A DNA stretch of 64,000 nucleotides from Candidatus Nomurabacteria bacterium (GTDB lineage Bacteria > Patescibacteriota > Minisyncoccia > Phycocordibacterales > UBA9973). The position numbers and the translations under genes are program-made. Positions within the stretch are counted from its first letter, which is position 1; the number at the start of each line of letters is the position of its first letter. This document shows positions 1 to 64,000 of this stretch, piece by piece. The stretch lies in contig CAWHSF010000003.1 in NCBI GenBank assembly GCA_963832025.1, forward strand, positions 207,665 to 271,664. Reading direction: 5' to 3'. The notes under the pieces are model-generated. The model did no database searches. It saw nothing but the letters and a program-made list of their open reading frames with translations, and was not told where the DNA came from.

Positions 1-623
1 GCAGCACAAGAATTTATACCAATTAAAGAAGTCCGCGATGGAATAATCGTGTTAAAAAACGACGAGCTGCGGGCGATCGTTTTGGCCAATTCAATCAATC
101 TTTCCTTAAAATCAAACGATGAACAACAGGCAACTATTTTGCAATTTCAAAATTTTCTCAACACCTTGGATTTTCCAATACAAATATCGGTTCAGTCAAG
201 AAGACTGGATATTAGACCGTATCTTTTGCTTTTAGAAGATAGACTTAAGGTGCAAAGTGAGCCATTACTTAAACTGCAAACAAAAGAATACATAGAGTTC
301 ATTAAAAATTTTACTGACTACTGTGGCGATAATGACTAAAAGTTTTTTTGTGGTAGTGCCTTATACCCATACAACTTTAAAATCAGATTCTGGAATTTTT
401 GGAAGTTTTTTCTCTAAAAAGAGTAAAGAACAAACACAAGCAATGGCAGCAAGTTGATTTTGAAGAAAAAAGATCACAATTGGAGGAGAGAGTTGCTGTC
501 ATCCAGCAGGGTCTCGGGCGTTGTGGAATAAATTCTGCTCAGCTGGGAACCGAAGAAGTCGTGGAAGTTTTTTATAAAGTTTTCAATCCGGGAGAAGTTG
601 AAGGAAAAATAAAAGTTGAATAA
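1..623 (+). pseudogene. VirB4/TrbE-like ATPase, N-terminal region split over three reading frames (1-339, 302-457, 399-623)
   Basis: Open from base 1 (AAQEFIPIKEVRDGIIVLKND...). It continues as ...MTKSFFVVVPYTHT... in the +1 frame, then ...EERVAVIQQGLGRCGINSAQLGTEEVVEVFYKVFNP in the next +1 frame. Contiguous with the ATPase ORF at 616. Confidence 0.5.
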
Positions 624-2478
624 AAATATGATGGAATTTTTTAAAAAATTATTTGGTAAGAAAACATCCGCCAAAAAAGACGAGGCACAAATTTCCACTT
701 TGGCGGTTTTACCGGAAGAAATTTACAAATCTGCCAACCTGGAACTCCAGGATATCATTGCGCCATCAGCCTTAAAAATTGAATCTAAATCAATAAATTT
801 GGGCGAAAAAATTGCTCGCACTTTTTTTATCATATCTTATCCGAGATTTTTGAATGATAATTGGTTTTCTCCGATAATAAACTTGGATAAAGTTTTTGAT
901 ATTGCGATTTTTATCCATCCGATAGACACCTCGCTCATGCTCCGACAATTTCAAAAAAAGGTGGCCGAAGTGCAAAGCCAGATAAGCGTGCGTGAAACAA
1001 AAGGCATGGTACGTGACCCGATGCTTGATACCGCCTACCAAGACTTGGAAGGCCTGCGTGACAACTTAATTCAAGCGCAAGAAAAAATGTTTGATGTCGG
1101 TGTTTACATCACAATTTATGCGGACAACGAAATGGAACTTTTCAAAATTGAAAATGAAATAAAATCAATGTTGGAATCAAAGCTTATTTACATCAAACCA
1201 GCGCTTTTCCAACAAGAAGAAGGTTTTAAAAGTGTCATTCCGACAGAAACAGACTTATTGAACATTCATCAAAAATTAAATTCAGAGCCGCTTTCCAGTG
1301 TTTTTCCATTCATTTCTTCCGACCTGACTTCCGACAAAGGAATACTTTACGGTATCAACCGAACAAATTCCAGTTTGGTTATTTTTGATAGATTTTCCTT
1401 GGAAAACTACAATTCCGTAACCTTTGCCAAGTCCGGTTCTGGAAAATCTTATGCGACAAAATTGGAAATATTGAGGTCTTTGATGTTTGATACTGACGTC
1501 ATTGTGATAGACCCGGAAAGGGAATACGAATTTTTGGCTGAAGCTGTGGGCGGAAGATATTTTAATATTTCTCTTTCTTCGGAACACCACATCAATCCTT
1601 TTGATTTGCCGATGCCCCGCGAAGACGAAACAGCTGAAGATGTGTTACGTTCAAATATAATAAATTTGGTTGGACTTTTGCGTTTGATGTTGGGTGGACT
1701 CACTCCAGAAGAAGATTCCATGGTGGACCGAGCCATTTCGGAAACTTATGCGATGAAAGATATTACTCCGGAATCAGATTTTTCAAATATTGATCCTCCG
1801 CTTCTTTCCGATTTTGAAATGGTACTTTCCGGAATGGACGGAAGTGATTCCGTGGTGCAAAGACTGGTGAAATATACACGTGGCTCTTGGGCAACATTTT
1901 TAAACAGACCATCCAACGTAGACATTAATAAAAAATTCGTGGTATTTTCCGTTCGCGACATGGAAGACGAATTAAAACCAGTTGCCATGTATATCGTCAT
2001 GCATTATATTTGGACCGAGGTACGCAAAAATCTAAAAAAGCGTTTGCTCGTAGTGGATGAAGCTTGGTGGATGATGAAATCTGAAGACACCGCATCATTT
2101 TTGTATTCCATCGCCAAAAGAGGCAGAAAATATTATCTCGGCCTTTCCACCATCACCCAAGATGCGGCTGATTTTATGAAATCTCCATACGGAGTACCGA
2201 TAATCACCAACTCTTCTATCCAGCTTTTGTTAAAACAATCACCAACCACAATCGATATCTTGCAAAAAACTTTCAATCTGACGGATGAAGAAAAATATTT
2301 GCTTTTGGAGTCAAATGTTGGGGAAGGAATATTTTTTGCCGGACTAAAACACGTCGCGATAAAAATAATTGCTTCTTATACCGAAGACCAAATTATTACT
2401 TCCGACCCTTCTCAAATATTATCGAATAGAAAAGCTAAACAAGAACAGGAAGTAGCCGAAGAAGGGGGTAAGGTTTAA
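616..2478 (+). CDS. virB4: VirB4-like type IV secretion/conjugation ATPase (ATPase portion)
   Basis: 620-aa ORF; Walker A AKSGSGKSYATK; Walker B LLVVDEAWW; VirB4-like middle region YPRFLNDNWFSPII. Confidence 0.75.
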   Translation: MNKNMMEFFKKLFGKKTSAKKDEAQISTLAVLPEEIYKSANLELQDIIAPSALKIESKSINLGEKIARTFFIISYPRFLNDNWFSPIINLDKVFDIAIFIHPIDTSLMLRQFQKKVAEVQSQISVRETKGMVRDPMLDTAYQDLEGLRDNLIQAQEKMFDVGVYITIYADNEMELFKIENEIKSMLESKLIYIKPALFQQEEGFKSVIPTETDLLNIHQKLNSEPLSSVFPFISSDLTSDKGILYGINRTNSSLVIFDRFSLENYNSVTFAKSGSGKSYATKLEILRSLMFDTDVIVIDPEREYEFLAEAVGGRYFNISLSSEHHINPFDLPMPREDETAEDVLRSNIINLVGLLRLMLGGLTPEEDSMVDRAISETYAMKDITPESDFSNIDPPLLSDFEMVLSGMDGSDSVVQRLVKYTRGSWATFLNRPSNVDINKKFVVFSVRDMEDELKPVAMYIVMHYIWTEVRKNLKKRLLVVDEAWWMMKSEDTASFLYSIAKRGRKYYLGLSTITQDAADFMKSPYGVPIITNSSIQLLLKQSPTTIDILQKTFNLTDEEKYLLLESNVGEGIFFAGLKHVAIKIIASYTEDQIITSDPSQILSNRKAKQEQEVAEEGGKV

Positions 2479-2516
2479 TTGTAAGGTTCATAGAGTAGAA
2501 AGTCGCAAAGCTTGTA

Positions 2517-2525
2517 TGGTATAAT
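2517..2525 (+). promoter_or_regulatory. extended -10 box TGgTATAAT, 6 nt before ATG 2532 (leaderless-type)
   Basis: tatggtataat-taaatt-ATG read directly. Confidence 0.55.
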
Positions 2526-2531
2526 TAAATT

Positions 2532-3523
2532 ATGAAATTTAGGTTTCTATTACTGCTTTTAGTTACAATAATCATAACAACAGGTGTTATTTCACCGTTT
2601 AAAGTAAGTGCTTCTTCCCCCAGTGATGTTAGTATATCCACCGTTCCAGAAAACCCAGCTCCAAATCAAAATGTAACTATCACATTGAGCAGTTATGTAG
2701 ATGATTTGGATAGTGTTTTAATAACTTGGACTGTAAACGGAAAAAATTCTAGTTCGGGAATCGGCGATAAATCTTTTTCTTTAATCGCTCCAGCTTTGGG
2801 GCAAAAAACGACAGTCATAGCTACCATTTCTTTATCTGATGGAGATTTAAATGAAACGATACCGATAACCCCAGCAATAATGACCATGCTTTGGCAGGCA
2901 AATGATTCTTATGTGCCGCCTTTTTACGAGGGAAAAGCTTTGCCGTCACCGGACAGTGAAATAAAAGTTGTGGCTATGCCGGAAATAAAAAATGGTTCCA
3001 GTTTTGTCAATCCCACAAATATGACTTATGATTGGCAACTAGATGAAAACAATCGATGCGGACAATTCCGGTTATGGGAAAAATTCTTATATTTATGTAA
3101 GTGATTATTTGGATAATTCAAACAATGTTAGCGTGACAGCTTCTACTTTAGACCAACAAGACTTCAGTGGATGGAAGCTTAAATGTAGCAACCGTAAATC
3201 CAAAAATAGATTTTTATAAAGATGACCCAACTTTGGGAACTGTTTGGGAGAAGCAGTTTCAGATGGTATCAAGATTACGGGAAATGAAATTATTACAAGC
3301 TGCTCCATATTTCATATCACCAAAAGAGTTTAAGAATTCCTTTTTTGACATGGACCTGGTCTTTGAATGGAGCAACAGATTGCCGTGTCATCTTATAGTA
3401 GTAACATTATTGCCACTACAACTGCAAAACGGCATTCATGGAACATCTCAAATAGGCCTAGAGGTGAGCAATATTCACAGCTTGGTCAACACAGCCAGCA
3501 AGGAAATTAATGTAAATTTTTAA
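2532..3523 (+). pseudogene. secreted protein with signal peptide, interrupted by two +1 frame changes (2532-3104, ~3051-3219, 3167-3523)
   Basis: N-terminal signal peptide MKFRFLLLLLVTIIITTG. The sequence continues as IDADNSGYGKNSYIYVSDYLDNSNNVSVTASTLDQQDF in the +1 frame, then (V)DGSLNVATVNPKIDFYKDDP in the next +1 frame. Confidence 0.45.
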
Positions 3524-3529
3524 CATGAG

Positions 3530-3609
3530 TCCCGTTAGAAGTAACTTCTAATAATAACAATGTAATGATAAAAAACTATAAACAAAATAAAATAACTTCT
3601 AACGGGATG
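3530..3609 (+). repeat. intercistronic hairpin cassette, family G copy 3 (3' arm ends on ATG 3607)
   Basis: Left arm TCCCGTTAGAAGT (3530-3542). Proximal complement ACTTCTAA (3544-3551). Distal perfect complement ACTTCTAACGGGA (3595-3607), followed by TG. Confidence 0.7.
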
Positions 3610-4752
3610 AAAAAACTTTTATCGTACTTAATAATATTCATTGCGCTGGTCGCGATATTTGGCCCAACAATAAGAGTAAATGCACAGACATGCAATATGA
3701 ATGGTTATGATGGTAGCCCTACGGGAGCGTGTGATTATGGTGGCACCCCTGACTATACTGATTTTCAATCCACCCAAACTGAATGTAATGCTCAAATTGC
3801 CGCCAAGGATGCAGTATCTTTTATTCCTGACACATATGGGGTATGTACTATAAATGGTTCAGCAAATGCATGTTGGACAAAAACATCCTGTATACAAAAT
3901 AAGGGAACTTTTGCCGGTTACTATAATTTGTTACAGCCCCTTCCTGGAGTAGGCGCAACGTTTAATCCCATAAGCACTCCTGGTCAGCCAACTAGCTTGA
4001 GTAGCTACTTAAACCCAATGATAAATATTTTCATTGGTATTTGCGCAGTATTGGCTGTGATAATGATCTTAATGGGTGGAATTGAATACATGACAAGTGA
4101 ATTAATCTCAAGCAAAGAAGCAGGAAAGGAAAGAATAAGGAATGCTCTGCTTGGGCTTCTCTTGGCCCTCGGTGCTTGGAGTATTCTTAATACAATAAAT
4201 CCTAACTTACTTAAGTCTGATGTAAGTATTCCAGATGCAAATGTAACTACAAATATAACAGCGCAAAATTTTGCAAACTCTCCCTCAACGTACATTGTTC
4301 CTCTTGGCCAAACAGGAAAAACAAGTGGTACAAACTGTGATGAAAATGCAATTTCTACATCTAATCAAACGGCAAGCTCCGGTCTTAATAGTTCCCAGAT
4401 ACAGACACTTGCTTGTATAGGTGGGATAGAAAGCGGTTGTAACTCAGTCGTAAACTACAACTGGAATAATGGATCCTCTGCATATGGGCCTTTCCAGATA
4501 ACATTACAAACAAATGCTGGTTGTTTTGAAAATAGTGTTTGTCAGCAAGCAGCTGGAGTAAGTGGACCCCTTAATTGTGCCGCTGGATTCCATAATGGAA
4601 ATCCCATACCGGGTTCTCTAATTGTGGCACAATGCATGAAGGCTGCTGATAATTTTACCTGTAGTGTAGCTGCTGCCGCGTGTTTAATAAAACAGAACCC
4701 GAACTATAGCGACTGGAACGCAAACGGCAATCTTTCAAAATGCACATCATAA
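3607..4752 (+). CDS. T4SS-pilin-like protein (two hydrophobic helices) with Cys-rich N-terminal part and lytic-transglycosylase-like C-terminal region
   Basis: Signal peptide MKKLLSYLIIFIALVA. TrbC/VirB2-style hairpin IFIGICAVLAVIMILMGGIEYMTSE...ALLGLLLALGAWSILNTINPNL. The C-terminus has E-S...YGPFQI, resembling the SLT catalytic motif. The longest ORF starts at 3565; start 3607 is preferred. Confidence 0.55.
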   Translation: MKKLLSYLIIFIALVAIFGPTIRVNAQTCNMNGYDGSPTGACDYGGTPDYTDFQSTQTECNAQIAAKDAVSFIPDTYGVCTINGSANACWTKTSCIQNKGTFAGYYNLLQPLPGVGATFNPISTPGQPTSLSSYLNPMINIFIGICAVLAVIMILMGGIEYMTSELISSKEAGKERIRNALLGLLLALGAWSILNTINPNLLKSDVSIPDANVTTNITAQNFANSPSTYIVPLGQTGKTSGTNCDENAISTSNQTASSGLNSSQIQTLACIGGIESGCNSVVNYNWNNGSSAYGPFQITLQTNAGCFENSVCQQAAGVSGPLNCAAGFHNGNPIPGSLIVAQCMKAADNFTCSVAAAACLIKQNPNYSDWNANGNLSKCTS

Positions 4753-4768
4753 TTTAACCATAACTTTT

Positions 4769-6154
4769 ATGTCAAAAAGAAATTTTATACTTTTAATAAT
4801 CGTTCTCATTATCATCATCCTTGCTGTTTTTGGATTTTTGTTTTTCAACAAGCCAAGTGGTCAATCAGGAGGGAACACAACTGGCACAAATTTCTTTTCG
4901 CAATTTAATCCTTTTGCAAATGTCAAACCAAAAACACCGGTAACGACACCAGTGCAAACGCCGACAACGACACCAACGACAACTTCAACTCTTAATTTAA
5001 AACTGAAAGAAGTTTCCAGTATGCCAATAGCGGGTTTTACGATATTCAGCAAAGAAAGGTTGGTGCCAGTGGTAACAGCTACGACATCTTCAACCACCCC
5101 GCCTTCGGCACCCCTCCTTAATCAAGGAGGGGAAGGGGGTGGTAATTCTTCTTCCGCAACAAAAAAAACAACTATTAAAACAACCAAGCCAACTGCGCCA
5201 CCGACGGAAATGGCTCTAGCGTTAAGGTATGCTGCCAAGGCAACAGGAAATATTTATGAAACCTTTGCAGACACAATACAAGAAGGTCAATTTTCAACGA
5301 CAACAATCCCTGAAGTTTACGATGCTTATTTTGGAAACAACGGAAACTCGGTGGTGATGAGATACTTATCAGGAGACGAAGAAACGATTGAAACTTTTCT
5401 CGGAACATTACCAAAAGAAATTTTTGGTGCAGACACAATCGCCAACAATCAAATCACAGGGTCGTTGTTACCAAATAATATAAAAAGTATTAGTTTGTCA
5501 CCTGATACATCAAGCATGTTTTATTTATTTGACAGTGGAGACAGCATGATAGGCACAACTCTTAATTTTACAACCAATAAAAAAGTGCAAATTTTTACTT
5601 CTCCATTTACTGAATGGTCTTCCGGTTGGGGAAACAGTAAAATCATTACTCTTACCACAAAACCTACTTCGGGAATTCCCGGATATGTTTATGAAATGGA
5701 TCAAACTGGAAAAAATTTAAACCAGACTTTGGGAAACATTAATGGGCTTACCGCCTTACCTAGCCCGGACGGAAAATTTATACTTTATGGTGACAATAGT
5801 TTAAATTTAAATATTTACAATAAAAGCACCAATACTTCGACTTTGTTGGGAGTTAAAACTCTACCAGAAAAATGTGTCTGGAACAGTGGAAGTACCACAG
5901 TGTATTGCGCTGTACCAAAAGCTATCCCAGTAAACCAGTATCCGGATGCTTGGTATCAAGGAGAAGTTTCTTTTAATGATCAATTTTGGAAAATTAATGT
6001 TGGGACCGGAAACACCACTATGCTTGTAGACCCGATCACAATGCCCGGAGGGCAAGAAATTGATGGAATCAAACTTGCGGTAGATAGCGCTGAAAATTAT
6101 TTATTTTTTGTAAACAAAAAAGATTCTTATCTTTGGGAATTTTCTCTTAAATAG
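4769..6154 (+). CDS. membrane-anchored exported protein with Thr/Pro-rich linker and beta-propeller-like C-terminal part (hypothetical)
   Basis: 461-aa ORF; N-terminal TM LLIIVLIIIILAVFGFLFF; TPVTTPVQTPTTTPTTT linker; TolB-like PDGKFILYGDNS segment. Confidence 0.5.
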   Translation: MSKRNFILLIIVLIIIILAVFGFLFFNKPSGQSGGNTTGTNFFSQFNPFANVKPKTPVTTPVQTPTTTPTTTSTLNLKLKEVSSMPIAGFTIFSKERLVPVVTATTSSTTPPSAPLLNQGGEGGGNSSSATKKTTIKTTKPTAPPTEMALALRYAAKATGNIYETFADTIQEGQFSTTTIPEVYDAYFGNNGNSVVMRYLSGDEETIETFLGTLPKEIFGADTIANNQITGSLLPNNIKSISLSPDTSSMFYLFDSGDSMIGTTLNFTTNKKVQIFTSPFTEWSSGWGNSKIITLTTKPTSGIPGYVYEMDQTGKNLNQTLGNINGLTALPSPDGKFILYGDNSLNLNIYNKSTNTSTLLGVKTLPEKCVWNSGSTTVYCAVPKAIPVNQYPDAWYQGEVSFNDQFWKINVGTGNTTMLVDPITMPGGQEIDGIKLAVDSAENYLFFVNKKDSYLWEFSLK

Positions 6155-6647
6155 TTCCGATATATTTTATGACCACGCGGCGGGAAGGACCAAAACCGAT
6201 TGATTCGGTTTTTAAGTCAGTCGCATCGGACAAAAACTCATGGACAATTCTACGTTCAAAAGCCGACATTGGATCAACTTCAATATTTGATTTAAAGTAT
6301 CTTGCTCGCTCGGACATCATGTGAGCTACCGCACGGACACTTTCTATTCGTTTTTTTTGAAAACCATTTATATCAATAAGAATATTATTGAAGCCATTTT
6401 CTGTAGTTACTTCTGCTTCAACTCCATTTCTGGTCGGAGAAGTTTTAGCTTCAATAATCCTATGAACCAAGTGGTTAAGCGCATGCAACCCTTCGGCGTC
6501 ACGAGAAATAAAAAAATGCGGTTCGCTGACTTCTAAAGAGAACAAAGTATTCTTGGGACCGTCTTCGGTAATCTCAACTCCATTTAGTTTTATGGTTGTT
6601 TTTTCGATTAGTTCTTTTATTAATTTTTGTATTTCATTTTTGTCCAT
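6147..6647 (-). CDS. jag: Jag/KhpB-type RNA-binding protein (KH + R3H)
   Basis: C-terminal R3H-like ERRIVHEFLSD; located downstream of yidC as in the canonical operon. Confidence 0.7.
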   Translation of the reverse strand: MDKNEIQKLIKELIEKTTIKLNGVEITEDGPKNTLFSLEVSEPHFFISRDAEGLHALNHLVHRIIEAKTSPTRNGVEAEVTTENGFNNILIDINGFQKKRIESVRAVAHMMSERARYFKSNIEVDPMSAFERRIVHEFLSDATDLKTESIGFGPSRRVVIKYIGTI

Positions 6648-6686
6648 ATTTTTATCAAAAATTTAATCCGTTGTTTATTTCATCAA

Positions 6687-7463
6687 CTATTTTCCTTTAT
6701 CCATTTTTTCCATTTCTTCTAAAATAACTTTTGACTCCATTTTTACCATTTGAGGATTAAATTCTTTCTTTTTGATATAAATCTGTTGCCCAACCATAAA
6801 CAAATTGCTGGTAATCCAATATAAAGAAATCGCTCCAGAAATATTGTAAGCAATAAAGGCAACTAAAAAGGGGAAAACATATTTCATTTGCATATTCATG
6901 CTCTTGCCAAAACTATCTTGAAAAGAAGGACTCCTCCCTCCGGAAATAACCGGTTTTGGCATAAAATGTGCCTGCAGTGACTGAGAAATTCCAGCCAGAA
7001 TTGCTAAAATCAAGCTTTTTTTACCGATATCGACAATTCCTAGGAAAATCATATTAATGTGCGCGGGAACGTGAACAAAAGAATAAAGCACTCCGTTTTG
7101 AAAATGGATTCCTTTTAGGAAAACATAATACAAAGCAAAAATAATTGGGATTTGGATTAGAACCAAAAGACAGCCGGAAAATGGATTGGTTTTGTATTTT
7201 TTGTAAAGTTCAAAGGTGCGCGTAGCTTGTTCCTCTTTACTTGCTCCACTTTCTTTTATTTTCTGTAATTCCGGAGCAAGAATATTCATTTGAGCCTGAC
7301 TTTCAATGGATTTTCTGGAAAGCGGGAAAAGTATAACTTTCACAAGAATGGTAAGCACTATGACAGCAATCCCGACATCTCCGCCGGGGATAATTGACAC
7401 CAAAAAAGCCAAGGCATTTAATAGTGGCTGATATAAGATAAGGTTCCAGATATGACTAATCAT
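6687..7463 (-). CDS. yidC: membrane protein insertase YidC/Oxa1 family
   Basis: 258-aa polytopic ORF in rnpA-yidD-yidC synteny; YidC-like core helices. Confidence 0.85.
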   Translation of the reverse strand: MISHIWNLILYQPLLNALAFLVSIIPGGDVGIAVIVLTILVKVILFPLSRKSIESQAQMNILAPELQKIKESGASKEEQATRTFELYKKYKTNPFSGCLLVLIQIPIIFALYYVFLKGIHFQNGVLYSFVHVPAHINMIFLGIVDIGKKSLILAILAGISQSLQAHFMPKPVISGGRSPSFQDSFGKSMNMQMKYVFPFLVAFIAYNISGAISLYWITSNLFMVGQQIYIKKKEFNPQMVKMESKVILEEMEKMDKGK

Positions 7464-7493
7464 CCTCTCATTCTATATGAAAACATGTAAAAA

Positions 7494-7709
7494 TCAAAGC
7501 ACAGGGTCAATATGATTTTTTTGCCAAGGATGGCAACGCAAAATTCGCAAAAAGCCAAGATAACTTCCTTTTAATATTCCGTATTTTTCTACCGCTTGTT
7601 TGGTGTATTCGGAGCAAGAAGGATAAAACACACAACTTGGTTTTATAAAAATAGAAATATTTTTTTGGTAAAAATCAATTAATTTTAGAAAGTATTTTTT
7701 TAATTTCAT
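7494..7709 (-). CDS. yidD: membrane protein insertion efficiency factor YidD
   Basis: CVFYPSCSEYTKQAVEKYG...RILRCHPW motif. The ORF is open to 7769, but an internal Met (MKLKKYF) is the likely start. Confidence 0.75.
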   Translation of the reverse strand: MKLKKYFLKLIDFYQKNISIFIKPSCVFYPSCSEYTKQAVEKYGILKGSYLGFLRILRCHPWQKNHIDPVL

Positions 7710-8001
7710 TTTCAATGATTGAAGCATCGTCTTGGTATTTTTTAAAAATAAATACACCCAAGGTGCCAAGAGGGAATTGCTTCAGATGTTTTTCCAAAGC
7801 AATATATCCGCGTCTTCTCAATAAATTCCTTTTAACCGCAAGCCTAGCAACATTTTTTGGCGCAATAAAAGAAATCCGCAAAGTTGTAGAATTTAGATTT
7901 TTTATGTATTTAAAGGTTAAATTATCGGAATTTAAAAATTTTCCTTCTTTAAAGATTTGATTTACCGCCTTTCTGTCGGCTCTATTTTTTTTCTTTAGCA
8001 T
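7675..8001 (-). CDS. rnpA: ribonuclease P protein component
   Basis: 108-aa basic ORF directly downstream of rpmH; RNase P protein-like RLAVKRNLLRRR. Confidence 0.8.
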   Translation of the reverse strand: MLKKKNRADRKAVNQIFKEGKFLNSDNLTFKYIKNLNSTTLRISFIAPKNVARLAVKRNLLRRRGYIALEKHLKQFPLGTLGVFIFKKYQDDASIIENEIKKILSKIN

Positions 8002-8024
8002 TACTTGTCCCGCTAAGGCGTGGA

Positions 8025-8159
8025 TTAAACAGTGAGTTTTGCTCGTCTTTTTTGACGTCTCTTTTTTAAGACTCTTTTTCCGTTTTTGGTTCTAGATCTG
8101 ACCAGAAATCCGTGAGACTTGGCTCTTTTTCTCTTTTTTGGTTGGTATGTTTGTGACAT
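8025..8159 (-). CDS. rpmH: 50S ribosomal protein L34
   Basis: Hand translation gives [44 protein letters not shown] (44 aa). It is below the ORF-track length cutoff. Confidence 0.9.
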
Positions 8160-8285
8160 ATAGTAGAGTCTATAATATAATGGGGAATAAATCAATTATG
8201 GAAAATTTTTTATCCACAGATTATCAACATAGTTAATAAGTTTCTTTAGATGTCATCTAAAACAGAAAGAGTATAATATGGAACT
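8160..8285. other. putative oriC segment / dnaA promoter region with DnaA boxes
   Basis: Perfect TTATCCACA at 8210-8218 and TTATCAACA at 8221-8229. TATAAT at 8272-8277 lies 8 nt before dnaA ATG. Genes diverge from this point. Confidence 0.55.
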
Positions 8286-9626
8286 ATGAATACGAAACAA
8301 CTTTGGAAAAATTGCTTAGCGGAAATCGAAACTGGTATATCAAAAGCAAATTTCAGCACTTGGTTTAAAAACACCTCTATTGTAAGAGAAGATACCGGCA
8401 TTATCTATATTGGAGTACCAAATGAGTTCGTTCGTGACTGGCTAATGAATAAATACCACAAACTTATCACCAAAACCATCGCGGATGAATACGAAAATAT
8501 GCGCGCCGTGGAATATACGATTTCTAAAATAGAAAACCTGAGCCAAGAAGTAACCATCACGAAAGAAACTATTGAAAAAGAACTGCCCTTGAAGGATTTA
8601 TACATTAATCCAGAAGATAATTTAAACCCACGCTACCATTTCAATTCTTTTATCGTGGGAACTTTCAACGAACTTGCCTATGCAGCGGCACAAGCAATCA
8701 TAGAATCTCCCGGAACTAAATATAACCCGTTCTTCATTTACGGAGGCACCGGATTGGGGAAAACTCACCTGATTCAAGCGGTTGGGAACTCCATCAAAGA
8801 AAAATATCCAAATAAAAAAGTTCATTATATGACCTTGGAAAAATTTGCGACAGATTTTATAAATTCTCTGCAAAACAACAAAGCAAACTCCTTTAAAGAA
8901 AAATATCGCAAATACGACCTTTTAATCATAGATGACATTCAATTTATCGGGAAAATGGAAAAAATCCAAGAGGAACTTTTCCACACATTCAACACTTTTT
9001 ACGAAAACAACAAACAAATTATTTTTTCTTCCGACAAACACCCCAATTACATTCCGGAGTTGGCCGATCGTTTAAAATCTCGTTTTGCCGCCGGTATGAT
9101 TGTAGACATTTCGGAACCGGAATATGAGTCTCGTTTAGCAATCTTGAAAGTGAAACTGCGAGAACAAAACATTGAATTAGAAGAAGAACTTGTTGAATAT
9201 GTCGCAAGCTCCGTGCAGGGAAATATTCGCGAGCTAGAGGGGAGTTTAAATCTTATCGTTTGCCAATATCGCTTGAAAAATAAGCCTCTAACGCTCCTCG
9301 AGGTGAAAAACTTGTTAAAAAACAACATGAAACCCAAAAAGAATATGGCCATCAAAGATGTTGTAAAAATTGTGAGTGAATATTATAAACTTGAAGAACT
9401 CTCTGTTTATGAAAAGACTAGAAAAAAAGAAATAGTTAAGGCTAGGCAGATTGTGATGTATCTGCTCCGAGAAGACTTTAATGTTTCTTATCCTTTGATT
9501 GGACAAAAGCTAGGAGGGAAAGACCATACCACGGTTATACACTCTTGTTTAAAAATTAAAAAAGATTTAAAGAACGACCCACAACTTTTGCAAGAACTGG
9601 AACAAATAAGGATAATGTTCAAATAG
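8286..9626 (+). CDS. dnaA: chromosomal replication initiator DnaA
   Basis: 446 aa; AAA+ Walker A GGTGLGKTHL; C-terminal DNA-binding domain (...GGKDHTTVIHS...). Confidence 0.95.
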   Translation: MNTKQLWKNCLAEIETGISKANFSTWFKNTSIVREDTGIIYIGVPNEFVRDWLMNKYHKLITKTIADEYENMRAVEYTISKIENLSQEVTITKETIEKELPLKDLYINPEDNLNPRYHFNSFIVGTFNELAYAAAQAIIESPGTKYNPFFIYGGTGLGKTHLIQAVGNSIKEKYPNKKVHYMTLEKFATDFINSLQNNKANSFKEKYRKYDLLIIDDIQFIGKMEKIQEELFHTFNTFYENNKQIIFSSDKHPNYIPELADRLKSRFAAGMIVDISEPEYESRLAILKVKLREQNIELEEELVEYVASSVQGNIRELEGSLNLIVCQYRLKNKPLTLLEVKNLLKNNMKPKKNMAIKDVVKIVSEYYKLEELSVYEKTRKKEIVKARQIVMYLLREDFNVSYPLIGQKLGGKDHTTVIHSCLKIKKDLKNDPQLLQELEQIRIMFK

Positions 9627-9841
9627 ATTTGGTAACTTGTTGAAAAGATGTTAAAGAAAATTGATAAGAAGTGATTTTAAAATTTAAAAATTTTTAAAGA
9701 CAAAACAAATAAAAGTTATTAGACCCAGAATAAAAATAAAAAACAAAAAAACCCCTAATAAATATTACTAATTAAAGTATTCCACTTATCAACAGAACTA
9801 ATATTATTAATAATTTATATATAAAAGATATAAACAAATAT
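9627..9841. other. AT-rich dnaA-dnaN spacer, putative DNA unwinding element / oriC segment
   Basis: 215 bp, almost entirely A/T. DnaA-box-like TTATCAACA at 9786-9794, adjacent to TATTCCACT. Confidence 0.45.
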
Positions 9842-10939
9842 ATGAAACTAGAATGTTCAATTGAAAAAATTAAAAACGCGGTTGCTCAAGTGGAAAGAAT
9901 AACCGGGAAAAATTTAACCTTACCAATACTTAGTTCGGTTTTACTTATTGCATCTTTAAAATCTTTAAAGTTAAGGTCTACGAACTTAAGTCTTGGTATT
10001 GAAATAGAAATTCCCGCAAAAATAGATCGTGAAGGGACCCTGGCTATTTCTGGTTCGGTTTTAAATTCAATTTTTTCAAATGTTTCCCAAAATGAAAATG
10101 TAAATTTAGAAGAAAAGGATGGAAATTTACTTATTAAAACAAATAAGACTCAAATAAGACTCAAAAGTCAGCCCCATGAAGATTTTCCGACAATCCCGAC
10201 GGTAAACGGAACCAGTTTTGAAATAGAATCAAAAAAATTAATCGATGGGATAAAATCGGTTTATTACAGCTCTTCTGTTTCAGACATAAAACCGGAAATT
10301 TCAAGTGTTTTTATTTATACAAATAATGACAACCTGGTTTTTGTCTCTACAGACTCTTTCAGATTAGCGGAAAAGAAAATTAAAACTAAAGGAGTTCCCG
10401 AAATTTTGGGCATCCTTATTCCCTTTAAAAACATTACCGAAATATTAAAGATTTTTGGCGAACTTCAAGGTTTAATAAAAGTTTGTTTCAATAAAAACCA
10501 AATTTCTTTTTCCACGGAAAATATTTATTTAACTTCCAGGGTAATTGATGGAATTTTCCCGGACTACCGTCAAATTATTCCCAAAAATTTTACCACGGAA
10601 ATTGTTGTTCTAAAGCAAGACTTGCTAAATGCGCTTAAACTTTCGAATATATTTTCTGACAAATTCAACCAAGTTAATCTCAAGGTTCTTCCAAAAGAAA
10701 AGATTTTTGAGCTTTCTTCAGCAAACAACGATATTGGAGAAAACAAAACTTATTTAGATGCGGTGATAAAAGGAGAAAACATTGAATTAGGCTTCAATTA
10801 TAAATACTTTTGGGATTGTTTCGTTTCTATTACTACCGACAGTGTTTCTATAAGATTATCCGGAAGTGGCAAACCAATAGTTGTTTCTCCTGTTTCTGAC
10901 CCATTATTTACTTATCTCATCATGCCGATGAATAAATAA
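9842..10939 (+). CDS. dnaN: DNA polymerase III beta sliding clamp
   Basis: 365-aa ORF immediately after dnaA; clamp-like length and C-terminus (...YLIMPMN). Confidence 0.9.
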   Translation: MKLECSIEKIKNAVAQVERITGKNLTLPILSSVLLIASLKSLKLRSTNLSLGIEIEIPAKIDREGTLAISGSVLNSIFSNVSQNENVNLEEKDGNLLIKTNKTQIRLKSQPHEDFPTIPTVNGTSFEIESKKLIDGIKSVYYSSSVSDIKPEISSVFIYTNNDNLVFVSTDSFRLAEKKIKTKGVPEILGILIPFKNITEILKIFGELQGLIKVCFNKNQISFSTENIYLTSRVIDGIFPDYRQIIPKNFTTEIVVLKQDLLNALKLSNIFSDKFNQVNLKVLPKEKIFELSSANNDIGENKTYLDAVIKGENIELGFNYKYFWDCFVSITTDSVSIRLSGSGKPIVVSPVSDPLFTYLIMPMNK

Positions 10940-10953
10940 AAACTTAAAATTTA

Positions 10954-11023
10954 TCCCGTACTAAATTTTAATTAAAACAAATGAACACTATTATTAAAAA
11001 TTTAAAATTTTAGTACCGGGATG
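10954..11023 (+). repeat. intercistronic hairpin cassette, family G copy 1 (3' arm ends on ATG 11021)
   Basis: Left arm TCCCGTACTAAATTTTA (10954-10970). Right arm TAAAATTTTAGTACCGGGA (11003-11021), followed by TG. Starts 15 nt after the dnaN stop. Confidence 0.7.
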
Positions 11024-11278
11024 ATTGAAATAAAAGATTTACTTAGTCGTTTTAGTGAAATTCTTCTAGGGGAAGAAGGGAAAAAAGAAGCTGTTAGAGA
11101 CGTAATTTCGTCTGTTATTCAGGTAAAAATAAAATCTGAAGATATAAAAATAAAAAATAATATTATTTATTTAAACATCAAACCTATTTACAAAAACGAA
11201 ATTTTTATTAAACAAGAAAAAATTTTTCTCGCACTAAAAGAAGCTCTCGGTAAAAAAGCACCAGAAAGTCTTAGGTAA
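11021..11278 (+). CDS. small protein, possibly DUF721/DciA-like
   Basis: 85-aa ORF after dnaN. The position and the C-terminal pattern (NNIIYLNIKPIYKNEIFIKQEKIFLALKEALG) resemble DUF721. Weak call. Confidence 0.35.
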   Translation: MIEIKDLLSRFSEILLGEEGKKEAVRDVISSVIQVKIKSEDIKIKNNIIYLNIKPIYKNEIFIKQEKIFLALKEALGKKAPESLR

Positions 11279-11286
11279 GACAAAAA

Positions 11287-13827
11287 CTATTGTGAAACTT
11301 TAAATACAGAATCCGTTTCACTACTATTATATTGCGTATCGTAAGAAATTATTTTTAAAGTGTTGCTTGCCTGCAGGTTCTCTAAATTTTCTGGAATGAA
11401 AGAAAAAGCAAATGGTGGAGTAATGGTTTCTTGATAAACACCATTTATATAAATATCCATTTTTTGCAACGGGAATGTACCAGAACTTGATATTTGTAGA
11501 TTTATTTTTTGTCCTGGTTGATAAACAGTCGTAGTATCTGGGGAAACGACTGAGACCACAGGTTTGTTTTGGTCGGTATGAATGTTGTCCGCGGCTACTG
11601 GTTTGTCAGCAAGCGTTACTATCGGGTACTTACTTTTATTTTGTGCCCACCAATTTTGTACCGGTACATCCCAGTGTTCAAATTGTGGATCGCTTGCCGG
11701 GTTTACCGGTGGTGGCCCTAAAATATCATTTCTATCCACCCAATATAAAATTGAATGTACATTTGTTATCACTTTTTCTTCCAAAGTTTGACTTGGTGTA
11801 TCGGAAGTAGCTAAAAGTCCGGTAGTTTTATCTATGAAAAAATTATCATTGCCCTCCCAGAAGCCTCGCAAAGCAGGTTTTACAAGCATCGGATTTGTGG
11901 TTAAATCCGGTTTTTCAAATGTTTCTTTTGGGAGGGTTGCCAAAGCTTGTGTCATAAACTGATTCCAGATGGGTCCGGCAACTGCAACTCCGCCGTTTTT
12001 CATTGGAGTATCGTTATTATTTCCTGCCCAAACTCCTACAACTAAAGAAGGAGTGTAGCCAATTGTCCAAGCGTCTTTATCATTATTTGTCGTTCCTGTT
12101 TTAACTGCGACATCTTTACCGGGAATATATAAAGCCGAGTGTACTCCAAAAGTTGGTTCACGGGCTGTTTCATCGGAAAGAATATCCGAAATAGTTAAAG
12201 CGGTATTCTTGGGCAGAACTTGTTGCAGAGTTGGCTGATATTGCTCTAAAATTTTTCCGGTCAAATCTTGAACCTGCAAGATTCCAGTGTAAGGGTTCCT
12301 TAACCCATCATTTGCGAACACTCCGTAAGCTGAGGTCATATCCAAAAGAGAAACTTCTCCACCTCCGATAACCAAAGTGAGTCCATACTGCTCCGCATCA
12401 CCCAGGGTGCTAATACCCATGTTTTCCGCTGTTTGCAGAGAGTTTTGTTCTCCGGTTAGGTAATAAAGTTTTACTGCCGGAATATTGATTGATTGGGCAA
12501 GTGCGTTTCTCAAACTAATTGGGCCACGATATTTTCCATCAAAATCTTGTGGCATATAGCAATCACTTTGGCTGTGACCTGGGAGTGCTTTACCATAAGC
12601 ATCACAGGTCGTTTGGAATTCTGTGGGTAAGTCAAACAGCACGGTGTCCGGAGTAAAGCCCTCATTAAAGGCTGTAGCGTAAATAAAAGGCTTAAAGGAA
12701 GAGCCTGGTTGTCTAGTGGCCGTGGCAACGTTGAAATTACCGTCTATTGTTTTATCAAAATAATCTCTTGAACCTACCATCGCCAGCACTTGTCCGGTTT
12801 TTGGGTCTATTGCCACAAGAGCGGCGTTTGATGCATTCCAAGTTTTCTCGTTCTGCAAAGCGCCATTTTTTACAATTTGTTCCGCCTGCGCCTCCAAATT
12901 GGCATCCAAGGTCGTAATAACTTTTAATCCACCGTTTTCCACCAGATCCGTGCCATATTTTTGTTCCAAGTAATCTTGAATCCAAAAAACAAAGTGCGGA
13001 GCTATTATGCCCGAGGTTGCCTGTGGAACAAAAGTTACAACTTCATTTTTTGCTTGGTCGTATTGAGCTTGTGTAATCATTTTGAGATCCAACATTCTAG
13101 ACAAGACTAAATTTTTCCTTTCATCTAGTTTATCTTTATTTTTCCCATAAGGAGAAAGAATGCTGGGGGATTGTGGGATTGATGCTAAATATGCGGCTTG
13201 CGCCAAATCCAAATCCGATGCATCAATACTAAAATAATTTTTACTGGCTGCCTCAATACCATAAATATTTCCTCCATAAGGAATTGCATTCAAATATGCC
13301 TCCAAGATGTCGTCTTTTGACATTGAATGGTCTATCTTTATTGCTAAAACCCATTCCTTGATTTTTCTGATGTAACTTCTATCCGATGTAAGCAAAGTAT
13401 TTTTTACCAATTGTTGGGTTATGGTAGAACCACCACCTCCGACTCCAATATGAAAAACATCAGAAAATGCCGCACGCAAAGTAGAGCTAATCCTAACTCC
13501 TCCCTCTGTGTAGAAATTTGAATCCTCGATTGCAATCGTTGCATTTTTAATGTTTGGGCTCATTTGAGCTAGCGGAATGTCAGTTCTTTTTACGTCGTTG
13601 TGTATATCATAAAGCAAAATTTTACCTGTTCGGTCATAAATTTGTGTGGAATTGGCAACCTTTCTGTCCGCGAAAGAATGAAAATCCGGAATCTTCAAAG
13701 AAGACAACATTATTACCACTGCTCCGGAAAATAAAATAAAAAGGCTAATGACAAATAAGGCTAAGTTTTTCAGCAACCGCTTGTTTTTATATAAATTTTT
13801 AAGTTTTCTAAAGATTTTTTTCACCAT
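11287..13827 (-). CDS. bifunctional penicillin-binding protein 1A (glycosyltransferase + transpeptidase) with C-terminal extension
   Basis: GT51 motif EDSNFYTEGG; transpeptidase SSFKP (SxxK) and KTGTT; N-terminal TM. Confidence 0.9.
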   Translation of the reverse strand: MVKKIFRKLKNLYKNKRLLKNLALFVISLFILFSGAVVIMLSSLKIPDFHSFADRKVANSTQIYDRTGKILLYDIHNDVKRTDIPLAQMSPNIKNATIAIEDSNFYTEGGVRISSTLRAAFSDVFHIGVGGGGSTITQQLVKNTLLTSDRSYIRKIKEWVLAIKIDHSMSKDDILEAYLNAIPYGGNIYGIEAASKNYFSIDASDLDLAQAAYLASIPQSPSILSPYGKNKDKLDERKNLVLSRMLDLKMITQAQYDQAKNEVVTFVPQATSGIIAPHFVFWIQDYLEQKYGTDLVENGGLKVITTLDANLEAQAEQIVKNGALQNEKTWNASNAALVAIDPKTGQVLAMVGSRDYFDKTIDGNFNVATATRQPGSSFKPFIYATAFNEGFTPDTVLFDLPTEFQTTCDAYGKALPGHSQSDCYMPQDFDGKYRGPISLRNALAQSINIPAVKLYYLTGEQNSLQTAENMGISTLGDAEQYGLTLVIGGGEVSLLDMTSAYGVFANDGLRNPYTGILQVQDLTGKILEQYQPTLQQVLPKNTALTISDILSDETAREPTFGVHSALYIPGKDVAVKTGTTNNDKDAWTIGYTPSLVVGVWAGNNNDTPMKNGGVAVAGPIWNQFMTQALATLPKETFEKPDLTTNPMLVKPALRGFWEGNDNFFIDKTTGLLATSDTPSQTLEEKVITNVHSILYWVDRNDILGPPPVNPASDPQFEHWDVPVQNWWAQNKSKYPIVTLADKPVAADNIHTDQNKPVVSVVSPDTTTVYQPGQKINLQISSSGTFPLQKMDIYINGVYQETITPPFAFSFIPENLENLQASNTLKIISYDTQYNSSETDSVFKVSQ

Positions 13828-13846
13828 AGAATTGTAACAGCAAACA

Positions 13847-13855
13847 TGGTATTAT
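13847..13855 (+). promoter_or_regulatory. extended -10 box TGgTATTAT, 7 nt before tyrS ATG
   Basis: catggtattat-tcaaact-ATG. Confidence 0.5.
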
Positions 13856-13862
13856 TCAAACT

Positions 13863-15032
13863 ATGAAAGTGATAACGGACGCGAAAAGAATAGAGGAGGT
13901 TTTGACTAAAGGAGTTGAAAACGTCTTTGTAAAAGAAGAGCTTAAGAAGAAGCTCTCTTCCGGTAAAAAACTAAAAGTATATCTAGGCATTGATCCAACT
14001 GGACCCACTCTCCACATGGGGCACGCAATACCACTGAAAAAACTACAGCAATTTCAAGAGCTTGGACACCAAGTAATTCTTTTGATGGGAGACTTTACTG
14101 CGATGATTGGAGACCCTACCGACAAGTCTTCCACCAGAAAACAACTTTCTCACAAAGAAGTTTTAAATAATTTAAAAAGATATAAAAAACAAGCTTCGAT
14201 TTTTTTGAAGTTCACAGGAGACAATAAAGCTGAATTTAAATTCAACTCCAAGTGGTTATCAAAAATGAAGTTTGAAGATGTTTTAAACTTAGCCTCAAAA
14301 ATGACAGTTGAACAAATGTTGAAGCGCGATATGTTTGTGAAGAGAAGCGAAGAAGGTAAACCAATATTTATTCATGAATTTTTATATCCTTTAATGCAGG
14401 GTTATGACAGTGTGGCCATGAAAGTGGATGTGGAAGTCGGTGGAAACGATCAAATGTTCAACATGCTTGCCGGCCGAAATCTTTCCGCGCAAATTTTAAA
14501 GAAAGACAAAGCAGTTGTTACTATGCAACTTCTTGAAGATAACACCGGCAAAAAAATGGGCAAAACAGAAGGAAATATGGTTACCTTTGAAGACTCTGCG
14601 CAAGATATGTTTGGAAAAGTGATGAGCTGGAATGACTCTTTAATTAAAAAAGGTTTTGAACTTTGTACCAATGTCGATTCTTTACTCATAGACATGAATC
14701 AAAACCCCCGCGATTTGAAAATGAAGCTTGCTTTTGAAATCGTAAAAATTTATCACGGAGAAAAAAAATCCAAAGAAGCAGAAAATATTTTTGTTAATAC
14801 ATTTCAAAAAAAAGAAGTTCCGGAAGTCGTAGAAGAAATAGAGGGCGAAGGTTTATTAACACAAATTCTTTTACAAGCAAAAATTTTTAGTTCAAACTCT
14901 GAAATACGTCGTCTGTTTGAAGCAGGAGCCATTTCTGATATGACGGAAAATAAGAAACTTTCTGCTCCTGGCGTTGTTACAAAGGGGCACGTTTATAAAA
15001 TCGGTAAACACAGATTTATAAAAATAAAATAA
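13863..15032 (+). CDS. tyrS: tyrosyl-tRNA synthetase
   Basis: GIDPTGPTLHMGH (HIGH) and KMGKT (KMSKS) motifs; C-terminal S4-like domain. Confidence 0.9.
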   Translation: MKVITDAKRIEEVLTKGVENVFVKEELKKKLSSGKKLKVYLGIDPTGPTLHMGHAIPLKKLQQFQELGHQVILLMGDFTAMIGDPTDKSSTRKQLSHKEVLNNLKRYKKQASIFLKFTGDNKAEFKFNSKWLSKMKFEDVLNLASKMTVEQMLKRDMFVKRSEEGKPIFIHEFLYPLMQGYDSVAMKVDVEVGGNDQMFNMLAGRNLSAQILKKDKAVVTMQLLEDNTGKKMGKTEGNMVTFEDSAQDMFGKVMSWNDSLIKKGFELCTNVDSLLIDMNQNPRDLKMKLAFEIVKIYHGEKKSKEAENIFVNTFQKKEVPEVVEEIEGEGLLTQILLQAKIFSSNSEIRRLFEAGAISDMTENKKLSAPGVVTKGHVYKIGKHRFIKIK

Positions 15033-15036
15033 ATAA

Positions 15037-15060
15037 AAAAGGCCTTCGAAAAGGTCTTTT
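15037..15060. terminator. bidirectional stem-loop terminator
   Basis: AAAAGGCCTT-cgaa-AAGGTCTTTT, with an A-run on one side and a T-run on the other, between convergent tyrS and the minus-strand genes. Confidence 0.6.
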
Positions 15061-15071
15061 TTATTTATTAA

Positions 15072-15203
15072 CTAACTATCTTTGTCTGGATCTTCTTCGT
15101 CTAGACCAAAATCCATATCCGGCATATCTTCTAGTGGTTCATCTTCATCATCGTCACTCATTTTAAAACCACCTTGCAATTCATCTTCTTCGTCGTAACT
15201 CAT
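15072..15203 (-). CDS. hypothetical highly acidic 43-aa micro-protein
   Basis: Hand translation: MSYDEEDELQGGFKMSDDDEDEPLEDMPDMDFGLDEEDPDKDS. Lies downstream of ruvC on the same strand. No homology recognised. Confidence 0.25.
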   Translation of the reverse strand: MSYDEEDELQGGFKMSDDDEDEPLEDMPDMDFGLDEEDPDKDS

Positions 15204-15299
15204 ATTAAATTTTTATTTTAAAATTTTTTAGCGACCTTTTGATAATTTCCTCCTTTGTATCAAAACGGAGAACGCTTTGCAAGAGAATTTGTGGATAAC

Positions 15300-15780
15300 T
15301 TATCCTCGTAAGCAGGCGAAAGCTGTCAGGGCGATAGCAATAGCATCCAACTCATCATCACTCTTCTTGGAATTGTCTATTTCAACCAGAATTTTCACCA
15401 TTTTTATGATTTGTTCCTTGCTCGCTCTACCGTAACCGGTCGTGGCAATTTTAATTTGTGGCGGAGAAGCTTCAAAAACCTTAAGTCCCGCACAGATAGC
15501 TTCATAAATCACTACCCCGCGTGCTTCTGCCACGTGCATGACAGTTTTTTGATTGGTAGTGAGAAATAAAGTTTCAATGGAAAGAATTTCTGGTTTGTAT
15601 TTTTTAACAATCATTTTTACTTCTTCGCCAATTAAATGCAATCGTTCACTAAAATTTAATTTGGCAGAAGTTTTGAAACATTCCGAAAAAAGCACAACTT
15701 CTCTTTTTGTCCCCTTTCCTTTTTTCTAAGATTGCTATTCCCAATCTTTCAAACCCAGGATCTATTCCTAAAATTTTCAT
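15300..15780 (-). CDS. ruvC: Holliday junction resolvase RuvC, interrupted by a +1 frame change in a T6/A6 run (15720-15725)
   Basis: The N-terminal piece MKILGIDPGFERLGIAILEK (ATG 15780) carries the catalytic Asp. The remainder (ORF 15300-15695) is in the +1 frame. The ATG overlaps the yebC TGA (ATGA). Confidence 0.75.
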
Positions 15781-16388
15781 GTTAAGTTTACCCCCACACC
15801 TATTTTAAAGCAAAAATAGGTGTGGGATTCTGCATTAGTGTAAACTTCCTGCACGTCGTCATTTTCTTCCAATTCTTCCACAAGCTTATCCAACAATTCT
15901 AAATCTTGGTCGGAGAGGGAAATTGTATTTTTTGGGATCCATCCATCAGTTTTTTCCCCGCCCGCATCGCCCTGCGAAGCATGGCGGGCAGGTTTTTGGA
16001 ATCCCCAAGTGACCGAACCGATACCTCCTAAAAGGAAACCATTTTTTGTTAAAATGTGTTTTATATCTTGGGCGGTTCTGTTTTTACTATCGGTTAAAGT
16101 TTCAATAATTATTCCGACTCCGCCCGGACCATATGTTTCATAAACAATTGCATCCATGTGCGCTCCCGGTTCACTTGCTTTTTTTATCGCCCTTTCAATA
16201 TTTTCCGCCGGCATATTTACTTTTTTTGCTTTTTCAATTGCGGCGCGTAAGCCGGGAGAGTCTTTTCCGCCGGAAAGTTTTGCTTCCACAGAAATAAAAC
16301 GTACAAGCTTGGAAAAGATTTTACTTTTCTTAGCATCCGTCATTCCTTTTTGTCTCTTAATTTGTGTCCAACTATTATGACCACTCAT
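15777..16388 (-). CDS. yebC: YebC/PmpR family transcriptional regulator
   Basis: MSGHNSWTQIKRQKG... N-terminus is typical of YebC. Carries an internal GC-rich insert and a repeat-encoded C-terminal tail. Confidence 0.85.
   Translation of the reverse strand: MSGHNSWTQIKRQKGMTDAKKSKIFSKLVRFISVEAKLSGGKDSPGLRAAIEKAKKVNMPAENIERAIKKASEPGAHMDAIVYETYGPGGVGIIIETLTDSKNRTAQDIKHILTKNGFLLGGIGSVTWGFQKPARHASQGDAGGEKTDGWIPKNTISLSDQDLELLDKLVEELEENDDVQEVYTNAESHTYFCFKIGVGVNLT
15781..15830 (-). repeat. family E hairpin repeat forming the last ~16 codons of yebC
   Basis: Coding strand reads CCCACACCTATTTTtgctttAAAATAGGTGTGGGGGTAAACTTAA. The right arm plus flank match the copy at 37431-37470. Confidence 0.65.
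15956..15992. repeat. GC-rich hairpin segment in-frame inside yebC
   Basis: ccccGCCCGCatcgccctgcgaagcatgGCGGGCagg encodes ...KPARHASQGDAGG... inside an otherwise AT-rich gene. Confidence 0.5.
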
Positions 16389-16412
16389 ATTAGTTTGTCT
16401 TGTTTTTCTTTT

Positions 16413-17438
16413 TTAAGGTCGAAATCCCAAATGTTCATAAGCTTTGTCAGTTGCCACTCTTCCTCGCGCAGTACGTTCTAGCAACCCAAGCTGAATCAAA
16501 TATGGTTCAATTACTTCTTCCACCGTGGCTTCTTCTTCGGACATGGCCGCGCCGATAGTTTTTAATCCGACTGGCCCGCCATTAAATTTTTCAATTAATA
16601 TTTCCAAAAATTTTCTGTCGGAAGAATTCAGGCCGATATCATCAATGGCGAGCATGTTCAATGCTTCTTTGACTGTTTTTTGGTCTAAGTTTTTTTTATG
16701 GACTTGTGCAAAGTCACGGCAACGTTTCAAAAAATAATTTGCGGTACGTGGAGTGAAACGACTTCGTTTAGCGATTTCTTTTAATGCACCTTCGTCCAAC
16801 TCCGTTTTCAAAAGTTTGCTGGACCTTTCTATAATTTTTGCGATTTCTTCATTAGAATAAAATTCTAAGCGAAAAACTCCTCCACCAAAACGAGAACGAA
16901 GCGGGGAAGACACCAAAGCTACACGAGTCGTCGCTGCGATTAAAGTAAAAGGTGGTAAGTCTAGTTGGATGGTGCGAGCAGAAGGGCCTTTGCCGATAAT
17001 AATATCTAAGACGCCGGATTCCATAGCCGGATAGAGTATTTCTTCAACCATTTTATTTAGTCGGTGTATTTCGTCAATAAAAAGAATGTCGCCAGCAGTC
17101 AAATTCGTCAAAATAGAGGCTAAATCACCAACTTTTTCAATTGCGGGGCCGGAAGTAATTTTCATTTGCTTGCCAGTTTCTTTGGCAATCAAATGTGCCA
17201 AGGTTGTTTTTCCCAATCCCGGTGGCCCATAAAAAAGTATGTGTTCCGGAATATGCCCACGCTCTTCAGCTGCGCGCAGTAAGATTTTCACATTGTCTTT
17301 TATGTGTTTTTGGCCGATATACTCATCCCAGTGTGTTGGACGAAGAGTTTGGTCTAGAAAAGATTCATCAATATTTGAAGTTTTCTCGAGCTCCGGGGTA
17401 TTTACTTCTTTTGTTTTTTTACTTGACATTGTTTTCAT
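16413..17438 (-). CDS. ruvB: Holliday junction branch migration helicase RuvB
   Basis: GPPGLGKTTLA Walker A; DEIHRL Walker B; RuvB C-terminal winged helix. Confidence 0.95.
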   Translation of the reverse strand: MKTMSSKKTKEVNTPELEKTSNIDESFLDQTLRPTHWDEYIGQKHIKDNVKILLRAAEERGHIPEHILFYGPPGLGKTTLAHLIAKETGKQMKITSGPAIEKVGDLASILTNLTAGDILFIDEIHRLNKMVEEILYPAMESGVLDIIIGKGPSARTIQLDLPPFTLIAATTRVALVSSPLRSRFGGGVFRLEFYSNEEIAKIIERSSKLLKTELDEGALKEIAKRSRFTPRTANYFLKRCRDFAQVHKKNLDQKTVKEALNMLAIDDIGLNSSDRKFLEILIEKFNGGPVGLKTIGAAMSEEEATVEEVIEPYLIQLGLLERTARGRVATDKAYEHLGFRP

Positions 17439-17699
17439 AATATGCTATATTACTAGTGTTAGTAAGTTTATTAACACGCTATGCACACTGCTATCAACAT
17501 TATAGCACTTGCTTAGTTTTGCATATAGTACAATTGGTTTTATAGAGAAAGCATTAATCTCTAAGCAATCAGCCATCGGTTATACGAATTTGCATAGGAC
17601 GTTTTGGTTCTATTTATAGCTCACTGGAACTATCCTATAATTTTTTGTTACTTTTGGGGCTCAGCTTCGAAAGGATTGTTTGGAGATTAATGCTTTTTT

Positions 17700-19397
17700 T
17701 TACTCCTCATTTAGATCTACTACGCTTTGCACTTCTTCGTAGGAAGTAATTCCGCTTAGCATTTTTACTAGTCCGTCTTGGCGCATGGAAAGGATGCCTT
17801 GAGTACTGGCGACTTTTTTAATTTCGCGCTCACTCGGATTTTCCGGAATTATTTTTTCTATGGCAGCATCCGTTTTTATTGCTTCAAAAATACCGATTCT
17901 TCCTTTGTAACCAGTCATATTGCATTTCTCACAACCAACTGCGGTAAATAATTTTATTGGAGCTTCGGGATTTATATTATAATCGGAAATTTTTTTACCC
18001 TCTGATGTCATTCCATCAATAATTGTTTTTAAAATTTTTATTTCTTGTTCAGTTGTCTGTTTTTCTTTTTTACAAACAGGACATAATTTTCGCACCAATC
18101 TTTGCGCGATGGAAAGAGTCAAAGCAGAGACGAGAATTTTCGGATTGACTCCAAGATCAATCAGACGGGGAATGACTCCGGCGGCGTTGTTGGTGTGTAA
18201 AGTTGAGAAAACGATATGTCCGGTCAAGGCCGATTGCACAGCGGTTTCCGCTGTTTCGTTGTCACGAATTTCTCCGACCATTACTACATCCGGGTCTTGG
18301 CGGAGCGCCGAACGCAATCCTTCCGCGAAAGTATAGCCCTTTACTTCGTTGGTTTGAGTTTGAGTTATTCCGGGAAGATGGTATTCAACCGGGTCTTCAA
18401 TCGTTATTATTTTTATTTCCGGCGAATAGATTCTTCTTAGAAAAGCGTAAAGAGTGGTGGTTTTTCCAGAACCAGTCGGTCCAGTGACTAAAATTAAGCC
18501 ATTTGGTTTTAAAATTTCTTCTTCGATTACAGAAAAAAGGCGAGTTTCTATTCCCAGCTCTTCAAGTTTTACTTGAATGGATTTTGGATCCAAAATACGC
18601 ATAACAATTGATTCACCGTATGCTCCGGGAATCAAAGAACTACGAATGCTTATTTCTTCACTTCCTTCTTCAATATTGAAACGCCCATCCTGTGCAATCG
18701 TGGAAGTTAATTTCATTCCGGACAAAAGTTTAATTCGCGAATTTAGTAAATGGTAAACATCCAAGCCAAAAAAATTCACGTCTTGTAGAACACCATCCAG
18801 ACGCAGACGTAATCTCCCTCGTTCTTTTTCCGGTTCAATGTGTATATCAGAAGCTTGAATAGCAATTGCTCCGGCCAAAATTATTTCAAGTAAGCGAGAA
18901 ATTTTATGAATTTTATTTCCTTCCAACGCCTCCGTCACCATTTTTTGAATGTCTTGTATTTTTTCTATTTTTTTAACTGTTTCTCGCAAAATATCTCCGG
19001 CAATATCTATACCTCCCACTCGGGAACTTTCTGCCATTGAGATTTCTTTATATCTATCCCAGATTTTATTGATACTTCCACTTGAAGCCATATAAAAAGT
19101 AGGAATTAAATTTTTCCTCTCCATGTCTTCTTTTAAACTTCGCAAAAGGTCTTCCGATGGTGAACGTACCGCGATAAAAATATTTTTCCCAAAAAGTTTA
19201 AAGGGTCCGATATTTTTTTCTCGAGAATCTTTTTCGGAAATTGCTCGGAGGGATTCGTTGTCTATGCCGAGGCGAGATAAGTCAATATAAGGGAGACCAT
19301 ATTTTGATTCTGCCAGGGTTGCCACCAATTGTTCTTCTTCTCGTTTATGCAAATCATCCAGTTGCTTGTTTTGTTTTTCTTCATTAAATAAAGCCAT
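17700..19397 (-). CDS. pilB: type IV pilus assembly / type II secretion ATPase (PilB/GspE family)
   Basis: GPTGSGKTTTLYA Walker A; GEIRD and TGH boxes; tetracysteine CPVC...CEKC. Confidence 0.85.
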   Translation of the reverse strand: MALFNEEKQNKQLDDLHKREEEQLVATLAESKYGLPYIDLSRLGIDNESLRAISEKDSREKNIGPFKLFGKNIFIAVRSPSEDLLRSLKEDMERKNLIPTFYMASSGSINKIWDRYKEISMAESSRVGGIDIAGDILRETVKKIEKIQDIQKMVTEALEGNKIHKISRLLEIILAGAIAIQASDIHIEPEKERGRLRLRLDGVLQDVNFFGLDVYHLLNSRIKLLSGMKLTSTIAQDGRFNIEEGSEEISIRSSLIPGAYGESIVMRILDPKSIQVKLEELGIETRLFSVIEEEILKPNGLILVTGPTGSGKTTTLYAFLRRIYSPEIKIITIEDPVEYHLPGITQTQTNEVKGYTFAEGLRSALRQDPDVVMVGEIRDNETAETAVQSALTGHIVFSTLHTNNAAGVIPRLIDLGVNPKILVSALTLSIAQRLVRKLCPVCKKEKQTTEQEIKILKTIIDGMTSEGKKISDYNINPEAPIKLFTAVGCEKCNMTGYKGRIGIFEAIKTDAAIEKIIPENPSEREIKKVASTQGILSMRQDGLVKMLSGITSYEEVQSVVDLNEE

Positions 19398-19454
19398 TTA
19401 CGGTAAATTATAGCTCATTTTAACTGCAAAAGATATTATAAAAATATTAAATTA

Positions 19455-19463
19455 TGTTAATAT
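19455..19463 (+). promoter_or_regulatory. extended -10 box TGtTAATAT, 6 nt before tsaE ATG
   Basis: tatgttaatat-caaaag-ATG. Confidence 0.5.
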
Positions 19464-19469
19464 CAAAAG

Positions 19470-19937
19470 ATGACTAGCGGAATAAAAAAAATATCGAAAA
19501 GCGTAAAAGAAACAAGTAAAATAGCAAAAATATTTATTGAAGAAGTTCTGAAAAATAGCAAAACCGACCAAGGCGCTTTTGTGGTTGGCTTGGTTGGGAA
19601 TTTAGGGGCAGGCAAGACAGCTTTTGCGCAAGCTGTCGCCAAACACCTGGGAGTAAAAAATAAAGTTAGTAGTCCAACTTTTGTAATTATGAAAAAATAT
19701 CCCCTAAAAAAAAATCAGAAAAATAAAAAATATGACTTTTTATTTCACTTAGATGCTTATCGCCTAAAAAATGAGCAAGAATTATTGTATTTGGGGTGGC
19801 AAGAAATTTTAGACAACGAGAAACACCTTGTCTTTATTGAATGGCCGGAAAATGTATCCAAAGTTATGCCAAAAAATATCAAGTATATTCATATTTCCGA
19901 CCAAAAAGATGGGCAAAAAGTTTTCAAATTTAAATGA
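19470..19937 (+). CDS. tsaE: tRNA t6A37 biosynthesis ATPase TsaE
   Basis: P-loop GNLGAGKTAF; SPTF motif; HLDAYRL. Confidence 0.8.
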   Translation: MTSGIKKISKSVKETSKIAKIFIEEVLKNSKTDQGAFVVGLVGNLGAGKTAFAQAVAKHLGVKNKVSSPTFVIMKKYPLKKNQKNKKYDFLFHLDAYRLKNEQELLYLGWQEILDNEKHLVFIEWPENVSKVMPKNIKYIHISDQKDGQKVFKFK

Positions 19938-19943
19938 TATAAT
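19935..19943 (+). promoter_or_regulatory. extended -10 box TGaTATAAT upstream of polA
   Basis: Overlaps the tsaE stop codon. Followed by the family H hairpin and then ATG 19993. Confidence 0.4.
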
Positions 19944-19947
19944 TCCA

Positions 19948-19981
19948 CTTGTTGGACAACAATTTCCCGTTGTTCGACAAG
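19948..19981. repeat. family H palindromic repeat (degenerate copy) in polA leader
   Basis: CTTGTtggACAACaatttcccGTTGTtcgACAAG; compare 39233-39268 and 53515-53551. Confidence 0.55.
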
Positions 19982-19992
19982 AAAGACAAAAA

Positions 19993-22434
19993 ATGAAAAC
20001 GGAAAATAAAAATTCAACTAAAACAATGGTCCTATTAGATGCTCACGCGATAATACATCGCGCCTATCATGCGTTGCCGGAGTTTTTATCATCCAGCGGT
20101 GAACCTACTGGCGCTCTGTACGGGCTTTCCAGCATGTTGATGAAAATTATCACCGAACTCAAACCGGACTATATTGCTGCTTGTTATGATTTGCCGCAAA
20201 AAACTTTTCGTCACGAAGCTTATGATGCCTACAAAGCTGGCCGGGCAAAAACAGATGAAGCACTGGTGGTGCAACTAAAAAAATCCAGACAAATTTTTGA
20301 AGCTTTCAACATACCTATTTATGATGCCCCTGGTTTCGAGGCGGATGATGTTTTGGGAACAATCGTTGAAAAATATAAAAAAGACAAAAGCATCAATATC
20401 ATTATCGCTTCTGGAGACATGGATACGATGCAGTTGGTTGATGATAAGAAAGTTCAAGTTTACACTCTAAAAAAAGGAATCAATGAAACCATTTTATATG
20501 ACGAAGATGCAGTAATGGAACGTTTCCATTTCAAACCGAAACTTTTGCCGGACTACAAAGGTTTGCGTGGCGACCCATCGGATAACATTATTGGCATAAA
20601 AGGCATTGGAGAAAAAACAGCGGAAAATTTAATTGTCAATTTTGGAACCATCGAGGAAATATATAAAAAAATAAAAAAAGACAAAGAAGCTTTCGTGAAA
20701 GCAAACATAAGCCTCAGAATAATTGAATTATTGAAAGAGAACGAAGAGGAAGCTCTGTTTTCAAAAACATTAGCGACCATTCGCAAAGATGCGCCGATAA
20801 ATTTTACATTACCGGCAAAAACTTTTTGGGAAAACATTGACTCTAAAAAAGTGGAACAAGTTTTCATGGATTTTGAGTTTAAAAGTTTGATGGCTCGCTT
20901 GAAGAATTTTTTTAGCGAGAATTCGACGGGTGTTGCTCAGAGGAGTCTTCGCAACGACCAGAAAGAACTTGCCCTTCCAGGACGGGGTGCGAACGACGGC
21001 GAGCAATATCCACCGAATTCTCAAATCATTAATCCTCAAAAGTTGCAAGAAGCCAGCATTGTTCTTTGGCTCATCAATTCCGATATTTCTACTCCTGGCT
21101 TAGAAGATATGTATTTCTTTGCAAAGACTGAGTCTTTTGATGTGGCTTATGAGTACATTTTTAAACAGCTAAAAGAAAGAAAGTTAGATAAAGTATATGA
21201 AGAAATCGAAAAACCGATTATTGGTGTCGTAAAAAAGATGGAAGATTTTGGAATTCTGATAGATAAAAAATATTTTGAAAAATTATCTCTTGAATACCAC
21301 AAAGAATTGGATATTTTGACCAAAAACATTTACAAAATGGCTGGAACAGAATTTAATATTAATTCTCCAAAACAGCTAGGCGAAATTCTTTTTGGTAAGC
21401 TTGGCATGAAATCTGGTAAGAAAAAAAGTGCCAATGGTAGTTTTTCCACCAAGGTTTCCATTCTGGAAGACCTTGCCGAAGAAAATGAAATTATTAAAGA
21501 AATTTTAGCTTACAGAGAGTTACAGAAATTGCTTTCTACCTACGTTGATGTCATTCCAAAAATGGCAGGGCCAGATGGACGACTGCATTCAAAATTTATA
21601 CAAAATGCCACTACAACTGGCAGGTTTTCTTCAATTGACCCAAACTTGCAAAATTTACCAATTAAAACAGAATTAGGTAGAAGAATCCGTGGTGGTTTCG
21701 TAGCTTCCAAAAATCATAAGCTAGCAGCTTTTGATTATAGCCAAATTGAATTACGGGTGGCAGCGATACTTTCCGGAGACAAAAACATGACTGAAATATT
21801 CCGTGACCGCAAAGACATTCATGCCGGAGTCGCCTCTTTTGTTTTTGGTGTGCCGATAGAGCGTGTTGATAGTGAAATGCGTCGCCGAGCAAAAGTCATC
21901 AACTTTGGCATTATTTACGGCATGGGGGTTTCTGCCTTACGAAAAAATCTGGGAGGTACCCGTGAAGAAGCGCAAAAATTTTACGATAATTATTTTAATC
22001 AATTTTCTGGAGTGCGAGATTATTTAGAAAGCGTGAAAATGTTTGCTGCTAAAAATTCCTTTACAGAGACATTGTTTGGTCGTAGGCGTTACTTCCCAAA
22101 TATCAATTCCCGAATTCCTTTTTTGAAAAACACGGCTGAACGTACTGCGACCAATGCTCCACTGCAAGGCACAGCCGCTGATATTATCAAACTTGCTATC
22201 AGATACGCTGAAGAAGATTTAAATAAAAAAGGATTGCTTTCGAAAGTTCATCTCGTGCTTCAAATCCATGATGAACTGGTTTACGAAATAGAAGATGATG
22301 TTTTAGAAGAGGCTGATAAAATAATAAAGCAGGCGATGGAAGAGGTGCTAGAAAGATCATATTTGCATTACAAAACAGACATTCCTTTACTGGTTCGCTC
22401 TGGTTTTGGTGACAATTTTGGGGAAGTAAAATAA
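19993..22434 (+). CDS. polA: DNA polymerase I (5' nuclease + polymerase domains)
   Basis: 5'-nuclease N-terminus (LLDAHAIIHRAYHAL); polymerase motifs DYSQIELRV and QIHDELV. The ORF is open from 19828, but ATG 19993 follows tsaE. Confidence 0.9.
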   Translation: MKTENKNSTKTMVLLDAHAIIHRAYHALPEFLSSSGEPTGALYGLSSMLMKIITELKPDYIAACYDLPQKTFRHEAYDAYKAGRAKTDEALVVQLKKSRQIFEAFNIPIYDAPGFEADDVLGTIVEKYKKDKSINIIIASGDMDTMQLVDDKKVQVYTLKKGINETILYDEDAVMERFHFKPKLLPDYKGLRGDPSDNIIGIKGIGEKTAENLIVNFGTIEEIYKKIKKDKEAFVKANISLRIIELLKENEEEALFSKTLATIRKDAPINFTLPAKTFWENIDSKKVEQVFMDFEFKSLMARLKNFFSENSTGVAQRSLRNDQKELALPGRGANDGEQYPPNSQIINPQKLQEASIVLWLINSDISTPGLEDMYFFAKTESFDVAYEYIFKQLKERKLDKVYEEIEKPIIGVVKKMEDFGILIDKKYFEKLSLEYHKELDILTKNIYKMAGTEFNINSPKQLGEILFGKLGMKSGKKKSANGSFSTKVSILEDLAEENEIIKEILAYRELQKLLSTYVDVIPKMAGPDGRLHSKFIQNATTTGRFSSIDPNLQNLPIKTELGRRIRGGFVASKNHKLAAFDYSQIELRVAAILSGDKNMTEIFRDRKDIHAGVASFVFGVPIERVDSEMRRRAKVINFGIIYGMGVSALRKNLGGTREEAQKFYDNYFNQFSGVRDYLESVKMFAAKNSFTETLFGRRRYFPNINSRIPFLKNTAERTATNAPLQGTAADIIKLAIRYAEEDLNKKGLLSKVHLVLQIHDELVYEIEDDVLEEADKIIKQAMEEVLERSYLHYKTDIPLLVRSGFGDNFGEVK
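20917..21022 (+). repeat. family A palindrome-ended repeat, in-frame inside polA
   Basis: TIR GAGAATTCG...CGAATTCTC. The core matches the reverse complement of 24739-24830. Confidence 0.8.
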
Positions 22435-22442
22435 AAAATTTA

Positions 22443-22451
22443 TGTTATAAT
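22443..22451 (+). promoter_or_regulatory. extended -10 box TGtTATAAT, 6 nt before ATG 22458
   Basis: tatgttataat-agatgg-ATG. Confidence 0.55.
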
Positions 22452-22457
22452 AGATGG

Positions 22458-22925
22458 ATGGAAAACAACCCCCCGGATATCTACAAGAATAAAGTCCATA
22501 AAATTTTAGCCCGTTCTTACTCTGTTTATCTAGTTTTTTTCTTGCTAGGCGTGTATTTAAATTTAATTTTTAACTTCAAAGTTTTTGCTAGTTCTATCGT
22601 TACACCGATTGGCCTTCTTTTCTTAATACTTGGAACTTTTTTAGCCATCTGGGCACAAAAAACGTCTAGAAATTTAGATACAAAAAATTTAACGAAAGAA
22701 GTTTTTTACAAGGGGCCGTATCGTTTTACCAGTACACCTACCAACTTCGGATTATTTTTTTTGATGTTGGGCTTTGGGATGATTGCGAACTCCTTTTTTA
22801 TCATGACTTGTTCTTGTATCGCCTTCGTGATTGCTAGGTTTGTTCTTCTGGTACAAGAAGAACAAGTTCTCGCGGAGAAATACGGTATCCCTTATATAGA
22901 ATATAAAAAAATAGTTAAGTTTTAA
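22458..22925 (+). CDS. membrane methyltransferase-like protein (ICMT/PEMT-like family)
   Basis: 155 aa, about 4 TM. C-terminal LVQEEQVLAEKYGIPYIEYKKIV resembles isoprenylcysteine carboxyl methyltransferase family tails. Confidence 0.5.
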   Translation: MENNPPDIYKNKVHKILARSYSVYLVFFLLGVYLNLIFNFKVFASSIVTPIGLLFLILGTFLAIWAQKTSRNLDTKNLTKEVFYKGPYRFTSTPTNFGLFFLMLGFGMIANSFFIMTCSCIAFVIARFVLLVQEEQVLAEKYGIPYIEYKKIVKF

Positions 22926-22928
22926 TGT

Positions 22929-23576
22929 ATGATATATCTATTTTCCGGAGACGATACAAAAAAGAAAAATGTTATCTATGAGGAATTTATAAATTCCTTG
23001 CCAAAAAATGCCGAGATTTTTTCTTTTAGCAGAAATAATTTTGATAAAGTTCAAATAGAAAGCCTTTATTCCGGCTCAAGCTTGTTTTCAAATAAATCCA
23101 TAATTGTATTTTCCAACATTCTGGAATACGAAGAAAACAGGAATTTTATTCTTGATAAATTAAAATTAATTGCGGAATCGAATAATATTTTTGTTTTTTT
23201 AGAGGGGAAATTAAATAAACCCATAGTTGATGCTTTTAAAAAAAATAATGCCGAAATAAACCTTTTTGAATTACTCAAAGAGAAAAAAGAAAAATTTGAT
23301 AATTTTCTTATAGCTAATGCTTTTGCCAATAAAGATAAGTTGAATACATGGATCTATTTTAGGCGGGGGATAGAAGCTGATGCAAGCCTGGAAGAAGTTA
23401 CCGGTATTCTTTTCTGGAAAATCAAGGACATGATTTTGAAAAAGAATTTCAGTAAATTCAAAGAAGAACAATTAAAAACCTTTGTCTCAAAATTAAGTTA
23501 TATTGTGCCGGAGGCCAGAAAAAACGGTCGCGACGCTGAATCCACCCTCGAGCAATTTTTACTTGAAGCTTTCTAG
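22929..23576 (+). CDS. holA: DNA polymerase III delta subunit-like (short)
   Basis: N-terminus MIYLFSGDDTKKK... is typical of HolA. Only 215 aa. Confidence 0.5.
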   Translation: MIYLFSGDDTKKKNVIYEEFINSLPKNAEIFSFSRNNFDKVQIESLYSGSSLFSNKSIIVFSNILEYEENRNFILDKLKLIAESNNIFVFLEGKLNKPIVDAFKKNNAEINLFELLKEKKEKFDNFLIANAFANKDKLNTWIYFRRGIEADASLEEVTGILFWKIKDMILKKNFSKFKEEQLKTFVSKLSYIVPEARKNGRDAESTLEQFLLEAF

Positions 23577-23581
23577 AATTG

Positions 23582-23590
23582 TGTTATTAT
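23582..23590 (+). promoter_or_regulatory. extended -10 box TGtTATTAT, 9 nt before tRNA-Lys 5' end
   Basis: gtgttattat-caaaatcat-GCGCCCG. Confidence 0.5.
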
Positions 23591-23599
23591 CAAAATCAT

Positions 23600-23672
23600 G
23601 CGCCCGTAGCTCAGCTGGTAGAGCAGATCCCTTTTAAGGATAAGGTCCTCGGTTCGATCCCGAGCGGGCGCA
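23600..23672 (+). tRNA. tRNA-Lys (anticodon UUU)
   Basis: Hand-folded cloverleaf: acceptor GCGCCCG/CGGGCGC; anticodon loop CTTTTAA; T-loop TTCGATC. Confidence 0.9.
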
Positions 23673-23699
23673 CAAAGTAATTGTCTCTTTTTAATTTTC

Positions 23700-25949
23700 A
23701 TGCAAAAAAATATTTTTAAATTAAAGAATTTATGGGAACCAGCGGGGGATCAGCCGAAGGCTATTTCTAAGCTGGTAGAAGGTTTAGAGAAGGGAATGAA
23801 GAAACAAACATTGTTGGGCGCAACCGGAACTGGCAAAACTTTTACCATGGCCAATGTCATTGCGCAGTACAACAAACCGACGCTCGTAATAGCTCACAAC
23901 AAAACTCTGGCTGCCCAGCTCGCGCAAGAATTTCGCCAGTTTTTCCCCGATGCGGCCGTGCATTATTTTGTTTCTTATTATGACTATTATCAACCGGAAG
24001 CATATATGCCTGCTTCGGATACTTATATCGAAAAAGATGCTTCCATCAATAAAGAAATAGATATGCTTCGTCACGCCAGCACACAAGCATTACTTACCAG
24101 GCGTGACGTGATTATCGTCGCTTCGGTTTCCTGTATTTATGGGCTGGGTTCTCCCGAAGAATATGAAAAAGTAAATTTAAAACTTGAACTTGGCATGAAA
24201 CTGGACCGCATGACTTTAATGAGAAAACTGATTGAGATTCATTTTGAAAGAACCAACGCGGATTTGAGTCCAGGGCAATTTCGTTCGATTGGTTCGCGAG
24301 TGGAATTTATGCCGGTGTCGGAGACTGTCATGTATCAAATAGAATTTGGAACGTCGGACCTTAAGGGGATTCAAGGTCCGACGTTAACAAAAATAATCAA
24401 AGTTGATCCGGTATCCTCGAAAATAATCGAAGAAATAAAACCCGCCGAAGGACGGGCAGGCATTTTCATTTTTCCGGCAAAACATTTTATTACTGAAGAA
24501 GTAAAAAAGCAAAAGGCATTGATTGAAATTAAAAAAGAATTAAATAAACAATTGAAAAAATTTGAAAAAGAAGGAAAGTTGCTCGAAGCTGAGCGTATTA
24601 AGAGAAGAACAAACTATGACCTAGCGATGATTCGCGAAGTTGGTTATTGCAACGGCATCGAAAATTATTCTCGGCATCTGTCGGGTAAATTGGAAGGTGA
24701 ACCGCCAGAAACTCTGCTTTCATATTTTCCGCATAGGGCTCGAGATTATTCTCGCCGTCGTTCGCACTCCGTCCTGGAAGGGCAAGAAAGTTCTGGTCGC
24801 AACGAAGACTCCTCTGAGAACAATCTCGAACCCGATTTCCTTACGATTATAGATGAATCGCATGTTACACTTCCGCAACTGCAAGGCATGTATGCCGGAG
24901 ATGCTTCCAGAAAAGAAACCCTAGTAGAATATGGATTCAGATTGCCATCAGCTAAGGACAACAGACCCCTTAAATTTAATGAATTTGAAGAAAGAATAAA
25001 TAATGTAATTTATACTTCTGCCACACCTGGAGAATTTGAAAGATCTAATAGTAATCAAACAGTAGAACAGATAATCAGACCCACTGGTTTGGTTGATCCA
25101 GAAATAGAAGTAAAGTCGGTAAGCGAAAAAGAAGATTACAAGGGCCAAATTCAAGATTTTATTTTTGAGACAGAAAAAACAATCAAAAAAGGTTTCCGCG
25201 TTTTAGCGACCACCCTCACAAAAAAAATGGCGGAGGACCTCTCAACATATTTGAAGGATAAAAAAATCAAAGCGGAATATTTACATAGTGATATAAAAAC
25301 AATGGAACGAATAAAAATTCTCACTCAGTTTAGAAAAGGAGAATTTGATGTTTTGGTTGGAGTAAACTTACTTCGCGAGGGACTTGATTTACCTGAAGTT
25401 GCTTTAATCGGTATTTTAGATGCTGATAAATCCGGATTTTTACGTTCGGAAACAGCGCTAGTGCAAACCATCGGTCGCGCAGCCAGAAATAGCGAAGGAA
25501 AAGTTATTCTATATGCGGACATCATGACTCCGGCCATGGAATATGCTATTTCCGAAACTACTCGCCGGAGAAATATTCAGCTTGCTTATAATAAAAAACA
25601 TGGTATCACTCCGAAGACAATTATGAAAAAGATAAATGACATTACCGAAGAGTTGGAAAGTGAACATGGGAAAACAGTGAATGCGGAATTAAACCTTGAT
25701 TTGGAAGTTTTCAAACGAGCTTACGCCAAAGAGTTAAAATTAGACAAAAGTAAACTAACAAAAAAGAATGGACTAACTGAAGTTAAATTACACATGTCCG
25801 ACGAAGAGAGAAGCAACTTAGTCTATGAAAAAATAATAAAAATCAAGGAAAAAGAAATGAGTAAAGCAGTTAAAGAATTGGATTTCGAAACCGCAGCGAT
25901 TCTGCGTGATGAAATTGGAGTTTTGAAATTACGTTTGGAGAAAAAATAA
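23700..25949 (+). CDS. uvrB: excinuclease ABC subunit B
   Basis: GATGTGKTF; DESHVTLPQ; helicase C motifs; C-terminal UVR domain (FETAAILRDEI). Carries three inserted repeat segments. Confidence 0.95.
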   Translation: MQKNIFKLKNLWEPAGDQPKAISKLVEGLEKGMKKQTLLGATGTGKTFTMANVIAQYNKPTLVIAHNKTLAAQLAQEFRQFFPDAAVHYFVSYYDYYQPEAYMPASDTYIEKDASINKEIDMLRHASTQALLTRRDVIIVASVSCIYGLGSPEEYEKVNLKLELGMKLDRMTLMRKLIEIHFERTNADLSPGQFRSIGSRVEFMPVSETVMYQIEFGTSDLKGIQGPTLTKIIKVDPVSSKIIEEIKPAEGRAGIFIFPAKHFITEEVKKQKALIEIKKELNKQLKKFEKEGKLLEAERIKRRTNYDLAMIREVGYCNGIENYSRHLSGKLEGEPPETLLSYFPHRARDYSRRRSHSVLEGQESSGRNEDSSENNLEPDFLTIIDESHVTLPQLQGMYAGDASRKETLVEYGFRLPSAKDNRPLKFNEFEERINNVIYTSATPGEFERSNSNQTVEQIIRPTGLVDPEIEVKSVSEKEDYKGQIQDFIFETEKTIKKGFRVLATTLTKKMAEDLSTYLKDKKIKAEYLHSDIKTMERIKILTQFRKGEFDVLVGVNLLREGLDLPEVALIGILDADKSGFLRSETALVQTIGRAARNSEGKVILYADIMTPAMEYAISETTRRRNIQLAYNKKHGITPKTIMKKINDITEELESEHGKTVNAELNLDLEVFKRAYAKELKLDKSKLTKKNGLTEVKLHMSDEERSNLVYEKIIKIKEKEMSKAVKELDFETAAILRDEIGVLKLRLEKK
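24350..24385. repeat. 36-bp perfect hairpin in-frame inside uvrB
   Basis: AACGTCGGACCTT-aaggggattc-AAGGTCCGACGTT (13-bp perfect arms); encodes GTSDLKGIQGPT. Confidence 0.7.
24441..24460. repeat. short GC-rich hairpin in-frame inside uvrB
   Basis: CCCGccgaaggaCGGGcagg encodes PAEGRAG; shares its terminal CGGGCAGG with the yebC insert. Confidence 0.35.
24739..24830 (-). repeat. family A palindrome-ended repeat, in-frame inside uvrB (inverted relative to polA copy)
   Basis: TIR CTCGAGATT...AATCTCGAA. Encodes ...RARDYSRRRSHSVLEGQESSGRNEDSSENNLEP between conserved YFP and DFLTIIDESH. Confidence 0.8.
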
Positions 25950-26059
25950 CAAATAAAGACTTTTTTAATTTTTGTGATATAGTATATTTACTTTAATATT
26001 GATACACACCCCCCTATGAAGAGAGCGGGTGTTCTTTGGTCCATATTGAATTTTAAATT

Positions 26060-33043: not shown

Positions 33044-34774
33044 TTGGATACTAAAAAAGAAAAACTGAATCAGCCTGGTCTTTTCGGTTTACTGAAACCG
33101 TACAAATTGCTGCTTTTTCTGCTGATTGTTTTTACAGTCATCGGCAATGGTTTCAACTTGATTGTGCCGAAAATTATCGCGCAGGCGATTGATACTTACA
33201 AGAAAGGCAATTTTTTTCTTAATCACTTAATCATAGAGTTTGCCGTAATTGCTATCCTTATTTTTATTTTTACCTATCTGCAAAACATTGTGCAAGTTTA
33301 TGTTTCCGAACGGGTAGCTCGCGATGTGCGCAATGACCTGACAGCAAAAATCTCGGTGCAGCAATATTCATACATCGAGCGTGTGACACCCGCCAAGCTT
33401 TTAACCAACCTTACTTCCGATGTTGATGCGATAAAAACTTTCGTTTCAACGGCGATTGCTTCTATTGTTGCTTCCTTTTTTTTGATTGTCGGAGCCGCCG
33501 TGCTCTTGCTTCTGATTGATTGGAGATTGGCGCTTGCCGTACTCATAATCGTACCGTTTATTGCGGTAACTTTTTTTTATGTTTTGACCAAGGTGCGAAA
33601 ACTTTTCTTGGAGTCGCAGAAGGCGATTGATTGGCTCAACAAAGTCATCAGTGAAAGTATTTTAGGTTCGGCGCTGATTAGATTACTTAATTCAAAAGAT
33701 ATCGAATATGAAAAATTTCTTCTGGCCAGCACGGAGGCGAAAAGAATTAGTCTGAATATTTTGGCTTTGTTTGCCAGTCTTATTCCGGTCATTACTTTTT
33801 TTACGAATCTCGCGACTCTCGTCATCGTAGTTTTGGGCGGACGCTTCGTAATTGAAGGGAACATGTCTCTTGGAAATTTTACCGCGTTCAACAGTTATTT
33901 AGCTATTCTTATTTTCCCGATTTTAATAATTGGTTTTATGACCAACGTTATTGCTTCCGCGCGAGCTTCCTATGGACGTATCTCGGAAGTTTTGTATGCG
34001 CCGGAAGAAAAGAAAAATGGTTTATTGAAAACTAAACTCCACGGCGACATTGAAGTAAATAACGTGACCGTTCTTTTTGGAGAAAAAGCAGCACTCAAGG
34101 ATGTCACTTTTTCCGTCCAGGCGGGAAGCAAAACTGCGATAATTGGTCCAACCGCGGCGGGTAAGACACAGCTATTGTACTTACTGACCGGACTTTTGAC
34201 TCCGACAGAAGGAACCATCAAAATAGACGGTCGAAACATCAACGAATACGACAAAGAGAGTCTGCACAGCCAAATTGGTTTTGTTTTTCAGGATAGCATT
34301 TTGTTTAATTTAAGTTTGCGGGAAAATATTGCTTTCAGTAATCTAGCCAAGGATGATTTTTTGGAAAAAGCGATAGATACCGCCGAGCTCCGGGATTTTA
34401 TCGATACTTTGCCGGACAAGCTCGACACAATCGTCTCCGAGAGAGGAACCAGTCTTTCCGGAGGGCAAAAACAGCGCATCATGCTAGCTCGCGCCTTGGC
34501 TCTCAATCCCAAAATACTCCTGCTTGATGATTTTACTTCTCGCGTGGACAACAAAACAGAATCTAAAATTCTAAGCAACATTACGCAAAATTATCCCGAA
34601 CTCACTCTTGTGTCGGTGACACAAAAAATACAGTCAATTGAACATTATGACCAAATTATTTTATTAATGGAGGGAGAGCTCCTGGCAAAGGGAACACATG
34701 AGGAACTTTTGTCTTCCTCTCCGGAATATGTGCAAATTTATGATTCACAAAAAAGCATAAACCAATATGAGTGA
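33044..34774 (+). CDS. ABC transporter, fused permease/ATPase (exporter half-transporter)
   Basis: 6-TM N-terminal domain; GPTAAGKTQ Walker A; LSGGQKQR signature; LLLDD Walker B. Confidence 0.85.
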   Translation: MDTKKEKLNQPGLFGLLKPYKLLLFLLIVFTVIGNGFNLIVPKIIAQAIDTYKKGNFFLNHLIIEFAVIAILIFIFTYLQNIVQVYVSERVARDVRNDLTAKISVQQYSYIERVTPAKLLTNLTSDVDAIKTFVSTAIASIVASFFLIVGAAVLLLLIDWRLALAVLIIVPFIAVTFFYVLTKVRKLFLESQKAIDWLNKVISESILGSALIRLLNSKDIEYEKFLLASTEAKRISLNILALFASLIPVITFFTNLATLVIVVLGGRFVIEGNMSLGNFTAFNSYLAILIFPILIIGFMTNVIASARASYGRISEVLYAPEEKKNGLLKTKLHGDIEVNNVTVLFGEKAALKDVTFSVQAGSKTAIIGPTAAGKTQLLYLLTGLLTPTEGTIKIDGRNINEYDKESLHSQIGFVFQDSILFNLSLRENIAFSNLAKDDFLEKAIDTAELRDFIDTLPDKLDTIVSERGTSLSGGQKQRIMLARALALNPKILLLDDFTSRVDNKTESKILSNITQNYPELTLVSVTQKIQSIEHYDQIILLMEGELLAKGTHEELLSSSPEYVQIYDSQKSINQYE

Positions 34775-36554
34775 TTATTCATTAAACAAAACAGACATAG
34801 CGAAAGAAAAGGAAAAAGGAGTATTAATTACCGCCTGGCGTAGACTTGTGCCCTTGATGAAAGAGGAAGGGCGCTCGGTCACTTTTGCTCTCATTGCAAT
34901 ACTCGTGTCTTCGGCGGCGACGCTTATTGTTCCGATTATTATCGGACACATTGTGGATGTTTATCTGCAAAGCAAAAATTTTCACGGAGTGGTGGTTTTT
35001 TCCGTCATTCTGGCGGGGGTGTATATCGTCGGACTGATTGCGAGCTATATTCAAGTAAAGACTATGGGTGGAGTGGGAAGGCGATTACTTTTCAATTTAC
35101 GCAATAAAATTTTTGAAAAACTAGAAGAACTTCCTTTGGCATTTTTTAATCAAAACAAAGAAGGGGACATTATTTCACGTATCAACAACGACACGGACAA
35201 ATTAAATCAATTTTTTTCCCAAGCCTTGATGCAATTTATCGGTAACATCGTATTGATTATCGGCACCGGAATATTTCTCTTGGTTATCAATATTCGTCTG
35301 GGGAGTGTCGCCCTAGTTCCTGCCATCATAGCGCTGGGCGCGACCCAATTACTTTCTCCTTGGGTAAAACGTACAAGTTTGCGCAGTTTGCGGACCTTGG
35401 GCAGTATGAGCGGTGAAATTTCCGAAAGTATCAATAATTTTAAAGTGATTGTCGCCTTCAATCGGTTGGATTATTTCCGAGATAAATTCAGAGAATCTAA
35501 TGATTTAAACTACAAGGCATCTGTTTCAGCCGGAATCGCCAGCAACGTTTTTAATCCTCTATACGCCCTGGCGGGAGTGCTGGGGCAAATCGGCGTTTTG
35601 GCTTATGGTATTTATTTAATTTCCATCGGCAATTTTACGATTGGTTTACTCATCAGTTTTCTGCTTTATGTAAACAATTTTTACAACCCATTGCGACAAC
35701 TCGCTTCAGTTTGGCCATCGCTCCAGCTTGCCTTAGCTGGATTGGATCGCATCTCCGAGGTTTTATCGCTCGAGTCAAATATGAAAATATTATCTCCCGG
35801 GGAAGAGCGAAATTCTCCAATACTTTCTACTTCTTCGGCGACACTTGAATTCAAAAATGTGTATTTCAGATATTCGGACGGTAAGGAAGTTTTGAAAAAT
35901 ATTAATTTCAAATTGGAAAAAGGGAAAACTTATGCCTTCGTTGGTCCAACCGGTGGCGGCAAGACCACAACAGCTTCGCTCATGGCGCGATTATACGACC
36001 CGACGAAGGGAGAGGTGTACCTGGAGGGCAAAGATATCAAGTATTATGAATCGGATGAAAGAACAAAAAAAATCGGCTTTATTCTGCAGGAACCATTTTT
36101 GTTTACTGGCACAGTTTATGAAAATATTCTCTATGGCAACAAAGAACATTCCGGATATTCACGGGAACAATTGGAAGACGTGTTGGAGAAAGCCAATCTG
36201 GGGAAATTACTATCGCGGTTTTCCGAAGGTTTGGATACGAAAATTTTTCCGGGTGGCGGAGCCATCAGTTTGGGGCAAAGACAGCTCATCGCTTTCATGC
36301 GTGCGGTTTTACGCAATCCCGATGTTTTAATTCTGGACGAAGCCACTGCCAACATTGATACGGTTACCGAGCAACTACTAGAAGACATTTTGAAAAAATT
36401 ACCGGTAAACACGACTCGGATTATCATTGCGCATCGTCTGAACACGATTGAAAGCGCCGATGAAATATTCTTTGTGAATGGAGGAGAAGTGATTCCTGCC
36501 GGAGACATGAAACATGCCGTTGAAATGCTTCTGCACGGCAAAAGACAAAGCTAG
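34767..36554 (+). CDS. ABC transporter, fused permease/ATPase (partner half-transporter)
   Basis: GPTGGGKTT Walker A; signature-like LGQRQL; ILDEATA Walker B. Overlaps the upstream gene by 8 nt. Confidence 0.85.
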   Translation: MSDYSLNKTDIAKEKEKGVLITAWRRLVPLMKEEGRSVTFALIAILVSSAATLIVPIIIGHIVDVYLQSKNFHGVVVFSVILAGVYIVGLIASYIQVKTMGGVGRRLLFNLRNKIFEKLEELPLAFFNQNKEGDIISRINNDTDKLNQFFSQALMQFIGNIVLIIGTGIFLLVINIRLGSVALVPAIIALGATQLLSPWVKRTSLRSLRTLGSMSGEISESINNFKVIVAFNRLDYFRDKFRESNDLNYKASVSAGIASNVFNPLYALAGVLGQIGVLAYGIYLISIGNFTIGLLISFLLYVNNFYNPLRQLASVWPSLQLALAGLDRISEVLSLESNMKILSPGEERNSPILSTSSATLEFKNVYFRYSDGKEVLKNINFKLEKGKTYAFVGPTGGGKTTTASLMARLYDPTKGEVYLEGKDIKYYESDERTKKIGFILQEPFLFTGTVYENILYGNKEHSGYSREQLEDVLEKANLGKLLSRFSEGLDTKIFPGGGAISLGQRQLIAFMRAVLRNPDVLILDEATANIDTVTEQLLEDILKKLPVNTTRIIIAHRLNTIESADEIFFVNGGEVIPAGDMKHAVEMLLHGKRQS

Positions 36555-36557
36555 GCA

Positions 36558-36660
36558 GCTCAAAATATATTTTATAAAGCAATCTATCTCCGCAAGCTTG
36601 CGGAGCGAACCTGCTCGGCTACCCGCCTGCGCAAGACTTTCTAAAACATATTTTCTGAGC
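36558..36660 (+). repeat. family F intergenic palindromic element, copy 2
   Basis: Outer TIR GCTCAAAATATATTTTATAAAG / CTTTCTAAAACATATTTTCTGAGC. Inner palindrome CTCCGCAAGCTTGCGGAG (36588-36605). The core is identical to copy 1. Confidence 0.75.
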
Positions 36661-36670
36661 TACTTAAATT

Positions 36671-36698
36671 AAAAAACCACCCGAGAGGGTGGTTTTTT
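36671..36698. terminator. bidirectional Rho-independent terminator
   Basis: AAAAAACCACCC-gaga-GGGTGGTTTTTT, between convergent ABC gene and cspA. Confidence 0.8.
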
Positions 36699-36711
36699 AT
36701 TAGAGAGAATA

Positions 36712-36909
36712 TTATGCGCGTTGAACGTTCACAGCATTCAATCCTTTTGGTGATTGTTCTGTTTCGAAAGAAACAGTATCACCTTCATGCAACTCATCAA
36801 AGGTTACTCCAACCAAAGAATTGCTGTGGAAGAATAAATCCTTCTGTAAGCCTTCTCCAGTAATGAAGCCGAAACCTTTATCTGTCAATCTTTTTATTGT
36901 ACCAGTCAT
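36712..36909 (-). CDS. cspA: cold-shock protein (CspA family)
   Basis: 65 aa; KGFGFI (RNP1) and cold-shock domain. Confidence 0.9.
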   Translation of the reverse strand: MTGTIKRLTDKGFGFITGEGLQKDLFFHSNSLVGVTFDELHEGDTVSFETEQSPKGLNAVNVQRA

Positions 36910-37059
36910 TGATTTTTTTGTTTAAGTTATTAAGTACAAACAGATATCCCTTAGAAATCGACTCTTTTCGAACCTGCTTTGTGCATGAAGTATATCATAA
37001 AATAGCCTGATTTGTCAAGGTACCTTTCTATTTTACCCTAAATAAGCTAGTCTGTATAA

Positions 37060-38590
37060 ATGGCAAAAGAAGAAGGCGGAAGGGAGAAAAACAAGGAAAC
37101 AATAGTCAGATTTGAAAATGTCTCATTTGAATGGGGAGTAACATAAGCCTATTTTAGAAGAGGTGAGCTTCACCATTCGGCGAGGCATGAAACTCACGTT
37201 GATGGGGCAAAATGGCGCTGGAAAAAGCACCATTTTTAGTTTAATCTCTGGGCTATCGGTCCCTGAGTCTGGAATAATCAACGTTGTTAAAGGGGTGAGT
37301 ATCGCAAACTCCTTGCAAGTAATTCCTCGCGACCAAATGGATTCTACTGTACGAGAATTTTTCGCAAATTGTTTTAAGGAAAAAGTTTATGATATTGACC
37401 CACGGATTGATGACATTTTAGAAGTAGTAAACCCCCACACCAAAAATTTTGGTGTGGGGGTAAATCTTAAGGGTCACGCGAAAATTCACGACAGAAAAAT
37501 AAATACTTTCTCTGGTGGGCAACAAGCGCGACTGCTTTTGGCTTCCGCCCTCATTCGAGATCCAGATTTACTATTATTGGATGAACCAACAAACAATTTA
37601 GACAAAGCCGGAATTGCTCACCTCACAAATTTTCTAGTAAATTACAAAAAAACAGTTCTAGTTATTTCCCACGATGCGGAATTTTTAAATGCTTTCACTG
37701 AAGGAGTGCTTTATTTAGATGTTTATACAAAAAAAGTTGAACAATATGTCGGTAACTATTTTAATGTGATGAAAGATATTACTGCGCGAGTAGAAAAAGA
37801 AAATATGAAGAACGCACAACTTCAAAAGGAAATTCAAGCCAAGAAAGACCAAGCAAATGTGTTTGCATATAAAGGCGGACGTTTGAGATTGGTAGCAAAG
37901 CGAATGCGAGAAAAGGCTGAAGAATTGGAAGAGGAAATTGTGGACGTTCGAAAAGAAGATAAAGCCATCAGGCCTTTTGTTATTCCTTCACAGCCAGACT
38001 TGATCGGGGAAATTTTAAACATCTCTTCTTTTACCACGATGGTGAATGGAAAAATTGTAAAACGGAAAGCACGTATTTCTTTAAATAAAAAACAACATTT
38101 GCTTTTACAAGGACCAAACGGAATTGGAAAAACAACACTCTTGGAAAGACTGGCGAGCGGAAAAGCCGAAGGAGAGAAAGTAAAAGAGGGAATACGTATC
38201 GGATATTATAGGCAAGATTTTTCCACGCTCAATTTTGAACATTCAGTTTATGAATCTTTGGCAGAAGCGATGATTGAGGGTGGAGAAAAATTAAATGAGG
38301 AACATATGCGTTCAGTTGCCGCGGGATTTTTAATTACTGGAGAATTTATTCGCACAAAAATTAAAGATTTATCCGAAGGACAAAAAGGGCTAGTGGCTTT
38401 TGCGAGATTGGTTTTACAAAAACCCGGACTCCTCATTTTGGATGAGCCAACAAACCATATAAATTTTCGTCACTTGCCAATAATCGCAGAAGCATTAGAT
38501 AAATATGCCGGTGCAATGATTCTCGTTTCCCACGTGCCCGAATTCGTCAAACAAATTAGGATTGATGAAGTACTTGATCTAGAAAAGTAG
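37060..38590 (+). CDS. ABC-F family ATPase, N-terminus displaced by a +1 frame change near 37138-37144
   Basis: MAKEEGGREKNKETIVRFENVSFEWGV (ATG 37060) stops at 37144. The +1 frame continues HKPILEEVSFTIRRGMKLTLMGQNGAGKST. Second module GPNGIGKTT. No TM domains. Confidence 0.8.
37431..37470 (+). repeat. family E hairpin repeat, in-frame inside the ABC-F gene
   Basis: ACCCCCACACCAAAA-a-TTTTGGTGTGGGGGT plus the flank AAATCTTAA; encodes NPHTKNFGVGVNLK. Confidence 0.7.
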
Positions 38591-39206
38591 ACAATTCTTC
38601 TCCTTTTATTTCTCTCACTCCTCCGGGTTTTAAGGTTCCTAATTTTATATTAATAATTCTTTCGCGTTTCAAATCGGCGACTTCTTGAAACAAAGCAGAA
38701 CACATGCGGCGGATTTGGTGTTTCTTGCCTTCTGTTAAAATTACTCTGAAAGTATTTTCATTTACAATTTTTACTTTGCATTTTTTTGTCAGGTAGCCTT
38801 CAATATTTACGCCAGCTTCCATTTTATTTTTTAAACTCGAGCGAAGTTTATTGGAGGTGCGGACAATGTATTCTTTTTCGTGAAAGTATTTAGGACTCAA
38901 AAGTTGCTCAGTGATGCGTCCGTCATTCGTCAAGATGAGTAATCCATGAGAATTTTTATCTAACCTCCCAAGAGGGAAGAAGCCCTCCTTTGGAGAATCA
39001 GTTTCAACCCCGATTGGTTTATTGTATGCAAAATATTTATATTCTTTTGGTTTTACCCCTTTTATTTCTACCTTATCATTTTCGCCTACTTGGCTGCCGA
39101 GTTCTGCCAACTTGCCATTTATAAAAACCTTCTTTTCTTTTATAAGTTCATCCGCACCCCTTCTGGTGGAGATTTTTCTATCAGCTAAATATTTATTAAT
39201 CCGCAT
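38556..39206 (-). CDS. pseudouridine synthase, RsuA/RluB family
   Basis: N-terminal S4 domain (MRINKYLADRKISTRR); catalytic motif GRLDKNSHGLLILTNDG. The 3' end overlaps the ABC-F gene by 35 nt. Confidence 0.8.
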   Translation of the reverse strand: MRINKYLADRKISTRRGADELIKEKKVFINGKLAELGSQVGENDKVEIKGVKPKEYKYFAYNKPIGVETDSPKEGFFPLGRLDKNSHGLLILTNDGRITEQLLSPKYFHEKEYIVRTSNKLRSSLKNKMEAGVNIEGYLTKKCKVKIVNENTFRVILTEGKKHQIRRMCSALFQEVADLKRERIINIKLGTLKPGGVREIKGEELSTFLDQVLHQS

Positions 39207-39232
39207 TCACTCATCTTAACATAGAATTTTCT

Positions 39233-39268
39233 CTTGTCCGACAACAAAATTCCCCGTTGCCGGACAAG
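39233..39268 (-). repeat. family H palindromic repeat after the efflux operon
   Basis: CTTGTCCG-acaacaaaattccccgttgc-CGGACAAG. The reverse complement closely matches 53515-53551. Confidence 0.65.
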
Positions 39269-39274
39269 TAGTTT

Positions 39275-39694
39275 TTATTGCGTTGGCGTTGTCGTGGTTG
39301 CAGGAAGTTTCGGTGTAATTCTTATTGATTGCGCGGTGACGCTGCCATCTACATTGGCTGTGCCTGTAACCATTACACTTGTGCCAACGGCAAGGTCGGA
39401 CATTGTTCCATCAACCTGTTTTGTGATTGGCGTAGTCTTGTCTAAGAAAACTATTTCCGAACCACCGCTCGGCAGGGCGATAGTTATACTTTGTGCATTC
39501 TCGGAAAGTATCTGTCCGATTACTCCTCCTCCAAAACCGCCAGCACCTCTTGCCCCACTTCTTACTCCTGCGTAGGCAGAAGCCCCTGATGTTTTAGTTG
39601 CCGATGTTTGACCTTTGCCTACTGACATTCCTACAAAAAACACTCCAATTAAAACCAAGATACCCACAACTCCCCAAATAATTTTTTTTCTCAT
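39275..39694 (-). CDS. exported small beta-rich protein (paralog of 43374-43856)
   Basis: N-terminal TM/signal; Gly-rich linker; C-terminal ...VGTSVMVTGTANVDGSVTAQSIRITP. Last gene of the efflux operon. Confidence 0.4.
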   Translation of the reverse strand: MRKKIIWGVVGILVLIGVFFVGMSVGKGQTSATKTSGASAYAGVRSGARGAGGFGGGVIGQILSENAQSITIALPSGGSEIVFLDKTTPITKQVDGTMSDLAVGTSVMVTGTANVDGSVTAQSIRITPKLPATTTTPTQ

Positions 39695-39726
39695 ATTTTT
39701 TTAATTATATTTTTAATATTAATAAT

Positions 39727-40956
39727 TTACTCATACCTTAATGCATCAATCGGATTTAACTGCGCGGCACGTCGAGCAGGGTAGTACCCGAAGACAATTC
39801 CAATTCCGGCCGAGACACAAAAAGCCAGAATGATTGATGAAATTGACACGGATGCTTGCAAGATACCAAAATACGTCACACCAAACGCGATTAAACAGCC
39901 TAACACTATGCCGATAAATCCGCCGATAAAAGTAAGCATCATGGCTTCAATTAAAAATTGTTTATTAATGTCGCTCCTTTTTGCGCCGATTGCTTTTCGT
40001 AGTCCGATTTCGCGCGTGCGCTCGGTGACGGTCGTGAGCATCATGTTCATAATTCCTATTCCACCGACGACTAATGAAATACCAGCGACTGCAGCGAGCA
40101 ACGTAGTGAATGTTCCTGTGACCGATGAAGCTGTCGCGACAATTGATGCTTCATTTAAAACGTTGAAATCAGCTTTGGTTGGGTCACTGATATTATGATT
40201 GGCAAGTAATAATGTAGTTATGTCATTTTGAACTTGCGTTGAAGTTTTGGAGCTAGAAGCTTGCACATCAATTTCACTTAAATATTTATTTCCGGAAATA
40301 TATTGCTGCGCGGTTGTGTAGGGAATATAAATCATATCATCTGCATTACTAAAACCCGAACCGCCCTTTGCGACAGTCACTCCTATGACGCTGTATTCCA
40401 TGCCGTTTATGCGGATAACTTGTCCTATGGCGTCGGCAGCAGTTGCGTCTGTTCCGAATAAATCTCCCATTGTTGTCGGGCCCAAAACCGCTACTTTATC
40501 TGCGTTTGTAACATTTTCATCTGAAATAAAGTCTCCACTTGCGACAGCAACATTTCTTACCGAAAGATAATCTGGCTCGGTGCCCAAAATCGTTGTATTG
40601 GTGTTTGCTCCTTCGTAAATCACTTGTTTTCGTGAAGACACCTCTCGACTTACTTGTGATACATTTGAAACTTGAGAGGCAATAGCGTCTGCATCTGCCA
40701 CGGTCAGAGTTTGAGCTCCTCCACGTCCGCCGGATGGTCCTCCGAAAGTGCGTGTTGCTCCGGGCATAATCATCAGTAAATTTGCCCCTATTGATTCGAT
40801 ACTAGAGGATACAGAATTTTGAGCTCCTTGTCCGACGGCGGTCATCGCGATTACAGAAGCTATGCCAATAACAATTCCAAGCATTGTGAGTCCAGAGCGT
40901 GCCTTGTTGGCGGAAAGGGCGGAATATGTTTCGTGTAATAAATCAGCGTTTTTCAT
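39727..40956 (-). CDS. MacB-type ABC transporter permease (FtsX-like)
   Basis: 409 aa; RSGLTMLGIVIGIASVI TM1; large extracytoplasmic domain; C-terminal FtsX helices with RTREIGLRKAIGA. Confidence 0.85.
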   Translation of the reverse strand: MKNADLLHETYSALSANKARSGLTMLGIVIGIASVIAMTAVGQGAQNSVSSSIESIGANLLMIMPGATRTFGGPSGGRGGAQTLTVADADAIASQVSNVSQVSREVSSRKQVIYEGANTNTTILGTEPDYLSVRNVAVASGDFISDENVTNADKVAVLGPTTMGDLFGTDATAADAIGQVIRINGMEYSVIGVTVAKGGSGFSNADDMIYIPYTTAQQYISGNKYLSEIDVQASSSKTSTQVQNDITTLLLANHNISDPTKADFNVLNEASIVATASSVTGTFTTLLAAVAGISLVVGGIGIMNMMLTTVTERTREIGLRKAIGAKRSDINKQFLIEAMMLTFIGGFIGIVLGCLIAFGVTYFGILQASVSISSIILAFCVSAGIGIVFGYYPARRAAQLNPIDALRYE

Positions 40957-41657
40957 ATATGATTAATTATTCTTTTAATATGCGGATCACGTTCTGCCAG
41001 TAATCCATCTTTAATAAAAAGTATTCGGTCAGCGTGTTCAGCTACATCTGGTTCGTGTGTAATGAGCACGATGGTTCGTCCTAAGTCTTTATTTAATTTT
41101 TGAAAAGTTCCTAAAACAATTTCACTGGTTTTTGAATCTAGGTTTCCAGTAGGTTCATCAGCTAGAATGAGGGATGGGTCGTTTACCAAAGCACGGGCGA
41201 TAGCAACTCTTTGAATTTGCCCCCCAGAGAGTTGATTGGAAAGATTGAAGAAATGTCCTTCGTCCAAACCTGCCAGCAAAAGAACTTTTTTTGCTCTTTC
41301 TTCTCTTTCCGGTGACTCAATTCCTTCATAAATAAGTGGGAGCATTACATTGCGCAAAACAGTCGTTCTGGGAAGTAGGTTGAAAGATTGAAAAACGAAA
41401 CCAATTTTGTCTTTGCGAATTTCTGCCAACTCATCATCAGAGAGAGTCGAGACATCCTTGCCATCCAATAAATATGTCCCGCTCGTCGGATTATCCAATC
41501 CACCTAAAATATGCATCAAGGTTGATTTTCCGGAGCCGGAGGGTCCCATGATTGCCACAAATTCTCCATCTTTTATGGTGAAGCTTATTCCTCTCAAAGC
41601 TTCAAATTCAATATCTCCAGTTTTATATGTTTTTTTTATGTCTTTTATCTCTATCAT
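40953..41657 (-). CDS. ABC transporter ATP-binding protein (MacB/LolD-type)
   Basis: GPSGSGKST; [15 protein letters not shown]; [11 protein letters not shown]. Confidence 0.9.
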   Translation of the reverse strand: MIEIKDIKKTYKTGDIEFEALRGISFTIKDGEFVAIMGPSGSGKSTLMHILGGLDNPTSGTYLLDGKDVSTLSDDELAEIRKDKIGFVFQSFNLLPRTTVLRNVMLPLIYEGIESPEREERAKKVLLLAGLDEGHFFNLSNQLSGGQIQRVAIARALVNDPSLILADEPTGNLDSKTSEIVLGTFQKLNKDLGRTIVLITHEPDVAEHADRILFIKDGLLAERDPHIKRIINHI

Positions 41658-41663
41658 AAGTGT

Positions 41664-43370
41664 TTACCCACCTATTCTTACAGCTCCTCCGCCCACTCTT
41701 CCTCCGCCTCCTACTCCACCCAATATACTAGGAGCAGTTGAAGTAGTTGTGCTTGTTGTTGCTGAAGTGATTGTTTTTGTTACGATTATATCTCCTGCGT
41801 TCAGTCCAGAAACAATTTCCGTAGAAGTATTATTGGAAATTCCAGTTACAACAATCTGTGATTTAGGTGGGGTTGCAGAAGGAGAACCTTGTACTCCCGG
41901 CAAAGGAGCAGGTAAAGCTGTGGCAAATGTCTGCACATAACTTACACCGCCCTGTGTTTTTATCGCGCCATTTGGCACCATCAAAACATTTTGCTTCACA
42001 GCTGTGATGATATCTGCATTTACGCTCATCCCCGGTTTTACGCCTCCGTCATTGGTGGCATCAAAACTTATTTGCACATTGTAGTTTACAACTCCAGAAG
42101 AAACAGTGCCCACAGAATCAATTTCTGTAACTTCTCCGGCGATGGTTAAATTCGGTATAGCATCAAATGTCAGTGTAGCTTGATCTCCGAGTGCTATTTT
42201 TGCCACATCCACTTCACTAAGGGTAACTGTCGCTAAGTCTTCGGAAGTAATAATTGTACCCAAAGTTGTTCCGGAACCTGCAGTGTCTCCGACAATAACA
42301 GGAACACTGGACATTACTCCGCCAAAAGGAGCGGTGACATAACAATCAGCCAAGGTTTGTTTTGCATCTGTTAAGGTGTTGTTCGCTTGTTGAATAGAAA
42401 TTTGCGCAGACTGCACATCTAAATCGCTACTTGGCAGCGCCTCTTCGTTGCTCGAAATACTTGTCTCCGATGACAACAAATCACTCAAATGCGAATTAAT
42501 TTCAGAAGTATAAGTATTTAGGGATGCTTCTTGGGTAGTAATGATTGTCGGAACTTTGAAATTATATTTTTGAAGAGTAGTATCTACAAAATCAATATAG
42601 TTATTTGCGGCTTGTATTTCGTCGGCGATTAATTTGGTCGTAGTGTAAGTCTCAGAGATCAAGCCATCAATCGCAGTGTCGTCGGAAGTTCTGGTAATTG
42701 TTTTGTAGTCGCTGGAATTTTGAGTGTATGCAGTTGTGGCGAGTTTGTAAGCATCCATAAAATTTTGTTTATAAAGCATCGCCTGAGCTGTTTCTGTGCT
42801 GGTGACTTGTTCCGCGTACCAATCAATATTTTGCTGAGTCGTTCCGTTGGTGCTTTCAAAAAACATATTATTTATTCCATTCGTGACAGAAGGTAAATCC
42901 AAAAAGGTGTTTGATACAGAAGTAAAGCCATTATCGTAGGCTTGTGTTAAGGCAGTGTTTAGAGTGTCGGTTGAATCTTGGAGCTGAAGTTTTTGTAATG
43001 CCAAGTTCGCATTTTGTACGCCTATCTCCGCGTCGCGAACTGCTTGTTGTGCACTGGTATCATCAATAACAAAAAGTGTTTCACCGGCTCTGACATGATC
43101 TCCTGGTTTGACATTCACGCCAGTGATGGTGCCGGAAACTTGTGGAGTGACATTGATTTGGTTAAACGCAGACACTTGTCCACTGTCAGTAATTGAAGCA
43201 ATAATTGTACCGGTAGTAACTTTTGAGGTAACATATCGAACAACCCCAGCCGGAGTAGTTATTTTTTGATATCCTAAGTATCCACCTCCCAAGATTATTA
43301 TAATTACAATAGTGCTAATAATTTTATGTGCTAACGCGTAAGTTTTTATTTTAGTGAAAATGTTTTTCAT
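41664..43370 (-). CDS. HlyD/MacA-family periplasmic adaptor-like protein
   Basis: N-terminal TM; lipoyl-like GTITGVNVKPGDHVRAGETLFVIDD; long coiled-coil; beta-barrel; Gly-rich tail. Confidence 0.75.
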   Translation of the reverse strand: MKNIFTKIKTYALAHKIISTIVIIIILGGGYLGYQKITTPAGVVRYVTSKVTTGTIIASITDSGQVSAFNQINVTPQVSGTITGVNVKPGDHVRAGETLFVIDDTSAQQAVRDAEIGVQNANLALQKLQLQDSTDTLNTALTQAYDNGFTSVSNTFLDLPSVTNGINNMFFESTNGTTQQNIDWYAEQVTSTETAQAMLYKQNFMDAYKLATTAYTQNSSDYKTITRTSDDTAIDGLISETYTTTKLIADEIQAANNYIDFVDTTLQKYNFKVPTIITTQEASLNTYTSEINSHLSDLLSSETSISSNEEALPSSDLDVQSAQISIQQANNTLTDAKQTLADCYVTAPFGGVMSSVPVIVGDTAGSGTTLGTIITSEDLATVTLSEVDVAKIALGDQATLTFDAIPNLTIAGEVTEIDSVGTVSSGVVNYNVQISFDATNDGGVKPGMSVNADIITAVKQNVLMVPNGAIKTQGGVSYVQTFATALPAPLPGVQGSPSATPPKSQIVVTGISNNTSTEIVSGLNAGDIIVTKTITSATTSTTTSTAPSILGGVGGGGRVGGGAVRIGG

Positions 43371-43373
43371 AAT

Positions 43374-43856
43374 TTAATTTGTTGTTGTCTGTGGCGGTGG
43401 AACAGGCATTCCAACTGGCATTACTCTTATAAATTTTGCTTCTATCTGACCTTGCGTATTAGGTTCTCCAATTACAACAACAAAATCATTCAATTTCAAA
43501 TCAGTATTTGCAATCTTTGCTCTCATGTCTTCTATCTGTGTGTCGTTTGTTGTCAGAATTACTTTTTCTGTATTGTCTTTATCTTGTACGATAATGGTCG
43601 GCAATTCTATTTTTATAATTTTGCCGATTGCACCGTTGGCATTTGGAAAATTATTTTCCCCAGAAATCGAATGGTCGGGCCCAAAACCAAAATTGCGTTC
43701 GTAGTTTTCTTCCCAAGCTCTTCCAAAAGTTGCTTTATGAAAACCGACATTCATTCCCAGGTAGAAGATAAACAAAGCGATCAATACGATTCCAATTACG
43801 CATAAAATTTTAAACAGCAATTTTGACTCGAAAAACTTTTTTATGTTTTCGTACAT
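43374..43856 (-). CDS. membrane-anchored small beta-rich protein (paralog of 39275-39694)
   Basis: N-terminal TM; C-terminal ...DFVVVIGEPNTQGQIEAKFIRVMP parallels the 39275 protein. Confidence 0.4.
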   Translation of the reverse strand: MYENIKKFFESKLLFKILCVIGIVLIALFIFYLGMNVGFHKATFGRAWEENYERNFGFGPDHSISGENNFPNANGAIGKIIKIELPTIIVQDKDNTEKVILTTNDTQIEDMRAKIANTDLKLNDFVVVIGEPNTQGQIEAKFIRVMPVGMPVPPPQTTTN

Positions 43857-43865
43857 TCTTTATAT

Positions 43866-44282
43866 TTAAATTGATAATGTCGCACCGTTTATTGATTGAC
43901 TCCTACTAATTTGTTTCATTAAATATTTTAATGACAAGAAGCAAACAAAGAAAAGAGAAAGAGTAAAAATAATACTCATTGTTGGTAAAGATTCAGCCAG
44001 AGAAAAAGACAATTCTTTCCAGTAGGTCAACATTGATCCACTATCGGAAAAGATTAAAGAGAAATATTCATAAAAACCAGAATGTGCAAAATCACTTAAC
44101 AACATTTGGAAGGCCGGTATTAGTCCCACTGAAGACAGGAAAAGGATTAAGGACAGAGACCACAATTTTAATCTAATCATTCTTTTTTGGTGTGCATTTA
44201 TGATTTTCCATACGGAAAAAGACAACTCCGGGCTGGGTTCGTATACTGCCTTTTTAAATAATTTTATTAATTTGTCTTGCAT
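43866..44282 (-). CDS. putative anti-sigma factor (membrane protein)
   Basis: 138-aa ORF with 3 TM segments, immediately downstream of the ECF sigma gene. Assignment rests on position only. Confidence 0.35.
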   Translation of the reverse strand: MQDKLIKLFKKAVYEPSPELSFSVWKIINAHQKRMIRLKLWSLSLILFLSSVGLIPAFQMLLSDFAHSGFYEYFSLIFSDSGSMLTYWKELSFSLAESLPTMSIIFTLSLFFVCFLSLKYLMKQISRSQSINGATLSI

Positions 44283-44320
44283 ATGGATATTATACGTTAT
44301 TTAAGGTTATTTTGGTGCAT

Positions 44321-44944
44321 TTATTTATGGCTCACTTCAATGCCTCCTTGCGAAGGAGAGGCAGATATTATTTTTTTAAGTTCTAAAAGAGCTCTACGGT
44401 GTTGGCTTTTGACCGTGTTTAGCGGTTTGTCTAGAATTTTTCCTATTTCTTCAAAAGTCATTTCTTCTTGGTAATGAAGAATCAAAACTTCCTGATAATC
44501 TAAACGTAATTTTTCCAAAGTCTTATTCAAAAATTGACTGTCTTGTAATTTTTGCAAGGTCACGTCCGGCAACAGATCTTCTGCAGGAATATTTTCGGCA
44601 AAAGAATTTATATTTTCTTCGTCCTTGTTTTCCATGTCGGAAAACAGCAAACTTCTTTTTTTTCTCAAAAAATCGGTTACGGTATTTTTTGTAATAGTAA
44701 AAATCCAAGTTTTGAAACTTGCCTTTTTTGAATCAAAGTTACGAATATTTTTCCATATTTTTATAAAAACTTCTTGAACTATGTCTGGTGCATCGTTGCG
44801 ATTTGTTAGGCGTGCAGTAAAGTTATAAAGAGAAGTGGTATAACGATTTATGAGAATTTTTAACGCTTCTTGTTCTCTGTTTTTGTATAAAATAAGAATT
44901 TCTTCGTCACTTGATTTAGTTAGGTCACTATCATCATTTTCCAT
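44321..44944 (-). CDS. ECF-type sigma-70 family RNA polymerase sigma factor
   Basis: Region 2 DIVQEVFIKIWKN; region 4 HTH MTFEEIGKILDKPLNTVKSQHRRAL. Start MENDDSD chosen from the promoter spacing. Confidence 0.8.
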   Translation of the reverse strand: MENDDSDLTKSSDEEILILYKNREQEALKILINRYTTSLYNFTARLTNRNDAPDIVQEVFIKIWKNIRNFDSKKASFKTWIFTITKNTVTDFLRKKRSLLFSDMENKDEENINSFAENIPAEDLLPDVTLQKLQDSQFLNKTLEKLRLDYQEVLILHYQEEMTFEEIGKILDKPLNTVKSQHRRALLELKKIISASPSQGGIEVSHK

Positions 44945-44950
44945 GCCTTT

Positions 44951-44959
44951 AATATAGCA
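44951..44959 (-). promoter_or_regulatory. extended -10 box TGcTATATT, 6 nt before sigma-factor ATG 44944
   Basis: Minus strand: tgtgctatatt-aaaggc-ATG. Confidence 0.5.
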
Positions 44960-44984
44960 CAAATTTTTTTGGTTTTTCCATATT

Positions 44985-45018
44985 AAAAGCCCTTCGGCTT
45001 TATGCCTGAAGGGCTTTT
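44985..45018 (-). terminator. stem-loop after the giant surface-protein gene
   Basis: AAAAGCCCTTC-ggctttatgcct-GAAGGGCTTTT (11-bp arms). Confidence 0.55.
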
Positions 45019-45034
45019 AATATGGAACTTTGGT

Positions 45035-48000
45035 TTATTCTTGTACTGTTGTTGTGGTAGTTTTCTTTCCGAGAGGTTGATGATCTACAACAGTGGTAGT
45101 TCTTTTGATAAAAGGAGCTGTGGGCGGTGGAAGATATGCTGGATTTATTTTTCTTTGTCCGTAAATATATTTTGCTAACAATATCAATATAAGAATAAGT
45201 ATGATTATGATAAGCCAACCAAATATATTTGTCGGGAAGAAGCCAGCTCCGAAAGCGAATGCTCCAAGAGGGGAGGTCGTTCCGGTTGTTGCACTCCATA
45301 CTTGAGCGGAAACATTCGCATTGACTGATTGAGAATTACCGGAAGGGTCAACATAGTTTAAGGTTGCAGGGAAGTTGAGCAATGTGCCTGCGGTTGCGTC
45401 GCTGTTTACCTGTGTTTTTACTGTTACCACACCGGAAGCTCCTCCTCTAAGTGTTCCCAAGTTGAATACCAAAGTATTTCCGAGAACATTAGGATTGATT
45501 GGGTTCGATGAAAGATAAGTTACTTCTTGTGGCAACACTAACTGCAAACTTAGATTGGTAGCAGATCCTGTTCCGACATTTTGATAATTTATAGTGTAAT
45601 TAATTTCATCTCCTGGGTGTGGTCTGGTGTTGTCAATTGTAGGAACAATCGGTTGGTCTCTATTTACCGAAGAAGTAATAAGAAGAAGTGAACTTGCAGC
45701 TGTCCTGTTTACATATCTGATTACTGTCGTCGGACTCTGTGCCCCAGTTGTGGTAAAGCTTAATATATAACCATTACTACTTTGATAGGAATCTTGCGCA
45801 ATTGCTCGGAAGTAATAAGTTGTTCCAGGGCTTAATCCACTCAATGTGTCTGTGTGTATAACCGATGGCAATGTTCCGACAGCTGTGGTTGTAGTCGTAT
45901 TTCCCAAATTTATAGTTGGGCCCCACTCAAACCAAGCATTTATTGGGCTGGAATCAGAACTGCTAATTAAGGAGTTCAATTGTGCACTGGTGCTTAATAC
46001 TTGTGTTGCTTGCGTGGTGACGACACTTAGATTGCTTGCTATTGGTTGTGGATATATTGGTGTTGGAACGGGATATACCGGAACTATTGGTTGATAGTTT
46101 TGATTTACATAAACAGTGGTTGAACCAGTCGCTTGCTGTCCGGTGCTACTAGTACAAACAATATTGTAAGTAGTTGTATAAGTTAGAGCTCCAGTAGTTA
46201 TACTGCCGGAAGTACTTTGTGTTCCGGAAAGTCCATTGTAACCACCAGTAATACTACAATAACTTGCGTTAGTTGAGTTCCAAGAAATAATACTGGAACC
46301 ATTATAGTTGACACTGGAAGGATTTGCGTAAATGTTGACGGTAGGTTGCAAAATTTGATTTTGATTTACATAAACAGTGGTTGAACCAGTCGCTTGCTGT
46401 CCGGTGCTACTAGTACAAACAATATTGTAAGTAGTTGTATAAGTTAGAGCTCCAGTAGTTATACTGCCGGAAGTACTTTGTGTTCCGGAAAGTCCATTGT
46501 AACCACCAGTAATACTACAATAACTTGCGTTAGTTGAGTTCCAAGAAATAATACTGGAACCATTGTAGTTGACACTGGAAGGATTTGCGTAAATGTTGAC
46601 GGTAGGAATCTGGTTTTGAATTTGATTTACCGACACCGTCGCTGAAGCACTTACTTGTGTTCCATTGGTTCCATAACAAGTAATTGAATAGGTTGTAGTT
46701 CCACTTGGTACTACAACTCCGGAACCACTAGTTGCTGTACTGGAAGTCCAGTAAGCCTGACAAGATGTTGCGTTATTTGAACTCCAAGTAAGTGTAGAGT
46801 TTGCTCCGGATTGGATGGAAGTTGGGTTGGCGTAAAGAGAAACGGTTGGGTTTTGATATTGAATCTGATTTACCGACACCGTCGCTGAAGCACTTACTTG
46901 TGTTCCATTGGTTCCATAACAAGTAATTGAATAGGTTGTAGTTCCACTTGGTACTACAACTCCGGAACCACTAGTTGCTGTACTGGAAGTCCAGTAAGCC
47001 TGACAAGATGTTGCGTTATTTGAACTCCAAGTAAGTGTAGAGTTTGCTCCGGATTGGATGGAAGTTGGGTTGGCGTAAAGAGAAACGGTTGGGTTTTGAT
47101 ATTGAATCTGATTTACCGACACCGTCGCTGAAGCACTTACTTGTGTTCCATTGGTTCCATAACAAGTAATTGAATAGGTTGTAGTTCCACTTGGTACTAC
47201 AACTCCGGAACCACTAGTTGCTGTACTGGAAGTCCAGTAAGCCTGACAAGATGTTGCGTTATTTGAACTCCAAGTAAGTGTAGAGTTTGCTCCGGATTGG
47301 ATGGAAGTTGGGTTGGCGTAAAGAGAAACGGTTGGGTTTTGATATTGAATCTGATTTACCGACACCGTCGCTGAAGCACTTACTTGTGTTCCATTGGTTC
47401 CATAACAAGTAATTGAATAGGTTGTAGTTCCACTTGGTACTACAACTCCGGAACCACTAGTTGCTGTACTGGAAGTCCAGTAAGCCTGACAAGATGTTGC
47501 GTTATTTGAACTCCAAGTAAGTGTAGAGTTTGCTCCGGATTGGATGGAAGTTGGGTTGGCGTAAAGAGAAACGGTTGGGTTTTGAATCTGTTGCGCTGCT
47601 ACTGTTACCGTCGCATATGCGGAAGCTTGTGCTCCGGTACTGCTGGTACAAGTAAGATTGTAAGAAGTTGTATTAGCTAAAGCTCCAGTATTAAAACTAC
47701 CGGAAGTATTTTGATTTCCTCCCCAACCATTTGTACCACCACTTGCGATGCAAGATGTTGCGTTGGTGGAATTCCAAGTTAAGATACTTGTTCCATTGTA
47801 AGCTACGGAAGTTGGATTAGCGGAAAGAGAAACTGTCGGCTGAACCTGACCACTCACTGACACCGTCGCATAGGCGGAAGCTTGTGCTCCGGTACTGCTG
47901 GTACAAGTAAGATTGTAAGAAGTTGTATTAGCTAAAGCTCCAGTATTAAAACTACCGGAAGTATTTTGATTTCCTCCCCAACCATTTGTACCACCACTTG

Positions 48001-48967
48001 CGATGCAAGAAGTTGCGTTAGTAGAATTCCAAATTAACGTACTTGTTCCATTGTAAGCTACGGAAGTTGGATTAGCGGTTAAACTGACAGTTGGGGTTTT
48101 TATCTGTTGAGTTACCGACACCGTCGCTGAAGCACTTACTTGTGTTCCATTGGTTCCATAACAAGTAATTGAATAGGTTGTAGTTCCACTTGGTACTACA
48201 ACTCCGGAACCACTAGTTGCTGTACTGGAAGTCCAGTAAGCCTGACAAGATGTTGCGTTATTTGAACTCCAAGTAAGTGTAGAGTTTGCTCCGGATTGGA
48301 TGGAAGTTGGGTTGGCGTAAAGAGAAACGGTTGGGTTTTGAATCTGTTGCGCTGCTACTGTTACCGTCGCATATGCGGAAGCTTGTGCTCCGGTACTGCT
48401 GGTACAAGTAAGATTGTAAGAAGTTGTATTAGCTAAAGCTCCAGTATTAAAACTACCGGAAGTATTTTGATTTCCTCCCCAACCATTTGTACCACCACTT
48501 GCGATGCAAGATGTTGCGTTGGTGGAATTCCAAGTTAAGATACTTGTTCCATTGTAAGCTACGGAAGTTGGATTAGCTGTAAGGTTAACGGTTGGTGTAA
48601 CTACAGTAGGTTGGCAAGAAGCGGTAGTAAAAGAAACCATACTTCCGGACCATGATCCTTGAGGGGCATTGTTGAATTCTGTTTCATAATAATATGTAGT
48701 GTTTTGAGTGAGACCATTTATTACGGCACTGAAATCCGAATACGCAGTATAAGTTTGAGGAGTCGTGGAATATCCGAGAGATGGAGTAGGTCCCCATTCA
48801 AACCAAGCTGAAGTCGGAGTTCCGTTTGGACTTACGTAGCCATTTAAGGTTGCGCTGTTGCAAGTCTGCACTTGATATTGTGCTGCTGCTTTGTTTACAT
48901 TAATAAAAAGCCCGAAAACGGTAACGAAAACGATAAACATGGATATTGATAACTTTTTCATATTCAT
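45035..48967 (-). CDS. giant cell-surface repeat protein (signal peptide, FN3-like ends, 10 Ig-like tandem repeats, DUF11-like domain, C-terminal TM anchor)
   Basis: 1310 aa. N-terminal MNMKKLSISMFIVFVTVFGLF. Two ...WFEWGPT... modules. Three repeat types (A x3, B x5, C x2). C-terminal WLIIIILILILILLAKY anchor. Confidence 0.8.
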   Translation of the reverse strand: MNMKKLSISMFIVFVTVFGLFINVNKAAAQYQVQTCNSATLNGYVSPNGTPTSAWFEWGPTPSLGYSTTPQTYTAYSDFSAVINGLTQNTTYYYETEFNNAPQGSWSGSMVSFTTASCQPTVVTPTVNLTANPTSVAYNGTSILTWNSTNATSCIASGGTNGWGGNQNTSGSFNTGALANTTSYNLTCTSSTGAQASAYATVTVAAQQIQNPTVSLYANPTSIQSGANSTLTWSSNNATSCQAYWTSSTATSGSGVVVPSGTTTYSITCYGTNGTQVSASATVSVTQQIKTPTVSLTANPTSVAYNGTSTLIWNSTNATSCIASGGTNGWGGNQNTSGSFNTGALANTTSYNLTCTSSTGAQASAYATVSVSGQVQPTVSLSANPTSVAYNGTSILTWNSTNATSCIASGGTNGWGGNQNTSGSFNTGALANTTSYNLTCTSSTGAQASAYATVTVAAQQIQNPTVSLYANPTSIQSGANSTLTWSSNNATSCQAYWTSSTATSGSGVVVPSGTTTYSITCYGTNGTQVSASATVSVNQIQYQNPTVSLYANPTSIQSGANSTLTWSSNNATSCQAYWTSSTATSGSGVVVPSGTTTYSITCYGTNGTQVSASATVSVNQIQYQNPTVSLYANPTSIQSGANSTLTWSSNNATSCQAYWTSSTATSGSGVVVPSGTTTYSITCYGTNGTQVSASATVSVNQIQYQNPTVSLYANPTSIQSGANSTLTWSSNNATSCQAYWTSSTATSGSGVVVPSGTTTYSITCYGTNGTQVSASATVSVNQIQNQIPTVNIYANPSSVNYNGSSIISWNSTNASYCSITGGYNGLSGTQSTSGSITTGALTYTTTYNIVCTSSTGQQATGSTTVYVNQNQILQPTVNIYANPSSVNYNGSSIISWNSTNASYCSITGGYNGLSGTQSTSGSITTGALTYTTTYNIVCTSSTGQQATGSTTVYVNQNYQPIVPVYPVPTPIYPQPIASNLSVVTTQATQVLSTSAQLNSLISSSDSSPINAWFEWGPTINLGNTTTTTAVGTLPSVIHTDTLSGLSPGTTYYFRAIAQDSYQSSNGYILSFTTTGAQSPTTVIRYVNRTAASSLLLITSSVNRDQPIVPTIDNTRPHPGDEINYTINYQNVGTGSATNLSLQLVLPQEVTYLSSNPINPNVLGNTLVFNLGTLRGGASGVVTVKTQVNSDATAGTLLNFPATLNYVDPSGNSQSVNANVSAQVWSATTGTTSPLGAFAFGAGFFPTNIFGWLIIIILILILILLAKYIYGQRKINPAYLPPPTAPFIKRTTTVVDHQPLGKKTTTTTVQE
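46101..46622 (-). repeat. 2 x 261-bp near-identical tandem coding repeat (type C)
   Basis: tgatttacataaacagtggttgaacc... recurs at 46101 and 46362. Confidence 0.85.
46624..47585 (-). repeat. 4 x 243-bp tandem coding repeat (type B), apparently identical at nucleotide level
   Basis: gatttaccgacaccgtcgctgaagc... starts at 46624, 46867, 47110 and 47353. Units 2 and 3 read identical by eye. Confidence 0.9.
47586..48600 (-). repeat. interleaved type A / type B repeat units (A3, A2, B1, A1) with long identical stretches
   Basis: ttgaatctgttgcgctgctactgttaccgtcgcatatgcgg occurs near 47580 and again near 48320. Confidence 0.75.
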
Positions 48968-49275
48968 AAATTAATTTTTAATTATTAAAATTTTAATTTT
49001 TAATTAAACTAAATCGTTTGGCTTTTTAAAATATTAAGATAGATAATATATCTATATTTTATAAGCTTTTTTGGGAAATGAGCTTTTGTCAACTTCCTTA
49101 CTAGTGATTGTAGCATAGTCTGATAGAAATGTCAACTCTAGAATCTTGGCGTTCCAAATCTGCAAAATATATTTTGAACATCAAGATTCACATAAATCGA
49201 GTGTTTAAAAAAGAAAATTATTAATTTAATTTTGATTTTTATTAAAAAACTGCTAATCTTCAAGTGTAAAGACTT

Positions 49276-49347
49276 GCCCTCATAGTTTAATGGATAGAAT
49301 GCGAGCTTGCGGAGTTTGCGATCCAGGTTCGATTCCTGGTGAGGGCA
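49276..49347 (+). tRNA. tRNA-Arg (anticodon GCG)
   Basis: Acceptor GCCCTCA/TGAGGGC; anticodon loop TTGCGGA; T-arm CCAGG-TTCGATT-CCTGG. Confidence 0.8.
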
Positions 49348-49389
49348 CACAAATAAAAAAACACTCTGAGAGTGTTTTTTTATTTGTGT
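49347..49389. terminator. long bidirectional stem-loop terminator
   Basis: ACACAAATAAAAAAACACTC-tgag-AGTGTTTTTTTATTTGTGT, between the tRNA and the convergent gene. Confidence 0.75.
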
Positions 49390-49391
49390 AG

Positions 49392-49880
49392 TTAAAATCC
49401 AAGCATTTCCATTATTCTATCTGTCGGGTGTTCTCTCATTTCAACTTCTGCAATATTTTTTGAAGTCATAATGTAATGAATGTCTGTCGCCATCGTCTCA
49501 TCTATCGGGATGGTTATGATTGGCATAAAAGCTCTTTCTGAGTGTATGAAAAGAAGTGATTTTGTATTTATCTGTTCGGGTTGTTCTGTTTGTATCCAAA
49601 AAGACTTTATATTTTCATAAGGATAAATACGATTGCCGATTTTAAGTCCTTTATTGTTTAATTCATAAAAAATAGTTCCCGGCTTTTTTACCGCAAAAAA
49701 TCCGAGCAATATTCCAGAAAGAATCAATAATGCGGCAAAAAAATAATCACCAAAAATAATTGCAGCAATTGAACTGGTTATCACAATAATTCCGAGAGCC
49801 CAAAACCAATCTTTGCTTCTTTCTCGTTCTTCGTATTCGAGTGCGGACCAATTTAATTTTTCACTTAAACCCTCATCCAT
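49392..49880 (-). CDS. membrane protein with bacterial PH-like domain (hypothetical)
   Basis: 162 aa; two TM helices followed by KKPGTIFYELNNKGLKIGNRIYPYENIKSFWI. Confidence 0.4.
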   Translation of the reverse strand: MDEGLSEKLNWSALEYEERERSKDWFWALGIIVITSSIAAIIFGDYFFAALLILSGILLGFFAVKKPGTIFYELNNKGLKIGNRIYPYENIKSFWIQTEQPEQINTKSLLFIHSERAFMPIITIPIDETMATDIHYIMTSKNIAEVEMREHPTDRIMEMLGF

Positions 49881-49952
49881 GCTATAATCATACTATACTA
49901 ATAACCTTTTATCAAAAATAAATGCAAAAATTTTCCGTCGTTCTTTCCTTTT

Positions 49953-51495
49953 ATGCGAAATTTAATTAAATCCAAAATAACAATTAGTATTATTGTCTTT
50001 ATACTGCTTTTGGTGGGTGTGTTTTTACTCTTTTCTCATCATAGCCCTAAGTATCAATTTGTCTCTGTAACACGTGGTCCTATAACAGAAGTAGTTTCCC
50101 TGACCGGCAACACGACACCGAGCCAAAGTGTCGCTTTGTCTTTTAGCAGTAGTGGAAATATTTCCAATATATATTCTGCACTCGGAAAGAATGTGTCTGC
50201 GGGCGAGGTACTTGCGGAGTTGGATACCAGCAATCTAGTGGCTCAATTGCACCAAGCACAAGCAAACCTAGACACCGAACAAGCAAAATTGGAGGGATTA
50301 CAAGTCGGAGCCAGTCCCGAGAACATAGCGGTATCACAAACAGCTCTTGATAAAGCAAACCAAGACCTTGCGAATATGTATTCTAGTATTATTGATACTT
50401 CTACCGATGCATACGCCAAAGCAAATGACGCAGTCAGTACACAAATGAGTCAACTTTTTACCAATACCAATGGAACAATGCCAAGTCTTTCATATAGTAC
50501 TTCTGATTCTCAAGCTCAAACGAATGCTCAATTAGAATTGTCCTATTCACAGACAGCTTTGAGTAAATGGTCTTCCGAGCTCACAAACAATGATGGTTCT
50601 AATACCAGTTTAGACACTCTCTTAACGGATGGAATTTCTTATCTGGCAACCATACGAGAATTATTAAACAGTGTTTCTACTACACTCCAAAGTACTACTA
50701 ATTTGAGCGCGACAACCCTAGCCACATATAAGATGAATGTTTCTACTGCGCTTAGTGAAGTAAATTTAGCTACGACAAATCTAAATACGCTTTCTCAAAA
50801 TATTTCTTCGCAAAAACTAACCGTCTCGCAAGCGGTCAGCCGCGCTTGCTCTAACAAAAGCCGGTTCCACGGCAACTGATATTGCTGCGCAACAGGCCCA
50901 AGTAGAGGAGGCTACCGCTAGTGTTCAGAGCGCCCAAGCGCAACTGCAAAATGCCGAAATTGTAGCGCCGATAAGTGGAACGGTAACGCAGTTCGATGCA
51001 AAGATAGGACAGTTTGCGTCTTCAAATACACCTCTTGTTTCTATTATGTCTGATGCCGGATACGAGGTGGATGGAGGTGTTTCCGAAATTGACATAGGAA
51101 AAGTTGCGATCGGCGATACTGTGTCAATGACCCTGGATGCCTTTCCCGGGGAAACTTTTACCGGTTCAGTTTTCTATATTGCCCCGGCCGAAACAAATAC
51201 CGGCGGAGTTATAAGTTATCTAATTAAAATTGCATTTAGCAAACCAGACCCTAGGATAAAGAGTGGCTTGACCGCAAATATTGATATACAAACAAAACAA
51301 GACAATAATGTATTGATTCTTCCGCAATACGCCATTTTACAAAATGACCAAGGAACATTTGTGGAGACGTTGGTAAATAATAAAATTGTTCAAACTCCAG
51401 TTGTTTTGGGGATACAAGATGAAACAGGTAATGTTGAAGTGACTTCCGGCGTGAGCGAAGGAGAGCAGGTTATCAATATCGGGCTGAAGTCTTAA
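49953..51495 (+). CDS. HlyD/MacA-family adaptor-like protein, interrupted by a +1 frame change near 50828-50840
   Basis: ORFs 49953-50879 and 51046-51495. The +1 frame reads ...AALALTKAGSTATDIAAQQAQVEEATASVQSAQAQLQNAEIVAPISGTVTQFDAKIGQFA... across the gap. Confidence 0.7.
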
Positions 51496-51528
51496 TTGAA
51501 ATCCCAACTGAGTCCTAATTTAGCAGTA

Positions 51529-52236
51529 ATGATTGATTTACATAATTTAAAAAAAGAATATCAAGAGGAAGAAACTCCGACGTTGGCTTTACGTGACGTG
51601 ACTTTTTCTGTTGAAAAAGGAGAGTTTGTTTCTATTATGGGTCCTTCGGGTTCAGGTAAATCAACTCTTCTGCATATTTTAAGTTTTCTTGACAGACCAA
51701 CCGGCGGAGCTTATACCTTTCAAGGTAAAAGTATTGATGACATGACTGACAAAGAACTTGCAGAAGTGCGCAATAAAGATATGGGTTTCGTTTTTCAATC
51801 TTTTAATTTACTTTCTCGTCTGACAGTTTATGACAATGTTGAAATCCCCCTTATCTATTCCGATATTCCGCCTAAAGAAAGACAAAAATTAGTGGAAGAG
51901 GCAGTAAAAGCGGTAGGACTTGAAGAAAAATTATATACCGAAGCCGGAAAACTTTCCGGAGGGCAAAAACAGCGTGTCGCCATTGCCAGAGCTCTAGTGG
52001 TTGACCCAAATGTTATTTTTGCCGATGAGCCGACCGGTAACCTTGATTCGCAATCTGGATTACAAGTTATGGAAATTCTTGAATCATTGCACGACAAAGG
52101 TCGCACGATAATACTAGTGACTCACGAGACAGAAACCGCAAAATTTGCAGATCGTATTATTAAAATAAGAGACGGAATGGTTGAGAGCGACGAAAAAATT
52201 GTTGCTCTACGTCATATTCGTGGCAGTTTAAAATAA
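51529..52236 (+). CDS. ABC transporter ATP-binding protein (MacB/LolD-type)
   Basis: GPSGSGKST; [15 protein letters not shown]; [11 protein letters not shown]. Start [11 protein letters not shown] chosen by comparison with the paralog at 40953-41657. Confidence 0.9.
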
Positions 52237-52237
52237 T

Positions 52238-53492
52238 ATGTTATTTAGAGACGCTTTTAAAACTGCAACGCGAAGTCTTGATGCATGGCAAGATGCGTTC
52301 AATCTTGACGATGCTCGGTATTGTTATCGGTATCGCCTCCGTTATTATTTTGATGTCAATCGGGCAATCAGCGCAAGATTTGATTTTAAATCAAGTGGAA
52401 TCCATCGGCTCCAATCTAATTATTGTCATACCCGGCGCTCCAGCCAATGGAAAATTTTCTTCGCCGGCGGCAGCGCAGGGAATTGTCATCACCAGTCTGC
52501 AACAGCGAGACGTGGAGGCACTGTCTCGCGAACCGTCAATCGATTATGCCGTGCCGGAAGTGCGTGGACAAGCAGATGTTGTTTATGGGAACAACGATGT
52601 GACGGAAGGTTTTACCGGTTCTACCGCGGATTTTTTTACTGTCAGTAATTTAGCCAAAGTTTCTGCCGGGCAAACTTTTACCAAAAGTGATGTCGATTCA
52701 GCCAATCATGTCGTTGTCATCGGTCCCGATTTAGCCAAGACATTATTTGGAGCAAACATAAATCCGATTGATAAAATAATTCGTTTAAAAAATGTTTCCT
52801 TCCGAGTGGTTGGAGTTTTGGCGAAAGGTGGCACCGGAGCCTTTGGCGTTGATATTGGAAACTTGGTAGTGATGCCGATCACAGTTGCCCAGACACAACT
52901 TTTAGGAATTAATTATTTTAATGTTATCGTTGTCCAGGCTGATGCTCAGTACGATAGTACTTTCGTAAAATCTCGCGTGGAATTTATTTTGGAACAGGAC
53001 CACGGTATTACTAATTCTAATAAAGATGATTTCACTATTGATACTCAGGAAGATATTTTGTCTTTACTTGGAAATATCACATCAATCTTGACTCTCTTTT
53101 TGGCGGCGATTGCTTCTATCTCGCTTTTGGTCGGGGGAATCGGCATTATGAATATAATGTTGGTTTCGGTTACCGAAAGAACGCGCGAAATTGGACTACG
53201 TAAAGCTGTCGGTGCCACCAACGGAGATATTTTAAAACAATTTTTAATTGAATCAGTCTTGCTAACGCTTTTTGGCGGCGTGATTGGTATCGCAATAGGT
53301 GCAGGAGTGGTGGGGTTGGTTTATTTTGCTATTTCAGTTTTTGATCCGTCGCTCGGCTGGGTTTTCGCCTTTCCTATTTCCTCGGTAATTCTGGGGCTTC
53401 TCGTTTCCGGTATTGCCGGTATTGCCTTCGGTATTTATCCTGCGCAAAAAGCCGGTAAGAAAAATCCGATTGATGCATTACGTTACGAATAA
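52238..53492 (+). CDS. MacB-type ABC transporter permease (FtsX-like), N-terminus displaced by a +1 frame change near 52274-52281
   Basis: MLFRDAFKTATRSL (ATG 52238) followed by +1 frame MHGKMRSILTMLGIVIG reproduces the 23-residue N-terminal length of the paralog at 39727-40956. Confidence 0.8.
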
Positions 53493-53514
53493 TTCTTATT
53501 GGACACCAGAATTT

Positions 53515-53551
53515 CTTGTCCGACAATGGAGAATTTTTGTTGTCGGACAAG
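53515..53551 (+). repeat. family H palindromic repeat after the second efflux operon (possible terminator)
   Basis: CTTGTCCGACAA-tggagaattttt-gTTGTCGGACAAG (12-bp perfect arms). Confidence 0.65.
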
Positions 53552-53557
53552 GAGAAT

Positions 53558-54292
53558 TTATCTTTTTAATATTTCGGCAACAATCGCCATGTGGTCGCTA
53601 ACTCCGTCTACCAGTTTAACGTTTGAAGTTTTGTATTCTGGGGTGGTAAAAAGACAATCAACCATATATTGCAATCCTTTAACCCTGTGTAATTTTTGGT
53701 CTAGGCTAGTTTTATATCCCAATGGGATATTGTCTTTATATTTTTTTTCAAGCATGTTAAAAGTTTCATTTCCACGAGGAGCGTTCATGTCTCCACAAAT
53801 AACAAACTCACCGAAGGAGTTTAATTTTTCCAAAAGATTTTTTGCTACTTCTATTTGAAAGGGGCTAGATTCTCCCTCTTTGGTAACCGGTAGGTGAGTA
53901 GTTATAATTTTGTATATTACACCATCAACATTTTTTACGTTCGTCCAGACTAAAGCATAATTTTTTATAAATTTTTCATCAGAGATATATTCATCAAACG
54001 ATTTTAAAAGATTCTCTTCTTTCCCATAATAAAAAATTGAGTCTGAATCAATAATGTTTTTTGTAAAAATCGCAATGCCCTGTCTTTTACCAATCAGCTC
54101 TAAATAATTCTTACTTTTAATATAACTGAAGCAACAAAAATTTCCACTTAAATTCAATTCTTTCTTAAAAAACTCAAAATCTTCTTCCAGAAGTTCTTGA
54201 AAACAAACCACATCAGGTTTTTCTTTTTTTAGAAAACTTAAAACAGTATCATAATGTAAATTATTTTCTATATTAATTGATATCAACTTCAT
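53558..54292 (-). CDS. endonuclease/exonuclease/phosphatase (EEP) family protein
   Basis: 244 aa; ...VVCFQE..., ICGDMNAPRGNE, SDHMAIVAEI motifs. Confidence 0.7.
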   Translation of the reverse strand: MKLISINIENNLHYDTVLSFLKKEKPDVVCFQELLEEDFEFFKKELNLSGNFCCFSYIKSKNYLELIGKRQGIAIFTKNIIDSDSIFYYGKEENLLKSFDEYISDEKFIKNYALVWTNVKNVDGVIYKIITTHLPVTKEGESSPFQIEVAKNLLEKLNSFGEFVICGDMNAPRGNETFNMLEKKYKDNIPLGYKTSLDQKLHRVKGLQYMVDCLFTTPEYKTSNVKLVDGVSDHMAIVAEILKR

Positions 54293-54298
54293 TGTCTT

Positions 54299-54307
54299 AT
54301 TATAGCA
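54299..54307 (-). promoter_or_regulatory. extended -10 box TGcTATAAT, 6 nt before ATG 54292
   Basis: Minus strand: tctgctataat-aagaca-ATG. Confidence 0.55.
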
Positions 54308-54316
54308 GATTTATTT

Positions 54317-55366
54317 TTAGTATTCTTTTGCATTATAGAAGTCTAGGTAAAAAGTTTTCTCCAAAGAATTTATTATTGTCGGGTCCGAAAGAAAAATTCC
54401 CAATTCACGGTTTTTATTGAGAGAAGTATAGGAAAAATTTTCTGAACCGATAAAAGCATTAGTGTCATCAGCCAGAATCATCTTGGCATGAATATAAAAT
54501 TTTTCACCGTGAAAAAGATGCAAATTTACACCCGCATTTTTTAATTCCGCAAAAGCATTTTTATCGGCACTCTGATACGTCATGACCACATTTACGGTTA
54601 CTCCCCGTTTTTCCGCCCGGATGAGTGCATCGATTACCGCAGAGTCCGCCATTTCTTCATTGTAGATATCGAGTTCCTTGGTGGCGCTCTTGATTATTAA
54701 AAGGATGTTTCCATCCGAGCCGGGACTCCAAACCAAATCGTCTCCATTTTCCGCTAAGGTGTTTTGATTAGTCCAATCATTGCCAAAAGTATTTTCTATC
54801 GCTCCGACATCGTTTTGATCCGTATCCAAAATAGCGAAGTCTCTGGCTGTGGCATAATATTCCGGCACGAAATTAAAAGTCATTATCAATGCTTTGTTTT
54901 TATCCACCACCATAGTTTTTTGGTGAGTCAAAGCAAAAAAACCGGGTGTCCAGTGTACTGCGACTCCTCCGGATTTCAAATATACGTATGCCGGCTCGTT
55001 CATTTTTTCTTCTTTGCCGTAATAGCCTTGGTTGATTAATACCCGCACACTTACTCCGCGTTTTTCCGCATCAATCAGCGCATCGGCAATGTCCTTGTCT
55101 TTAAATTCATACATGACCAAATCAATTGAGCTCGTAGAATTTTTTATCATAGCCAATATCGGAGAGATGCCTGCTTCCGGCTCTGTCATCAGAGAAAAAG
55201 TTCCGGCTGGCAGATTTATGTTTGGCAAACTTGCGCGAGTGTTTTCTTGGAGAGGAGTATTGAGCGGATGAGTGTAGGCAAAAATTAAAAAACAGACGAG
55301 AAATACAACCCCAATACAGGCATATATGGGATATTTTTTTATTTTTGAAATAAAACCATCAATCAT
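54317..55366 (-). CDS. phospholipase D-like protein with two HKD motifs and N-terminal TM
   Basis: HQKTMVVD...N and HAKMILADD...GSENFS motifs. Confidence 0.75.
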   Translation of the reverse strand: MIDGFISKIKKYPIYACIGVVFLVCFLIFAYTHPLNTPLQENTRASLPNINLPAGTFSLMTEPEAGISPILAMIKNSTSSIDLVMYEFKDKDIADALIDAEKRGVSVRVLINQGYYGKEEKMNEPAYVYLKSGGVAVHWTPGFFALTHQKTMVVDKNKALIMTFNFVPEYYATARDFAILDTDQNDVGAIENTFGNDWTNQNTLAENGDDLVWSPGSDGNILLIIKSATKELDIYNEEMADSAVIDALIRAEKRGVTVNVVMTYQSADKNAFAELKNAGVNLHLFHGEKFYIHAKMILADDTNAFIGSENFSYTSLNKNRELGIFLSDPTIINSLEKTFYLDFYNAKEY

Positions 55367-55742
55367 CCTTTGAAAGGTTTAAAATTTTTCCGGTATCCAC
55401 ATAAACTTGATACCAGGCAAAAGTGGAATTTTTGCCGGATAAGTTTTGATAAACTTGCACCGTCCAATAAACGCCAAAGGTGTCTTTGTCTGTCGTCGCG
55501 CTTACGCCTATGAGCGGATGCCCGTGTTTCTTTTCGGTTTGGGTGAAGAAGTTTTCTACTTCCGGCAAATCGCTGACTACCTTGATTGCTTGATCCTGAG
55601 TGATTTCGTTCTGGCTTTTATCTAAGACACTGGGAGTGTAAATAAAACCTAGCTCTTGCTCCACTAAATAATAAGCTAGCGCCCCAGCTATGATGGTGAT
55701 AATGAGAAGCGCATAAATAAAATTTACTTTTTTATAAATCAT
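55359..55742 (-). CDS. membrane-anchored small protein (hypothetical, PepSY-like shape)
   Basis: 127 aa; N-terminal TM. Overlaps the downstream PLD gene by 8 nt. Confidence 0.4.
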   Translation of the reverse strand: MIYKKVNFIYALLIITIIAGALAYYLVEQELGFIYTPSVLDKSQNEITQDQAIKVVSDLPEVENFFTQTEKKHGHPLIGVSATTDKDTFGVYWTVQVYQNLSGKNSTFAWYQVYVDTGKILNLSKDD

Positions 55743-55749
55743 TATCTAA

Positions 55750-55758
55750 AGTATAGCA
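55750..55758 (-). promoter_or_regulatory. extended -10 box TGcTATACT, 7 nt before ATG 55742
   Basis: Minus strand: tttgctatact-ttagata-ATG. Confidence 0.5.
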
Positions 55759-55905
55759 AAATTTGGACAAACGAAAAAGCCACAGAGACTCTTCCTAAAT
55801 AATTTAGATAAATCTAAGTGACTTGTGTGATTTGCTTCCGATTGGAAGAAATGTGGGCTTTGGGGGTCCGCGGCGGACCCCCAGTCCCGTGTTCCGCGCC
55901 TTCAG

Positions 55906-56040
55906 CTAGTCGGCCGGCTCGGTGTTGTCAGCGCAGAAGTTGGTGTTGAGGCCGGTGCTACCGCGGGTGTCGGTGAGGCCTTCGCATACGACATTGGCAT
56001 TCGGGTTGGCGCAGGAGGCGCCGAGACAGCGTTTGTTCAT
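55906..56040 (-). CDS. 44-aa Cys-containing peptide encoded in a high-GC islet (foreign-looking)
   Basis: MNKRCLGASCANPNANVVCEGLTDTRGSTGLNTNFCADNTEPAD. 35 of 43 codons after ATG end in G/C. AAGGAG lies 7 nt upstream of ATG. GC stem-loop GGGGGTCCG-cgg-CGGACCCCC lies downstream. Confidence 0.5.
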   Translation of the reverse strand: MNKRCLGASCANPNANVVCEGLTDTRGSTGLNTNFCADNTEPAD

Positions 56041-56153
56041 GGTGTTGCTCCTTGGGGAGAGGCTACCTTCTCGACTCCATAAAACTGGAAGGAACTCTCA
56101 GATAGAGAGTAATATATTTCTCTCCAACATACAAATAAGTTATCCCCACCTAT

Positions 56154-56315
56154 TTACTTAAACGCGAAAGCGAGGAGCACGATAGTGAGAGCGTTCAGAA
56201 CAACCAACGCAATCACTAATGCTGTTTTTGAATGCATCGCGTTGGGGTTGTTTAAAATATATACCGTGTAGATTATCGCAACAATCGCCGCGCCAATAAA
56301 ATTTCCTTTTATCAT
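56154..56315 (-). CDS. hypothetical 53-aa two-TM micro-protein
   Basis: Hand translation: MIKGNFIGAAIVAIIYTVYILNNPNAMHSKTALVIALVVLNALTIVLLAFAFK. Below the ORF-track cutoff. Confidence 0.35.
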   Translation of the reverse strand: MIKGNFIGAAIVAIIYTVYILNNPNAMHSKTALVIALVVLNALTIVLLAFAFK

Positions 56316-56395
56316 AGTTTTTAAATTATTAAATTAATAAAGCATTCGGCCTTTAATGGTTATATTATATCATCTTTCGAAATGAATTTTTCCTG

Positions 56396-56477
56396 CGGAG
56401 GGCAGAGGAGTCGAACCTCTAAGTGGTTTCCCACGATAGTTTTCAAGACTATTGCCATACCATTAGGCGAGCCCTCC
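56396..56477 (-). tRNA. tRNA-Ser (anticodon UGA)
   Basis: Acceptor GGAGGGC/GCCCTCC; anticodon stem-loop ATAGT-CTTGAAA-ACTAT; long variable arm GTGG-GAAA-CCAC; T-arm AGAGG-TTCGACT-CCTCT. Confidence 0.85.
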
Positions 56478-56505
56478 GTGTAATACAGAACAATATCAAT
56501 ATACC

Positions 56506-56994
56506 TTATTGTGCTTTTTTTTCAATCTTTTTTCGTAACCAGCTCTTTTCTAAAAAATGTTCTTCGTAATGACAATTTGGACAAATAAGTTCCAGGTTAT
56601 TTAATTCGTTGCGATTTCTGTTTCTGTCTTTGTGGTGGACTTGCAGAATTTCATATTTGTTATAATTGCATTTTTCGCATTTCAATCCTCTCGCTTTCAG
56701 AAGTTTTAGTTTTAGGGCTTGTTGAGACTTAACTTTGTCTCTCGGACTGCCTAAGTGGTATTTAATGCCTGTTCTTTGTATGTTAGCACAAGCCCTTCCA
56801 CAAGTTTTTTTATTTAATCCAGATAAAATTAATTTTCCGCAAACCGAGCAGGGGATTTCTTTTCTGCAAGATATTCCACGACAAACCAAGCTACAAAAGA
56901 CCTGTCCACTTTTTATTTGGAATGGTCTTCTATAGATTTCCTTACAGCAAACATTACATTTTGTATTCGGTTTTCTTTTGTACGGCTCGCTCAC
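56506..56994 (-). CDS. HNH endonuclease with N-terminal repeated Cys4 zinc-ribbon modules
   Basis: HHKDRNRNRNELNNLELICPNCH; upstream CxxC...CxxxC repeats; GTG start. Confidence 0.7.
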   Translation of the reverse strand: MSEPYKRKPNTKCNVCCKEIYRRPFQIKSGQVFCSLVCRGISCRKEIPCSVCGKLILSGLNKKTCGRACANIQRTGIKYHLGSPRDKVKSQQALKLKLLKARGLKCEKCNYNKYEILQVHHKDRNRNRNELNNLELICPNCHYEEHFLEKSWLRKKIEKKAQ

Positions 56995-57000
56995 TCATCC

Positions 57001-57009
57001 AGTATACCA
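57001..57009 (-). promoter_or_regulatory. extended -10 box TGgTATACT, 6 nt before GTG 56994
   Basis: Minus strand: agtggtatact-ggatga-GTG. Confidence 0.4.
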
Positions 57010-57013
57010 CTTT

Positions 57014-57259
57014 TTATTTAAATGACGAAAGTGCTTTGCGAAAATCTCTTTTTACGTCCGTCCAGCTTTTCTTTGCAATCTTGAAAATGTAGAAAATTTC
57101 TAAAATTCCCACAGTATTCAAGATGAGCAAAACGATAAACCATCCCTTTTGATTGTGCTTGGCACAGAGCCAAAGCGAATAGGCTTTCCATGGAATGGTC
57201 CAAAGAGCCAAGATTAAAATAATGACATTGAAAGCACCCGAACTATATAAATTATACAT
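57014..57259 (-). CDS. small two/three-TM membrane protein (hypothetical)
   Basis: 81 aa; WTIPWKAYSLWLCAKHNQKGWFIVLLILNTVGILEIFYIF. Confidence 0.5.
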   Translation of the reverse strand: MYNLYSSGAFNVIILILALWTIPWKAYSLWLCAKHNQKGWFIVLLILNTVGILEIFYIFKIAKKSWTDVKRDFRKALSSFK

Positions 57260-57294
57260 GCCGAAATAATAACAGAAAAAAGCATTTTATGCTA

Positions 57295-57362
57295 CCCGGT
57301 AGTGAAACTTGGCAAAGTTTTTTAAAACGTGCCGAAGCGCATTGCCAAGTTCTACTACCGGG
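57295..57362 (+). repeat. 21-bp-armed hairpin upstream of yqgF, related to family G arms
   Basis: CCCGGTAGTGAAACTTGGCAA ... TTGCCAAGTTCTACTACCGGG. Followed by TGcTAGTAT (57363-57371), 8 nt before ATG 57380. Confidence 0.55.
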
Positions 57363-57379
57363 TGCTAGTATTCTTTTAT

Positions 57380-57823
57380 ATGAGATTTTTGGGAATTGAT
57401 TATGGGACAAAGAGAATAGGACTCGCAGTTTCTGATGAAAATGGACAAATTGCTTTTCCGAAAGAAATACTCGTCAATGATTTGAATACTTTTAAAACGC
57501 TGGGTGATATAATCAAAACAGAAAAGGTCAAAGAGATTGTTGTTGGCGAGTCGGTGGATTTTTCCGGAAAATTAAACGCGCTGTCTGGCAGAATTGAAGT
57601 TTTTATTTTAGAATTAAAAGAGAAGTTTGGGTTGCCGGTTTACAAACAAAAAGAATTTTTGACTTCCGTGGAGGCCCGCCGTTCTAAAAATAGTAAAAAA
57701 GATTTTAATTCACCTCAATCACACAGCAAAGTAAAACAAATAAAGTCAGGGAGAGTAGATGCTTCGGCTTCCGCATTAATATTACAAAGATATTTAGATC
57801 GCAGAAATAAAACAAATGAGTGA
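57380..57823 (+). CDS. ruvX: YqgF/RuvX-family putative pre-16S rRNA nuclease / resolvase-like protein
   Basis: MRFLGIDYGTKRIGLAVSD N-terminus. The ORF is open from 57329, but that part covers the hairpin. Confidence 0.8.
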   Translation: MRFLGIDYGTKRIGLAVSDENGQIAFPKEILVNDLNTFKTLGDIIKTEKVKEIVVGESVDFSGKLNALSGRIEVFILELKEKFGLPVYKQKEFLTSVEARRSKNSKKDFNSPQSHSKVKQIKSGRVDASASALILQRYLDRRNKTNE

Positions 57824-58187
57824 AATAATCAAATTAGAAGATTTTAAAAAAATTGATATTGCGGTTGGGGAAATTTTATCCGCAGAAAAAGTTCCAGAAA
57901 CTGATAAGTTGCTCAGATTACTGGTTGATTTGGGACCCTCCGACGCCAAGGCTTTGGAGGGCGAAGGAGCCAACGATATAAGACAAATTGTTTCTGGTAT
58001 TGCCGAATTTTTTCCTGATTGCTCGGAGTTAGTGGGAAAAAAGTGCATGTTTGTGGCAAATTTGGAACCCAGAGTGATTCGTGGTCTGGAAAGTAACGGC
58101 ATGTTGTTCGCTGTTTCCGGAGAAGACGGAGAATTTTCTCTTTTAGAACCAAATAACAGCATAAAAGTTGGAGCTCGCGCTAAATAA
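57816..58187 (+). CDS. tRNA-binding domain protein (CsaA/Trbp111-like OB fold)
   Basis: DFKKIDIAVGEILSAEKVPETDKLLRLLVDLG...RQIVSGIAEFF...VANLEPRVIRGLESNGML. Confidence 0.75.
   Translation: MSEIIKLEDFKKIDIAVGEILSAEKVPETDKLLRLLVDLGPSDAKALEGEGANDIRQIVSGIAEFFPDCSELVGKKCMFVANLEPRVIRGLESNGMLFAVSGEDGEFSLLEPNNSIKVGARAK
57936..57975. repeat. GC-rich hairpin segment in-frame inside the tRNA-binding protein gene
   Basis: CCCTCCgacgccaaggctttGGAGGGcgaagg... encodes PSDAKALEGEGAND, between conserved VDLG and RQIVSGI. Confidence 0.45.
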
Positions 58188-58212
58188 AATAGCAACCGGA
58201 ACCAAAATATCG

Positions 58213-58218
58213 TATACT
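58213..58218 (+). promoter_or_regulatory. -10 box TATACT, 6 nt before pilM ATG 58225
   Basis: tcgtatact-attaac-ATG. Confidence 0.4.
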
Positions 58219-58224
58219 ATTAAC

Positions 58225-59331
58225 ATGTTTATGGAGTCACCTAATAAGAATTTTTCAAAATTTTTTCTTAAATTATTCCCTATTCCCAATTTTTTAGAAG
58301 CTCGTTCTTTTGGTTTGGATATATCGGATGAATCATTGAAATTTGTTGAGCTGCTCTCGACGAGGCATGGCATGAAGGTGGGGCGTTGGGGAGAAAAAAT
58401 TATTCCGCCCGGAGTGATTGAGTCTGGAAAAATCACAGACCCGAGACGAATGGAGGAGATTCTCTCCAGGTTGCGAAAAGAAGAAGGCGTAAAGTCTGTT
58501 CGTGTTTCTTTACCAGAAGAACAAGTTTACATCTTTCAACTTCGCCTGGAAAAAGCCGGACTCAAGAATATAAAAGAGGCGATAGAGCTTGTGCTGGAAG
58601 AACACGTTCCCATTCAAGCAGAAGATGCGATTTTTGACTACGCTTTAGTCAAAGAAGATGCGCAAAGTTTGGAGGTGCAAGTCGTGACAATTCCAAAAAA
58701 TATTATAGACAATTATCTGCTGATTTTTGAACACTCCCAAATACAAGTACAAGCTTTTGAATTGGAGGCGCAAGCCATCTCGCGCGCTGTTATCAAAAAT
58801 AAAGACATGGATACTTATATGATTGTTGATTTCGGCAAGAAACGAACTGGTATTTTCATTGTATCTAGTGGTATTGTCATGTTTACTTTTACTTTGGATG
58901 TGGGTGGTATCGCGCTTACCAATGTCATCCAAAAAAGTTTCAACGTAAATTTTGAAGAAGCGGAAAAAATGAAAGAAAAATATGGTTTAGAGCGTAGTTC
59001 GGAGAATAAAGAAATTTTTGCCGTGCTTTTAAACAATGTTTCCATTTTGCGCGATGAAATTGTGAAGCATTTTTTATATTGGAATACCCACAAAGACGAA
59101 GAAGGTAAAAATAATCCGCCGATAAAAAAAATAATTCTTTGTGGCGGAGATTCAAATTTGATAGGACTAGCAGATTATATTTCAGTAAGCATGAAGACTG
59201 CCGTAGAAATGGCAAATGTTTGGGTTAACATTATAAATACAGAAAGTTTTACCCCAGAGATGCCTTTTAGACAAGTTTTAGCTTTTGCCACGGCGTTTGG
59301 TCTGGTGCTCGGCAATTTCATTGATAATTAA
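58225..59331 (+). CDS. pilM: type IV pilus assembly protein PilM (actin-like ATPase fold)
   Basis: About 368 aa; FGLDISDESLKFVEL start; followed by pilN/pilO-like genes. Confidence 0.75.
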   Translation: MFMESPNKNFSKFFLKLFPIPNFLEARSFGLDISDESLKFVELLSTRHGMKVGRWGEKIIPPGVIESGKITDPRRMEEILSRLRKEEGVKSVRVSLPEEQVYIFQLRLEKAGLKNIKEAIELVLEEHVPIQAEDAIFDYALVKEDAQSLEVQVVTIPKNIIDNYLLIFEHSQIQVQAFELEAQAISRAVIKNKDMDTYMIVDFGKKRTGIFIVSSGIVMFTFTLDVGGIALTNVIQKSFNVNFEEAEKMKEKYGLERSSENKEIFAVLLNNVSILRDEIVKHFLYWNTHKDEEGKNNPPIKKIILCGGDSNLIGLADYISVSMKTAVEMANVWVNIINTESFTPEMPFRQVLAFATAFGLVLGNFIDN

Positions 59332-59335
59332 AAAG

Positions 59336-59878
59336 ATGATTAATTTAATTCCAAAAGAAGAAAAGAAGAAAATGGTCACAGAGTTTTACTACAGGCTTTT
59401 GGTTTTATTATTTTTAATGTTCAGTTTTGCTGTATTTATTGGGAGCGTAGTTCTGTTACCGGCCTATTTTTATTCCGTAGTTAAAGATGAGATTATTAAC
59501 AATAAACTGACTATGCAGAAAAATGACCCGGTCCCTGTGTCCAGCCAAGAATCCTTGACCGAGATAAAAGACATGAACGACAAACTCACTTTAGTGGAAA
59601 ATGCAGAGAAAAATAAATTTTTAATTTCCGCAAATGTTATCAATAATATTTTGGCAGAAAAAACATCCGACATAAAAATAATTCAAATTACATATCAAAA
59701 TGATCCGATTTTAGGTAAAAAAATCAATTTACTGGGGACAGCTTCTTCTCGTGATGCGCTACTTTCCTTTGAGCAAACTCTCCAAAATGATGCAAATTTC
59801 AAAAATGTAAACTTACCGATTTCCAGTTTTGTTAAACAATCCAACATTCAATTTGATTTGAGTTTAAGTCCTGCCTAA
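59336..59878 (+). CDS. pilN: type IV pilus assembly protein PilN-like
   Basis: MINLIPKEEKKK N-terminus followed by a single TM. Confidence 0.6.
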   Translation: MINLIPKEEKKKMVTEFYYRLLVLLFLMFSFAVFIGSVVLLPAYFYSVVKDEIINNKLTMQKNDPVPVSSQESLTEIKDMNDKLTLVENAEKNKFLISANVINNILAEKTSDIKIIQITYQNDPILGKKINLLGTASSRDALLSFEQTLQNDANFKNVNLPISSFVKQSNIQFDLSLSPA

Positions 59879-59881
59879 TAT

Positions 59882-60421
59882 ATGAAAAATAACTTTCCAA
59901 AAATATTTATATTTCTCTCAGCCTTAGTTTTCATATTTGCTTGCTTGGTTTTTGTGTTTTTATATATGAAAATAAATCAAAACAATCAAAAAGCAGAAGC
60001 AGGAATGGTGGCTTGGCAAACAGAAACAGAAAGGAGAAACGATATAGTTACTCTTAATACCTCGCTTGCCGAGGTGGCTCCTGACAGAACTTTGCTTGAA
60101 ACGCATTTTGCTCAAAGCTCTGACGTTGTGCCATTTTTAAATACCATCGGACAATTAGGGGCACCGGTCGGAGCTACCGTGGTAATCTCTTCGGTGGAGA
60201 CAAGTACGGACAACAGCTCATTGGTGGTGGATTTAAAAGCGACAGGGACTTTCGGGCAAGTTTATAAATTCTTGACCCTTTTAGAGAATTCTCCATATGA
60301 AATAAGTTTTAATTCAATGGATATGCATGAGTTGGTCGTGCCAACAACCCCTAATGAAAAAGTCGGAATTTCACAATGGGAAGGTGATTTTGAAATACAA
60401 CTTTTAAGTTATGTTCCATAA
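59882..60421 (+). CDS. PilO-like bitopic membrane protein
   Basis: 179 aa; N-terminal TM; position after pilN. Confidence 0.45.
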   Translation: MKNNFPKIFIFLSALVFIFACLVFVFLYMKINQNNQKAEAGMVAWQTETERRNDIVTLNTSLAEVAPDRTLLETHFAQSSDVVPFLNTIGQLGAPVGATVVISSVETSTDNSSLVVDLKATGTFGQVYKFLTLLENSPYEISFNSMDMHELVVPTTPNEKVGISQWEGDFEIQLLSYVP

Positions 60422-60430
60422 ATTCATTAT

Positions 60431-60739
60431 ATGAAATTAAATTTTTTCAAAAAGAAAAATAATTTTAAGAAGAAAAAGTTTGACATAAGGCCAGATTTCT
60501 TTTGGGAGATTATCTTTTTTTGTACGGCATTGATAATGGTGGGATCTTTTGTTTTTGGGTATTACCTTTTTATGAAAATAAATCAAGAGCCAACTTTGTC
60601 AATTTCCAGTAATTCCGGACAAGTCGGTACAGTAAATAAAGACCGTATTGAAAAAGACCTAAATTATTTTTCAGCAAAAGCACAAACATCAACTGAAATA
60701 TTAAATTCGTCCGCGCCGGTCGTTGACCCATCGCTCTAA
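60431..60739 (+). CDS. small bitopic membrane protein in pilus cluster (hypothetical)
   Basis: 102 aa; Lys-rich N-terminus then a TM. Confidence 0.35.
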   Translation: MKLNFFKKKNNFKKKKFDIRPDFFWEIIFFCTALIMVGSFVFGYYLFMKINQEPTLSISSNSGQVGTVNKDRIEKDLNYFSAKAQTSTEILNSSAPVVDPSL

Positions 60740-60778
60740 ATGTGCTAATTTTAAACAGTATTTATGAATAAACATTTG

Positions 60779-60851
60779 CGCGCTTAGCTCAGTTGGTAGA
60801 GCAACTCATTTACACTGAGAAGGTCGGGGGTTCGAGTCCCTCAGCGCGCAC
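60779..60851 (+). tRNA. tRNA-Val (anticodon UAC)
   Basis: Acceptor GCGCGCT/AGCGCGC; anticodon loop TTTACAC; T-arm GGGGG-TTCGAGT-CCCTC. Confidence 0.9.
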
Positions 60852-60869
60852 TAGAGCCTTAGAGAAATG

Positions 60870-60941
60870 CCCTCGTAGTTCAATGGATAGAACAGAGCTC
60901 TTCTAAGGCTTCGATGTAGGTTCGATTCCTACCGAGGGCAC
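60870..60941 (+). tRNA. tRNA-Arg (anticodon UCU)
   Basis: Acceptor GCCCTCG/CGAGGGC; anticodon loop CTTCTAA; T-arm GTAGG-TTCGATT-CCTAC. Confidence 0.9.
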
Positions 60942-61259
60942 AAAAATAAGCGGAGCATATTTTTGTGCCCGAGAGCGAGCAAACTGCTTTGCTCGCGGGT
61001 AGGAAGCGAAAAGCTTTTCATTAATAGCGAGAAATTTATTTCGAGCTATTTGAAAAGGTATACTGTTCCCGTAGGGAAAGATATCCTACCGAGGGCACAA
61101 AAATAAGCGGAGCATATTTTTGTGCCCGAGAGCGAGCAAACTGCTTTGCTCGCGGGTAGGAAGCGAAAAGCTTTTCATTAATAGCGAGAAATTTATTTCG
61201 AGCTATTTGAAAAGGTATACTGTTCCCGTAGGGAAAGATATCCTACCGAGGGCACAAAT
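60929..61259 (+). repeat. 2 x 157-bp direct tandem repeat, each unit starting with the last 13 nt of tRNA-Arg(UCU)
   Basis: CCTACCGAGGGCACAAA occurs at 60929, 61086 and 61243. The intervening 157-bp units read identical. Confidence 0.9.
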
Positions 61260-61278
61260 TTTAAATAAATTACGGTTG

Positions 61279-61287
61279 TGATACAAT
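61279..61287 (+). promoter_or_regulatory. extended -10 box TGaTACAAT, 6 nt before ATG 61294
   Basis: ttgtgatacaat-tgttct-ATG. Confidence 0.5.
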
Positions 61288-61293
61288 TGTTCT

Positions 61294-62061
61294 ATGGACG
61301 AAAATACGAATACGGAACCCATAGAAAATATCAACTCTGCTACCTTTAAATATATTCGTACTAGTTATTTACCATATGTAATTGTTTACATAGGTGTTTT
61401 TCTTGCCTTAATGATTATTTTTCACAACCCAGTTATTATTTACGTAATGATTATTCTGGGGTTCTTTGGGTACTCTTTTATTTTTAAAAAAATTAAAACT
61501 GAGTTCACAGAAGAGTTTGGTAAATCTATTGGTTTTAGTTACACAAAATCGACAGGAATAGAAACAGTTTCGGGGAAGTTATTTAAAACAGGTCACAGCC
61601 AATCTCTTTACGATGTTTTGACTGGTGTTTACCAAAATATCCCCATGCGTATTTTCACCCTATGCTTTACCGAAGGATATGGTAAAAATTCTCATACTTA
61701 CTCTTATACGGTTTTTGAATCCACTCTCAATAAGGTTGTGCCAGATATTTTATTATATTCAAAAAAACACTCAAGCGCCGTGCTTGATTTTTTTAATGGT
61801 GATGAGACAGTGGAGTTAGAAGGTGATTTTAATAAATATTTTAAATTACGAGTCCCAAAAGGATATGAGCAAGAGGCTTATCAAATATTCGCGCCCGATG
61901 TCATGGCTGATTTGATTGATAAAGCGCAAGAGGCCAGTTTTGAATTTACTGGCAACAAGCTTTATATATATGCTACGACAATCATCACAACCAAGGAACA
62001 AATGCAATCAATGTTTTCTCTTTCTGAATATCTTATTGCTTTATTTGATAAAAATATCTAA
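61294..62061 (+). CDS. hypothetical membrane protein (two N-terminal TM helices)
   Basis: 255-aa ORF. Possibly DUF3137-like; weak. Confidence 0.4.
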   Translation: MDENTNTEPIENINSATFKYIRTSYLPYVIVYIGVFLALMIIFHNPVIIYVMIILGFFGYSFIFKKIKTEFTEEFGKSIGFSYTKSTGIETVSGKLFKTGHSQSLYDVLTGVYQNIPMRIFTLCFTEGYGKNSHTYSYTVFESTLNKVVPDILLYSKKHSSAVLDFFNGDETVELEGDFNKYFKLRVPKGYEQEAYQIFAPDVMADLIDKAQEASFEFTGNKLYIYATTIITTKEQMQSMFSLSEYLIALFDKNI

Positions 62062-62093
62062 TAAATAGATAATTGTTTTTATTTTTCAGTTAT

Positions 62094-62102
62094 TGCTATA
62101 AT
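62094..62102 (+). promoter_or_regulatory. extended -10 box TGcTATAAT, 6 nt before thyA ATG 62109
   Basis: attgctataat-ctatct-ATG. Confidence 0.55.
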
Positions 62103-62108
62103 CTATCT

Positions 62109-63050
62109 ATGCAAGGCAAACACGTAGACGAATCTTATTTAGATTTATTGGAGCACATTATCAAGAATGGTGCGGTGAAAACTGACCGCACGGGAACGGG
62201 TACGAAGAGTTTATTGGGCTATCAAATGCGCTTTAATCTAAGCGACGGTTTTCCTCTTCTGACTACAAAAAAAGTTCCAATCAAATCAATCATCCACGAA
62301 TTGTTATGGTTCATGCGTGGTGACACCAACTTAAAATATTTGGCTGATAATAATGTGCACATTTGGGACGAGTGGCCTTACAAAGCTTATTTAATCAGAA
62401 ACAAAATGAATGTTCCAAAAACAGGCTCGGAAGAATGGAATTCGGGCATCAAGGAATTTATAGAAAAAATAAAAGCAGATGAAAGTTTTGCCAAAGATTA
62501 CGGAAACCTCGGTCCGATTTACGGATATCAGTGGAGAAGTTGGCCGACGCCAAACGGTGGACACATAGACCAGCTGGCGAAAGTCATAGAAGATATTAAA
62601 AACACTCCGGATTCTCGACGATTGATAGTTTCAGCCTGGAATGTAGCGGACATTGATGAGATGGCGAAAGCCGGACTTCCTCCATGTCATTGTTTTTTTC
62701 AATTCTATGTCGTGGATGGAAAATTGTCTTGTCAGCTCTATCAGCGCTCCTGTGATACTTTTCTCGGAGTTCCGTTTAATATTGCTTCTTATGCTTTGTT
62801 CACAATGATTATCGCACAGATTTGCGGATTACAGCCCGGAGAATTTGTTTGGACCGGCGGAGATGTTCATCTCTACTCAAATCATTTAGAGCAAGCGAAT
62901 TTACAACTTTCTCGTCGCGGTGATATTCGTCCGATGCCAAAAATGAAAATAAATCCAAACAAAAATAAAATTGCAGATTTTACAATCGATGATTTTGAAT
63001 TAATTGATTATAATCCTCATGAAGGAATAAAAGCCCCTATCGCAGTTTAA
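62109..63050 (+). CDS. thyA: thymidylate synthase (ThyA)
   Basis: [18 protein letters not shown] (catalytic Cys), GDVHLY motifs. The ORF is open from 62073. Confidence 0.9.
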
Positions 63051-63055
63051 ACATC

Positions 63056-63571
63056 ATGATTTCACTAATTGCAGCCATTGGTAGAAATAATGAACTTGGG
63101 AAGGGGAATACTTTGCTTTGGAAACTACCAGCCGACATGGAACATTTTAAAAAAATAACTTCTTTACATACCGTTTTGATGGGCAGAAAAACTTTTGAGT
63201 CCCTCGGGCGTAGTCCTACGGGCGAGCCAGTTGGACGTCCATTGCCAAATAGGAGAAATATAATCATTACTCGAGATGTAAATTACAAAAAAGAAGGAGT
63301 TGAAATTGCTCATTCATTGAGTGAGGCTTTAGACATAATCGGAAACAACGATGAAGAAATTTTTGTTATCGGCGGAGCAGAAATTTACAAGCAAACCATG
63401 CCGATTGCCGACAAGCTTTACATTACCCATATTGATGCGGAAGATAGTTCTGCCGACAGTTTTTTCCCGGAAATTATTCCGATTGTTTGGAATGAAGTAT
63501 CTCACGAGGAACACGAAAGAGACGAGAAAAATCCCTTAAACTACACTTTTTCTGTTTACGAGAAAATTTAA
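63056..63571 (+). CDS. folA: dihydrofolate reductase
   Basis: MISLIAAIGRNNELG; MGRKTFES; VIGGAEIY. Contains a 9-codon insertion in the GRPLP motif. Confidence 0.85.
   Translation: MISLIAAIGRNNELGKGNTLLWKLPADMEHFKKITSLHTVLMGRKTFESLGRSPTGEPVGRPLPNRRNIIITRDVNYKKEGVEIAHSLSEALDIIGNNDEEIFVIGGAEIYKQTMPIADKLYITHIDAEDSSADSFFPEIIPIVWNEVSHEEHERDEKNPLNYTFSVYEKI
63209..63238. other. 27-bp GC-rich in-frame insertion with flanking GR/GR codon duplication inside folA
   Basis: ESLGR-SPTGEPVGR-PLPNRR; gggcgt...ggacgt flank the insert; CGTAG-tc-CTACG mini-hairpin. Confidence 0.5.
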
Positions 63572-64000
63572 ACGAGATAAGTGCTTTTGTATTGTCTAAT
63601 TTTTACACCGGCTAATTTAAATAGTTTTTTTGATGCTCGTACGATCGGAGTCTTTGCATATTTGTCACTTTCATAAATAACTTCCTTGATCCCATTCTGG
63701 ATTATGGTTTTTGCGCATTCGTTGCAAGGGAATAGATTGCAATATATTTTACATCCCTTGGTTGAATTATTGGCATTATAAACTGCGTTTTCTTCTGCGT
63801 GGCATACGTAAGCGTATTTTGTGTCTTCAAAATCCCCGACTTTCTCCCAAGGCAAAGCATCATTTTCAATTCCTCTAGGGAAACCATTGTATCCGACTCC
63901 CACTACAACATTACTATAGTCCACGACCACAGCACCTGCTTGAGTATTGGGGTCCTTGGATCTTTCGGAAATAAGATGAGCCATTCTCATAAAGCATTCA
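63568..64000 (-). CDS. dCMP deaminase (ComEB-like), 5' end beyond window
   Basis: CHAEENA...PCNECAK cytidine/deoxycytidylate deaminase zinc motif. The reading frame is still open at base 64000. Confidence 0.8.
   Translation of the reverse strand, partial: ECFMRMAHLISERSKDPNTQAGAVVVDYSNVVVGVGYNGFPRGIENDALPWEKVGDFEDTKYAYVCHAEENAVYNANNSTKGCKIYCNLFPCNECAKTIIQNGIKEVIYESDKYAKTPIVRASKKLFKLAGVKIRQYKSTYLV

What the first reader, a model, noticed from the sequence alone, without database searches (positions are those of the whole stretch)
1..6154. T4SS-like cluster: fragmented VirB4, decayed secreted protein, pilin-lytic transglycosylase-like fusion, propeller-like protein
The only recognisable secretion ATPase here is VirB4-like. 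Its N-terminal domain needs three frame changes, and the following secreted protein needs two, while the 395-aa pilin-like gene is intact. That protein combines three parts: an exported Cys-rich region, a TrbC/VirB2-style double-helix hairpin, and a C-terminal Cys-rich region containing E-S...YGPFQI, which resembles the catalytic signature of soluble lytic transglycosylases (VirB1-like function). A pilin fused to a wall-cutting enzyme would be an unusual economy. The cluster may be a DNA-uptake or conjugation-derived apparatus that is partly decaying.
Basis: inference. Interest (0 to 1): 0.55.

Follow-up and report, generated by a model that had tools for sequence, protein, structure and literature searches.

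The report
T4SS pilin fused to lysozyme domain
This is the already-described chromosomal type IV secretion cluster of ultrasmall Patescibacteria; its single pilin gene really is fused to a lysozyme-like wall-cutting domain (a widespread design that the papers I could search do not discuss), while the apparent gene decay is most likely a local sequence-quality problem.

Summary
Window 1-6154 is the distal half of the dnaA-proximal type IV secretion system (T4SS) of Paceibacteria/Nomurabacteria, a system described in 2023-2025. The gene order TrsD-like, VirB4, secreted protein, pilin fusion, membrane protein is kept in about 80 related genomes.

VirB4 (628-2478) is intact. The "N-terminal domain" is a separate upstream gene in every relative, so one of the three "frame changes" is a normal gene boundary. 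That upstream gene has two 1-nt insertions. The secreted protein has seven 1-nt indels, not two.

The indels are unique to this assembly. They sit in two short patches, outside homopolymers. After frame correction there is no excess of amino-acid change compared with intact sister genes. Assembly error is therefore more likely than decay, though reads are needed to settle it.

The 395-aa protein is confirmed as signal peptide, Cys-rich beta domain, VirB2-like helical hairpin (Pfam T4SS_pilin, above threshold) and a C-terminal lysozyme-fold domain. That domain has an invariant Glu-Ser, a pLDDT 94 model, and a profile match to C-type lysozyme at E 2.6e-6. It is not a member of Pfam SLT.

At the same position, relatives carry NlpC/P60, VanY/M15, YkuD, amidase or SLT domains. 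Pilin plus wall enzyme is thus a modular, lineage-wide design.

The parts
1..623 (+). TrsD-like gene, homologous to the N-terminal domain of VirB4. It is a separate gene in all relatives. Its 5' end is cut by the window start, and it has two 1-nt insertions near 319 and 446 (frames 1, 2, 3). Stop codon TAA at 621-623.
   Evidence: Frame-aware alignment to the intact 213-aa L001 orthologue gives 188/206 identical residues after correction. NCBIfam matches the orthologue to VirB4_plasma positions 102-283 (E 3.6e-11), conju_CD1110 positions 2-166 (E 3e-5) and TrsD (E 1.2e-4). It reads in a single frame in 76 relatives.
628..2478 (+). VirB4-type T4SS ATPase, intact (616 aa counted from ATG 628).
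   Evidence: NCBIfam conju_CD1110 scores 365.3 bits against a cutoff of 325, covering model positions 182-733 of 752. Pfam P-loop_TraG E 1.7e-24. It is 93% identical to L001 over 615 aa in one frame. Walker A (KSGSGKS) and Walker B (LLVVDEAW) can be read in the translation.
2532..3523 (+). Secreted or membrane-anchored protein of about 330 aa with probable Ig-like repeats. In this assembly it is broken by six 1-nt insertions and one 1-nt deletion between about 3048 and 3406.
   Evidence: Frame-aware alignment to the intact 331-aa L001 orthologue. Nucleotide alignment with intact L082 and L083. It is intact at 314-374 aa in 73 of 75 relatives. Weak Ig-like Pfam hints: BiPBP_C 7, Ig_3 6 and PKD_3 4 of 43 orthologues. 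No PDB sequence match.
3565..3690 (+). N-terminal signal peptide region of the pilin fusion (residues 1-42). The true start may be ATG 3607.
   Evidence: Hydrophobic segment at residues 13-41, followed by a conserved V-x-A-Q. Most homologues start at the MKK that corresponds to 3607.
3691..3969 (+). Variable Cys-rich extracytoplasmic beta-rich domain (residues 43-135).
   Evidence: Six Cys. The AF2 model shows beta strands with pLDDT about 76-92. The domain is poorly conserved or absent in homologues.
3991..4200 (+). VirB2/TrbC-like two-helix pilin hairpin (residues 143-212).
   Evidence: Pfam T4SS_pilin E 7.8e-7, 29.5 bits against a cutoff of 26.6; TrbC E 0.015. NCBIfam Mbov_0395 pilin-like E 9.1e-8. 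AF2 helices at 144-177 and 181-211. It is the only pilin-like ORF in the 64-kb window.
4213..4332 (+). Disordered linker (residues 217-256).
   Evidence: pLDDT below 50 for residues 218-256.
4333..4752 (+). Lysozyme-fold domain (residues 257-395) with 8 to 10 conserved Cys. Catalytic-type Glu289-Ser290 lies at 4429-4434 and YGPFQI at 4483-4500.
   Evidence: AF2 pLDDT 94, pTM 0.89. A family profile matches human C-type lysozyme at E 2.6e-6, with Glu35 aligned to Glu289. All 20 Foldseek PDB matches are lysozyme-superfamily folds; the top one is a C-type lysozyme with probability 0.97 and TM 0.48-0.56, but E values are 0.2-7. BFVD matches are SLT and phage tail lysozymes. Across 43 homologues E289 43/43, S290 40/43, G308 43/43, Q311 43/43.
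4769..6154 (+). Conserved 461-aa protein with an N-terminal transmembrane helix, a Thr/Pro-rich linker and a C-terminal globular domain of unknown fold. A beta-propeller is possible but unproven.
   Evidence: Orthologue present at the same position in 67 loci, 400-541 aa. No Pfam, NCBIfam or PDB match. PD40 hints in 3 of 45 orthologues, best E 0.0029; one orthologue carries PG_binding_1.

Best explanation
The region is the downstream half of the conserved, chromosomal, dnaA-adjacent type IV secretion system of Paceibacteria (Patescibacteria/CPR). This system is related to monoderm conjugation machines.

Shown by tool results:
- VirB4 is naturally encoded as two genes, a TrsD-like N-domain protein and the ATPase.
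- These are followed by a secreted protein of about 330 aa, one VirB2-like pilin gene and a membrane-anchored protein of about 460 aa.
- The pilin gene encodes, in order, a signal peptide, a variable Cys-rich domain, the two-helix pilin hairpin, a flexible linker and a disulfide-rich lysozyme-fold domain.
- That last domain has a single conserved catalytic Glu (Glu-Ser ... G-x-F-Q), as in lytic transglycosylases and g-type lysozymes.

Inferred mechanism:
- After Sec export, both globular domains lie outside the membrane and the hairpin loop faces the cytoplasm.
- The hairpin docks the enzyme to the T4SS, either in the membrane or as a pilus subunit.
- The tethered glycan-cleaving domain then does the VirB1 job: it opens peptidoglycan locally where the machine or pilus must pass. 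That could be the cell's own wall, since a class A PBP is encoded nearby, and possibly the wall of the host bacterium.
- Relatives carry other wall enzymes at the same place, so the selected property is 'a peptidoglycan-active enzyme attached to the pilin'.

Frameshifts (inferred): the nine single-base frameshifts in the trsD-like and secreted-protein genes are most likely local errors in the deposited assembly. The cluster is probably functional.
For: Cluster identity:
- Synteny PrgI, TrsD-like, VirB4, Sec, pilin, p467, then jag-yidC-rnpA-dnaA, in L001 and in 80 genome loci.
- NCBIfam and Pfam assignments.
- The published description of VirB4 + TrsD + PrgI/VirB3 + VirB6 + VirB2-like pilins near dnaA (PMC12102498).
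- The Southlakia T4SS is essential for epibiotic growth (PMC10633639).

Fusion:
- T4SS_pilin scores above threshold.
- The C-terminal model has pLDDT 94.
- The family profile matches C-type lysozyme at E 2.6e-6, with catalytic Glu aligned.
- Fold matches are exclusively lysozyme-superfamily.
- Glu289 is invariant.
- All 10 diverse carriers of the domain that were tested also have T4SS_pilin.

Modularity:
- Of 72 syntenic genes, 62 have T4SS_pilin. They also carry NLPC_P60 10, VanY 8, YkuD 5, Peptidase_M15_4 3, Amidase_5 3, SLT_2 2, Amidase_2 1 and SLT 1.
- In Southlakia, a lysozyme-like/Cys-protease protein and an M15B peptidase are separate genes next to virB4, and the pilins are small and separate. 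The protein here joins two functions that are neighbours there.
- The organism has its own wall: a class A PBP at 11287-13827.

Frameshifts as artefact:
- They are unique among about 76-80 loci.
- Eight of the nine are 1-nt insertions; nucleotide alignment places the seven Sec indels outside homopolymer runs, and the two trsD insertions sit in non-homopolymer context. All nine are confined to patches of about 130 nt and about 360 nt.
- None falls in the 1.85-kb ATPase gene between the patches (P about 0.001 if placement were uniform).
- There are no in-frame stops after correction.
- Window-specific amino-acid changes at conserved sites number 13, against 21 in the intact sister L082 and 10 against 15 for L001.
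- dN/dS is 0.17 in the frameshift zone.
- All 20 other ORFs of the window tested with Pfam, including the pairs that looked as if they might be split genes, are full-length matches to distinct families or have no match; none is a fragment.
Against: - No enzymatic or structural data exist for this protein family. Foldseek E values are individually non-significant (0.2-7), and the window protein alone reaches no Pfam lysozyme or SLT threshold.
- Nothing shows that a hairpin flanked by globular domains of about 90 and about 140 aa can polymerise into a pilus.
- YkuD and VanY domains in relatives are remodelling enzymes rather than lytic ones. This fits a general wall-maintenance role as well as a VirB1-like role.
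- The artefact reading cannot be proven without reads. The frameshifted 190-aa fragment is in the deposited annotation of the same 430,556-bp contig.
- Two other assemblies have in-frame stops in these same two genes (L007 Sec, L030 TrsD), so sporadic real inactivation is conceivable.
- Why errors would cluster only here, in an otherwise clean 64-kb window, is unexplained.
Confidence: 0.62

Rival explanations
1. Genuine, very recent pseudogenisation. In this genome the trsD-like and secreted-protein genes have been inactivated by real single-base indels, so the T4SS is being lost or rewired while VirB4, the pilin fusion and p461 remain intact.
For: The frameshifts are in the deposited contig, and its annotation calls the 190-aa fragment. 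Two other MAGs carry in-frame stops in exactly these genes. The ATPase between them is untouched, which could reflect selection.
Against: Seven indels fall within 360 nt with no nonsense codon and no excess of lineage-specific substitutions (13 against 21 and 10 against 15). dN/dS is 0.17. The insertions are not in homopolymers, where natural slippage occurs. TrsD is reported as essential in the one genetically tested relative (PMC12102498). About 76-80 relatives are intact.
Confidence: 0.22
2. The pilin-like hairpin is only a membrane anchor. These proteins are housekeeping wall-remodelling enzymes of the CPR cell that use a VirB2-derived two-helix hairpin as a transmembrane anchor. They neither polymerise nor act with the T4SS.
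For: The fused domains include non-lytic remodelling enzymes such as YkuD and VanY/M15. Large globular domains flank the hairpin. The organism makes its own peptidoglycan.
Against: The position is strictly conserved inside the T4SS operon, directly after VirB4 and Sec, in about 70 loci. It is the only VirB2-like gene in the window. In Southlakia, wall hydrolases sit next to virB4 and are reported essential together with the pilins.
Confidence: 0.25
3. The C-terminal domain is a non-catalytic glycan-binding or adhesion module built on a lysozyme scaffold, as alpha-lactalbumin and sperm lysozyme-like proteins are. It would be used to hold on to peptidoglycan.
For: The second carboxylate of C-type lysozymes (Asp53) is Ala in 41 of 43 members. 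The hits include non-enzymatic lysozyme-like proteins (rank 15).
Against: The general acid Glu289 is invariant, and Ser290 and the G-x-F-Q strand are conserved. Single-Glu enzymes of this fold (lytic transglycosylases, g-type lysozymes; established knowledge) are active. Relatives at the same position carry clearly catalytic domains.
Confidence: 0.1

Closest known systems
Patescibacterial T4SS (MPF-FATA-related; Quinonero-Coronel et al. 2025, PMC12102498; Southlakia epibionticum SEML1_0006-0019, Wang et al. 2023, PMC10633639)
   Same: It has the VirB4 ATPase with a separate TrsD-like N-domain gene, PrgI/VirB3 and VirB6-like genes upstream in relatives, and a VirB2-like pilin in a monoderm system. 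It lies next to dnaA and has no relaxase or coupling protein in the cluster.
   Different: In Southlakia the pilins are small (about 130 aa) and arrayed, and the lysozyme-like and M15B enzymes are separate genes. Here a single pilin gene is fused to the enzyme. The 2025 survey states that pilus biogenesis seems not to need VirB1 and does not mention such fusions.
VirB1-type T4SS wall hydrolases (VirB1; TraG of pIP501; PrgK of pCF10)
   Same: It is a peptidoglycan-active, lysozyme-fold domain encoded inside a T4SS operon. The presumed role is to open the wall locally.
   Different: It has no detectable membership of the VirB1/SLT families. It is covalently joined to the pilin hairpin rather than being a free or separately anchored protein. 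In relatives the enzyme class at this position changes.
C-type lysozyme (GH22, Pfam PF00062) and Pfam SLT_3 'Lysozyme like domain' (PF18896)
   Same: The profile-to-sequence match is E 2.6e-6 over the catalytic helix and beta-hairpin, with Glu35 aligned to Glu289 and C30 aligned to C284. The C-terminal helix and Trp are also collinear. It is rich in disulfides. A family member reaches 26.3 bits on SLT_3 against a cutoff of 27.
   Different: Asp53 is replaced by Ala. The window protein scores 13.7 bits on PF00062 against a cutoff of 27. The family is bacterial, always pilin-linked and small: 99 clusters among 1.84 billion representatives.
VirB2/TrbC pilins and the Mycoplasma ICE pilin-like protein (NCBIfam NF045849, Mbov_0395 family)
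   Same: It has the two-helix hydrophobic hairpin after a signal peptide. T4SS_pilin scores above threshold.
   Different: The hairpin is embedded between two globular extracytoplasmic domains. NF045849 scores 31.7 bits, below its cutoff of 40. Pilus formation is unknown.

Membership tests
VirB4 family ATPase (NCBIfam NF045971 conju_CD1110) | Whole-protein score above the curated cutoff | tested here: met
   365.3 bits against a cutoff of 325, covering model positions 182-733 of 752
VirB4 family ATPase (NCBIfam NF045971 conju_CD1110) | Walker A and Walker B nucleotide-binding motifs | tested here: met
   KSGSGKS and LLVVDEAW are read directly in the translation of 616-2478
VirB4 family ATPase (NCBIfam NF045971 conju_CD1110) | N-terminal domain within the same polypeptide | tested here: not met
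   Model positions 2-166 are matched by the separate upstream 213-aa protein. A stop codon and a new start separate the two genes here and in all relatives
TrsD/TraD family (NCBIfam NF041427) | Score above the curated cutoff | tested here: not met
   22 bits against a cutoff of 200 (E 1.2e-4). Homology to VirB4 N-terminal regions is clearer (E 3.6e-11). hhalign against this lineage's own ATPase N-terminal region was negative
T4SS_pilin (Pfam PF18895) / VirB2-TrbC pilins | Score above the Pfam gathering threshold | tested here: met
   29.5 bits against 26.6, residues 147-211
T4SS_pilin (Pfam PF18895) / VirB2-TrbC pilins | Signal peptide followed by a two-helix hydrophobic hairpin | tested here: met
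   Hydrophobic segments at 13-41, 145-181 and 193-212. AF2 helices at 144-177 and 181-211
T4SS_pilin (Pfam PF18895) / VirB2-TrbC pilins | Polymerises into an extracellular pilus | not testable with these tools
   This needs microscopy or biochemistry. The flanking globular domains make it uncertain
SLT / family 1 lytic transglycosylases (Pfam PF01464, GH23) | Pfam SLT match | tested here: not met
   No SLT hit for the window protein at E up to 1. Only 4 of 43 family members give weak hits, best E 8.1e-4
SLT / family 1 lytic transglycosylases (Pfam PF01464, GH23) | Catalytic Glu-Ser followed by a G-x-x-Q strand, with a single carboxylate | tested here: met
   E289 43/43, S290 40/43, G308 43/43, Q311 43/43. 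The Asp53-equivalent position is Ala in 41/43
C-type lysozyme (Pfam PF00062, GH22) | Pfam Lys match above threshold | tested here: not met
   13.7 bits against a cutoff of 27, E 0.075. Homology is still supported by the family profile against PDB lysozyme C at E 2.6e-6
C-type lysozyme (Pfam PF00062, GH22) | Two catalytic carboxylates (Glu35 and Asp53) | tested here: not met
   Glu is present; the Asp position is Ala
Lysozyme-like fold superfamily | Predicted structure matches lysozyme-fold proteins | tested here: met
SLT_3 (Pfam PF18896) | Score above the gathering threshold | tested here: inconclusive
   11 of 43 members give weak hits. The best full-length member scores 26.3 bits against 27. 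The window protein itself gives no hit
Beta-propeller (PD40/TolB-like), for ORF 4769-6154 | Repeated PD40/WD40-like blades detectable by profile or structure | tested here: inconclusive
   PD40 in 3 of 45 orthologues (best E 0.0029) and NBCH_WD40 in 2 of 45. No PDB sequence match.
Pseudogene (trsD-like and secreted-protein genes) | Reading frame disrupted relative to intact orthologues | tested here: met
   2 and 7 frameshifts respectively
Pseudogene (trsD-like and secreted-protein genes) | Relaxed constraint on the affected lineage | tested here: not met
   Window-specific changes 13 against 21 (L082) and 10 against 15 (L001). dN/dS 0.17. No in-frame stops after correction
Pseudogene (trsD-like and secreted-protein genes) | Lesions supported by independent reads or assemblies | not testable with these tools
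   Only one contig carries these sequences. No same-species contig was found in the metagenome collection

The most novel reading that the evidence does not exclude
In Paceibacteria the sole T4SS pilin is a modular carrier that displays interchangeable peptidoglycan-active enzymes on the pilus or at the tip of the secretion machine. The enzymes seen are lysozyme-like, NlpC/P60, M15/VanY, YkuD, amidase and SLT domains. Together they would form an 'enzymatic pilus' that drills or remodels the wall of the host bacterium. The enzyme cassette would be swapped, as in polymorphic toxins, to match the host's wall chemistry. This would give a concrete mechanism for how wall-bearing ultrasmall episymbionts gain access to their hosts.
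Probability: 0.2. Interest if true: 0.8.

Novelty: new variant of a known kind. Interest (0 to 1): 0.42.

Why it matters
The patescibacterial T4SS is essential for epibiotic growth in the one tested species, and what it does is unknown. The current literature treats its VirB2-like pilins as plain pilins. It also concludes that VirB1-type wall hydrolases are mostly missing (PMC12102498).

The evidence here changes that picture for a large Paceibacteria lineage:
- The only pilin gene of the operon is covalently joined to a wall enzyme.
- The enzyme class is exchanged between species at a fixed genomic position.

This links pilin and hydrolase functions, as a Rosetta-stone fusion does. It suggests where the 'missing VirB1' is and gives a defined protein to test for host-wall attack. 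It also identifies a small lysozyme-fold family that has no Pfam model, and that family is always linked to a pilin.

The practical lesson about the 'decay' is the opposite of exciting. It is probably a data-quality artefact and should not be read as loss of the T4SS.

Tried and rejected
- Foldseek of the full-length model against PDB returned only helical-hairpin noise. I therefore modelled the C-terminal domain on its own.
- hhalign of the TrsD-like profile against this lineage's own VirB4 N-terminal region found nothing (probability 0.6%). The homology was instead shown with NCBIfam full-length VirB4 models.
- Profiles of p461 and of the secreted protein against PDB sequences gave no meaningful hits.
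- The look-up of encoding contigs could not locate the source contig. The cluster look-up gave no accession or name, so the source genome and its sequencing technology remain unknown.
- A degenerate DNA pattern scan of the metagenome collection found nothing. The protein-based scan found four intact relatives but no contig of the same species.
- I considered programmed frameshifting and rejected it. There are nine sites with no shared motif and both +1 and -1 shifts, and none is conserved in relatives.
- I considered an alternative genetic code and rejected it. The disruptions are frame shifts, not stop codons, and relatives read through with table 11.
- P0121 and P0138 in the exhaustive search are repeat proteins that match only a stretch of about 30 aa. 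They are false positives.

Full report
**What is in the sequence.**
Window 1-6154 carries five co-directional genes on the + strand. They are followed on the - strand by jag (R3H domain), yidC, yidD, rnpA and rpmH, and then by dnaA at 8286-9626 on the + strand. GC content is about 37%.

The ORFs are:
- three short ORFs in frames 1, 2 and 3 (49-339, 323-457, 399-623);
- a 620-aa ORF (616-2478);
- three ORFs in three frames (2532-3104, 3043-3219, 3167-3523);
- an intact 395-aa ORF (3565-4752);
- an intact 461-aa ORF (4769-6154).

**Identity of the cluster.**
A syntenic JGI contig (L001) has the order PrgI (138 aa), a 213-aa protein, a 615-aa P-loop ATPase, a 331-aa secreted protein, a 377-aa T4SS_pilin protein, a 467-aa protein, then jag, yidC, rnpA and dnaA. 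A scan of one genome per species returned 80 further loci. All are from Nomurabacteria, Paceibacteria or other Patescibacteria MAGs, their ATPases are 74-93% identical, and they keep the same gene order.

This is the patescibacterial T4SS described by Quinonero-Coronel et al. 2025. It comprises VirB4, a separate TrsD protein homologous to the VirB4 N-terminus, PrgI/VirB3, VirB6 and VirB2-like pilins. It often lies next to dnaA and usually lacks a relaxase (PMC12102498). In Southlakia epibionticum the cluster is essential for epibiotic growth (PMC10633639).

**VirB4 is split by design, not fragmented.**
NCBIfam places the 213-aa upstream protein on positions 2-166 of the conju_CD1110 VirB4 model and on positions 102-283 of VirB4_plasma (E 3.6e-11). 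The 615-aa ATPase covers positions 182-733 with 365 bits against a cutoff of 325. However, the two parts are separate genes in every relative, often in different frames. The 'third frame change' at 616-631 is simply TAA 621-623 followed by ATG 628. The ATPase has no lesion and is 93% identical to L001 over its full length.

**The frameshifts.**
A frame-aware protein-to-DNA alignment finds two 1-nt insertions in the trsD-like gene, near 319 and 446. It finds seven frame changes in the secreted-protein gene, not two. Nucleotide alignment with two intact relatives found later, L082 (79% aa identity) and L083, resolves the seven. They are six single-base insertions (C, C, A, G, G, A) and one single-base deletion, all between about 3064 and 3406 and none in a homopolymer run.

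Four observations argue against ordinary gene decay:
- Among about 76 TrsD and about 79 secreted-protein orthologues, all read in one frame.
- The nine indels fall in two patches of about 130 and about 360 nt. The 1.85-kb ATPase gene between them has none, which has P about 0.001 under uniform placement.
- After correction there is no in-frame stop, and identity to orthologues is normal: 91% for TrsD, and 69-79% for the secreted protein.
- At sites conserved in outgroups, the window lineage has 13 private amino-acid changes against 21 in the intact sister L082, and 10 against 15 for L001. dN/dS in the frameshift zone is 0.17.

Real pseudogenes accumulate many more substitutions than indels (established knowledge). 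Seven indels without any relaxation therefore point to sequence or assembly error, or to events so recent as to be indistinguishable from it.

Against this:
- The rest of the window looks clean. All 20 other ORFs tested with Pfam, including the pairs that looked as if they might be split genes, are full-length matches to distinct families or have no match; none is a fragment.
- The lesions are present in the deposited contig.
- Two other MAGs have in-frame stops in these same two genes.

I put about 70-75% on artefact and about 20-25% on very recent real lesions. Only reads can decide.

**The pilin fusion.**
The 395-aa protein has these parts:
- a signal-type hydrophobic N-terminus;
- a variable six-Cys beta-rich domain (residues 43-135);
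- two long hydrophobic helices (144-177 and 181-211) that pass Pfam T4SS_pilin (29.5 bits against 26.6);
- a disordered linker (218-256);
- a compact C-terminal domain.

It is the only pilin-like ORF in the 64-kb window.

The C-terminal domain alone gives no Pfam hit above threshold, so I tested it in four ways:
- phmmer against PDB sequences already picks human lysozyme at sub-significant E (0.18). It aligns LACIGGIESGCNS...NNGSSAYGPFQI with MCLAKWESGYNT...GDGSTDYGIFQI (the 1di3 variant of human lysozyme), and also aligns the later helix plus Trp.
- An exhaustive HMMER search of 1.84 billion representatives finds only 99 clusters. Apart from two repeat-protein false positives and a few shorter, apparently partial sequences, they are proteins of about 300-560 aa with the domain at the C-terminus.
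- A 43-sequence profile of the family hits C-type lysozymes at E 2.6e-6, with catalytic Glu35 aligned to the invariant Glu289.
- AlphaFold2 with that alignment gives pLDDT 94. All 20 Foldseek matches in the PDB are lysozyme-superfamily folds: c-type first, then g-type, GH19 and Rpf. Viral matches are SLT and tail-lysozyme domains. The E values are individually weak (0.2-7).

Glu289, Gly308 and Gln311 are invariant and Ser290 is nearly so. The position of the second lysozyme carboxylate (Asp53) is Ala in 41 of 43 members. The domain is therefore a lysozyme-fold enzyme of the single-Glu type. The chemistry expected is that of lytic transglycosylases or g-type lysozymes, which is an inference. 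By thresholds it belongs to neither Pfam SLT nor Pfam Lys. One relative reaches 26.3 bits on SLT_3 against a cutoff of 27.

**The fusion is a lineage-wide, modular design.**
All 10 diverse carriers of the C-terminal domain that I scanned have T4SS_pilin in front of it.

Among the 120 best full-length homologues, the pilin domain is joined to NlpC/P60, YkuD, VanY, Peptidase_M15_4, SLT_2 or Amidase_5.

At the same syntenic position in 72 loci, 62 proteins have T4SS_pilin, and these wall-enzyme domains were also found:

| Pfam domain | Proteins (of 72) |
|---|---|
| NLPC_P60 | 10 |
| VanY | 8 |
| YkuD | 5 |
| Peptidase_M15_4 | 3 |
| Amidase_5 | 3 |
| SLT_2 | 2 |
| Amidase_2 | 1 |
| SLT | 1 |

The remaining proteins have C-termini that Pfam does not recognise, as here.

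In Southlakia the corresponding functions are separate genes. SEML1_0006 has two lysozyme-like domains plus a cysteine protease, SEML1_0007 is M15B-like, and both lie next to virB4. The pilins SEML1_0014-0019 are small. The Paceibacteria protein is thus a Rosetta-stone fusion of neighbours.

The papers I could search do not mention it. [quoted passage not shown] The adjacent Pfam accessions of T4SS_pilin (PF18895) and SLT_3 (PF18896) suggest to me that database curators saw a similar architecture. That is my inference and was not tested.

**Mechanism.**
Shown: the domain order, the predicted topology elements, the conserved catalytic-type residues, the operon position, and the presence of the cell's own wall-synthesis machinery (a class A PBP at 11287-13827).

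Inferred:
- Both globular domains are extracytoplasmic, as VirB2 topology would place them.
- The hairpin docks the enzyme to the T4SS.
- The enzyme cuts glycan strands where the machine or pilus crosses a wall.

Not decided: whether the hairpin still polymerises, and whether the target is the cell's own wall or the host's. The exchange of enzyme classes between species is compatible with adaptation to different host walls. It is equally compatible with a generic need for local wall remodelling.

**Other genes.**
The secreted protein gives only weak Ig-like hints. The 461-aa protein has an N-terminal transmembrane helix, a Thr/Pro-rich linker and a conserved C-terminal domain. PD40 hints appear in only 3 of 45 orthologues, and one orthologue carries PG_binding_1. 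'Propeller-like' remains an untested guess.

**Verdict.**
- The cluster is a known system.
- VirB4 is intact.
- The 'decay' is probably an artefact.
- The pilin-lysozyme fusion is real.
- The fusion is a widespread variant, not discussed in the papers I could search, that revises the 'missing VirB1' picture.

Overall this is moderately interesting.

Noticed in passing
L007:3595-4581 and L030:8602-9240: Two other MAGs have single in-frame stop codons in the same two genes that are frameshifted in the window. The Sec orthologue of L007 has TAG at codon 34. The TrsD orthologue of L030 has TAA at codon 154, in the same linker as the window's second frameshift.
   Followed up: partly
window 58168-59878: Type IV pilus assembly genes pilM (PilM_2, E 6.4e-31) and a pilN-like gene lie about 52 kb from the T4SS. 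The genome therefore carries a second surface-filament system, as reported for other Patescibacteria.
   Followed up: no
window 11287-13827 (-): A class A penicillin-binding protein (transglycosylase plus transpeptidase) lies close to the T4SS. The organism makes its own peptidoglycan, which is relevant to whether the pilin-linked enzyme acts on the cell's own wall.
   Followed up: partly
window 45035-48967 (-): A 1310-aa protein with DUF11 and Ig-like (FixG_C) domains, likely a giant surface or adhesin-type protein.
   Followed up: no
One of the 45 rows of alignment A6 (p461 orthologues); the locus was not identified: One orthologue of the 461-aa protein carries a PG_binding_1 domain (E 5.9e-11). 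This hints that the conserved last gene of the operon also contacts peptidoglycan.
   Followed up: no
window 1-2478 and 3991-4200: The best NCBIfam matches are to Mycoplasma ICE components: Mbov_0397 VirB4_plasma, and the Mbov_0395 pilin-like protein at 31.7 bits against a cutoff of 40. Wall-less Mollicutes ICEs may therefore be the closest characterised monoderm T4SS that has a pilin-like subunit.
   Followed up: no
window 3565-3606: The annotated start at 3565 adds 14 residues (MIKNYKQNKITSNG) before the MKK start used by most homologues.
   Followed up: partly
P0121 and P0138: Two giant repeat proteins (2175 aa with 40 repeats, 3256 aa with 22 repeats) scored highly against the lysozyme-like domain. 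They match only a stretch of about 25-34 aa, repeated many times, so they are false positives for the family.
   Followed up: yes

What the first reader, a model, noticed from the sequence alone, without database searches (positions are those of the whole stretch)
3530..3609. Family G copy redefines the start of the pilin-like gene
The perfect 13-bp arms TCCCGTTAGAAGT / ACTTCTAACGGGA place the paired A at 3607. That base is the ATG of a classical signal peptide (MKKLLSYLIIFIALVA). The longest ORF (from 3565) would translate through the spacer of the cassette. The left arm can alternatively pair with the adjacent ACTTCTAA (3544-3551).
Basis: partly seen in the sequence, partly recalled or inferred. 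Interest (0 to 1): 0.6.

Follow-up and report, generated by a model that had tools for sequence, protein, structure and literature searches.

The report
Mobile hairpin sitting on start codons
The inverted repeat is a 78-base hairpin-forming insertion that landed on the start codon of the pilin-like gene and rebuilt it with its own last base. It belongs to a widespread, apparently undescribed family that does the same at many genes in ultra-small (Patescibacteria) bacteria, so gene starts there are easily mis-called.

Summary
The perfect 13-bp arms are at 3530-3542 and 3595-3607, and A3607 is the A of an ATG.

The start-site interpretation is supported. Homologues begin at MKK, and six relatives have the upstream stop codon, 1-5 nt, then ATGAAAAAA, with no 80-nt gap.

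The repeat is an insertion. It is flanked by TGAG and TGAA, a 4-bp target duplication with one mismatch. A second copy abuts the ATG of fpg (31625-31689, minus strand).

Most are Patescibacteria; some are Planctomycetota, Omnitrophota and WOR-3, and one is a phage. Among 126 copies:
- The stem is exactly 13 bp, and positions 12-13 covary.
- 82 copies have 4-bp direct repeats.
- 102 copies end on the A of an ATG, in front of unrelated housekeeping genes.
- Where the left repeat reads GTG or TTG, the right one reads ATG, so the element supplies the A.

I read it as a MITE-like element that uses start codons as safe sites. No transposase was found, and one subclass has no duplication. The effect on translation (AUG locked in a -19 kcal/mol stem, opened by an 8-codon mini-ORF) is inferred. 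No Rfam family or paper matched.

The parts
3521..3523 (+). TAA stop codon of the upstream gene. This gene is the homologue of the 327-328 aa gene that precedes the pilin gene in relatives, and it is frameshifted in this window.
3525..3551 (+). Mini-ORF ATG AGT CCC GTT AGA AGT AAC TTC TAA (MSPVRSNF*). It starts at the left-over copy of the original start codon and runs across the whole left arm.
   Evidence: The same M-x-P-V-R-x mini-ORF opens 64 of 102 family copies.
3526..3529 (+). Left direct repeat TGAG, the left copy of the target duplication; it differs from the right copy at one base.
   Evidence: 4-bp repeats flank 82 of 126 family copies.
3530..3542 (+). Left 13-bp arm TCCCGTTAGAAGT.
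   Evidence: The family stem is exactly 13 bp.
3534..3552 (+). Local alternative hairpin: 3534-3541 pairs with 3545-3552 around a 3-nt loop, -6.0 kcal/mol. It competes for the left arm.
3543..3594 (+). 52-nt A+T-rich interior of the element. It resembles no other copy found.
3565..3567 (+). In-frame ATG inside the inserted interior. It is the start of the longest ORF and of the public annotation, and is probably not the native start.
3595..3607 (+). Right 13-bp arm ACTTCTAACGGGA. Its last base, A3607, is the A of the start codon.
3608..3611 (+). Right direct repeat TGAA: the TG of the start codon plus the first two bases of codon 2.
3607..4752 (+). Pilin-like gene read from the supported start: 381 aa, with a signal peptide (MKKLLSYLIIFIALVAIFGPTIRVNA|Q) and a T4SS_pilin domain (PF18895). 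The C-terminal domain looks like a lytic transglycosylase, judged by inspection only.
31625..31689 (-). Second family copy. Read on the minus strand it is TCCCGTTAGAAAAT, a 37-nt interior, then ATTTTCTAATGGGA. It has a G.U at stem position 5, and its last A is the A of the fpg start codon (31625-31623).
31690..31694 (-). ACTTG, the conserved 5' flank of the 'class II' copies. No target duplication is present here.
30726..31625 (-). fpg/mutM-like gene that starts at the end of the second copy.

Best explanation
Bases 3530-3607 are one copy of a short, non-coding, hairpin-forming insertion element. It has 13-bp terminal inverted repeats (TCCCRTTAGAA plus two covarying bases) and a variable interior.

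It inserted into the sequence A|TGAA at the start of the pilin-like gene and duplicated the four bases TGAA. The left copy now reads TGAG. Because the element ends in A, the right-hand junction reads A+TGAA, so an intact ATG is rebuilt directly in front of the untouched reading frame. The native start of the gene is therefore 3607. The ATG at 3565 is imported with the element.

The family does this at many unrelated genes. I think it persists because a start codon is one of the few places in these compact genomes where such an insertion leaves the gene intact.

The expression steps are inferred. In the mRNA the arms form a 13-14 bp stem of about -19 kcal/mol that buries the A and U of the start codon. 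The old start codon, left behind at 3525 one base after the upstream gene's stop, opens an 8-codon mini-ORF that runs through the left arm. Ribosomes translating it, or the weaker local hairpin 3534-3552, would melt the stem and free the real AUG.

Shown here: the structure, the insertion, the duplication, the family and the start-codon association. Inferred: the transposition enzyme, the RNA-level role and the mini-ORF coupling.
For: The repeat is real and unlikely by chance.

It is an insertion. Six relatives (L001, L002, L207-L210) keep the same gene order with the stop codon, 1-5 nt, then ATGAA(A/G)AAA and no hairpin. The flanks in the window are TGAG and TGAA.

It belongs to a family. There is a second copy at the fpg start.

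In 126 copies from that scan:
- 82 have exactly 4-bp direct repeats, against 11 for shuffled flank pairs.
- 102 end on the A of an ATG, and 90 of these open an ORF of at least 60 codons.
- The stem is paired at positions 1-13. Position 12 is A-T in 74 copies, G-C in 49 and T-A in 3. Position 13 shows four pair types and is 94% paired. Position 14 is only 36% paired.
- Downstream genes are unrelated: dnaA, gyrB, dnaG, ndk, mreB, smc, ribosomal proteins, tRNA synthetases.
- Left GTGAA, GTGGA, GTGAG and TTGAA stand opposite right ATGAA, ATGGA, ATGAG and ATGAA, so the A comes from the element.

Other supporting points:
- Copies with the same interior sit at different genes of one genome (L048/L114, L022/L051, L025/L036), which indicates copying.
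- Orthologous fpg genes at 86-87% identity are found both filled and empty.
- One copy lies in a Mu-like phage contig.
- Homologue N-termini start at MKK.
- Arm mismatches read on the gene's sense strand are G.U in 21 cases and A.C in 8. CGGGA next to the left arm occurs in 14 copies, while its mirror image next to the right arm occurs in 0. Both hint at selection on the transcript.
Against: - No transposase or longer element bounded by these arms was found, so mobility is inferred from footprints only.
- The window copy's two flanking repeats differ at one of four bases.
- Its interior resembles no other copy, and 94 of 137 interiors are singletons in a sparse sample.
- About 25 family copies, including the window's second copy, have the flank ACTTG/ACCTG and no duplication. 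The clean 69-nt insert in fpg orthologues is not explained by a 4-bp staggered cut.
- The search pattern fixed 20 arm positions outright and left two more (one per arm) as two-way choices. The 'conservation' of positions 1-11 is therefore by construction, and old, decayed copies are missed.
- The RNA-level role is untested.
- ATG 3565 lies in an open loop and could be used.
- The assembly carries many frameshifts, some at short base runs. Frame relations inside the A-rich interior are therefore uncertain.
Confidence: 0.78

Rival explanations
1. The hairpin is foremost a host-selected translational control or 5'-leader module. The stem locks the AUG. The alternative pairing of the left arm, or translation of the mini-ORF, unlocks it. 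Mobility is only how the module spreads.
For: - The A and U of the start codon are always inside the stem.
- Positions 12-13 covary.
- Sense-strand mismatches are G.U in 21 cases against A.C in 8.
- In the fpg orthologues (window, L126, L137) the arms and the ACTTG flank are kept while the interior diverges, and both arm changes are G.U-compatible.
- The interior is polarised relative to the gene: CGGGA near the left arm in 14 copies, the mirror motif in 0.
- Element lengths that are multiples of 3 are over-represented (31 of 64). This puts the right arm's TAA in frame with the mini-ORF, and in 20 of those 64 the mini-ORF stops at that TAA, 4 nt before the AUG.
- Essential, highly expressed genes carry copies.
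Against: - Downstream genes share no function.
- Presence is patchy among close orthologues.
- The interior is not conserved and no Rfam family matches.
- The G.U counts are not independent events.
- The length bias is modest (about p = 0.03 by my chi-square).
- Nothing has been measured at the RNA level.
Confidence: 0.3
2. The functional start of the pilin-like protein in this organism is ATG 3565, as in the public annotation. This would give a 14-residue N-terminal extension.
For: ATG 3565 is in frame, gives the longest ORF, and lies in the unpaired loop while AUG 3607 is base-paired.
Against: - The extension is absent from all homologues.
- It lies in inserted DNA.
- There is no Shine-Dalgarno-like sequence before 3565.
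- Family members overwhelmingly start at the arm's last A.
- The frame relation crosses A-runs in an assembly with indel noise.
Confidence: 0.12
3. The two arms are DNA binding sites (an operator pair) for a regulator of a regulon, not an inserted element.
For: The arm sequence is conserved and palindromic, it is placed at gene starts, and the second window copy precedes a DNA-repair gene.
Against: - Arm spacing varies from 54 to over 110 nt.
- Downstream genes are functionally unrelated.
- Flanking 4-bp duplications and empty sites show insertion.
- Some copies lie in frame inside genes.
Confidence: 0.04
4. It is the intrinsic terminator of the upstream gene, or a chance inverted repeat.
For: It lies just after a stop codon.
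Against: - The terminator scan found none. The loop is 52 nt and there is no T-run.
- The shuffle statistics and the family of more than 120 loci exclude chance.
Confidence: 0.02
5. It is an integron-type attC recombination site marking a gene cassette boundary.
For: The size (54-110 nt), conserved ends, variable interior and position at gene boundaries fit. GTTAGAA and TTCTAAC resemble the core and inverse-core motifs; that resemblance is recalled from memory.
Against: - The motif order is reversed: GTTRRR comes first and YYYAAC last on both strands.
- The flanks carry 4-bp duplications.
- The neighbours are core housekeeping genes in conserved order.
- No integrase was seen nearby.
Confidence: 0.02

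Closest known systems
Bacterial MITEs, e.g. Correia elements (CREE/NEMIS) of Neisseria
   Same: Both are short, non-coding elements with terminal inverted repeats and flanking target duplication. Both sit next to genes, are co-transcribed as hairpins, and come in several interior variants sharing the same ends.
   Different: - The arms here are only 13 bp and have a different sequence.
- The duplication is 4 bp (TGNN) rather than TA.
- 81% of copies sit exactly on a start codon and rebuild it with their own last base.
- Copy number per genome is low, but the family is spread across phyla.
- No parent transposase is known.
Rickettsia palindromic elements (RPE)
   Same: Both are palindromic mobile elements tolerated in very small, compact genomes. 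Some copies here lie in frame inside protein-coding genes (L007a, L032, L046, L049).
   Different: RPEs are longer (about 100-150 bp) and are known for in-frame intragenic insertion. Here intragenic copies are the minority, and the start codon is the main site.
piggyBac / IS1380-type DDE transposons (a lead from memory, not tested)
   Same: Both have 13-bp terminal repeats beginning CCC and containing TAGAAAG-like bases, and a 4-bp target duplication biased to T..A. Empty sites here look clean, as expected after precise excision.
   Different: The target is not TTAA. No such transposase was found in 0.95 Mb around copies. The class II copies lack any duplication.
REPINs / REP elements mobilised by RAYT transposases
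   Same: Both are hairpin-forming doublets of a conserved short sequence with a variable spacer. Both are non-coding and possibly served by a single-copy, vertically inherited enzyme.
   Different: REPINs lie in extragenic space without target duplication and occur in hundreds of copies per genome. Here there are duplications, start-codon placement and few copies per genome. No RAYT gene was looked for specifically.
Translational-bypass 'byp' elements of Magnusiomyces mitochondria and the phage T4 gene 60 gap
   Same: Both are short mobile inserts flanked by matching short repeats that the translation machinery has to cope with.
   Different: Those elements lie inside coding sequence and are hopped over. 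Here the insert lies before the coding sequence and no bypass is needed.

Membership tests
MITE (non-autonomous DNA transposon) | Terminal inverted repeats | tested here: met
   The arms are a perfect 13 bp. Across the family the stem is paired at positions 1-13.
MITE (non-autonomous DNA transposon) | Target-site duplication of fixed length | tested here: met
   82 of 126 copies have exactly 4 bp, against 11 for shuffled pairs. The window copy has TGAG/TGAA, 3 of 4 identical. About 25 class II copies have none.
MITE (non-autonomous DNA transposon) | Small size and no coding capacity | tested here: met
   Elements are 54-83 nt in the pattern set and up to about 120 nt in relaxed pairs.
MITE (non-autonomous DNA transposon) | Filled and empty orthologous sites | tested here: met
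   Pilin gene: six empty relatives. fpg: L126 and L137 filled; L125, L127, L128 and others empty.
MITE (non-autonomous DNA transposon) | Several copies with the same interior in one genome | tested here: inconclusive
   This holds in some genomes (L048/L114, L022/L051, L025/L036). The window's two copies have unrelated interiors, and 94 of 137 interiors are singletons in a sparse sample.
MITE (non-autonomous DNA transposon) | A cognate autonomous element or transposase with the same ends | tested here: not met
   Distant arm pairs enclose ordinary genes. No recurrent transposase-like protein cluster was found in 1273 ORFs around copies.
Correia element (Neisseria) | 26-bp Correia terminal repeats and TA duplication | tested here: not met
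   The arms are 13 bp of a different sequence, and the duplication is 4 bp TGNN.
Integron attC site | Inverse core RYYYAAC at the 5' end and core GTTRRRY at the 3' end, with an adjacent integron integrase | tested here: not met
   The motif order is reversed on both strands. The neighbourhood consists of conserved housekeeping genes.
Known structured RNA family (riboswitch, leader, thermometer) in Rfam | A match to a curated covariance model | tested here: not met
   Nothing was found over the element in the window at gathering threshold or at E <= 10, or in 12 other loci at E <= 1.
Intrinsic terminator | Short G+C-rich stem, small loop, T-run | tested here: not met
   The scan found 0 sites in 3300-3800. 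The loop is 52 nt.
REPIN / RAYT system | A RAYT (Y1 HUH) transposase gene in the genome, no target duplication, and high copy number | tested here: inconclusive
   The absence of a target duplication is not met, because duplications are present. Copy number is low, with 2 copies in 64 kb. Whether a RAYT gene is present was not looked for.
piggyBac / IS1380 superfamily | A DDD/DDE transposase of that family, and TTAA (or 4-5 bp) duplication | not tested
   Only the 4-bp duplication and the 13-bp ends are seen. The resemblance of the end sequence is recalled from memory.

The most novel reading that the evidence does not exclude
The family is a mobile 5'-leader and translation gate that is specifically directed to start codons, rather than merely surviving there. 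It rebuilds the ATG, converts GTG and TTG starts to ATG, and turns leaderless genes into leadered ones. It places each host gene under a common hairpin-based control that is opened by translation of a standard M-x-P-V-R mini-ORF. It is kept by host selection across Patescibacteria and spreads between phyla, partly on phages. This would be a portable post-transcriptional control element of a kind not described in bacteria.
Probability: 0.25. Interest if true: 0.88.

Novelty: new variant of a known kind. Interest (0 to 1): 0.72.

Why it matters
Practical value:
- Gene callers that take the longest ORF will add false N-terminal extensions. These are recognisable by a "...S-N-G-M" junction, as in this pilin-like protein and in L014's ruvC-like gene.
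- The 13-bp arms give a simple rule for finding the true start.

Biological value:
- This is a mobile element whose own last base regenerates the start codon. It is found in front of dnaA, gyrB, ribosomal protein genes and many others, in organisms with some of the smallest and most compact bacterial genomes.
- It shows how selfish DNA can persist where almost no neutral space exists.
- Every carrier gene then has its AUG inside a strong stem. Either these bacteria open such stems routinely, or the element is used for control. That is testable now that Saccharibacteria can be manipulated genetically (PMC10633639).
- The cross-phylum spread and the phage-borne copy point to an active but unidentified mobilising enzyme.

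Tried and rejected
- Rfam scans of the window and of 12 other loci found no family over the element.
- The terminator and promoter scan of 3300-3800 found no terminator, and promoter-like sites were at chance level.
- I looked for further copies in the window with blastn-short and with relaxed arm matching. There are only the two.
- The regulon idea is rejected because downstream genes are unrelated.
- I tested whether the element targets transcription start sites of leaderless genes.
  - A -10-like hexamer sits 6-9 nt before the left ATG in about 29% of copies.
  - The same arrangement occurs at 23% of 365 element-free gene starts in the same loci.
  - There is therefore no clear extra preference, and I dropped the idea.
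- The search for an autonomous parent was negative: distant arm pairs, recurrent protein clusters near copies, and proteins of the two viral contigs.
- attC membership is rejected on motif order.
- Literature searches by sequence and by keywords found nothing relevant.
- I noted that the left arm's UAGAAA is complementary to the 16S rRNA 3' tail. I did not pursue it.

Full report
**The observation.** The window reads TAA C ATG AG | TCCCGTTAGAAGT (3530-3542) - 52 nt - ACTTCTAACGGGA (3595-3607) | TG AAA AAA.
- The arms are perfectly complementary over 13 bp. G3529 and U3608 add a wobble pair in RNA.
- A3607 is the A of an ATG. An in-frame ATG at 3565 lies inside the 52-nt interior and gives the longest ORF, 395 aa. 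The public record uses that start (P0001).
- As RNA, the region folds into the long stem at -19.1 kcal/mol, with z = -4.0 and 0 of 200 shuffles folding as well.
- Perfect inverted repeats of at least 13 bp spaced 20-120 nt occur 5 times in the window, against 0.28 expected.

**Which start codon.** The gene encodes a T4SS_pilin-domain protein (PF18895). It lies in a conserved block: VirB4-like ATPase, a 328-aa gene, the pilin-like gene, a roughly 460-aa gene, then jag, yidC, rnpA, rpmH and dnaA.
- Homologues begin MKKYF.., MKKFKF.., MKKLFSY.., MRKFTF.., followed by a hydrophobic core and a V/I-x-A site. None conserves the 14 residues that a start at 3565 would add.
- In six relatives the upstream gene's stop is followed after 1-5 nt by ATGAA(A/G)AAA.
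- The window therefore carries about 80 extra bases exactly at the start codon, and ATG 3565 lies within them.

**It is an insertion with a target duplication.** Compared with the empty sites, the window reads ...TAAC A[TGAG][TCCCG...CGGGA][TGAA]AAAA. The four bases after the A of the original ATG are present on both sides, with one mismatch. The right-hand ATG is made of the element's last A plus the duplicated TG. The left-hand ATG (3525) is the old start codon. It now opens ATG AGT CCC GTT AGA AGT AAC TTC TAA, an 8-codon mini-ORF across the left arm.

**There is a family.**
- The 12-mer GTCCCGTTAGAA occurs once more in the window, on the minus strand. There it is paired with ATTTTCTAATGGGA after a 37-nt interior, and the last A is the A of the fpg/mutM start codon. 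A relaxed search finds only these two copies in the window.
I calculate about 4 chance matches for a collection of that size.
- The hosts are mostly Patescibacteria of many classes: Saccharibacteria, Paceibacteria, and the Nomura-, Kaiser-, Yanofsky-, Kerfeld-, Levy-, Doudna-, Morani- and Zambryskibacteria groups, plus Kazan. There are also Planctomycetota, Omnitrophota, WOR-3 and Stahlbacteria.
- Two viral contigs also match. One is a Mu-like phage with portal and Mu-F genes.
- No Rfam family covers the elements, and no paper in the held library mentions the sequence or the phenomenon.

**Anatomy of the family (126 copies).**
- *Stem.* The search pattern fixed ten positions in each arm and allowed two bases at an eleventh. 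Beyond those, position 12 is A-T in 74 copies, G-C in 49 and T-A in 3, always paired. Position 13 has four pair types and is 94% paired. Position 14 drops to 36%. The stem is thus exactly 13 bp, as in the window copy.
- *Flanks.* 82 copies have exactly 4-bp direct repeats, against 11 when flanks are paired at random: TGAA 39, TGGA 14, TGAG 11, TTGA 7, TAAA 6.
- *Start codons.* In 102 copies the last A begins an ATG, on one side only. In 90 of these an ORF of at least 60 codons follows.
- *Downstream genes.* They are unrelated: dnaA, gyrB, dnaG, ndk, mreB, smc, ribosomal proteins L4, L13, L14, L22, L24 and L29, several tRNA synthetases, hibernation factors and others. This is not a regulon.
- *Source of the A.* Left flanks GTGAA, GTGGA, GTGAG and TTGAA stand opposite right ATGAA, ATGGA, ATGAG and ATGAA. 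The duplication is therefore TGNN, the A comes from the element, and GTG and TTG starts are converted to ATG.
- *Evidence of copying.* Copies with the same interior occur at different genes of one genome.
- *Non-ATG copies.* The minority not at an ATG sit on TTGAC boxes that look like -35 elements (TSD TTGA), on stop codons (TSD TAAA), or in frame inside long ORFs.

**A second class.** About 25 copies, including the window's fpg copy, have the left flank ACTTG or ACCTG, often a G.U at stem position 5, and no 4-bp repeat.
- Eighty fpg orthologues from metagenomes show both states at 86-87% protein identity. The empty sites read ..GTATGATTATACC|ATGCCAGAA. The filled sites read ..GTATGATTATAGC|ACTTGTCCCG...TAATGGG|ATGCCAGAG.
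- The 69-nt insert sits exactly at the A of what looks like a leaderless start: TATGAT, 6 nt, then ATG. I cannot explain how this class inserts.

**What I think it does.**
- *Shown:* it is inserted DNA, it is one of a family, the family sits on start codons and rebuilds them, and the arms pair.
- *Inferred, persistence:* a transposase-like enzyme with a 4-bp staggered cut mobilises it. The family persists because a start codon is one of the few sites in these compact genomes where insertion leaves the gene intact.
- *Inferred, expression:* the transcript forms the stem and hides the AUG. Translation of the leftover M-x-P-V-R mini-ORF, present in 64 of 102 copies, unzips the stem. In 20 of those 64 the mini-ORF stops at the right arm's TAA, 4 nt before the AUG. 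Element lengths divisible by 3 are over-represented, 31 against 18 and 15. In the window, the mini-ORF starts one base after the upstream gene's stop.
- *Hints of selection on the transcript:*
  - Sense-strand mismatches are G.U in 21 cases and A.C in 8.
  - The interior is polarised, with CGGGA near the left arm in 14 copies and the mirror motif in 0.
  - The fpg trio keeps its arms while the interior diverges.
  - These hints are weak because the events are not independent.

**Ideas dropped.**
- Targeting of leaderless transcription starts: -10-like boxes sit 6-9 nt before the left ATG in about 29% of copies. They do so at 23% of 365 ordinary gene starts too, with a sharp peak at -7.
- Terminator, operator pair, attC site and chance are each contradicted.
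- No parent transposase was found near copies.
- The ends (13 bp, CCC..TAGAAAG-like) and the 4-bp duplication recall piggyBac/IS1380 elements. That is a lead from memory only.

**Caveats.**
- The search pattern selects intact, probably young copies. Variants such as TCCCGTTAGAGA exist.
- The window's assembly has many frameshifted genes: the 328-aa gene, the TraC/VirB4 region, and uvrA and uvrC. Frame relations inside the A-rich interior are therefore not secure.
- Use of ATG 3565 in vivo cannot be excluded.

**Verdict.** The repeat is a member of a widespread, apparently undescribed family of start-codon-embedded palindromic insertion elements. It is a new variant of the MITE kind, with an unknown mobilising enzyme and an untested but plausible role in translation.

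Noticed in passing
window 26509-26600 (uvrA); 29195-29286 and 29614-29701 (uvrC): Three palindromic segments of about 90 nt have 22-25-bp arms. Each lies inside a reading frame, which stays open through it. Two of them (26509-26600 and 29195-29286) share a loop motif (GTTCCTCCCTTC...GGGTCCCACAC), while the arms differ between copies yet stay complementary within each copy. They look like in-frame palindromic insertions of the Rickettsia RPE type. The arms of the third (29614-29701) share RTTAGAAAAT with the family studied here.
   Followed up: partly
window 49-623, 2532-3523, 26060-28760, 28834-30142: Several conserved genes are split over two or three frames: the TraC-like/VirB4 region, the 328-aa gene upstream of the pilin gene, uvrA and uvrC. 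Two shifts examined lie at short base runs. This suggests either assembly indel errors (for example from long reads) or real gene decay.
   Followed up: partly
loci L005-L124 (control gene starts) and fpg orthologues L125-L204: A -10-like hexamer ends exactly 7 nt before the ATG at 12% of 365 well-defined gene starts, and 6-10 nt before it at 23%. Many fpg orthologues show TATGAT or TATAAT, 6 nt, then ATG. Leaderless mRNAs seem common in these Patescibacteria.
   Followed up: partly
window 60936-61153: A unit of about 157 bp occurs twice in tandem just after tRNA-Arg (60869-60941). Each copy has two hairpins: GGGCACAAAAATAAGC/GCATATTTTTGTGCCC and GCGAGCAAACTGCTTTGCTCGC.
   Followed up: no
window 46147-46178 and 46408-46439: The same 32-nt near-palindrome (TACTAGTACAAACAATATTG/CAATATTGTAAGTAGTTGTA) occurs twice, 261 nt apart.
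   Followed up: no
L205:3126-3204 (IMG/VR contig, 10.8 kb): A family copy lies in a Mu-like phage contig, just after a Mu-F-like gene. It is not at a start codon. This is a possible vehicle for spread between hosts.
   Followed up: partly
L076:2670-3400 and L095:3450-4080: Copies with variant arms (TCCCGTTAGAGA...TCTCTAACGGGA), and several copies within 1 kb, show that the family is wider than the search pattern.
   Followed up: no
homologue list: The pilin-like proteins of relatives carry different C-terminal cell-wall hydrolase domains (NlpC/P60, YkuD, VanY/M15, SLT) behind the same signal peptide and T4SS_pilin core. The enzymatic tail appears to be swapped between lineages.
   Followed up: no
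L028:1658-1675: The 16S rRNA 3' end reads GGATCACCTCCTTTCTA. The element's left arm contains UAGAAA, which is complementary to that tail, and the right arm contains UUUCUAA, which mimics it.
   Followed up: no

What the first reader, a model, noticed from the sequence alone, without database searches (positions are those of the whole stretch)
10954..11023. Family G copy between dnaN and the DUF721-like gene
The left arm TCCCGTACTAAATTTTA starts 15 nt after the dnaN stop. The right arm TAAAATTTTAGTACCGGGA ends on ATG 11021. The arm sequence is nearly identical to the uvrA/uvrC copy. This copy lacks the proximal short complement.
Basis: seen in the sequence. Interest (0 to 1): 0.6.

Follow-up and report, generated by a model that had tools for sequence, protein, structure and literature searches.

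The report
Mobile hairpin repeat abutting start codon
The inverted repeat between dnaN and the next gene is one copy of a small, non-coding, apparently mobile palindromic element of Nomurabacteria (candidate-phyla-radiation bacteria) that almost always sits with its last base forming the A of a gene's ATG, an unusual placement in an organism that mostly uses leaderless mRNAs.

Summary
A 68-nt hairpin-forming inverted repeat lies at 10954-11021. It starts 15 nt after the dnaN stop, and its last base is the A of ATG 11021. Its arms are almost identical to those of the copy at 28767-28834 (uvrA to uvrC).

It is an insertion. In the closest relative (L003) and in most of 80 Nomurabacteria genomes, the same conserved 85-aa gene follows dnaN after 0-10 nt. 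The element occupies this junction in only three separate lineages.

A metagenome scan gave 126 copies. In 124 of them the element is followed by TG, which makes the ATG of a real gene. These genes include ribosomal proteins, dnaB, serS, clpB and ftsW. All copies have the same orientation. Most carry a constant ACYTG (ATTTA in this subfamily) on the 5' side.

Sister families share the TCCCG...CGGGA ends but have different, mutually compensating arms. They carry 4-nt target duplications (ATGAA|element|TGAA).

The best reading is a MITE/REPIN-like mobile palindrome that lives at start codons. As RNA it folds so that the AUG lies in the foot of the stem.

How downstream genes are still translated, and what mobilises the element, remain unknown. 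No transposase partner, Rfam family or paper was found.

The parts
9842..10939 (+). dnaN (DNA polymerase III beta clamp), the upstream gene; stop TAA at 10937-10939
   Evidence: All three Pfam DNA_pol3_beta domains match. Relatives share 72-89% identity.
10940..10948 (+). Residual spacer AAACTTAAA between the dnaN stop and the element
   Evidence: In family-G copies that follow an ORF, the stop codon usually lies 6-12 nt before TCCCG; here the distance is 14 nt.
10949..10953 (+). Element-borne 5' pentamer ATTTA, the subfamily equivalent of ACYTG. Its TA pairs with the UG of the AUG. Together with 10944-10948 it forms the upstream complement to 10962-10971.
   Evidence: ATTTA is the left flank of 5 metagenome copies with the same type of loop. 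Pairing is shown; the alternative pairing (I8).
10954..10971 (+). Left arm TCCCGTACTAAATTTTAA
10972..11001 (+). A/T-rich loop (30 nt)
11002..11021 (+). Right arm TTAAAATTTTAGTACCGGGA, with two single-base bulges relative to the left arm. Its last base is the A of the start codon.
11021..11278 (+). Conserved 85-aa gene (MIEIKDLL...), weakly DciA/DUF721-like. Its AUG lies inside the foot of the stem.
28762..28836 (+). Sister family-G copy between uvrA (stop 28758-28760) and uvrC: ACTTG 28762-28766, hairpin 28767-28834, proximal complement TACGGGA 28787-28793, ATG 28834-28836
3524..3609 (+). Related element with the same ends but other arms: CATGAG | TCCCGTTAGAAGT...ACTTCTAACGGGA | TG. The ATG at 3607 opens a 381-aa gene. 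The duplicated ATGA(G/A) looks like a target-site duplication.
   Evidence: (I12)
31623..31694 (-). Related element between ruvA (stop 31700-31702) and fpg/mutM: ACTTG | TCCCGTTAGAAAAT...ATTTTCTAATGGGA | TG. The ATG at 31625-31623 is the canonical Fpg start (MPELPEVE).

Best explanation
The repeat is one copy of a dispersed, non-coding, hairpin-forming mobile element. It resembles a MITE or REPIN and belongs to a Nomurabacteria-wide superfamily with invariant ends, 5'-TCCCG...CGGGA-3'. It was inserted into what is, in the nearest relatives, a 0-10-nt dnaN-to-dciA-like spacer. As in nearly all other copies, its 3'-terminal A serves as the A of the downstream ATG. These steps are shown: it is an insertion, it is multi-copy, it abuts the start codon, it has a fixed orientation, and sister families carry 4-nt target duplications. 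The following steps are inferred. The element is transcribed within the dnaN mRNA and folds into a stem of about 18-21 bp whose foot contains the whole AUG. In an organism with no Shine-Dalgarno sequences, internal genes are normally translated by termination-reinitiation across a few nucleotides. A self-folding insert is tolerated there because it keeps the upstream stop codon (or, in other copies, the transcript's 5' end) physically next to the AUG. Translation of the downstream gene then depends on opening the stem foot, either by the ribosome terminating on dnaN or by breathing of the stem. The stem may also protect the 3' end of the dnaN message. Copies survive only where they recreate an intact ATG. 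The enzyme that moves the element is unknown.
For: Insertion. In most of the 50 genomes where the gene was located, the 85-aa gene follows dnaN by 0-10 nt; in sister genome L003 the spacer is 1 nt. Family G occupies this junction only in the window, in L014 plus a decayed copy in L013, and in L071. These are three separate branches of the DnaN tree.

Dispersal. Family G lies before other genes in L008, L022, L045, L054 and L080. Metagenomes hold 126 further copies before roughly 90 different genes.

Start-codon rule. 124 of 126 copies are followed by TG and a real ORF, where about 7 would be expected by chance. All have one orientation.

Element borders. The 5' pentamer is ACTTG or ACCTG in 102 of 126 copies and ATTTA in this subfamily. 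In 47 of about 120 copies a -10 box lies 4-10 nt (mode 6) upstream of that pentamer, which is exactly the native distance from the -10 box to the ATG. In 54 of 69 copies that follow an ORF, the stop codon lies 6-12 nt before TCCCG.

Sister families. Of 41 elements, 27 have an exact 4-nt flanking duplication and 5 a 3-of-4 match (for example ATGAA|...|TGAA, and also TTAG, TTAA and TTGA at sites that are not start codons).

Arms. The arms differ between subfamilies but stay complementary: two or more Watson-Crick pair types occur at 7 of 13 stem positions.

Turnover. Different subfamilies occupy the same dnaA, dnaN, ruvC and jag start codons in different species.

Distribution. The elements are patchy, present in about 24 of the 80 dnaN loci of about 20 kb.

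Structure. The MFE is -18.7 kcal/mol with z = -4.3. The consensus structure pairs the A and U of the AUG.

Organism. 0 of 45 genes have an SD-like motif, and 22 of 45 have a -10 box 4-10 nt before the ATG.

Assembly. Short-read unitigs from the same sample stop exactly at 10939 and restart exactly at 11021.
Against: No autonomous element or transposase with matching ends was found in 2.2 Mb of held sequence. Family G itself shows no target-site duplication, so it fails one classical MITE criterion. Copies at orthologous start codons persist in species whose four-fold synonymous sites are saturated (identity 0.2-0.55), yet their loops remain 56-91% identical. This fits purifying selection on a functional leader at least as well as recurrent insertion. 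The strict abutment to ATG before essential genes implies that an unknown mechanism lets ribosomes use an AUG buried in a stem of about -18 kcal/mol. The tolerance argument is inference only. In this copy the stop codon is 14 nt from the stem, too far for a terminating ribosome to melt its foot directly.
Confidence: 0.68

Rival explanations
1. It is a dedicated cis-acting RNA leader that the host maintains. The hairpin is a functional translation or stability signal for an organism with leaderless mRNAs. It could act as a 5'-terminal or intercistronic stabiliser, and as a gate that couples the downstream AUG to upstream translation. Its spread would be secondary.
For: The element abuts the ATG in 124 of 126 copies, in one orientation. 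It precedes essential, highly expressed genes. It persists at orthologous start codons across species with saturated synonymous sites. The two bases 5' of TCCCG (TG or TA) pair with the UG of the AUG through G-U or A-U pairs, so the pairing exists only in the sense RNA. In sister families G-T combinations outnumber A-C by 12 to 5 in the gene-sense orientation. In promoter-proximal copies only 2-5 unpaired nucleotides would precede the stem. From textbook knowledge, that is the geometry of 5' stabilisers.
Against: The same genes lack the element in most relatives, including the sister genome. Decayed copies exist (L013). Loops are unrelated between subfamilies. Sister families carry target duplications, and some copies lie away from start codons or inside a coding sequence (L071:2125). 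No Rfam family matches.
Confidence: 0.15
2. It is a processing signal. An endonuclease cuts at the 3' foot of the stem (GGG|AUG) and releases a leaderless mRNA with a 5'-terminal AUG from polycistronic or hairpin-led transcripts.
For: This is the only simple model that demands zero spacing between the stem end and the AUG, as seen in 124 of 126 copies. The organism relies on leaderless initiation. From general knowledge, enzymes that cut at the 3' base of a hairpin do exist (Cas6/Csy4-type).
Against: There is no direct evidence and no candidate nuclease. The tools cannot test it. Patchy occurrence argues against a host-wide system.
Confidence: 0.1
3. It is an intrinsic terminator of dnaN, or an element-borne promoter for the downstream gene.
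For: The hairpin follows a stop codon. A TAAAAT hexamer lies 12 nt before the ATG in family G.
Against: There is no U-tract: the stem is followed by UGAUUG. No terminator-like or promoter-like site was called in 10800-11150. Sister subfamilies have no consistent -10-like hexamer in the right arm. Many copies lie downstream of an intact native promoter rather than after a gene.
Confidence: 0.04
4. It is an operator for a DNA-repair or replication regulator (an SOS-box-like inverted repeat), since the window copies precede dciA-like, uvrC and fpg.
For: Three of the four window copies precede DNA-metabolism genes.
Against: Across metagenomes the same element precedes ribosomal-protein, tRNA-synthetase, cell-division and chaperone genes. 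The arms are 30 nt or more apart. Arm sequences differ between subfamilies while keeping complementarity, which points to a hairpin rather than a protein-binding motif.
Confidence: 0.02

Closest known systems
Bacterial MITEs (for example the Correia/NEMIS elements of Neisseria)
   Same: Small and non-coding, with terminal inverted repeats. Many dispersed copies. Presence/absence differences between related genomes. Co-transcribed with neighbouring genes as hairpins. The sister families carry short target-site duplications.
   Different: The ends and target differ (a 4-nt T-K-D-R duplication, or none, versus TA). No parent IS is known. Arm sequences covary freely between subfamilies. Above all, the element is positioned strictly at the first base of start codons in a single orientation, which is not described for Correia or other MITEs (my knowledge; no paper found).
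REP / REPIN elements mobilised by RAYT (Y1 HUH) transposases
   Same: Hairpin-forming palindromes of about 70-110 nt that evolve by compensatory changes. No classical TSD (as in family G). Alternative small and large hairpins.
   Different: REPINs lie mostly downstream of genes and carry a conserved GTAG-type tetranucleotide. Here the elements lie at the 5' ends of genes, no GTAG is present, and no RAYT gene was looked for or found.
MIRUs (mycobacterial interspersed repetitive units)
   Same: Short repeats that sit between the stop and start codons of adjacent operon genes, in a way compatible with continued translational coupling (my knowledge: Supply et al. 1997).
   Different: MIRUs are direct tandem repeats with small ORFs that overlap the flanking stop and start codons. 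They are not palindromes. The short ORFs that can be read through the present elements are not conserved.
Start-codon-sequestering regulatory hairpins (RNA thermometers; translational-coupling hairpins such as those in RNA phage MS2)
   Same: The AUG is buried in the foot of an A/U-rich stem with bulges and wobble pairs. Opening the stem would be needed for initiation.
   Different: Those are single-locus, vertically conserved regulators, usually involving an SD sequence. This is a multi-copy, patchily distributed repeat in an organism without SD sequences.
Integron attC sites
   Same: Imperfect palindromes of 57-141 nt, recognised as folded single strands, with extrahelical bases and variable loops.
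   Different: The RYYYAAC/GTTRRRY core sites are absent. attC sites lie 3' of cassettes. There is no integrase or cassette array here.

Membership tests
MITE | Small (<300 bp), no coding capacity | tested here: met
   Family-G hairpins are 66-70 nt (two longer copies of 74 and 88 nt); sister elements 51-139 nt. Short ORFs read from the 5' flank are not conserved.
MITE | Terminal inverted repeats | tested here: met
   The TCCCG.../...CGGGA ends are invariant, and 13-18 bp of the arms are complementary.
MITE | Flanking target-site duplication | tested here: not met
   Family G has a constant 5' pentamer (ACYTG or ATTTA) and a variable 3' flank TGNN, with no duplication. The feature is met only in sister families: 27 of 41 exact 4-nt duplications.
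MITE | Multi-copy and dispersed, with occupied and empty orthologous sites | tested here: met
MITE | A related autonomous IS with the same ends that encodes a transposase | tested here: inconclusive
   No pair of matching ends 170-6000 bp apart encloses an ORF in 2.2 Mb of held loci. Whole genomes were not searched.
REP/REPIN-RAYT | Conserved GTAG-type tetranucleotide next to the palindrome, and extragenic position mostly 3' of genes | tested here: not met
   No GTAG is present. 124 of 126 copies lie immediately 5' of a start codon.
REP/REPIN-RAYT | A cognate RAYT (Y1 transposase) gene in the genome, flanked by the repeats | not tested
   Only 64 kb of the source genome and loci of about 20 kb from relatives were available. 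No protein search for Y1 transposases was made.
Correia/NEMIS | 26-bp Correia TIRs, TA duplication, central IHF site | tested here: not met
   The ends are TCCCG/CGGGA and the flanks are not TA.
Intrinsic terminator | G+C-rich stem followed by a U-tract | tested here: not met
   No terminator-like site was found in 10800-11150. The stem is followed by TGATTG.
Integron attC | R''/R' core sites RYYYAAC...GTTRRRY in that order | tested here: not met
   By inspection of the consensus, family G has no such boxes. The TTAG family has GTTAGAA...TTCTAAC in the opposite order.
Any Rfam RNA family | Match to a curated covariance model | tested here: not met
   Only tRNAs reach the gathering score in the window. 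Local hits at E <= 10 are noise from eukaryotic families.
DciA / DUF721 (downstream gene) | Match to Pfam PF05258 | tested here: inconclusive
   The window protein has no hit. 3 of 25 orthologues hit DciA, best E 1.1e-5. No PDB relative was found.

The most novel reading that the evidence does not exclude
The TCCCG...CGGGA elements are a previously undescribed class of mobile 'leader cassette' specialised for bacteria that use leaderless mRNAs. They integrate at, or survive only at, the first base of start codons. The host expresses the disrupted genes through an unknown mechanism. One possibility is endonucleolytic trimming at the 3' foot of the stem, which would regenerate a 5'-terminal AUG. 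Another is ribosome transfer ('shunting') across the closed foot of the hairpin, from the 5' end or the upstream stop codon to the AUG.
Probability: 0.2. Interest if true: 0.85.

Novelty: new variant of a known kind. Interest (0 to 1): 0.62.

Why it matters
Candidate-phyla-radiation bacteria cannot be grown alone, and how they start translation is largely unexplored. This window shows no Shine-Dalgarno sequences and shows promoters placed for leaderless mRNAs.

A repeat family that places a stable hairpin exactly on the start codon of more than 100 genes, including essential ones, is a natural experiment. Two outcomes are possible. These ribosomes may initiate on an AUG buried in a stem foot, or a processing or shunting step may exist. 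Both can be tested with 5'-end mapping and cell-free translation.

The elements also matter in practice. They break short-read assemblies at gene boundaries and can mislead start-codon calling. An element that regenerates the ATG it interrupts would be an unusual case of a mobile element minimising its own cost.

Tried and rejected
- Rfam: at the gathering threshold and at E <= 10 on the locus, nothing relevant was found.
- Promoter/terminator scan of 10800-11150: no sites.
- Element-borne promoter: family G has TAAAAT 12 nt before the ATG, but sister subfamilies show no consistent -10 hexamer, so this was dropped as a general explanation.
- Conserved leader peptide: reading from the YTG or ATG at the 5' flank gives ORFs of 0-40 codons with variable stops. 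About a third of family-G copies read LSRTKFLITG(H/Y)(K/N)DKDY*, but the frame is broken in many others. Not supported.
- SOS-box or operator idea: rejected because of the unrelated genes that carry the element.
- Autonomous transposon: searching for matching ends 170-6000 bp apart found only pairs of separate small elements.
- Target-site duplication for family G: none. L071's apparent ATGATT duplication and L014's AT are inconsistent with each other.
- Literature: searches for MITEs, inverted repeats or leaderless mRNAs in CPR, Patescibacteria or Nomurabacteria found nothing relevant.
- Permissive scan for any hairpin ending on an ATG in the window: too noisy to use.
- Exact-protein look-ups for uvrC and the gene at 3607: not on record.
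- Covariation within family G: cannot be judged, because the arms were fixed by the search pattern.

Full report
**1. Observation**

- dnaN (9842-10939; all three Pfam beta-clamp domains) ends with TAA at 10937-10939.
- The left arm TCCCGTACTAAATTTTAA occupies 10954-10971.
- A 30-nt A/T-rich loop follows.
- The right arm TTAAAATTTTAGTACCGGGA occupies 11002-11021.
- The last A of the right arm is the A of ATG 11021, which opens an 85-aa ORF.

As RNA the region folds at -18.7 kcal/mol (z = -4.28; 0 of 200 shuffles fold as well). The predicted stem continues three pairs beyond the arms (10951-10953 with 11022-11024), so the complete AUG is paired.

The copy between uvrA and uvrC (28767-28834) has the same 16-nt left arm, and its right arm differs at one base.

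The 'proximal short complement' of that copy (TACGGGA, 28787-28793) is indeed missing here. Instead, a perfect 10-nt complement to the A/T half of the left arm lies directly upstream (10944-10953 versus 10962-10971).

**2. Organism and setting**

DnaN relatives (72-89% identity) are all Candidatus Nomurabacteria / Paceibacterota MAGs.

In the window, 0 of 45 genes have an SD-like tetramer at -16 to -5 (background 7%). By contrast, 22 of 45 have a TANNNT box 4-10 nt (mode 6) before the start codon (background 14%). This is the signature of leaderless mRNAs.

Genes inside operons overlap or follow the previous stop codon by a few nucleotides. They are therefore presumably translated by termination-reinitiation. 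This last point is an inference.

The 85-aa gene is strongly conserved next to dnaN. The window protein has no Pfam or NCBIfam hit. However, 3 of 25 orthologues hit Pfam DciA (formerly DUF721) with best E 1.1e-5. 'DUF721-like' is therefore plausible but weak.

**3. More copies in the window**

Two further elements have the same architecture but different arms:
- 3530-3607 (+): TCCCGTTAGAAGT...ACTTCTAACGGGA|TG
- 31625-31689 (-): between ruvA and fpg, TCCCGTTAGAAAAT...ATTTTCTAATGGGA|TG. This ends on the canonical Fpg start MPELPEVE.

All four copies share one pattern: a stop codon, then 6-15 nt, then TCCCG, arm, A/T-rich loop, complementary arm, GGGA, and then TG.

**4. The junction in relatives**

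In most of the 50 genomes where the 85-aa gene was located next to dnaN, the spacer is 0-10 nt or the genes overlap. Examples are L003 taaGATGATTGAA and L038 taaATGATT.

Family G fills this junction only in the window, in L014, in L071 (with a longer loop) and, as a decayed remnant, in L013.

On a DnaN tree the window's sister L003 has a 1-nt spacer, L013 and L014 are sisters, and L071 lies in a distant clade. The element has therefore been gained at least three times, or lost precisely many times.

Other relatives carry unrelated palindromes at the same junction (L007/L052; L008/L009/L080; L022/L048/L065; L055).

Short-read unitigs from sample ERR11523672, 100% identical to the window, end exactly at 10939 and restart exactly at 11021. 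This would be expected if an empty-site allele coexists in the sample. A repeat or hairpin artefact cannot be excluded.

**5. Census of family G**

In the 80 genomes, family G also precedes rnpA (L008, L045), a jag-like gene (L080) and other genes (L022, L054).

A metagenome scan used only the inner parts of the arms (CCCGTACTAAATTT N30-60 AAATTTTAGTAC).

- **Start codon.** 124 of 126 copies are followed by TG, so the terminal A creates an ATG that opens a real ORF. About 7 would be expected by chance. The genes include rpsI, rplM, rpsL, rpsP, rpsN, rplQ, ftsW, serS, clpB, obg, lepA, nusG, dnaB, clpP, metK and hpf. The N-termini look native.
- **Orientation.** All copies have the same orientation relative to the gene.
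- **Length.** 66-70 nt, most often 68.
- **5' pentamer.** ACTTG (53 copies), ACCTG (49) or, in the subfamily to which the window copy belongs, ATTTA (5). It is therefore part of the element, not of the target.
- **Promoter-proximal copies.** In 47 of about 120 unique copies a -10-like box lies 4-10 nt upstream of the pentamer, with a sharp mode at 6. That is the native distance from the -10 box to the ATG. The predicted transcript would start with A-CYUG followed by the hairpin.
- **Operon-internal copies.** In 54 of the 69 copies that follow an ORF, the stop codon ends 6-12 nt before TCCCG.

Both patterns mean that the element sits exactly where the A|TG of the native start was.

**6. Persistence**

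About 20 groups of copies lie before orthologous genes of different species, with N-terminal protein identity of 59-89%. Four-fold synonymous sites in these pairs are saturated (identity 0.20-0.55), yet the loops are 56-91% identical.

This means one of three things: purifying selection, homogenisation, or repeated insertion of the same family at the same start codons. The data do not separate these.

**7. Sister families**

Forty-one further elements share the TCCCG/CGGGA ends but have other arms (TTAGAAG, TTAGAAA, TACGAAG, AACGAAA, TAGTAGA and others).
- 32 end on the ATG of an ORF of at least 50 codons.
- 27 have an exact 4-nt flanking duplication, and 5 more match at 3 of 4 positions. Typical forms are ATGAA|TCCCG...CGGGA|TGAA or ATGGA|...|TGGA.
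- Duplications of TTAG, TTAA, TTTA and TTGA occur at the few sites that are not start codons.

In promoter-proximal cases a consensus TATAAT lies 6-9 nt before the left ATG copy. Comparing occupied and empty sites makes the insertion explicit. For dnaA, the window has TATAAT-N8-ATGAATACG, while L028 has TATAAT-N8-ATGAA[139-nt element]TGAACAC.

The same start codons (dnaA, dnaN, ruvC, jag) are occupied by different subfamilies in different species. L051 differs from its near relatives L052 and L069 at dnaA, which implies turnover.

One ACTTG-type element lies reversed and in frame inside a coding sequence, 8 nt after the ATG (L071:2125).

Across subfamilies, two or more Watson-Crick pair types occur at 7 of 13 stem positions. 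G-T combinations outnumber A-C by 12 to 5 in the gene-sense orientation. The base 5' of TCCCG can pair with the U of the AUG in 38 of 40 elements. In family G this pair is G-U in 16 and A-U in 3 of the 19 aligned sequences.

The requirement for complementarity, rather than for a fixed arm sequence, points to a folded single strand (RNA or ssDNA) as the relevant form.

**8. What it is not**

- It matches no Rfam family.
- It is not a terminator or a promoter by consensus.
- It has no consistent internal -10 box across subfamilies.
- It encodes no conserved leader peptide.
- It is not a DNA-repair operator, because the gene list is unrelated.
- No autonomous partner was found in 2.2 Mb.
- No relevant paper was found in the searchable library.

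**9. Most likely mechanism**

Shown:
- It is a multi-copy, patchily distributed, hairpin-forming insertion.
- Its last base regenerates the start codon.
- Sister families make 4-nt target duplications.
- Decayed, non-start and in-ORF copies exist.

These features are those of a non-autonomous mobile palindrome of the MITE/REPIN kind.

Inferred:
- The element is co-transcribed.
- Its stem holds the AUG.
- It is tolerated at this one position because a self-closing insert leaves the upstream stop codon (operon-internal copies) or the 5' end of the transcript (promoter-proximal copies) next to the AUG.
- Expression of the downstream gene then depends on opening the foot of the stem.
- The stem may also stabilise the upstream message.

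For this particular copy the stop codon lies 14 nt from the stem, further than in most copies. Coupling to dnaN translation should therefore be weaker than in relatives with a 1-nt spacer.

The zero-spacing rule is not fully explained by tolerance alone. A processing step at GGG|AUG, or ribosome shunting across the stem foot, remains possible (the rival explanations and the novel case).

**10. Comparison and novelty**

The element works most like a bacterial MITE (Correia-like) or a REPIN. Family G fails the target-duplication criterion, and no mobilising gene is known, so membership in either family is not established.

Its position between stop and start codons recalls MIRUs, and its burial of the AUG recalls regulatory hairpins.

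The new feature is the near-absolute, oriented abutment to start codons in a lineage with leaderless mRNAs and no SD sequences. I therefore rate it a new variant of a known kind, with a moderate chance that a new expression or targeting mechanism lies behind it.

Noticed in passing
window 26230-26320 and 29800-29860: uvrA is split by a 1-nt frameshift near 26268 (CTT AAA TCA: frame A 26060-26302, frame B 26256-28760). uvrC is split at 29826/29855. An Illumina-derived contig from the same population (L203 = window 32703-29631) differs from the window by one gap and one mismatch and carries a longer uvrC C-terminal ORF. At least the uvrC frameshift is therefore probably an assembly error in the window.
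   Followed up: partly
window 26509-26600, 29195-29286, 29614-29701: Long palindromic inserts (arms 22-25 nt, G+C-rich cores) lie inside the uvrA and uvrC reading frames without breaking them. UvrA residues 87-127 are an insert relative to solved UvrA structures. 26520-26589 and 29206-29275 share a 70-nt core (79% identity). They look like in-frame palindromic elements of the Rickettsia RPE type.
   Followed up: partly
window 30612-30729, 36571-36654, about 32680-32720: Another repeat family (84 nt, 85% identical) lies just after stop codons. It contains a GC hairpin (CTGGCAAAGCTTTGCCAG) and an ACCTGC motif. A partial inverted copy abuts ATG 32721.
   Followed up: no
window 8005-8024 (- strand, upstream of rnpA 7675-8001): A mini-hairpin TCCACGCCTTAGCGGGA followed by CAAGTA-ATG is conserved at the rpmH-rnpA junction of several relatives. 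CGGGACAAGT is the reverse complement of the ACTTGTCCCG end of the elements. In L008 and L045 a full family-G copy replaces it.
   Followed up: partly
window 10939|10940 and 11020|11021; loci L001, L202: Logan unitigs of run ERR11523672, 100% identical to the window, end exactly at the dnaN stop and restart exactly at the ATG, omitting the whole 81-nt spacer. This hints at an empty-site allele in the same sample, or at an assembly break caused by the repeat or hairpin.
   Followed up: partly
window, all gene starts: No Shine-Dalgarno-like motif precedes any of 45 genes. Half have a TATAAT-like box whose end lies 6-9 nt before the ATG, often with a TG extension. The organism appears to use leaderless mRNAs as its default.
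   Followed up: yes
window 60778-61260: Two tRNA genes are followed by two exact tandem copies of a 157-nt unit (60927-61083 and 61084-61240), whose first 18 nt recur at 61241-61258. Each unit starts with the 3' end of the tRNA (TCCTACCGAGGGCACAAA) and contains a small hairpin.
   Followed up: no
window 45035-48967 (-): A 1310-aa ORF is built largely of 243-nt and 261-nt tandem repeats (up to 100% identical copies). It is probably a repetitive surface protein.
   Followed up: no
window 57294-57363: A 22-nt-arm palindrome (ACCCGGTAGTGAAACTTGGCAA...TTGCCAAGTTCTACTACCGGGT) lies between divergent genes. It is a different family from the one studied.
   Followed up: no
L132 (1891-2404), L089 (1265-2201), L201: In some metagenomic genomes adjacent genes (rplM and rpsI; rplQ and a neighbouring gene) each carry their own family-G copy. 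Three copies occur within one short locus, so the element load differs greatly between genomes.
   Followed up: no
L071:2125-2204: An ACTTG-type element lies reversed inside a coding sequence, 8 nt after the ATG. With its CAAG end it is 84 nt long and is read through in frame, adding about 28 residues to the N-terminus of a membrane protein.
   Followed up: partly

What the first reader, a model, noticed from the sequence alone, without database searches (positions are those of the whole stretch)
15781..15830. Hairpin element creates the C-terminal tail of YebC and the ATGA junction with ruvC
YebC normally ends shortly after the DDVQ-VY-N motif. Here 16 extra residues (SHTYFCFKIGVGVNLT) are encoded entirely by a family E hairpin (CCCACACCTATTTT...AAAATAGGTGTGGG). 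The ORF then stops in a TGA that overlaps the ruvC ATG. The element appears to have inserted between the two genes and been absorbed into the upstream ORF.
Basis: partly seen in the sequence, partly recalled or inferred. Interest (0 to 1): 0.6.

Follow-up and report, generated by a model that had tools for sequence, protein, structure and literature searches.

The report
Mobile hairpin fused onto yebC's end
A tiny mobile palindromic DNA element that landed between yebC and ruvC in a Nomurabacteria-like genome has lost its left edge together with the yebC stop codon, so YebC now reads through the hairpin and gains a 16-residue tail. The same element family sits in frame inside housekeeping genes of many uncultured bacteria.

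Summary
A perfect 14-bp hairpin (15793-15806 / 15813-15826) lies inside the last 16 codons of yebC (minus strand). The yebC TGA overlaps the ruvC ATG. All 120 closest YebC proteins stop aligning at query residue 187, and 77 of 78 related genomes stop two residues after the N of the DDVQ-VY-N motif (74 read ...TNAE-stop).

The hairpin belongs to a dispersed family: 10-nt inverted ends CCCCCACACC...GGTGTGGGGG, a variable A/T-rich core, and a 4-bp target duplication (usually TNNA). One related genome (L019) has the same element in the yebC-ruvC spacer with the stop intact and TAAA on both sides. Other relatives show the empty site.

In the window the left TAAA, two C's of the left arm and the stop codon are missing, a 5- or 11-nt deletion. 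That is what fuses the ORF to the element.

A second copy in the window is a clean 33-nt in-frame insert in an ABC-F gene; 116 of 120 homologs read EVVNLKG there. Metagenomic copies sit in frame in ftsZ, enolase, murein ligase and other genes.

Caveat: the window carries two single-base insertions, in ruvC and ABC-F, that are absent from independent contigs of the same strain. The stop loss could not be independently verified.

The parts
15828..16388 (-). Native yebC (YebC/TACO1 family), residues 1-187, ending ...DDVQEVYTNAE
   Evidence: Pfam PF20772 (E 1e-22) and PF01709 (E 2e-29). Aligns to PDB 1lfp and 1kon. Relatives end exactly at this point.
15780..15827 (-). 16-codon tail SHTYFCFKIGVGVNLT, produced by read-through into the element
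   Evidence: ORF list. Absent from all 120 homologs and 78 related loci. AlphaFold2 pLDDT is below 50 for residues 189-203, with no secondary structure.
15777..15779 (-). New yebC stop codon TGA, overlapping the ruvC ATG (15778-15780) as ATGA
   Evidence: A natural ATGA overlap also exists in relative L079.
15791..15826 (.). Remnant of the palindromic element. It has one full 10-nt end (15791-15800), an A/T-rich core with loop (15801-18), and a truncated end lacking 2 nt (15819-15826). The perfect 14-bp stem is 15793-15806 / 15813-15826.
   Evidence: Compared with the complete copy in L019 and with the family consensus.
15787..15790 (-). The surviving copy of the 4-bp target-site duplication (TAAA on the minus strand). 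The yebC-side copy is missing.
   Evidence: L019 has TAAA on both sides, and the empty site in L007 has one TAAA. 50 of 97 family members have identical 4-nt flanks, against 9.1 expected from shuffling.
15781..15786 (-). Native yebC-ruvC spacer (CTTAAC), now coding for the end of the tail
   Evidence: Sequence. Spacers of 1-28 nt are typical in relatives.
15300..15780 (-). ruvC, split into two frames (15649-15780 and 15300-15695) by one extra base at about 15703
   Evidence: ORFs. Pfam RuvC matches the downstream piece. Relatives read ...GDKKEKVLFSECF in one frame. The independent contig L253 lacks the extra base.
37432..37464 (+). Second copy of the family. It is a 33-nt in-frame insertion (29-nt element plus a duplicated TAAA at 37461-37464; the original TAAA is at 37428-37431) in an ABC-F ATPase gene, read as PHTKNFGVGVN.
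   Evidence: Among 120 homologs, 116 read EVVNLKG or an equivalent without the insert. Two carry the intact insert and two a decayed one (P0127, P0128).
37060..38590 (+). ABC-F gene hosting the second copy. Its N-terminus is frameshifted in the window by an extra A at about 37140.
   Evidence: L252 is identical over 3458 nt except for that base, and encodes an intact 509-aa protein.

Best explanation
The hairpin is a copy of a very small non-autonomous mobile palindrome. It is MITE-like in anatomy and REP-like in size. Its 10-nt terminal inverted repeats are CCCCCACACC / GGTGTGGGGG, its core is variable and A/T-rich, and it inserts into TNNA (less often CNNG) tetranucleotides with a 4-bp duplication.

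A copy inserted into a TAAA in the short yebC-ruvC spacer, or into the TAAA formed by a TAA stop plus an A. A later small deletion of 5 or 11 nt removed the yebC stop codon, the left target copy and two bases of the left arm.

Neither arm contains a stop codon in any frame. In the frame produced by the deletion the core is also open. Translation therefore runs through the element, the surviving TAAA and the native spacer to a TGA that overlaps the ruvC ATG. This adds 16 residues that are predicted to be disordered.

Shown: the family exists, its target duplication, the filled and empty sites, the uniqueness of the tail, and the reading frame. Inferred: the order of events, the deletion, and the agent that moves the element (no transposase was identified).

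Also inferred is a functional effect. Ribosomes finishing yebC now melt a -26 kcal/mol hairpin that ends 12 nt before the ruvC ATG and terminate on ATGA. This would couple ruvC translation to yebC and could offset occlusion of the ruvC start by the inserted hairpin.
For: - Hairpin and ORF geometry.
- Tail absent from relatives.
- Filled site with an intact stop and a TAAA duplication in L019, and empty sites in L007, L008, L024, L028, L038.
- Second copy in the window with the same end-plus-flank GGTGTGGGGGTAAA, read in the same frame (PHT...GVGVN).
- ABC-F homologs give the exact empty site EVVN|LKG in 116 of 120. A strain-identical independent contig carries the insert.
- Of 97 low-GC copies, 50 have identical 4-nt flanks, against 9.1 (maximum 18) after shuffling the flanks. 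T..A flanks number 68-72 of 97.
- 16 copies lie inside long ORFs. 14 of those 16 have (length + 4) divisible by 3, and 11 of 16 are read as xPHT...GVGVx.
- Host genes include ftsZ, enolase, a Mur ligase, xseA, serS, yjeF and pilC.
- A second filled-versus-empty pair, an exact 11-aa insert, is seen in a YjeF whose relatives are named Deltaproteobacteria or Thermodesulfobacteriota.
- Members of 97-134 nt share only the ends and have perfect 4-nt duplications.
- The other two frames hit stops inside this copy's core (read from the sequence).
Against: - No autonomous element or transposase with these ends was found in about 1.2 Mb of held sequence.
- A 26-30-bp element is too short for a conventional two-end synaptic complex, so the mode of movement is unknown.
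- The element in L019 and in the window is 39/40 identical, while the flanking yebC is only about 70% identical in DNA. The data do not say whether the two insertions are orthologous or independent.
- The stop loss rests on a single assembly, and that assembly has at least two single-base insertions relative to independent contigs of the same strain.
- No independent contig covering the junction could be retrieved.
- Nothing shows that the tail is translated or has any effect.
Confidence: 0.7

Rival explanations
1. Assembly artefact. The element really lies in the spacer downstream of an intact yebC stop, as in L019. The loss of 5-11 nt at its left edge would then be a consensus error in the deposited contig.
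For: The window has one extra base in ABC-F (about 37140) and one in ruvC (about 15703) relative to Logan contigs L252 and L253. Those contigs are otherwise identical over 3458 nt and 4693 nt (0 and 1 mismatches), and both extra bases break conserved ORFs. The 203-aa protein is on record only from one NCBI/ENA contig of 430,556 nt.
Against: The known discrepancies are single-base insertions, not multi-base deletions. Most other long ORFs in the window are intact. Neither the 187-aa form nor any other complete YebC of this strain is on record, so there is no positive evidence for an intact stop.
Confidence: 0.2
2. The hairpin is a resident regulatory structure of the yebC-ruvC operon, such as a terminator, attenuator or mRNA-stabilising stem-loop. 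On this view it is conserved by descent and is not a mobile insertion.
For: It forms a strong RNA stem. The same core sequence is present at the same junction in L019 despite about 70% flanking identity. That pattern could reflect selection.
Against: The element is absent from the junction in the other related loci examined, where spacers are commonly 1-28 nt. No U-tract follows the stem, and the terminator scan does not list it. There is no Rfam match. Copies with the same ends and 4-nt duplications occur in unrelated genes and contigs.
Confidence: 0.04
3. The read-through is a selected adaptation. Losing the stop restores or tightens translational coupling of ruvC after the hairpin occluded its start, or the tail itself modifies YebC function.
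For: The stem ends 12 nt upstream of the ruvC ATG, and the new stop forms ATGA. An ATGA overlap also occurs naturally in L079. In-frame copies persist and decay slowly in ABC-F orthologs at 88-95% identity. Translated copies can therefore be tolerated for long periods.
Against: Only this one genome has the tail. The tail is predicted to be disordered. One frame in three would read through by chance. ruvC as given is frameshifted, although that is probably an error.
Confidence: 0.1

Closest known systems
Rickettsia palindromic elements (RPEs)
   Same: RPEs are palindromic repeats that insert into protein-coding genes in frame and are translated as part of otherwise conserved proteins (review PMC10969869, section 4.2). 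The family here does the same in ABC-F, YjeF, FtsZ, enolase and other genes.
   Different: RPEs are about 150 bp and are confined to Rickettsia. These elements are mostly 26-50 nt, show a clear 4-bp target duplication, and occur in Patescibacteria and in at least one Deltaproteobacteria/Thermodesulfobacteriota-like contig. Sequence similarity to RPEs was not tested.
Bacterial MITEs (for example Correia/NEMIS, ERIC, QMITE1 of Coxiella)
   Same: Both have terminal inverted repeats, target-site duplications, no coding capacity of their own and multiple dispersed copies. Both occasionally form in-frame fusions or C-terminal remodelling of host ORFs (PMC5896051, title and abstract).
   Different: Typical MITEs are larger. 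Here the commonest forms are little more than the two 10-nt ends joined by 5-12 nt, with rarer members of 97-134 nt that share only the ends. No parent insertion sequence was found.
REP elements / REPINs mobilised by RAYT transposases
   Same: Both are 20-40-nt GC-stemmed palindromes present in many copies (abstracts of PMC3733652 and PMC3116915).
   Different: Most REPs carry a GTAG or CGTC tag at one end (PMC3733652 title and abstract). They are by definition extragenic, and in REPINs the proposed replicative unit is a doublet (PMC3116915). The elements here are singlets, have variable duplicated flanks and are often intragenic.
Small dispersed repeats (SDRs) of cyanobacteria (Elhai et al. 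2008, Genome Res 18:1484, cited as ref. 43 in PMC3116915)
   Same: From my own recollection of that paper, which is not held in the library: repeat families of 21-27 nt proposed to be mobile, some matching the ends of larger mobile elements. That is the nearest precedent for a mobile unit of this size.
   Different: The hosts differ (cyanobacteria) and so do the sequences. I could not check whether SDRs make a 4-bp duplication or favour one reading frame.
Intrinsic (Rho-independent) terminators
   Same: Both are a GC-based stem-loop located at the end of a gene.
   Different: No U-tract follows the stem (GGUAAACUUAAC), the terminator scan does not call it, and it now lies inside an ORF.

Membership tests
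MITE (miniature inverted-repeat transposable element) | Conserved terminal inverted repeats | tested here: met
   CCCCCACACC / GGTGTGGGGG at the two ends in both window copies (one end truncated by 2 nt in the yebC copy), in L019, and in at least 120 metagenomic loci. This conservation was imposed by the search pattern. The members of 97-134 nt share only these ends.
MITE (miniature inverted-repeat transposable element) | Target-site duplication, shown by filled and empty sites | tested here: met
   50 of 97 copies have identical 4-nt flanks, against 9.1 expected (maximum 18 in 2000 shuffles). Filled and empty pairs exist for the yebC-ruvC spacer, ABC-F and YjeF.
MITE (miniature inverted-repeat transposable element) | A cognate autonomous insertion sequence with the same ends | tested here: inconclusive
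   No pair of ends 0.6-5 kb apart with matching flanks enclosed a candidate transposase in about 1.2 Mb of held loci.
REP / REPIN | Conserved GTAG or CGTC tetranucleotide tag at one end (PMC3733652) | tested here: not met
   The flanks are variable and duplicated: TAAA, TTTA, TTGA, TCAA, TATA, TGAA, CAAG and others.
REP / REPIN | Extragenic location | tested here: not met
   16 of 97 copies lie inside long ORFs. A further 19 are read into by an upstream ORF.
REP / REPIN | A RAYT (Y1 transposase) gene in the same genome | not tested
   Only 64 kb of the genome is available, and its ORFs were not screened for transposases.
Rickettsia palindromic elements | In-frame insertion into conserved protein-coding genes | tested here: met
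   ABC-F has an 11-aa insert and YjeF an 11-aa insert. 14 of 16 intragenic copies preserve the frame.
Rickettsia palindromic elements | About 150-bp elements of the ten RPE families, in Rickettsia | tested here: not met
   Element size is 25-50 nt, the range the search pattern allowed, and hosts are Patescibacteria and Deltaproteobacteria-like MAGs. RPE description is from PMC10969869.
Intrinsic terminator | GC-rich stem followed directly by a U-tract | tested here: not met
   The consensus scan of 12000-20000 does not list it. The sequence after the stem is GGTAAACTTAAC.
YebC/TACO1 family (host gene) | N-terminal and second/third-domain profiles above the Pfam cut-offs | tested here: met
   PF20772 scores 80.8 bits (cut-off 36) and PF01709 scores 102.8 bits (cut-off 27). 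About 60 residues of the middle domain are missing relative to 1lfp and 1kon, as in the whole clade.
Known RNA families (Rfam 15) | Match at or above the gathering score | tested here: not met
   Only five tRNAs were found in the window, and nothing at 15780-15830 or 37430-37465.

The most novel reading that the evidence does not exclude
The CCCCCACACC...GGTGTGGGGG hairpins are an undescribed mobile element found in more than one phylum. At about 26-33 bp they would be among the smallest elements known to generate a target-site duplication. They would move as a hairpin rather than as a conventional two-ended transposon. Their stop-free arms let them persist inside essential genes as a stereotyped (V/I/L)(N/D/H/Y)-PHT-x-GVGV-(N/D/E/K) loop. 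They would therefore act as a general source of protein indels and C-terminal extensions in streamlined uncultured bacteria, of which the YebC tail is one example.
Probability: 0.35. Interest if true: 0.75.

Novelty: new variant of a known kind. Interest (0 to 1): 0.55.

Why it matters
For this locus, the result explains an odd YebC C-terminus. It also gives a clean two-step example (insertion, then loss of the stop) of a selfish hairpin being turned into coding sequence and creating an overlapping stop/start with the next gene.

The wider implication is that small, AT-rich genomes of uncultured bacteria (Patescibacteria and at least one Deltaproteobacteria-like lineage) carry a REP-sized element that makes target duplications. 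It is repeatedly tolerated in frame inside core genes such as ftsZ, enolase, tRNA synthetase, ABC-F and Mur ligase genes.

This has three consequences:
- Annotation: unexplained 10-12-residue inserts and tails in MAG proteins may be these elements.
- Phylogenomic alignments: the inserts add non-homologous columns.
- Mobile DNA biology: the lower size limit of mobile DNA, and the enzyme that moves it, become questions that can be tested directly.

Tried and rejected
- **Terminator reading:** no U-tract, and the consensus scan does not list it.
- **Known RNA family:** no Rfam match.
- **Viral contigs:** the scan gave 51 hits. Nearly all are a different high-GC phage hairpin (aaaaagg-CCCCCACACC...GGTGTGGGGG-cc followed by T-rich sequence) with no TNNA duplication, so they were set aside.
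- **Autonomous parent element:** no convincing pair of distant ends was found. Most apparent long pairs had a complete short hairpin at one end.
- **Independent copy of the junction:** exact-product look-ups for YebC (203 and 188 aa), RuvB (341 and 338 aa) and the next gene upstream found nothing. TyrS gave contig L253, which stops at window position 15714, 79 nt short of the hairpin.
- **Programmed frameshift in ruvC at the A-rich site:** rejected. The required shift is +1, relatives are in frame, and the independent contig lacks the extra base.
- **CRISPR-repeat resemblance** (GGGGG-TAAAC): rejected because the copies seen are solitary, not arrays, and the flank varies as a duplication.
- **Literature:** six searches found no description of such elements in the Candidate Phyla Radiation or Parcubacteria, and no bacterial repeat with these end sequences. 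This covers the held library only.
- **Structure prediction:** it added only that the tail is low-confidence. The alignment had just 19 sequences and the mean pLDDT was 62.8.

Full report
**1. What is in the sequence**

Both genes lie on the minus strand.
- yebC is 15777-16388 (203 aa).
- An ORF beginning MKILGIDPGFERLG, the RuvC N-terminus, is 15649-15780.
- The two overlap as ATGA.
- A perfect 14-bp inverted repeat with a 6-nt loop occupies 15793-15806 / 15813-15826.
- As RNA the region folds at -25.8 kcal/mol (z = -4.9; 0 of 200 shuffles fold as well). As DNA it folds at -13.9 kcal/mol (z = -6.4).
- The hairpin lies within the last 16 codons of yebC (15780-15827, SHTYFCFKIGVGVNLT).

**2. 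Where YebC normally ends**

The protein matches both YebC/TACO1 Pfam domains. It aligns to solved YebC structures up to DDVQEVYTNAE.
- The 120 best of about 8000 database relatives are named Nomurabacteria, Paceibacterota or Minisyncoccia where a name exists. All cover only 92% of the query, i.e. residues 1-187, and most are 178 aa long.
- In an alignment of 18 of them, 17 end ...TNAE. One (P0087) has an unrelated long tail.
- In 78 related genome loci with the motif, 74 read N-A-E-stop and 77 have exactly two residues after N.
- The ruvC start follows within 1-28 nt in 39 of 68 loci and overlaps the stop in one more (L079). The rest contain insertions.

The tail is therefore unique to this sequence.

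**3. What the hairpin is**

*A second copy in the window.* It lies at 37432-37460, with sequence CCCCCACACC-AAAAATTTT-GGTGTGGGGG. It shares GGTGTGGGGGTAAA with the yebC copy and is flanked by TAAA on both sides. It sits inside an ABC-F gene, where it reads EVVN-PHTKNFGVGVN-LKG. This is the same frame as the YebC tail (sHT...GVGVN).

*ABC-F homologs.* Among 120 homologs:
- 116 read EVVNLKG or an equivalent with no such insert;
- P0121 (100% identical) and P0123 (95%) carry the 11-aa insert;
- P0127 and P0128 carry a decayed version, PHTKFSVRVN.

This is an exact 33-nt insertion, made of a 29-nt element plus a duplicated TAAA. It has survived translated through some divergence.

*The same element at the yebC-ruvC junction of a relative.* Locus L019 reads GAATAG-TGTTAAA[CCCCCACACCTATTCTTTTGCTTTAAAATAGGTGTGGGGG-TAAA]CTCTTATTATG. 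Its stop is intact and TAAA lies on both sides. L007, L008, L024, L028 and L038 show the uninterrupted spacer, for example GAATAGTGTTAAACTTTTAATATTATG.

Among the 97 copies on low-GC contigs:
- 50 have identical 4-nt flanks, against 9.1 (maximum 18) when right flanks are shuffled among loci;
- the flanks are TNNA in about 70% and CNNG in about 14%;
- TAAA and TTTA are the commonest.

*Larger members.* Members of 97-134 nt with perfect 4-nt duplications share only the ends. Two relatives (L035 with 68 nt, L052 with 35 nt) have copies at the same spot just after the ruvC stop. This suggests the elements shrink in place.

*Copies inside genes.*
- 16 copies lie inside long ORFs, and 14 of those 16 preserve the frame.
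- 11 of the 16 are read as xPHT...GVGVx.
- Host genes include ftsZ, enolase, a Mur ligase, xseA, serS, yjeF, pilC, a radical-SAM gene and a DHH phosphoesterase.
- For the YjeF host (L184), the closest named relatives are Deltaproteobacteria or Thermodesulfobacteriota MAG proteins, and they lack exactly the 11 inserted residues. The family is therefore not restricted to Patescibacteria.

*Other checks.* Nothing matches Rfam. The hairpin has no U-tract and is not called as a terminator. Most hits in viral contigs are a different, high-GC phage hairpin.

**4. How the tail arose**

The family rule is flank-NNNN, CCCCCACACC...GGTGTGGGGG, NNNN-flank. In the window:
- The ruvC-side end is complete: GGTGTGGGGG, then TAAA, then the native spacer CTTAAC, then ATG.
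- The yebC side reads GCAGAAT|CCCACACC. The stop codon, the left TAAA and two C's are missing.

Insertion alone would have kept the stop in the left duplicate, so a second event is required. There are two possible ancestors:
- GAA-TAA-A|CCCCC..., with the target overlapping a TAA stop as in the many relatives that read GAATAAA. This needs the loss of AAACC (5 nt).
- An L019-like sequence, GAATAGTGTTAAACCCCC... This needs the loss of 11 nt.

Both give the observed frame. In that frame the core (TAT TTT TGC TTT AAA ATA) is open. The other two frames meet TAG or TAA inside the core (read).

The 16 residues map as follows:
- S188-G199 come from the stem-loop.
- V200 and N201 come from the end of the element plus TAAA, with the C of N201 from the native spacer.
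- L202, T203 and the TGA come from the native spacer.

AlphaFold2 gives pLDDT below 50 and no secondary structure for residues 189-203. The alignment was shallow and the mean pLDDT was 62.8.

**5. Likely consequence (inference)**

The stem ends 12 nt before the ruvC ATG and would partly occlude its initiation region. With the stop gone, ribosomes completing yebC unwind the stem and terminate on ATGA, which couples ruvC translation to yebC. Whether this was selected or is a neutral accident cannot be decided from one genome.

**6. Reliability of the window**

- Logan contig L252 (run ERR11523672) is identical to window 36581-40039 except for one extra A in the window at about 37140. That base frameshifts the ABC-F N-terminus.
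- Contig L253 equals window 11021-15714 with one mismatch and one gap. The window has an extra base at about 15703 that splits ruvC. All relatives are in frame at that point.
- The window therefore carries at least two single-base insertions that are probably errors.
- L253 stops 79 nt short of the hairpin, and no other independent contig could be retrieved.
- The 203-aa product is on record only from one NCBI/ENA contig of 430,556 nt. The 187-aa form is not on record.

A multi-base deletion is a different class of discrepancy, but I put about 0.2 on the fusion being an artefact.

**7. An open point**

The element in L019 and in the window is 39/40 identical, whereas yebC is about 70% identical in DNA. 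L019 ranks only 26th among the relatives. There are two possibilities:
- The same subfamily inserted independently into this hot spot. Several other palindromes occupy the spacer in other relatives.
- An old insertion is held by selection or conversion.

The data do not decide between them.

**8. Comparison with what is known**

- The behaviour is closest to Rickettsia palindromic elements, which are in-frame, translated palindromic inserts (PMC10969869).
- The anatomy is that of a MITE: inverted ends, a target duplication and no coding capacity.
- The size is that of a REP. However, the element lacks the GTAG/CGTC tag, is not extragenic and is a singlet rather than a doublet (PMC3733652, PMC3116915).
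- The cyanobacterial small dispersed repeats of Elhai et al. 2008 (ref. 43 of PMC3116915) are, from my recollection, the nearest precedent for a mobile unit this small. That paper is not held.
- Six searches found no description of such elements in Candidate Phyla Radiation genomes, nor of these end sequences as a bacterial repeat.

**9. Verdict**

- As a single locus it is a tidy but modest case of a mobile hairpin being taken into a coding sequence.
- The family behind it is REP-sized, makes a target duplication, tolerates being translated in frame and occurs in more than one phylum. That family is the more interesting result, and it appears undescribed in the literature I could search.

Noticed in passing
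window 15649-15780 and 15300-15695 (about 15703): ruvC is split into two frames by one extra base: the coding strand reads AAAAAGAGAAG where the independent contig L253 has AAAAAAGAAG. About 60 relatives are in frame there, so this is probably an assembly error and not a pseudogene or a programmed frameshift.
   Followed up: yes
window 37060-37146 / 37163-38590 (about 37140): The ABC-F N-terminus is frameshifted by an extra A (GGAGTAACAT versus GGAGTACAT in contig L252). L252 is otherwise identical over 3458 nt and encodes an intact 509-aa protein.
   Followed up: yes
window 15953-15995 (inside yebC): A 36-nt GC-rich imperfect palindrome encodes PARHASQGDAGG at an indel hot spot of YebC. Relatives have nothing there (178-aa forms) or other versions (PARNASHGDAGG, PARTTDAVQSSG, PACAGG). 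It looks like a second, different palindromic element absorbed in frame.
   Followed up: partly
ABC-F homologs P0123, P0136, P0141, P0162, P0172, P0223, P0232 (site equivalent to window about 37470): Two codons after the PHT...GVGV insert, other homologs carry different 8-10-aa GC-rich inserts (PARLSHSGG, PPRLGEAG, PPSRLVEAG, LPANSRAG). This surface loop is a recurrent landing site for several element families.
   Followed up: partly
L004, L039, L058 (yebC-ruvC spacer, locus coordinates about 3030-3130): A different hairpin (GCCTGCCCCG...CGGGGT) lies after the yebC stop. It is followed by a duplicate of about 19 nt of the yebC 3' end, including a stop codon, as if the element brought or duplicated a replacement gene end.
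   Followed up: no
L003, L067, L076, L014, L002; L013, L023, L034 (yebC-ruvC spacer): The spacer is a hot spot in relatives. L003 has TACCAAGGGGAACCCTTGGTA twice and L067 once. L076 has a GC palindrome with a 20-bp stem, and other hairpins occur elsewhere. In L023 an ORF with a GIY-YIG-like N-terminus (FYYTYVLKSEKDGKLYTGST) lies there; L013 and L034 share its opening bases.
   Followed up: no
L035 2008-2075 and L052 3573-3607: Copies of the same CCCACACC family lie immediately after the ruvC stop in two relatives, at the same position with a TTAT duplication. One is 68 nt and the other 35 nt, which suggests internal deletion in place.
   Followed up: partly
L184 2572-4284 and homologs P0241-P0261: A YjeF gene, closest to Deltaproteobacteria/Thermodesulfobacteriota MAG proteins, carries the same 11-aa PHTKSFGVGV insert. 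It also has two other variable inserts (LTGGDKPLPYEG and PLPKGGKGG-type). The right-hand duplicate of the target has drifted at a synonymous site (TAAA to TGAA).
   Followed up: partly
yebC clade (alignment A1; window 15777-16388): YebC in this clade (178 aa) lacks about 60 residues of the middle domain present in Aquifex, E. coli and Coxiella YebC (PDB 1lfp, 1kon, 4f3q). A short variable linker takes their place.
   Followed up: no
viral contigs L203, L211, L213, L215-L222, L224-L226, L231, L233, L236, L239, L241, L243-L247: A conserved phage hairpin shares the same 10-nt arms by coincidence but has a GC-rich loop, GG/CC stem extension and an A/T run, i.e. terminator-like. It is unrelated to the low-GC family.
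   Followed up: partly
window 5091-5142, 35562-35597, 55852-55908, 60936-60970 / 61093-61127: Further GC-rich hairpins in a 37% GC sequence. One lies in the span of the 4691-6154 open frame. One is very stable (-35 kcal/mol). A duplicated 16-bp-stem hairpin lies near tRNA genes.
   Followed up: no
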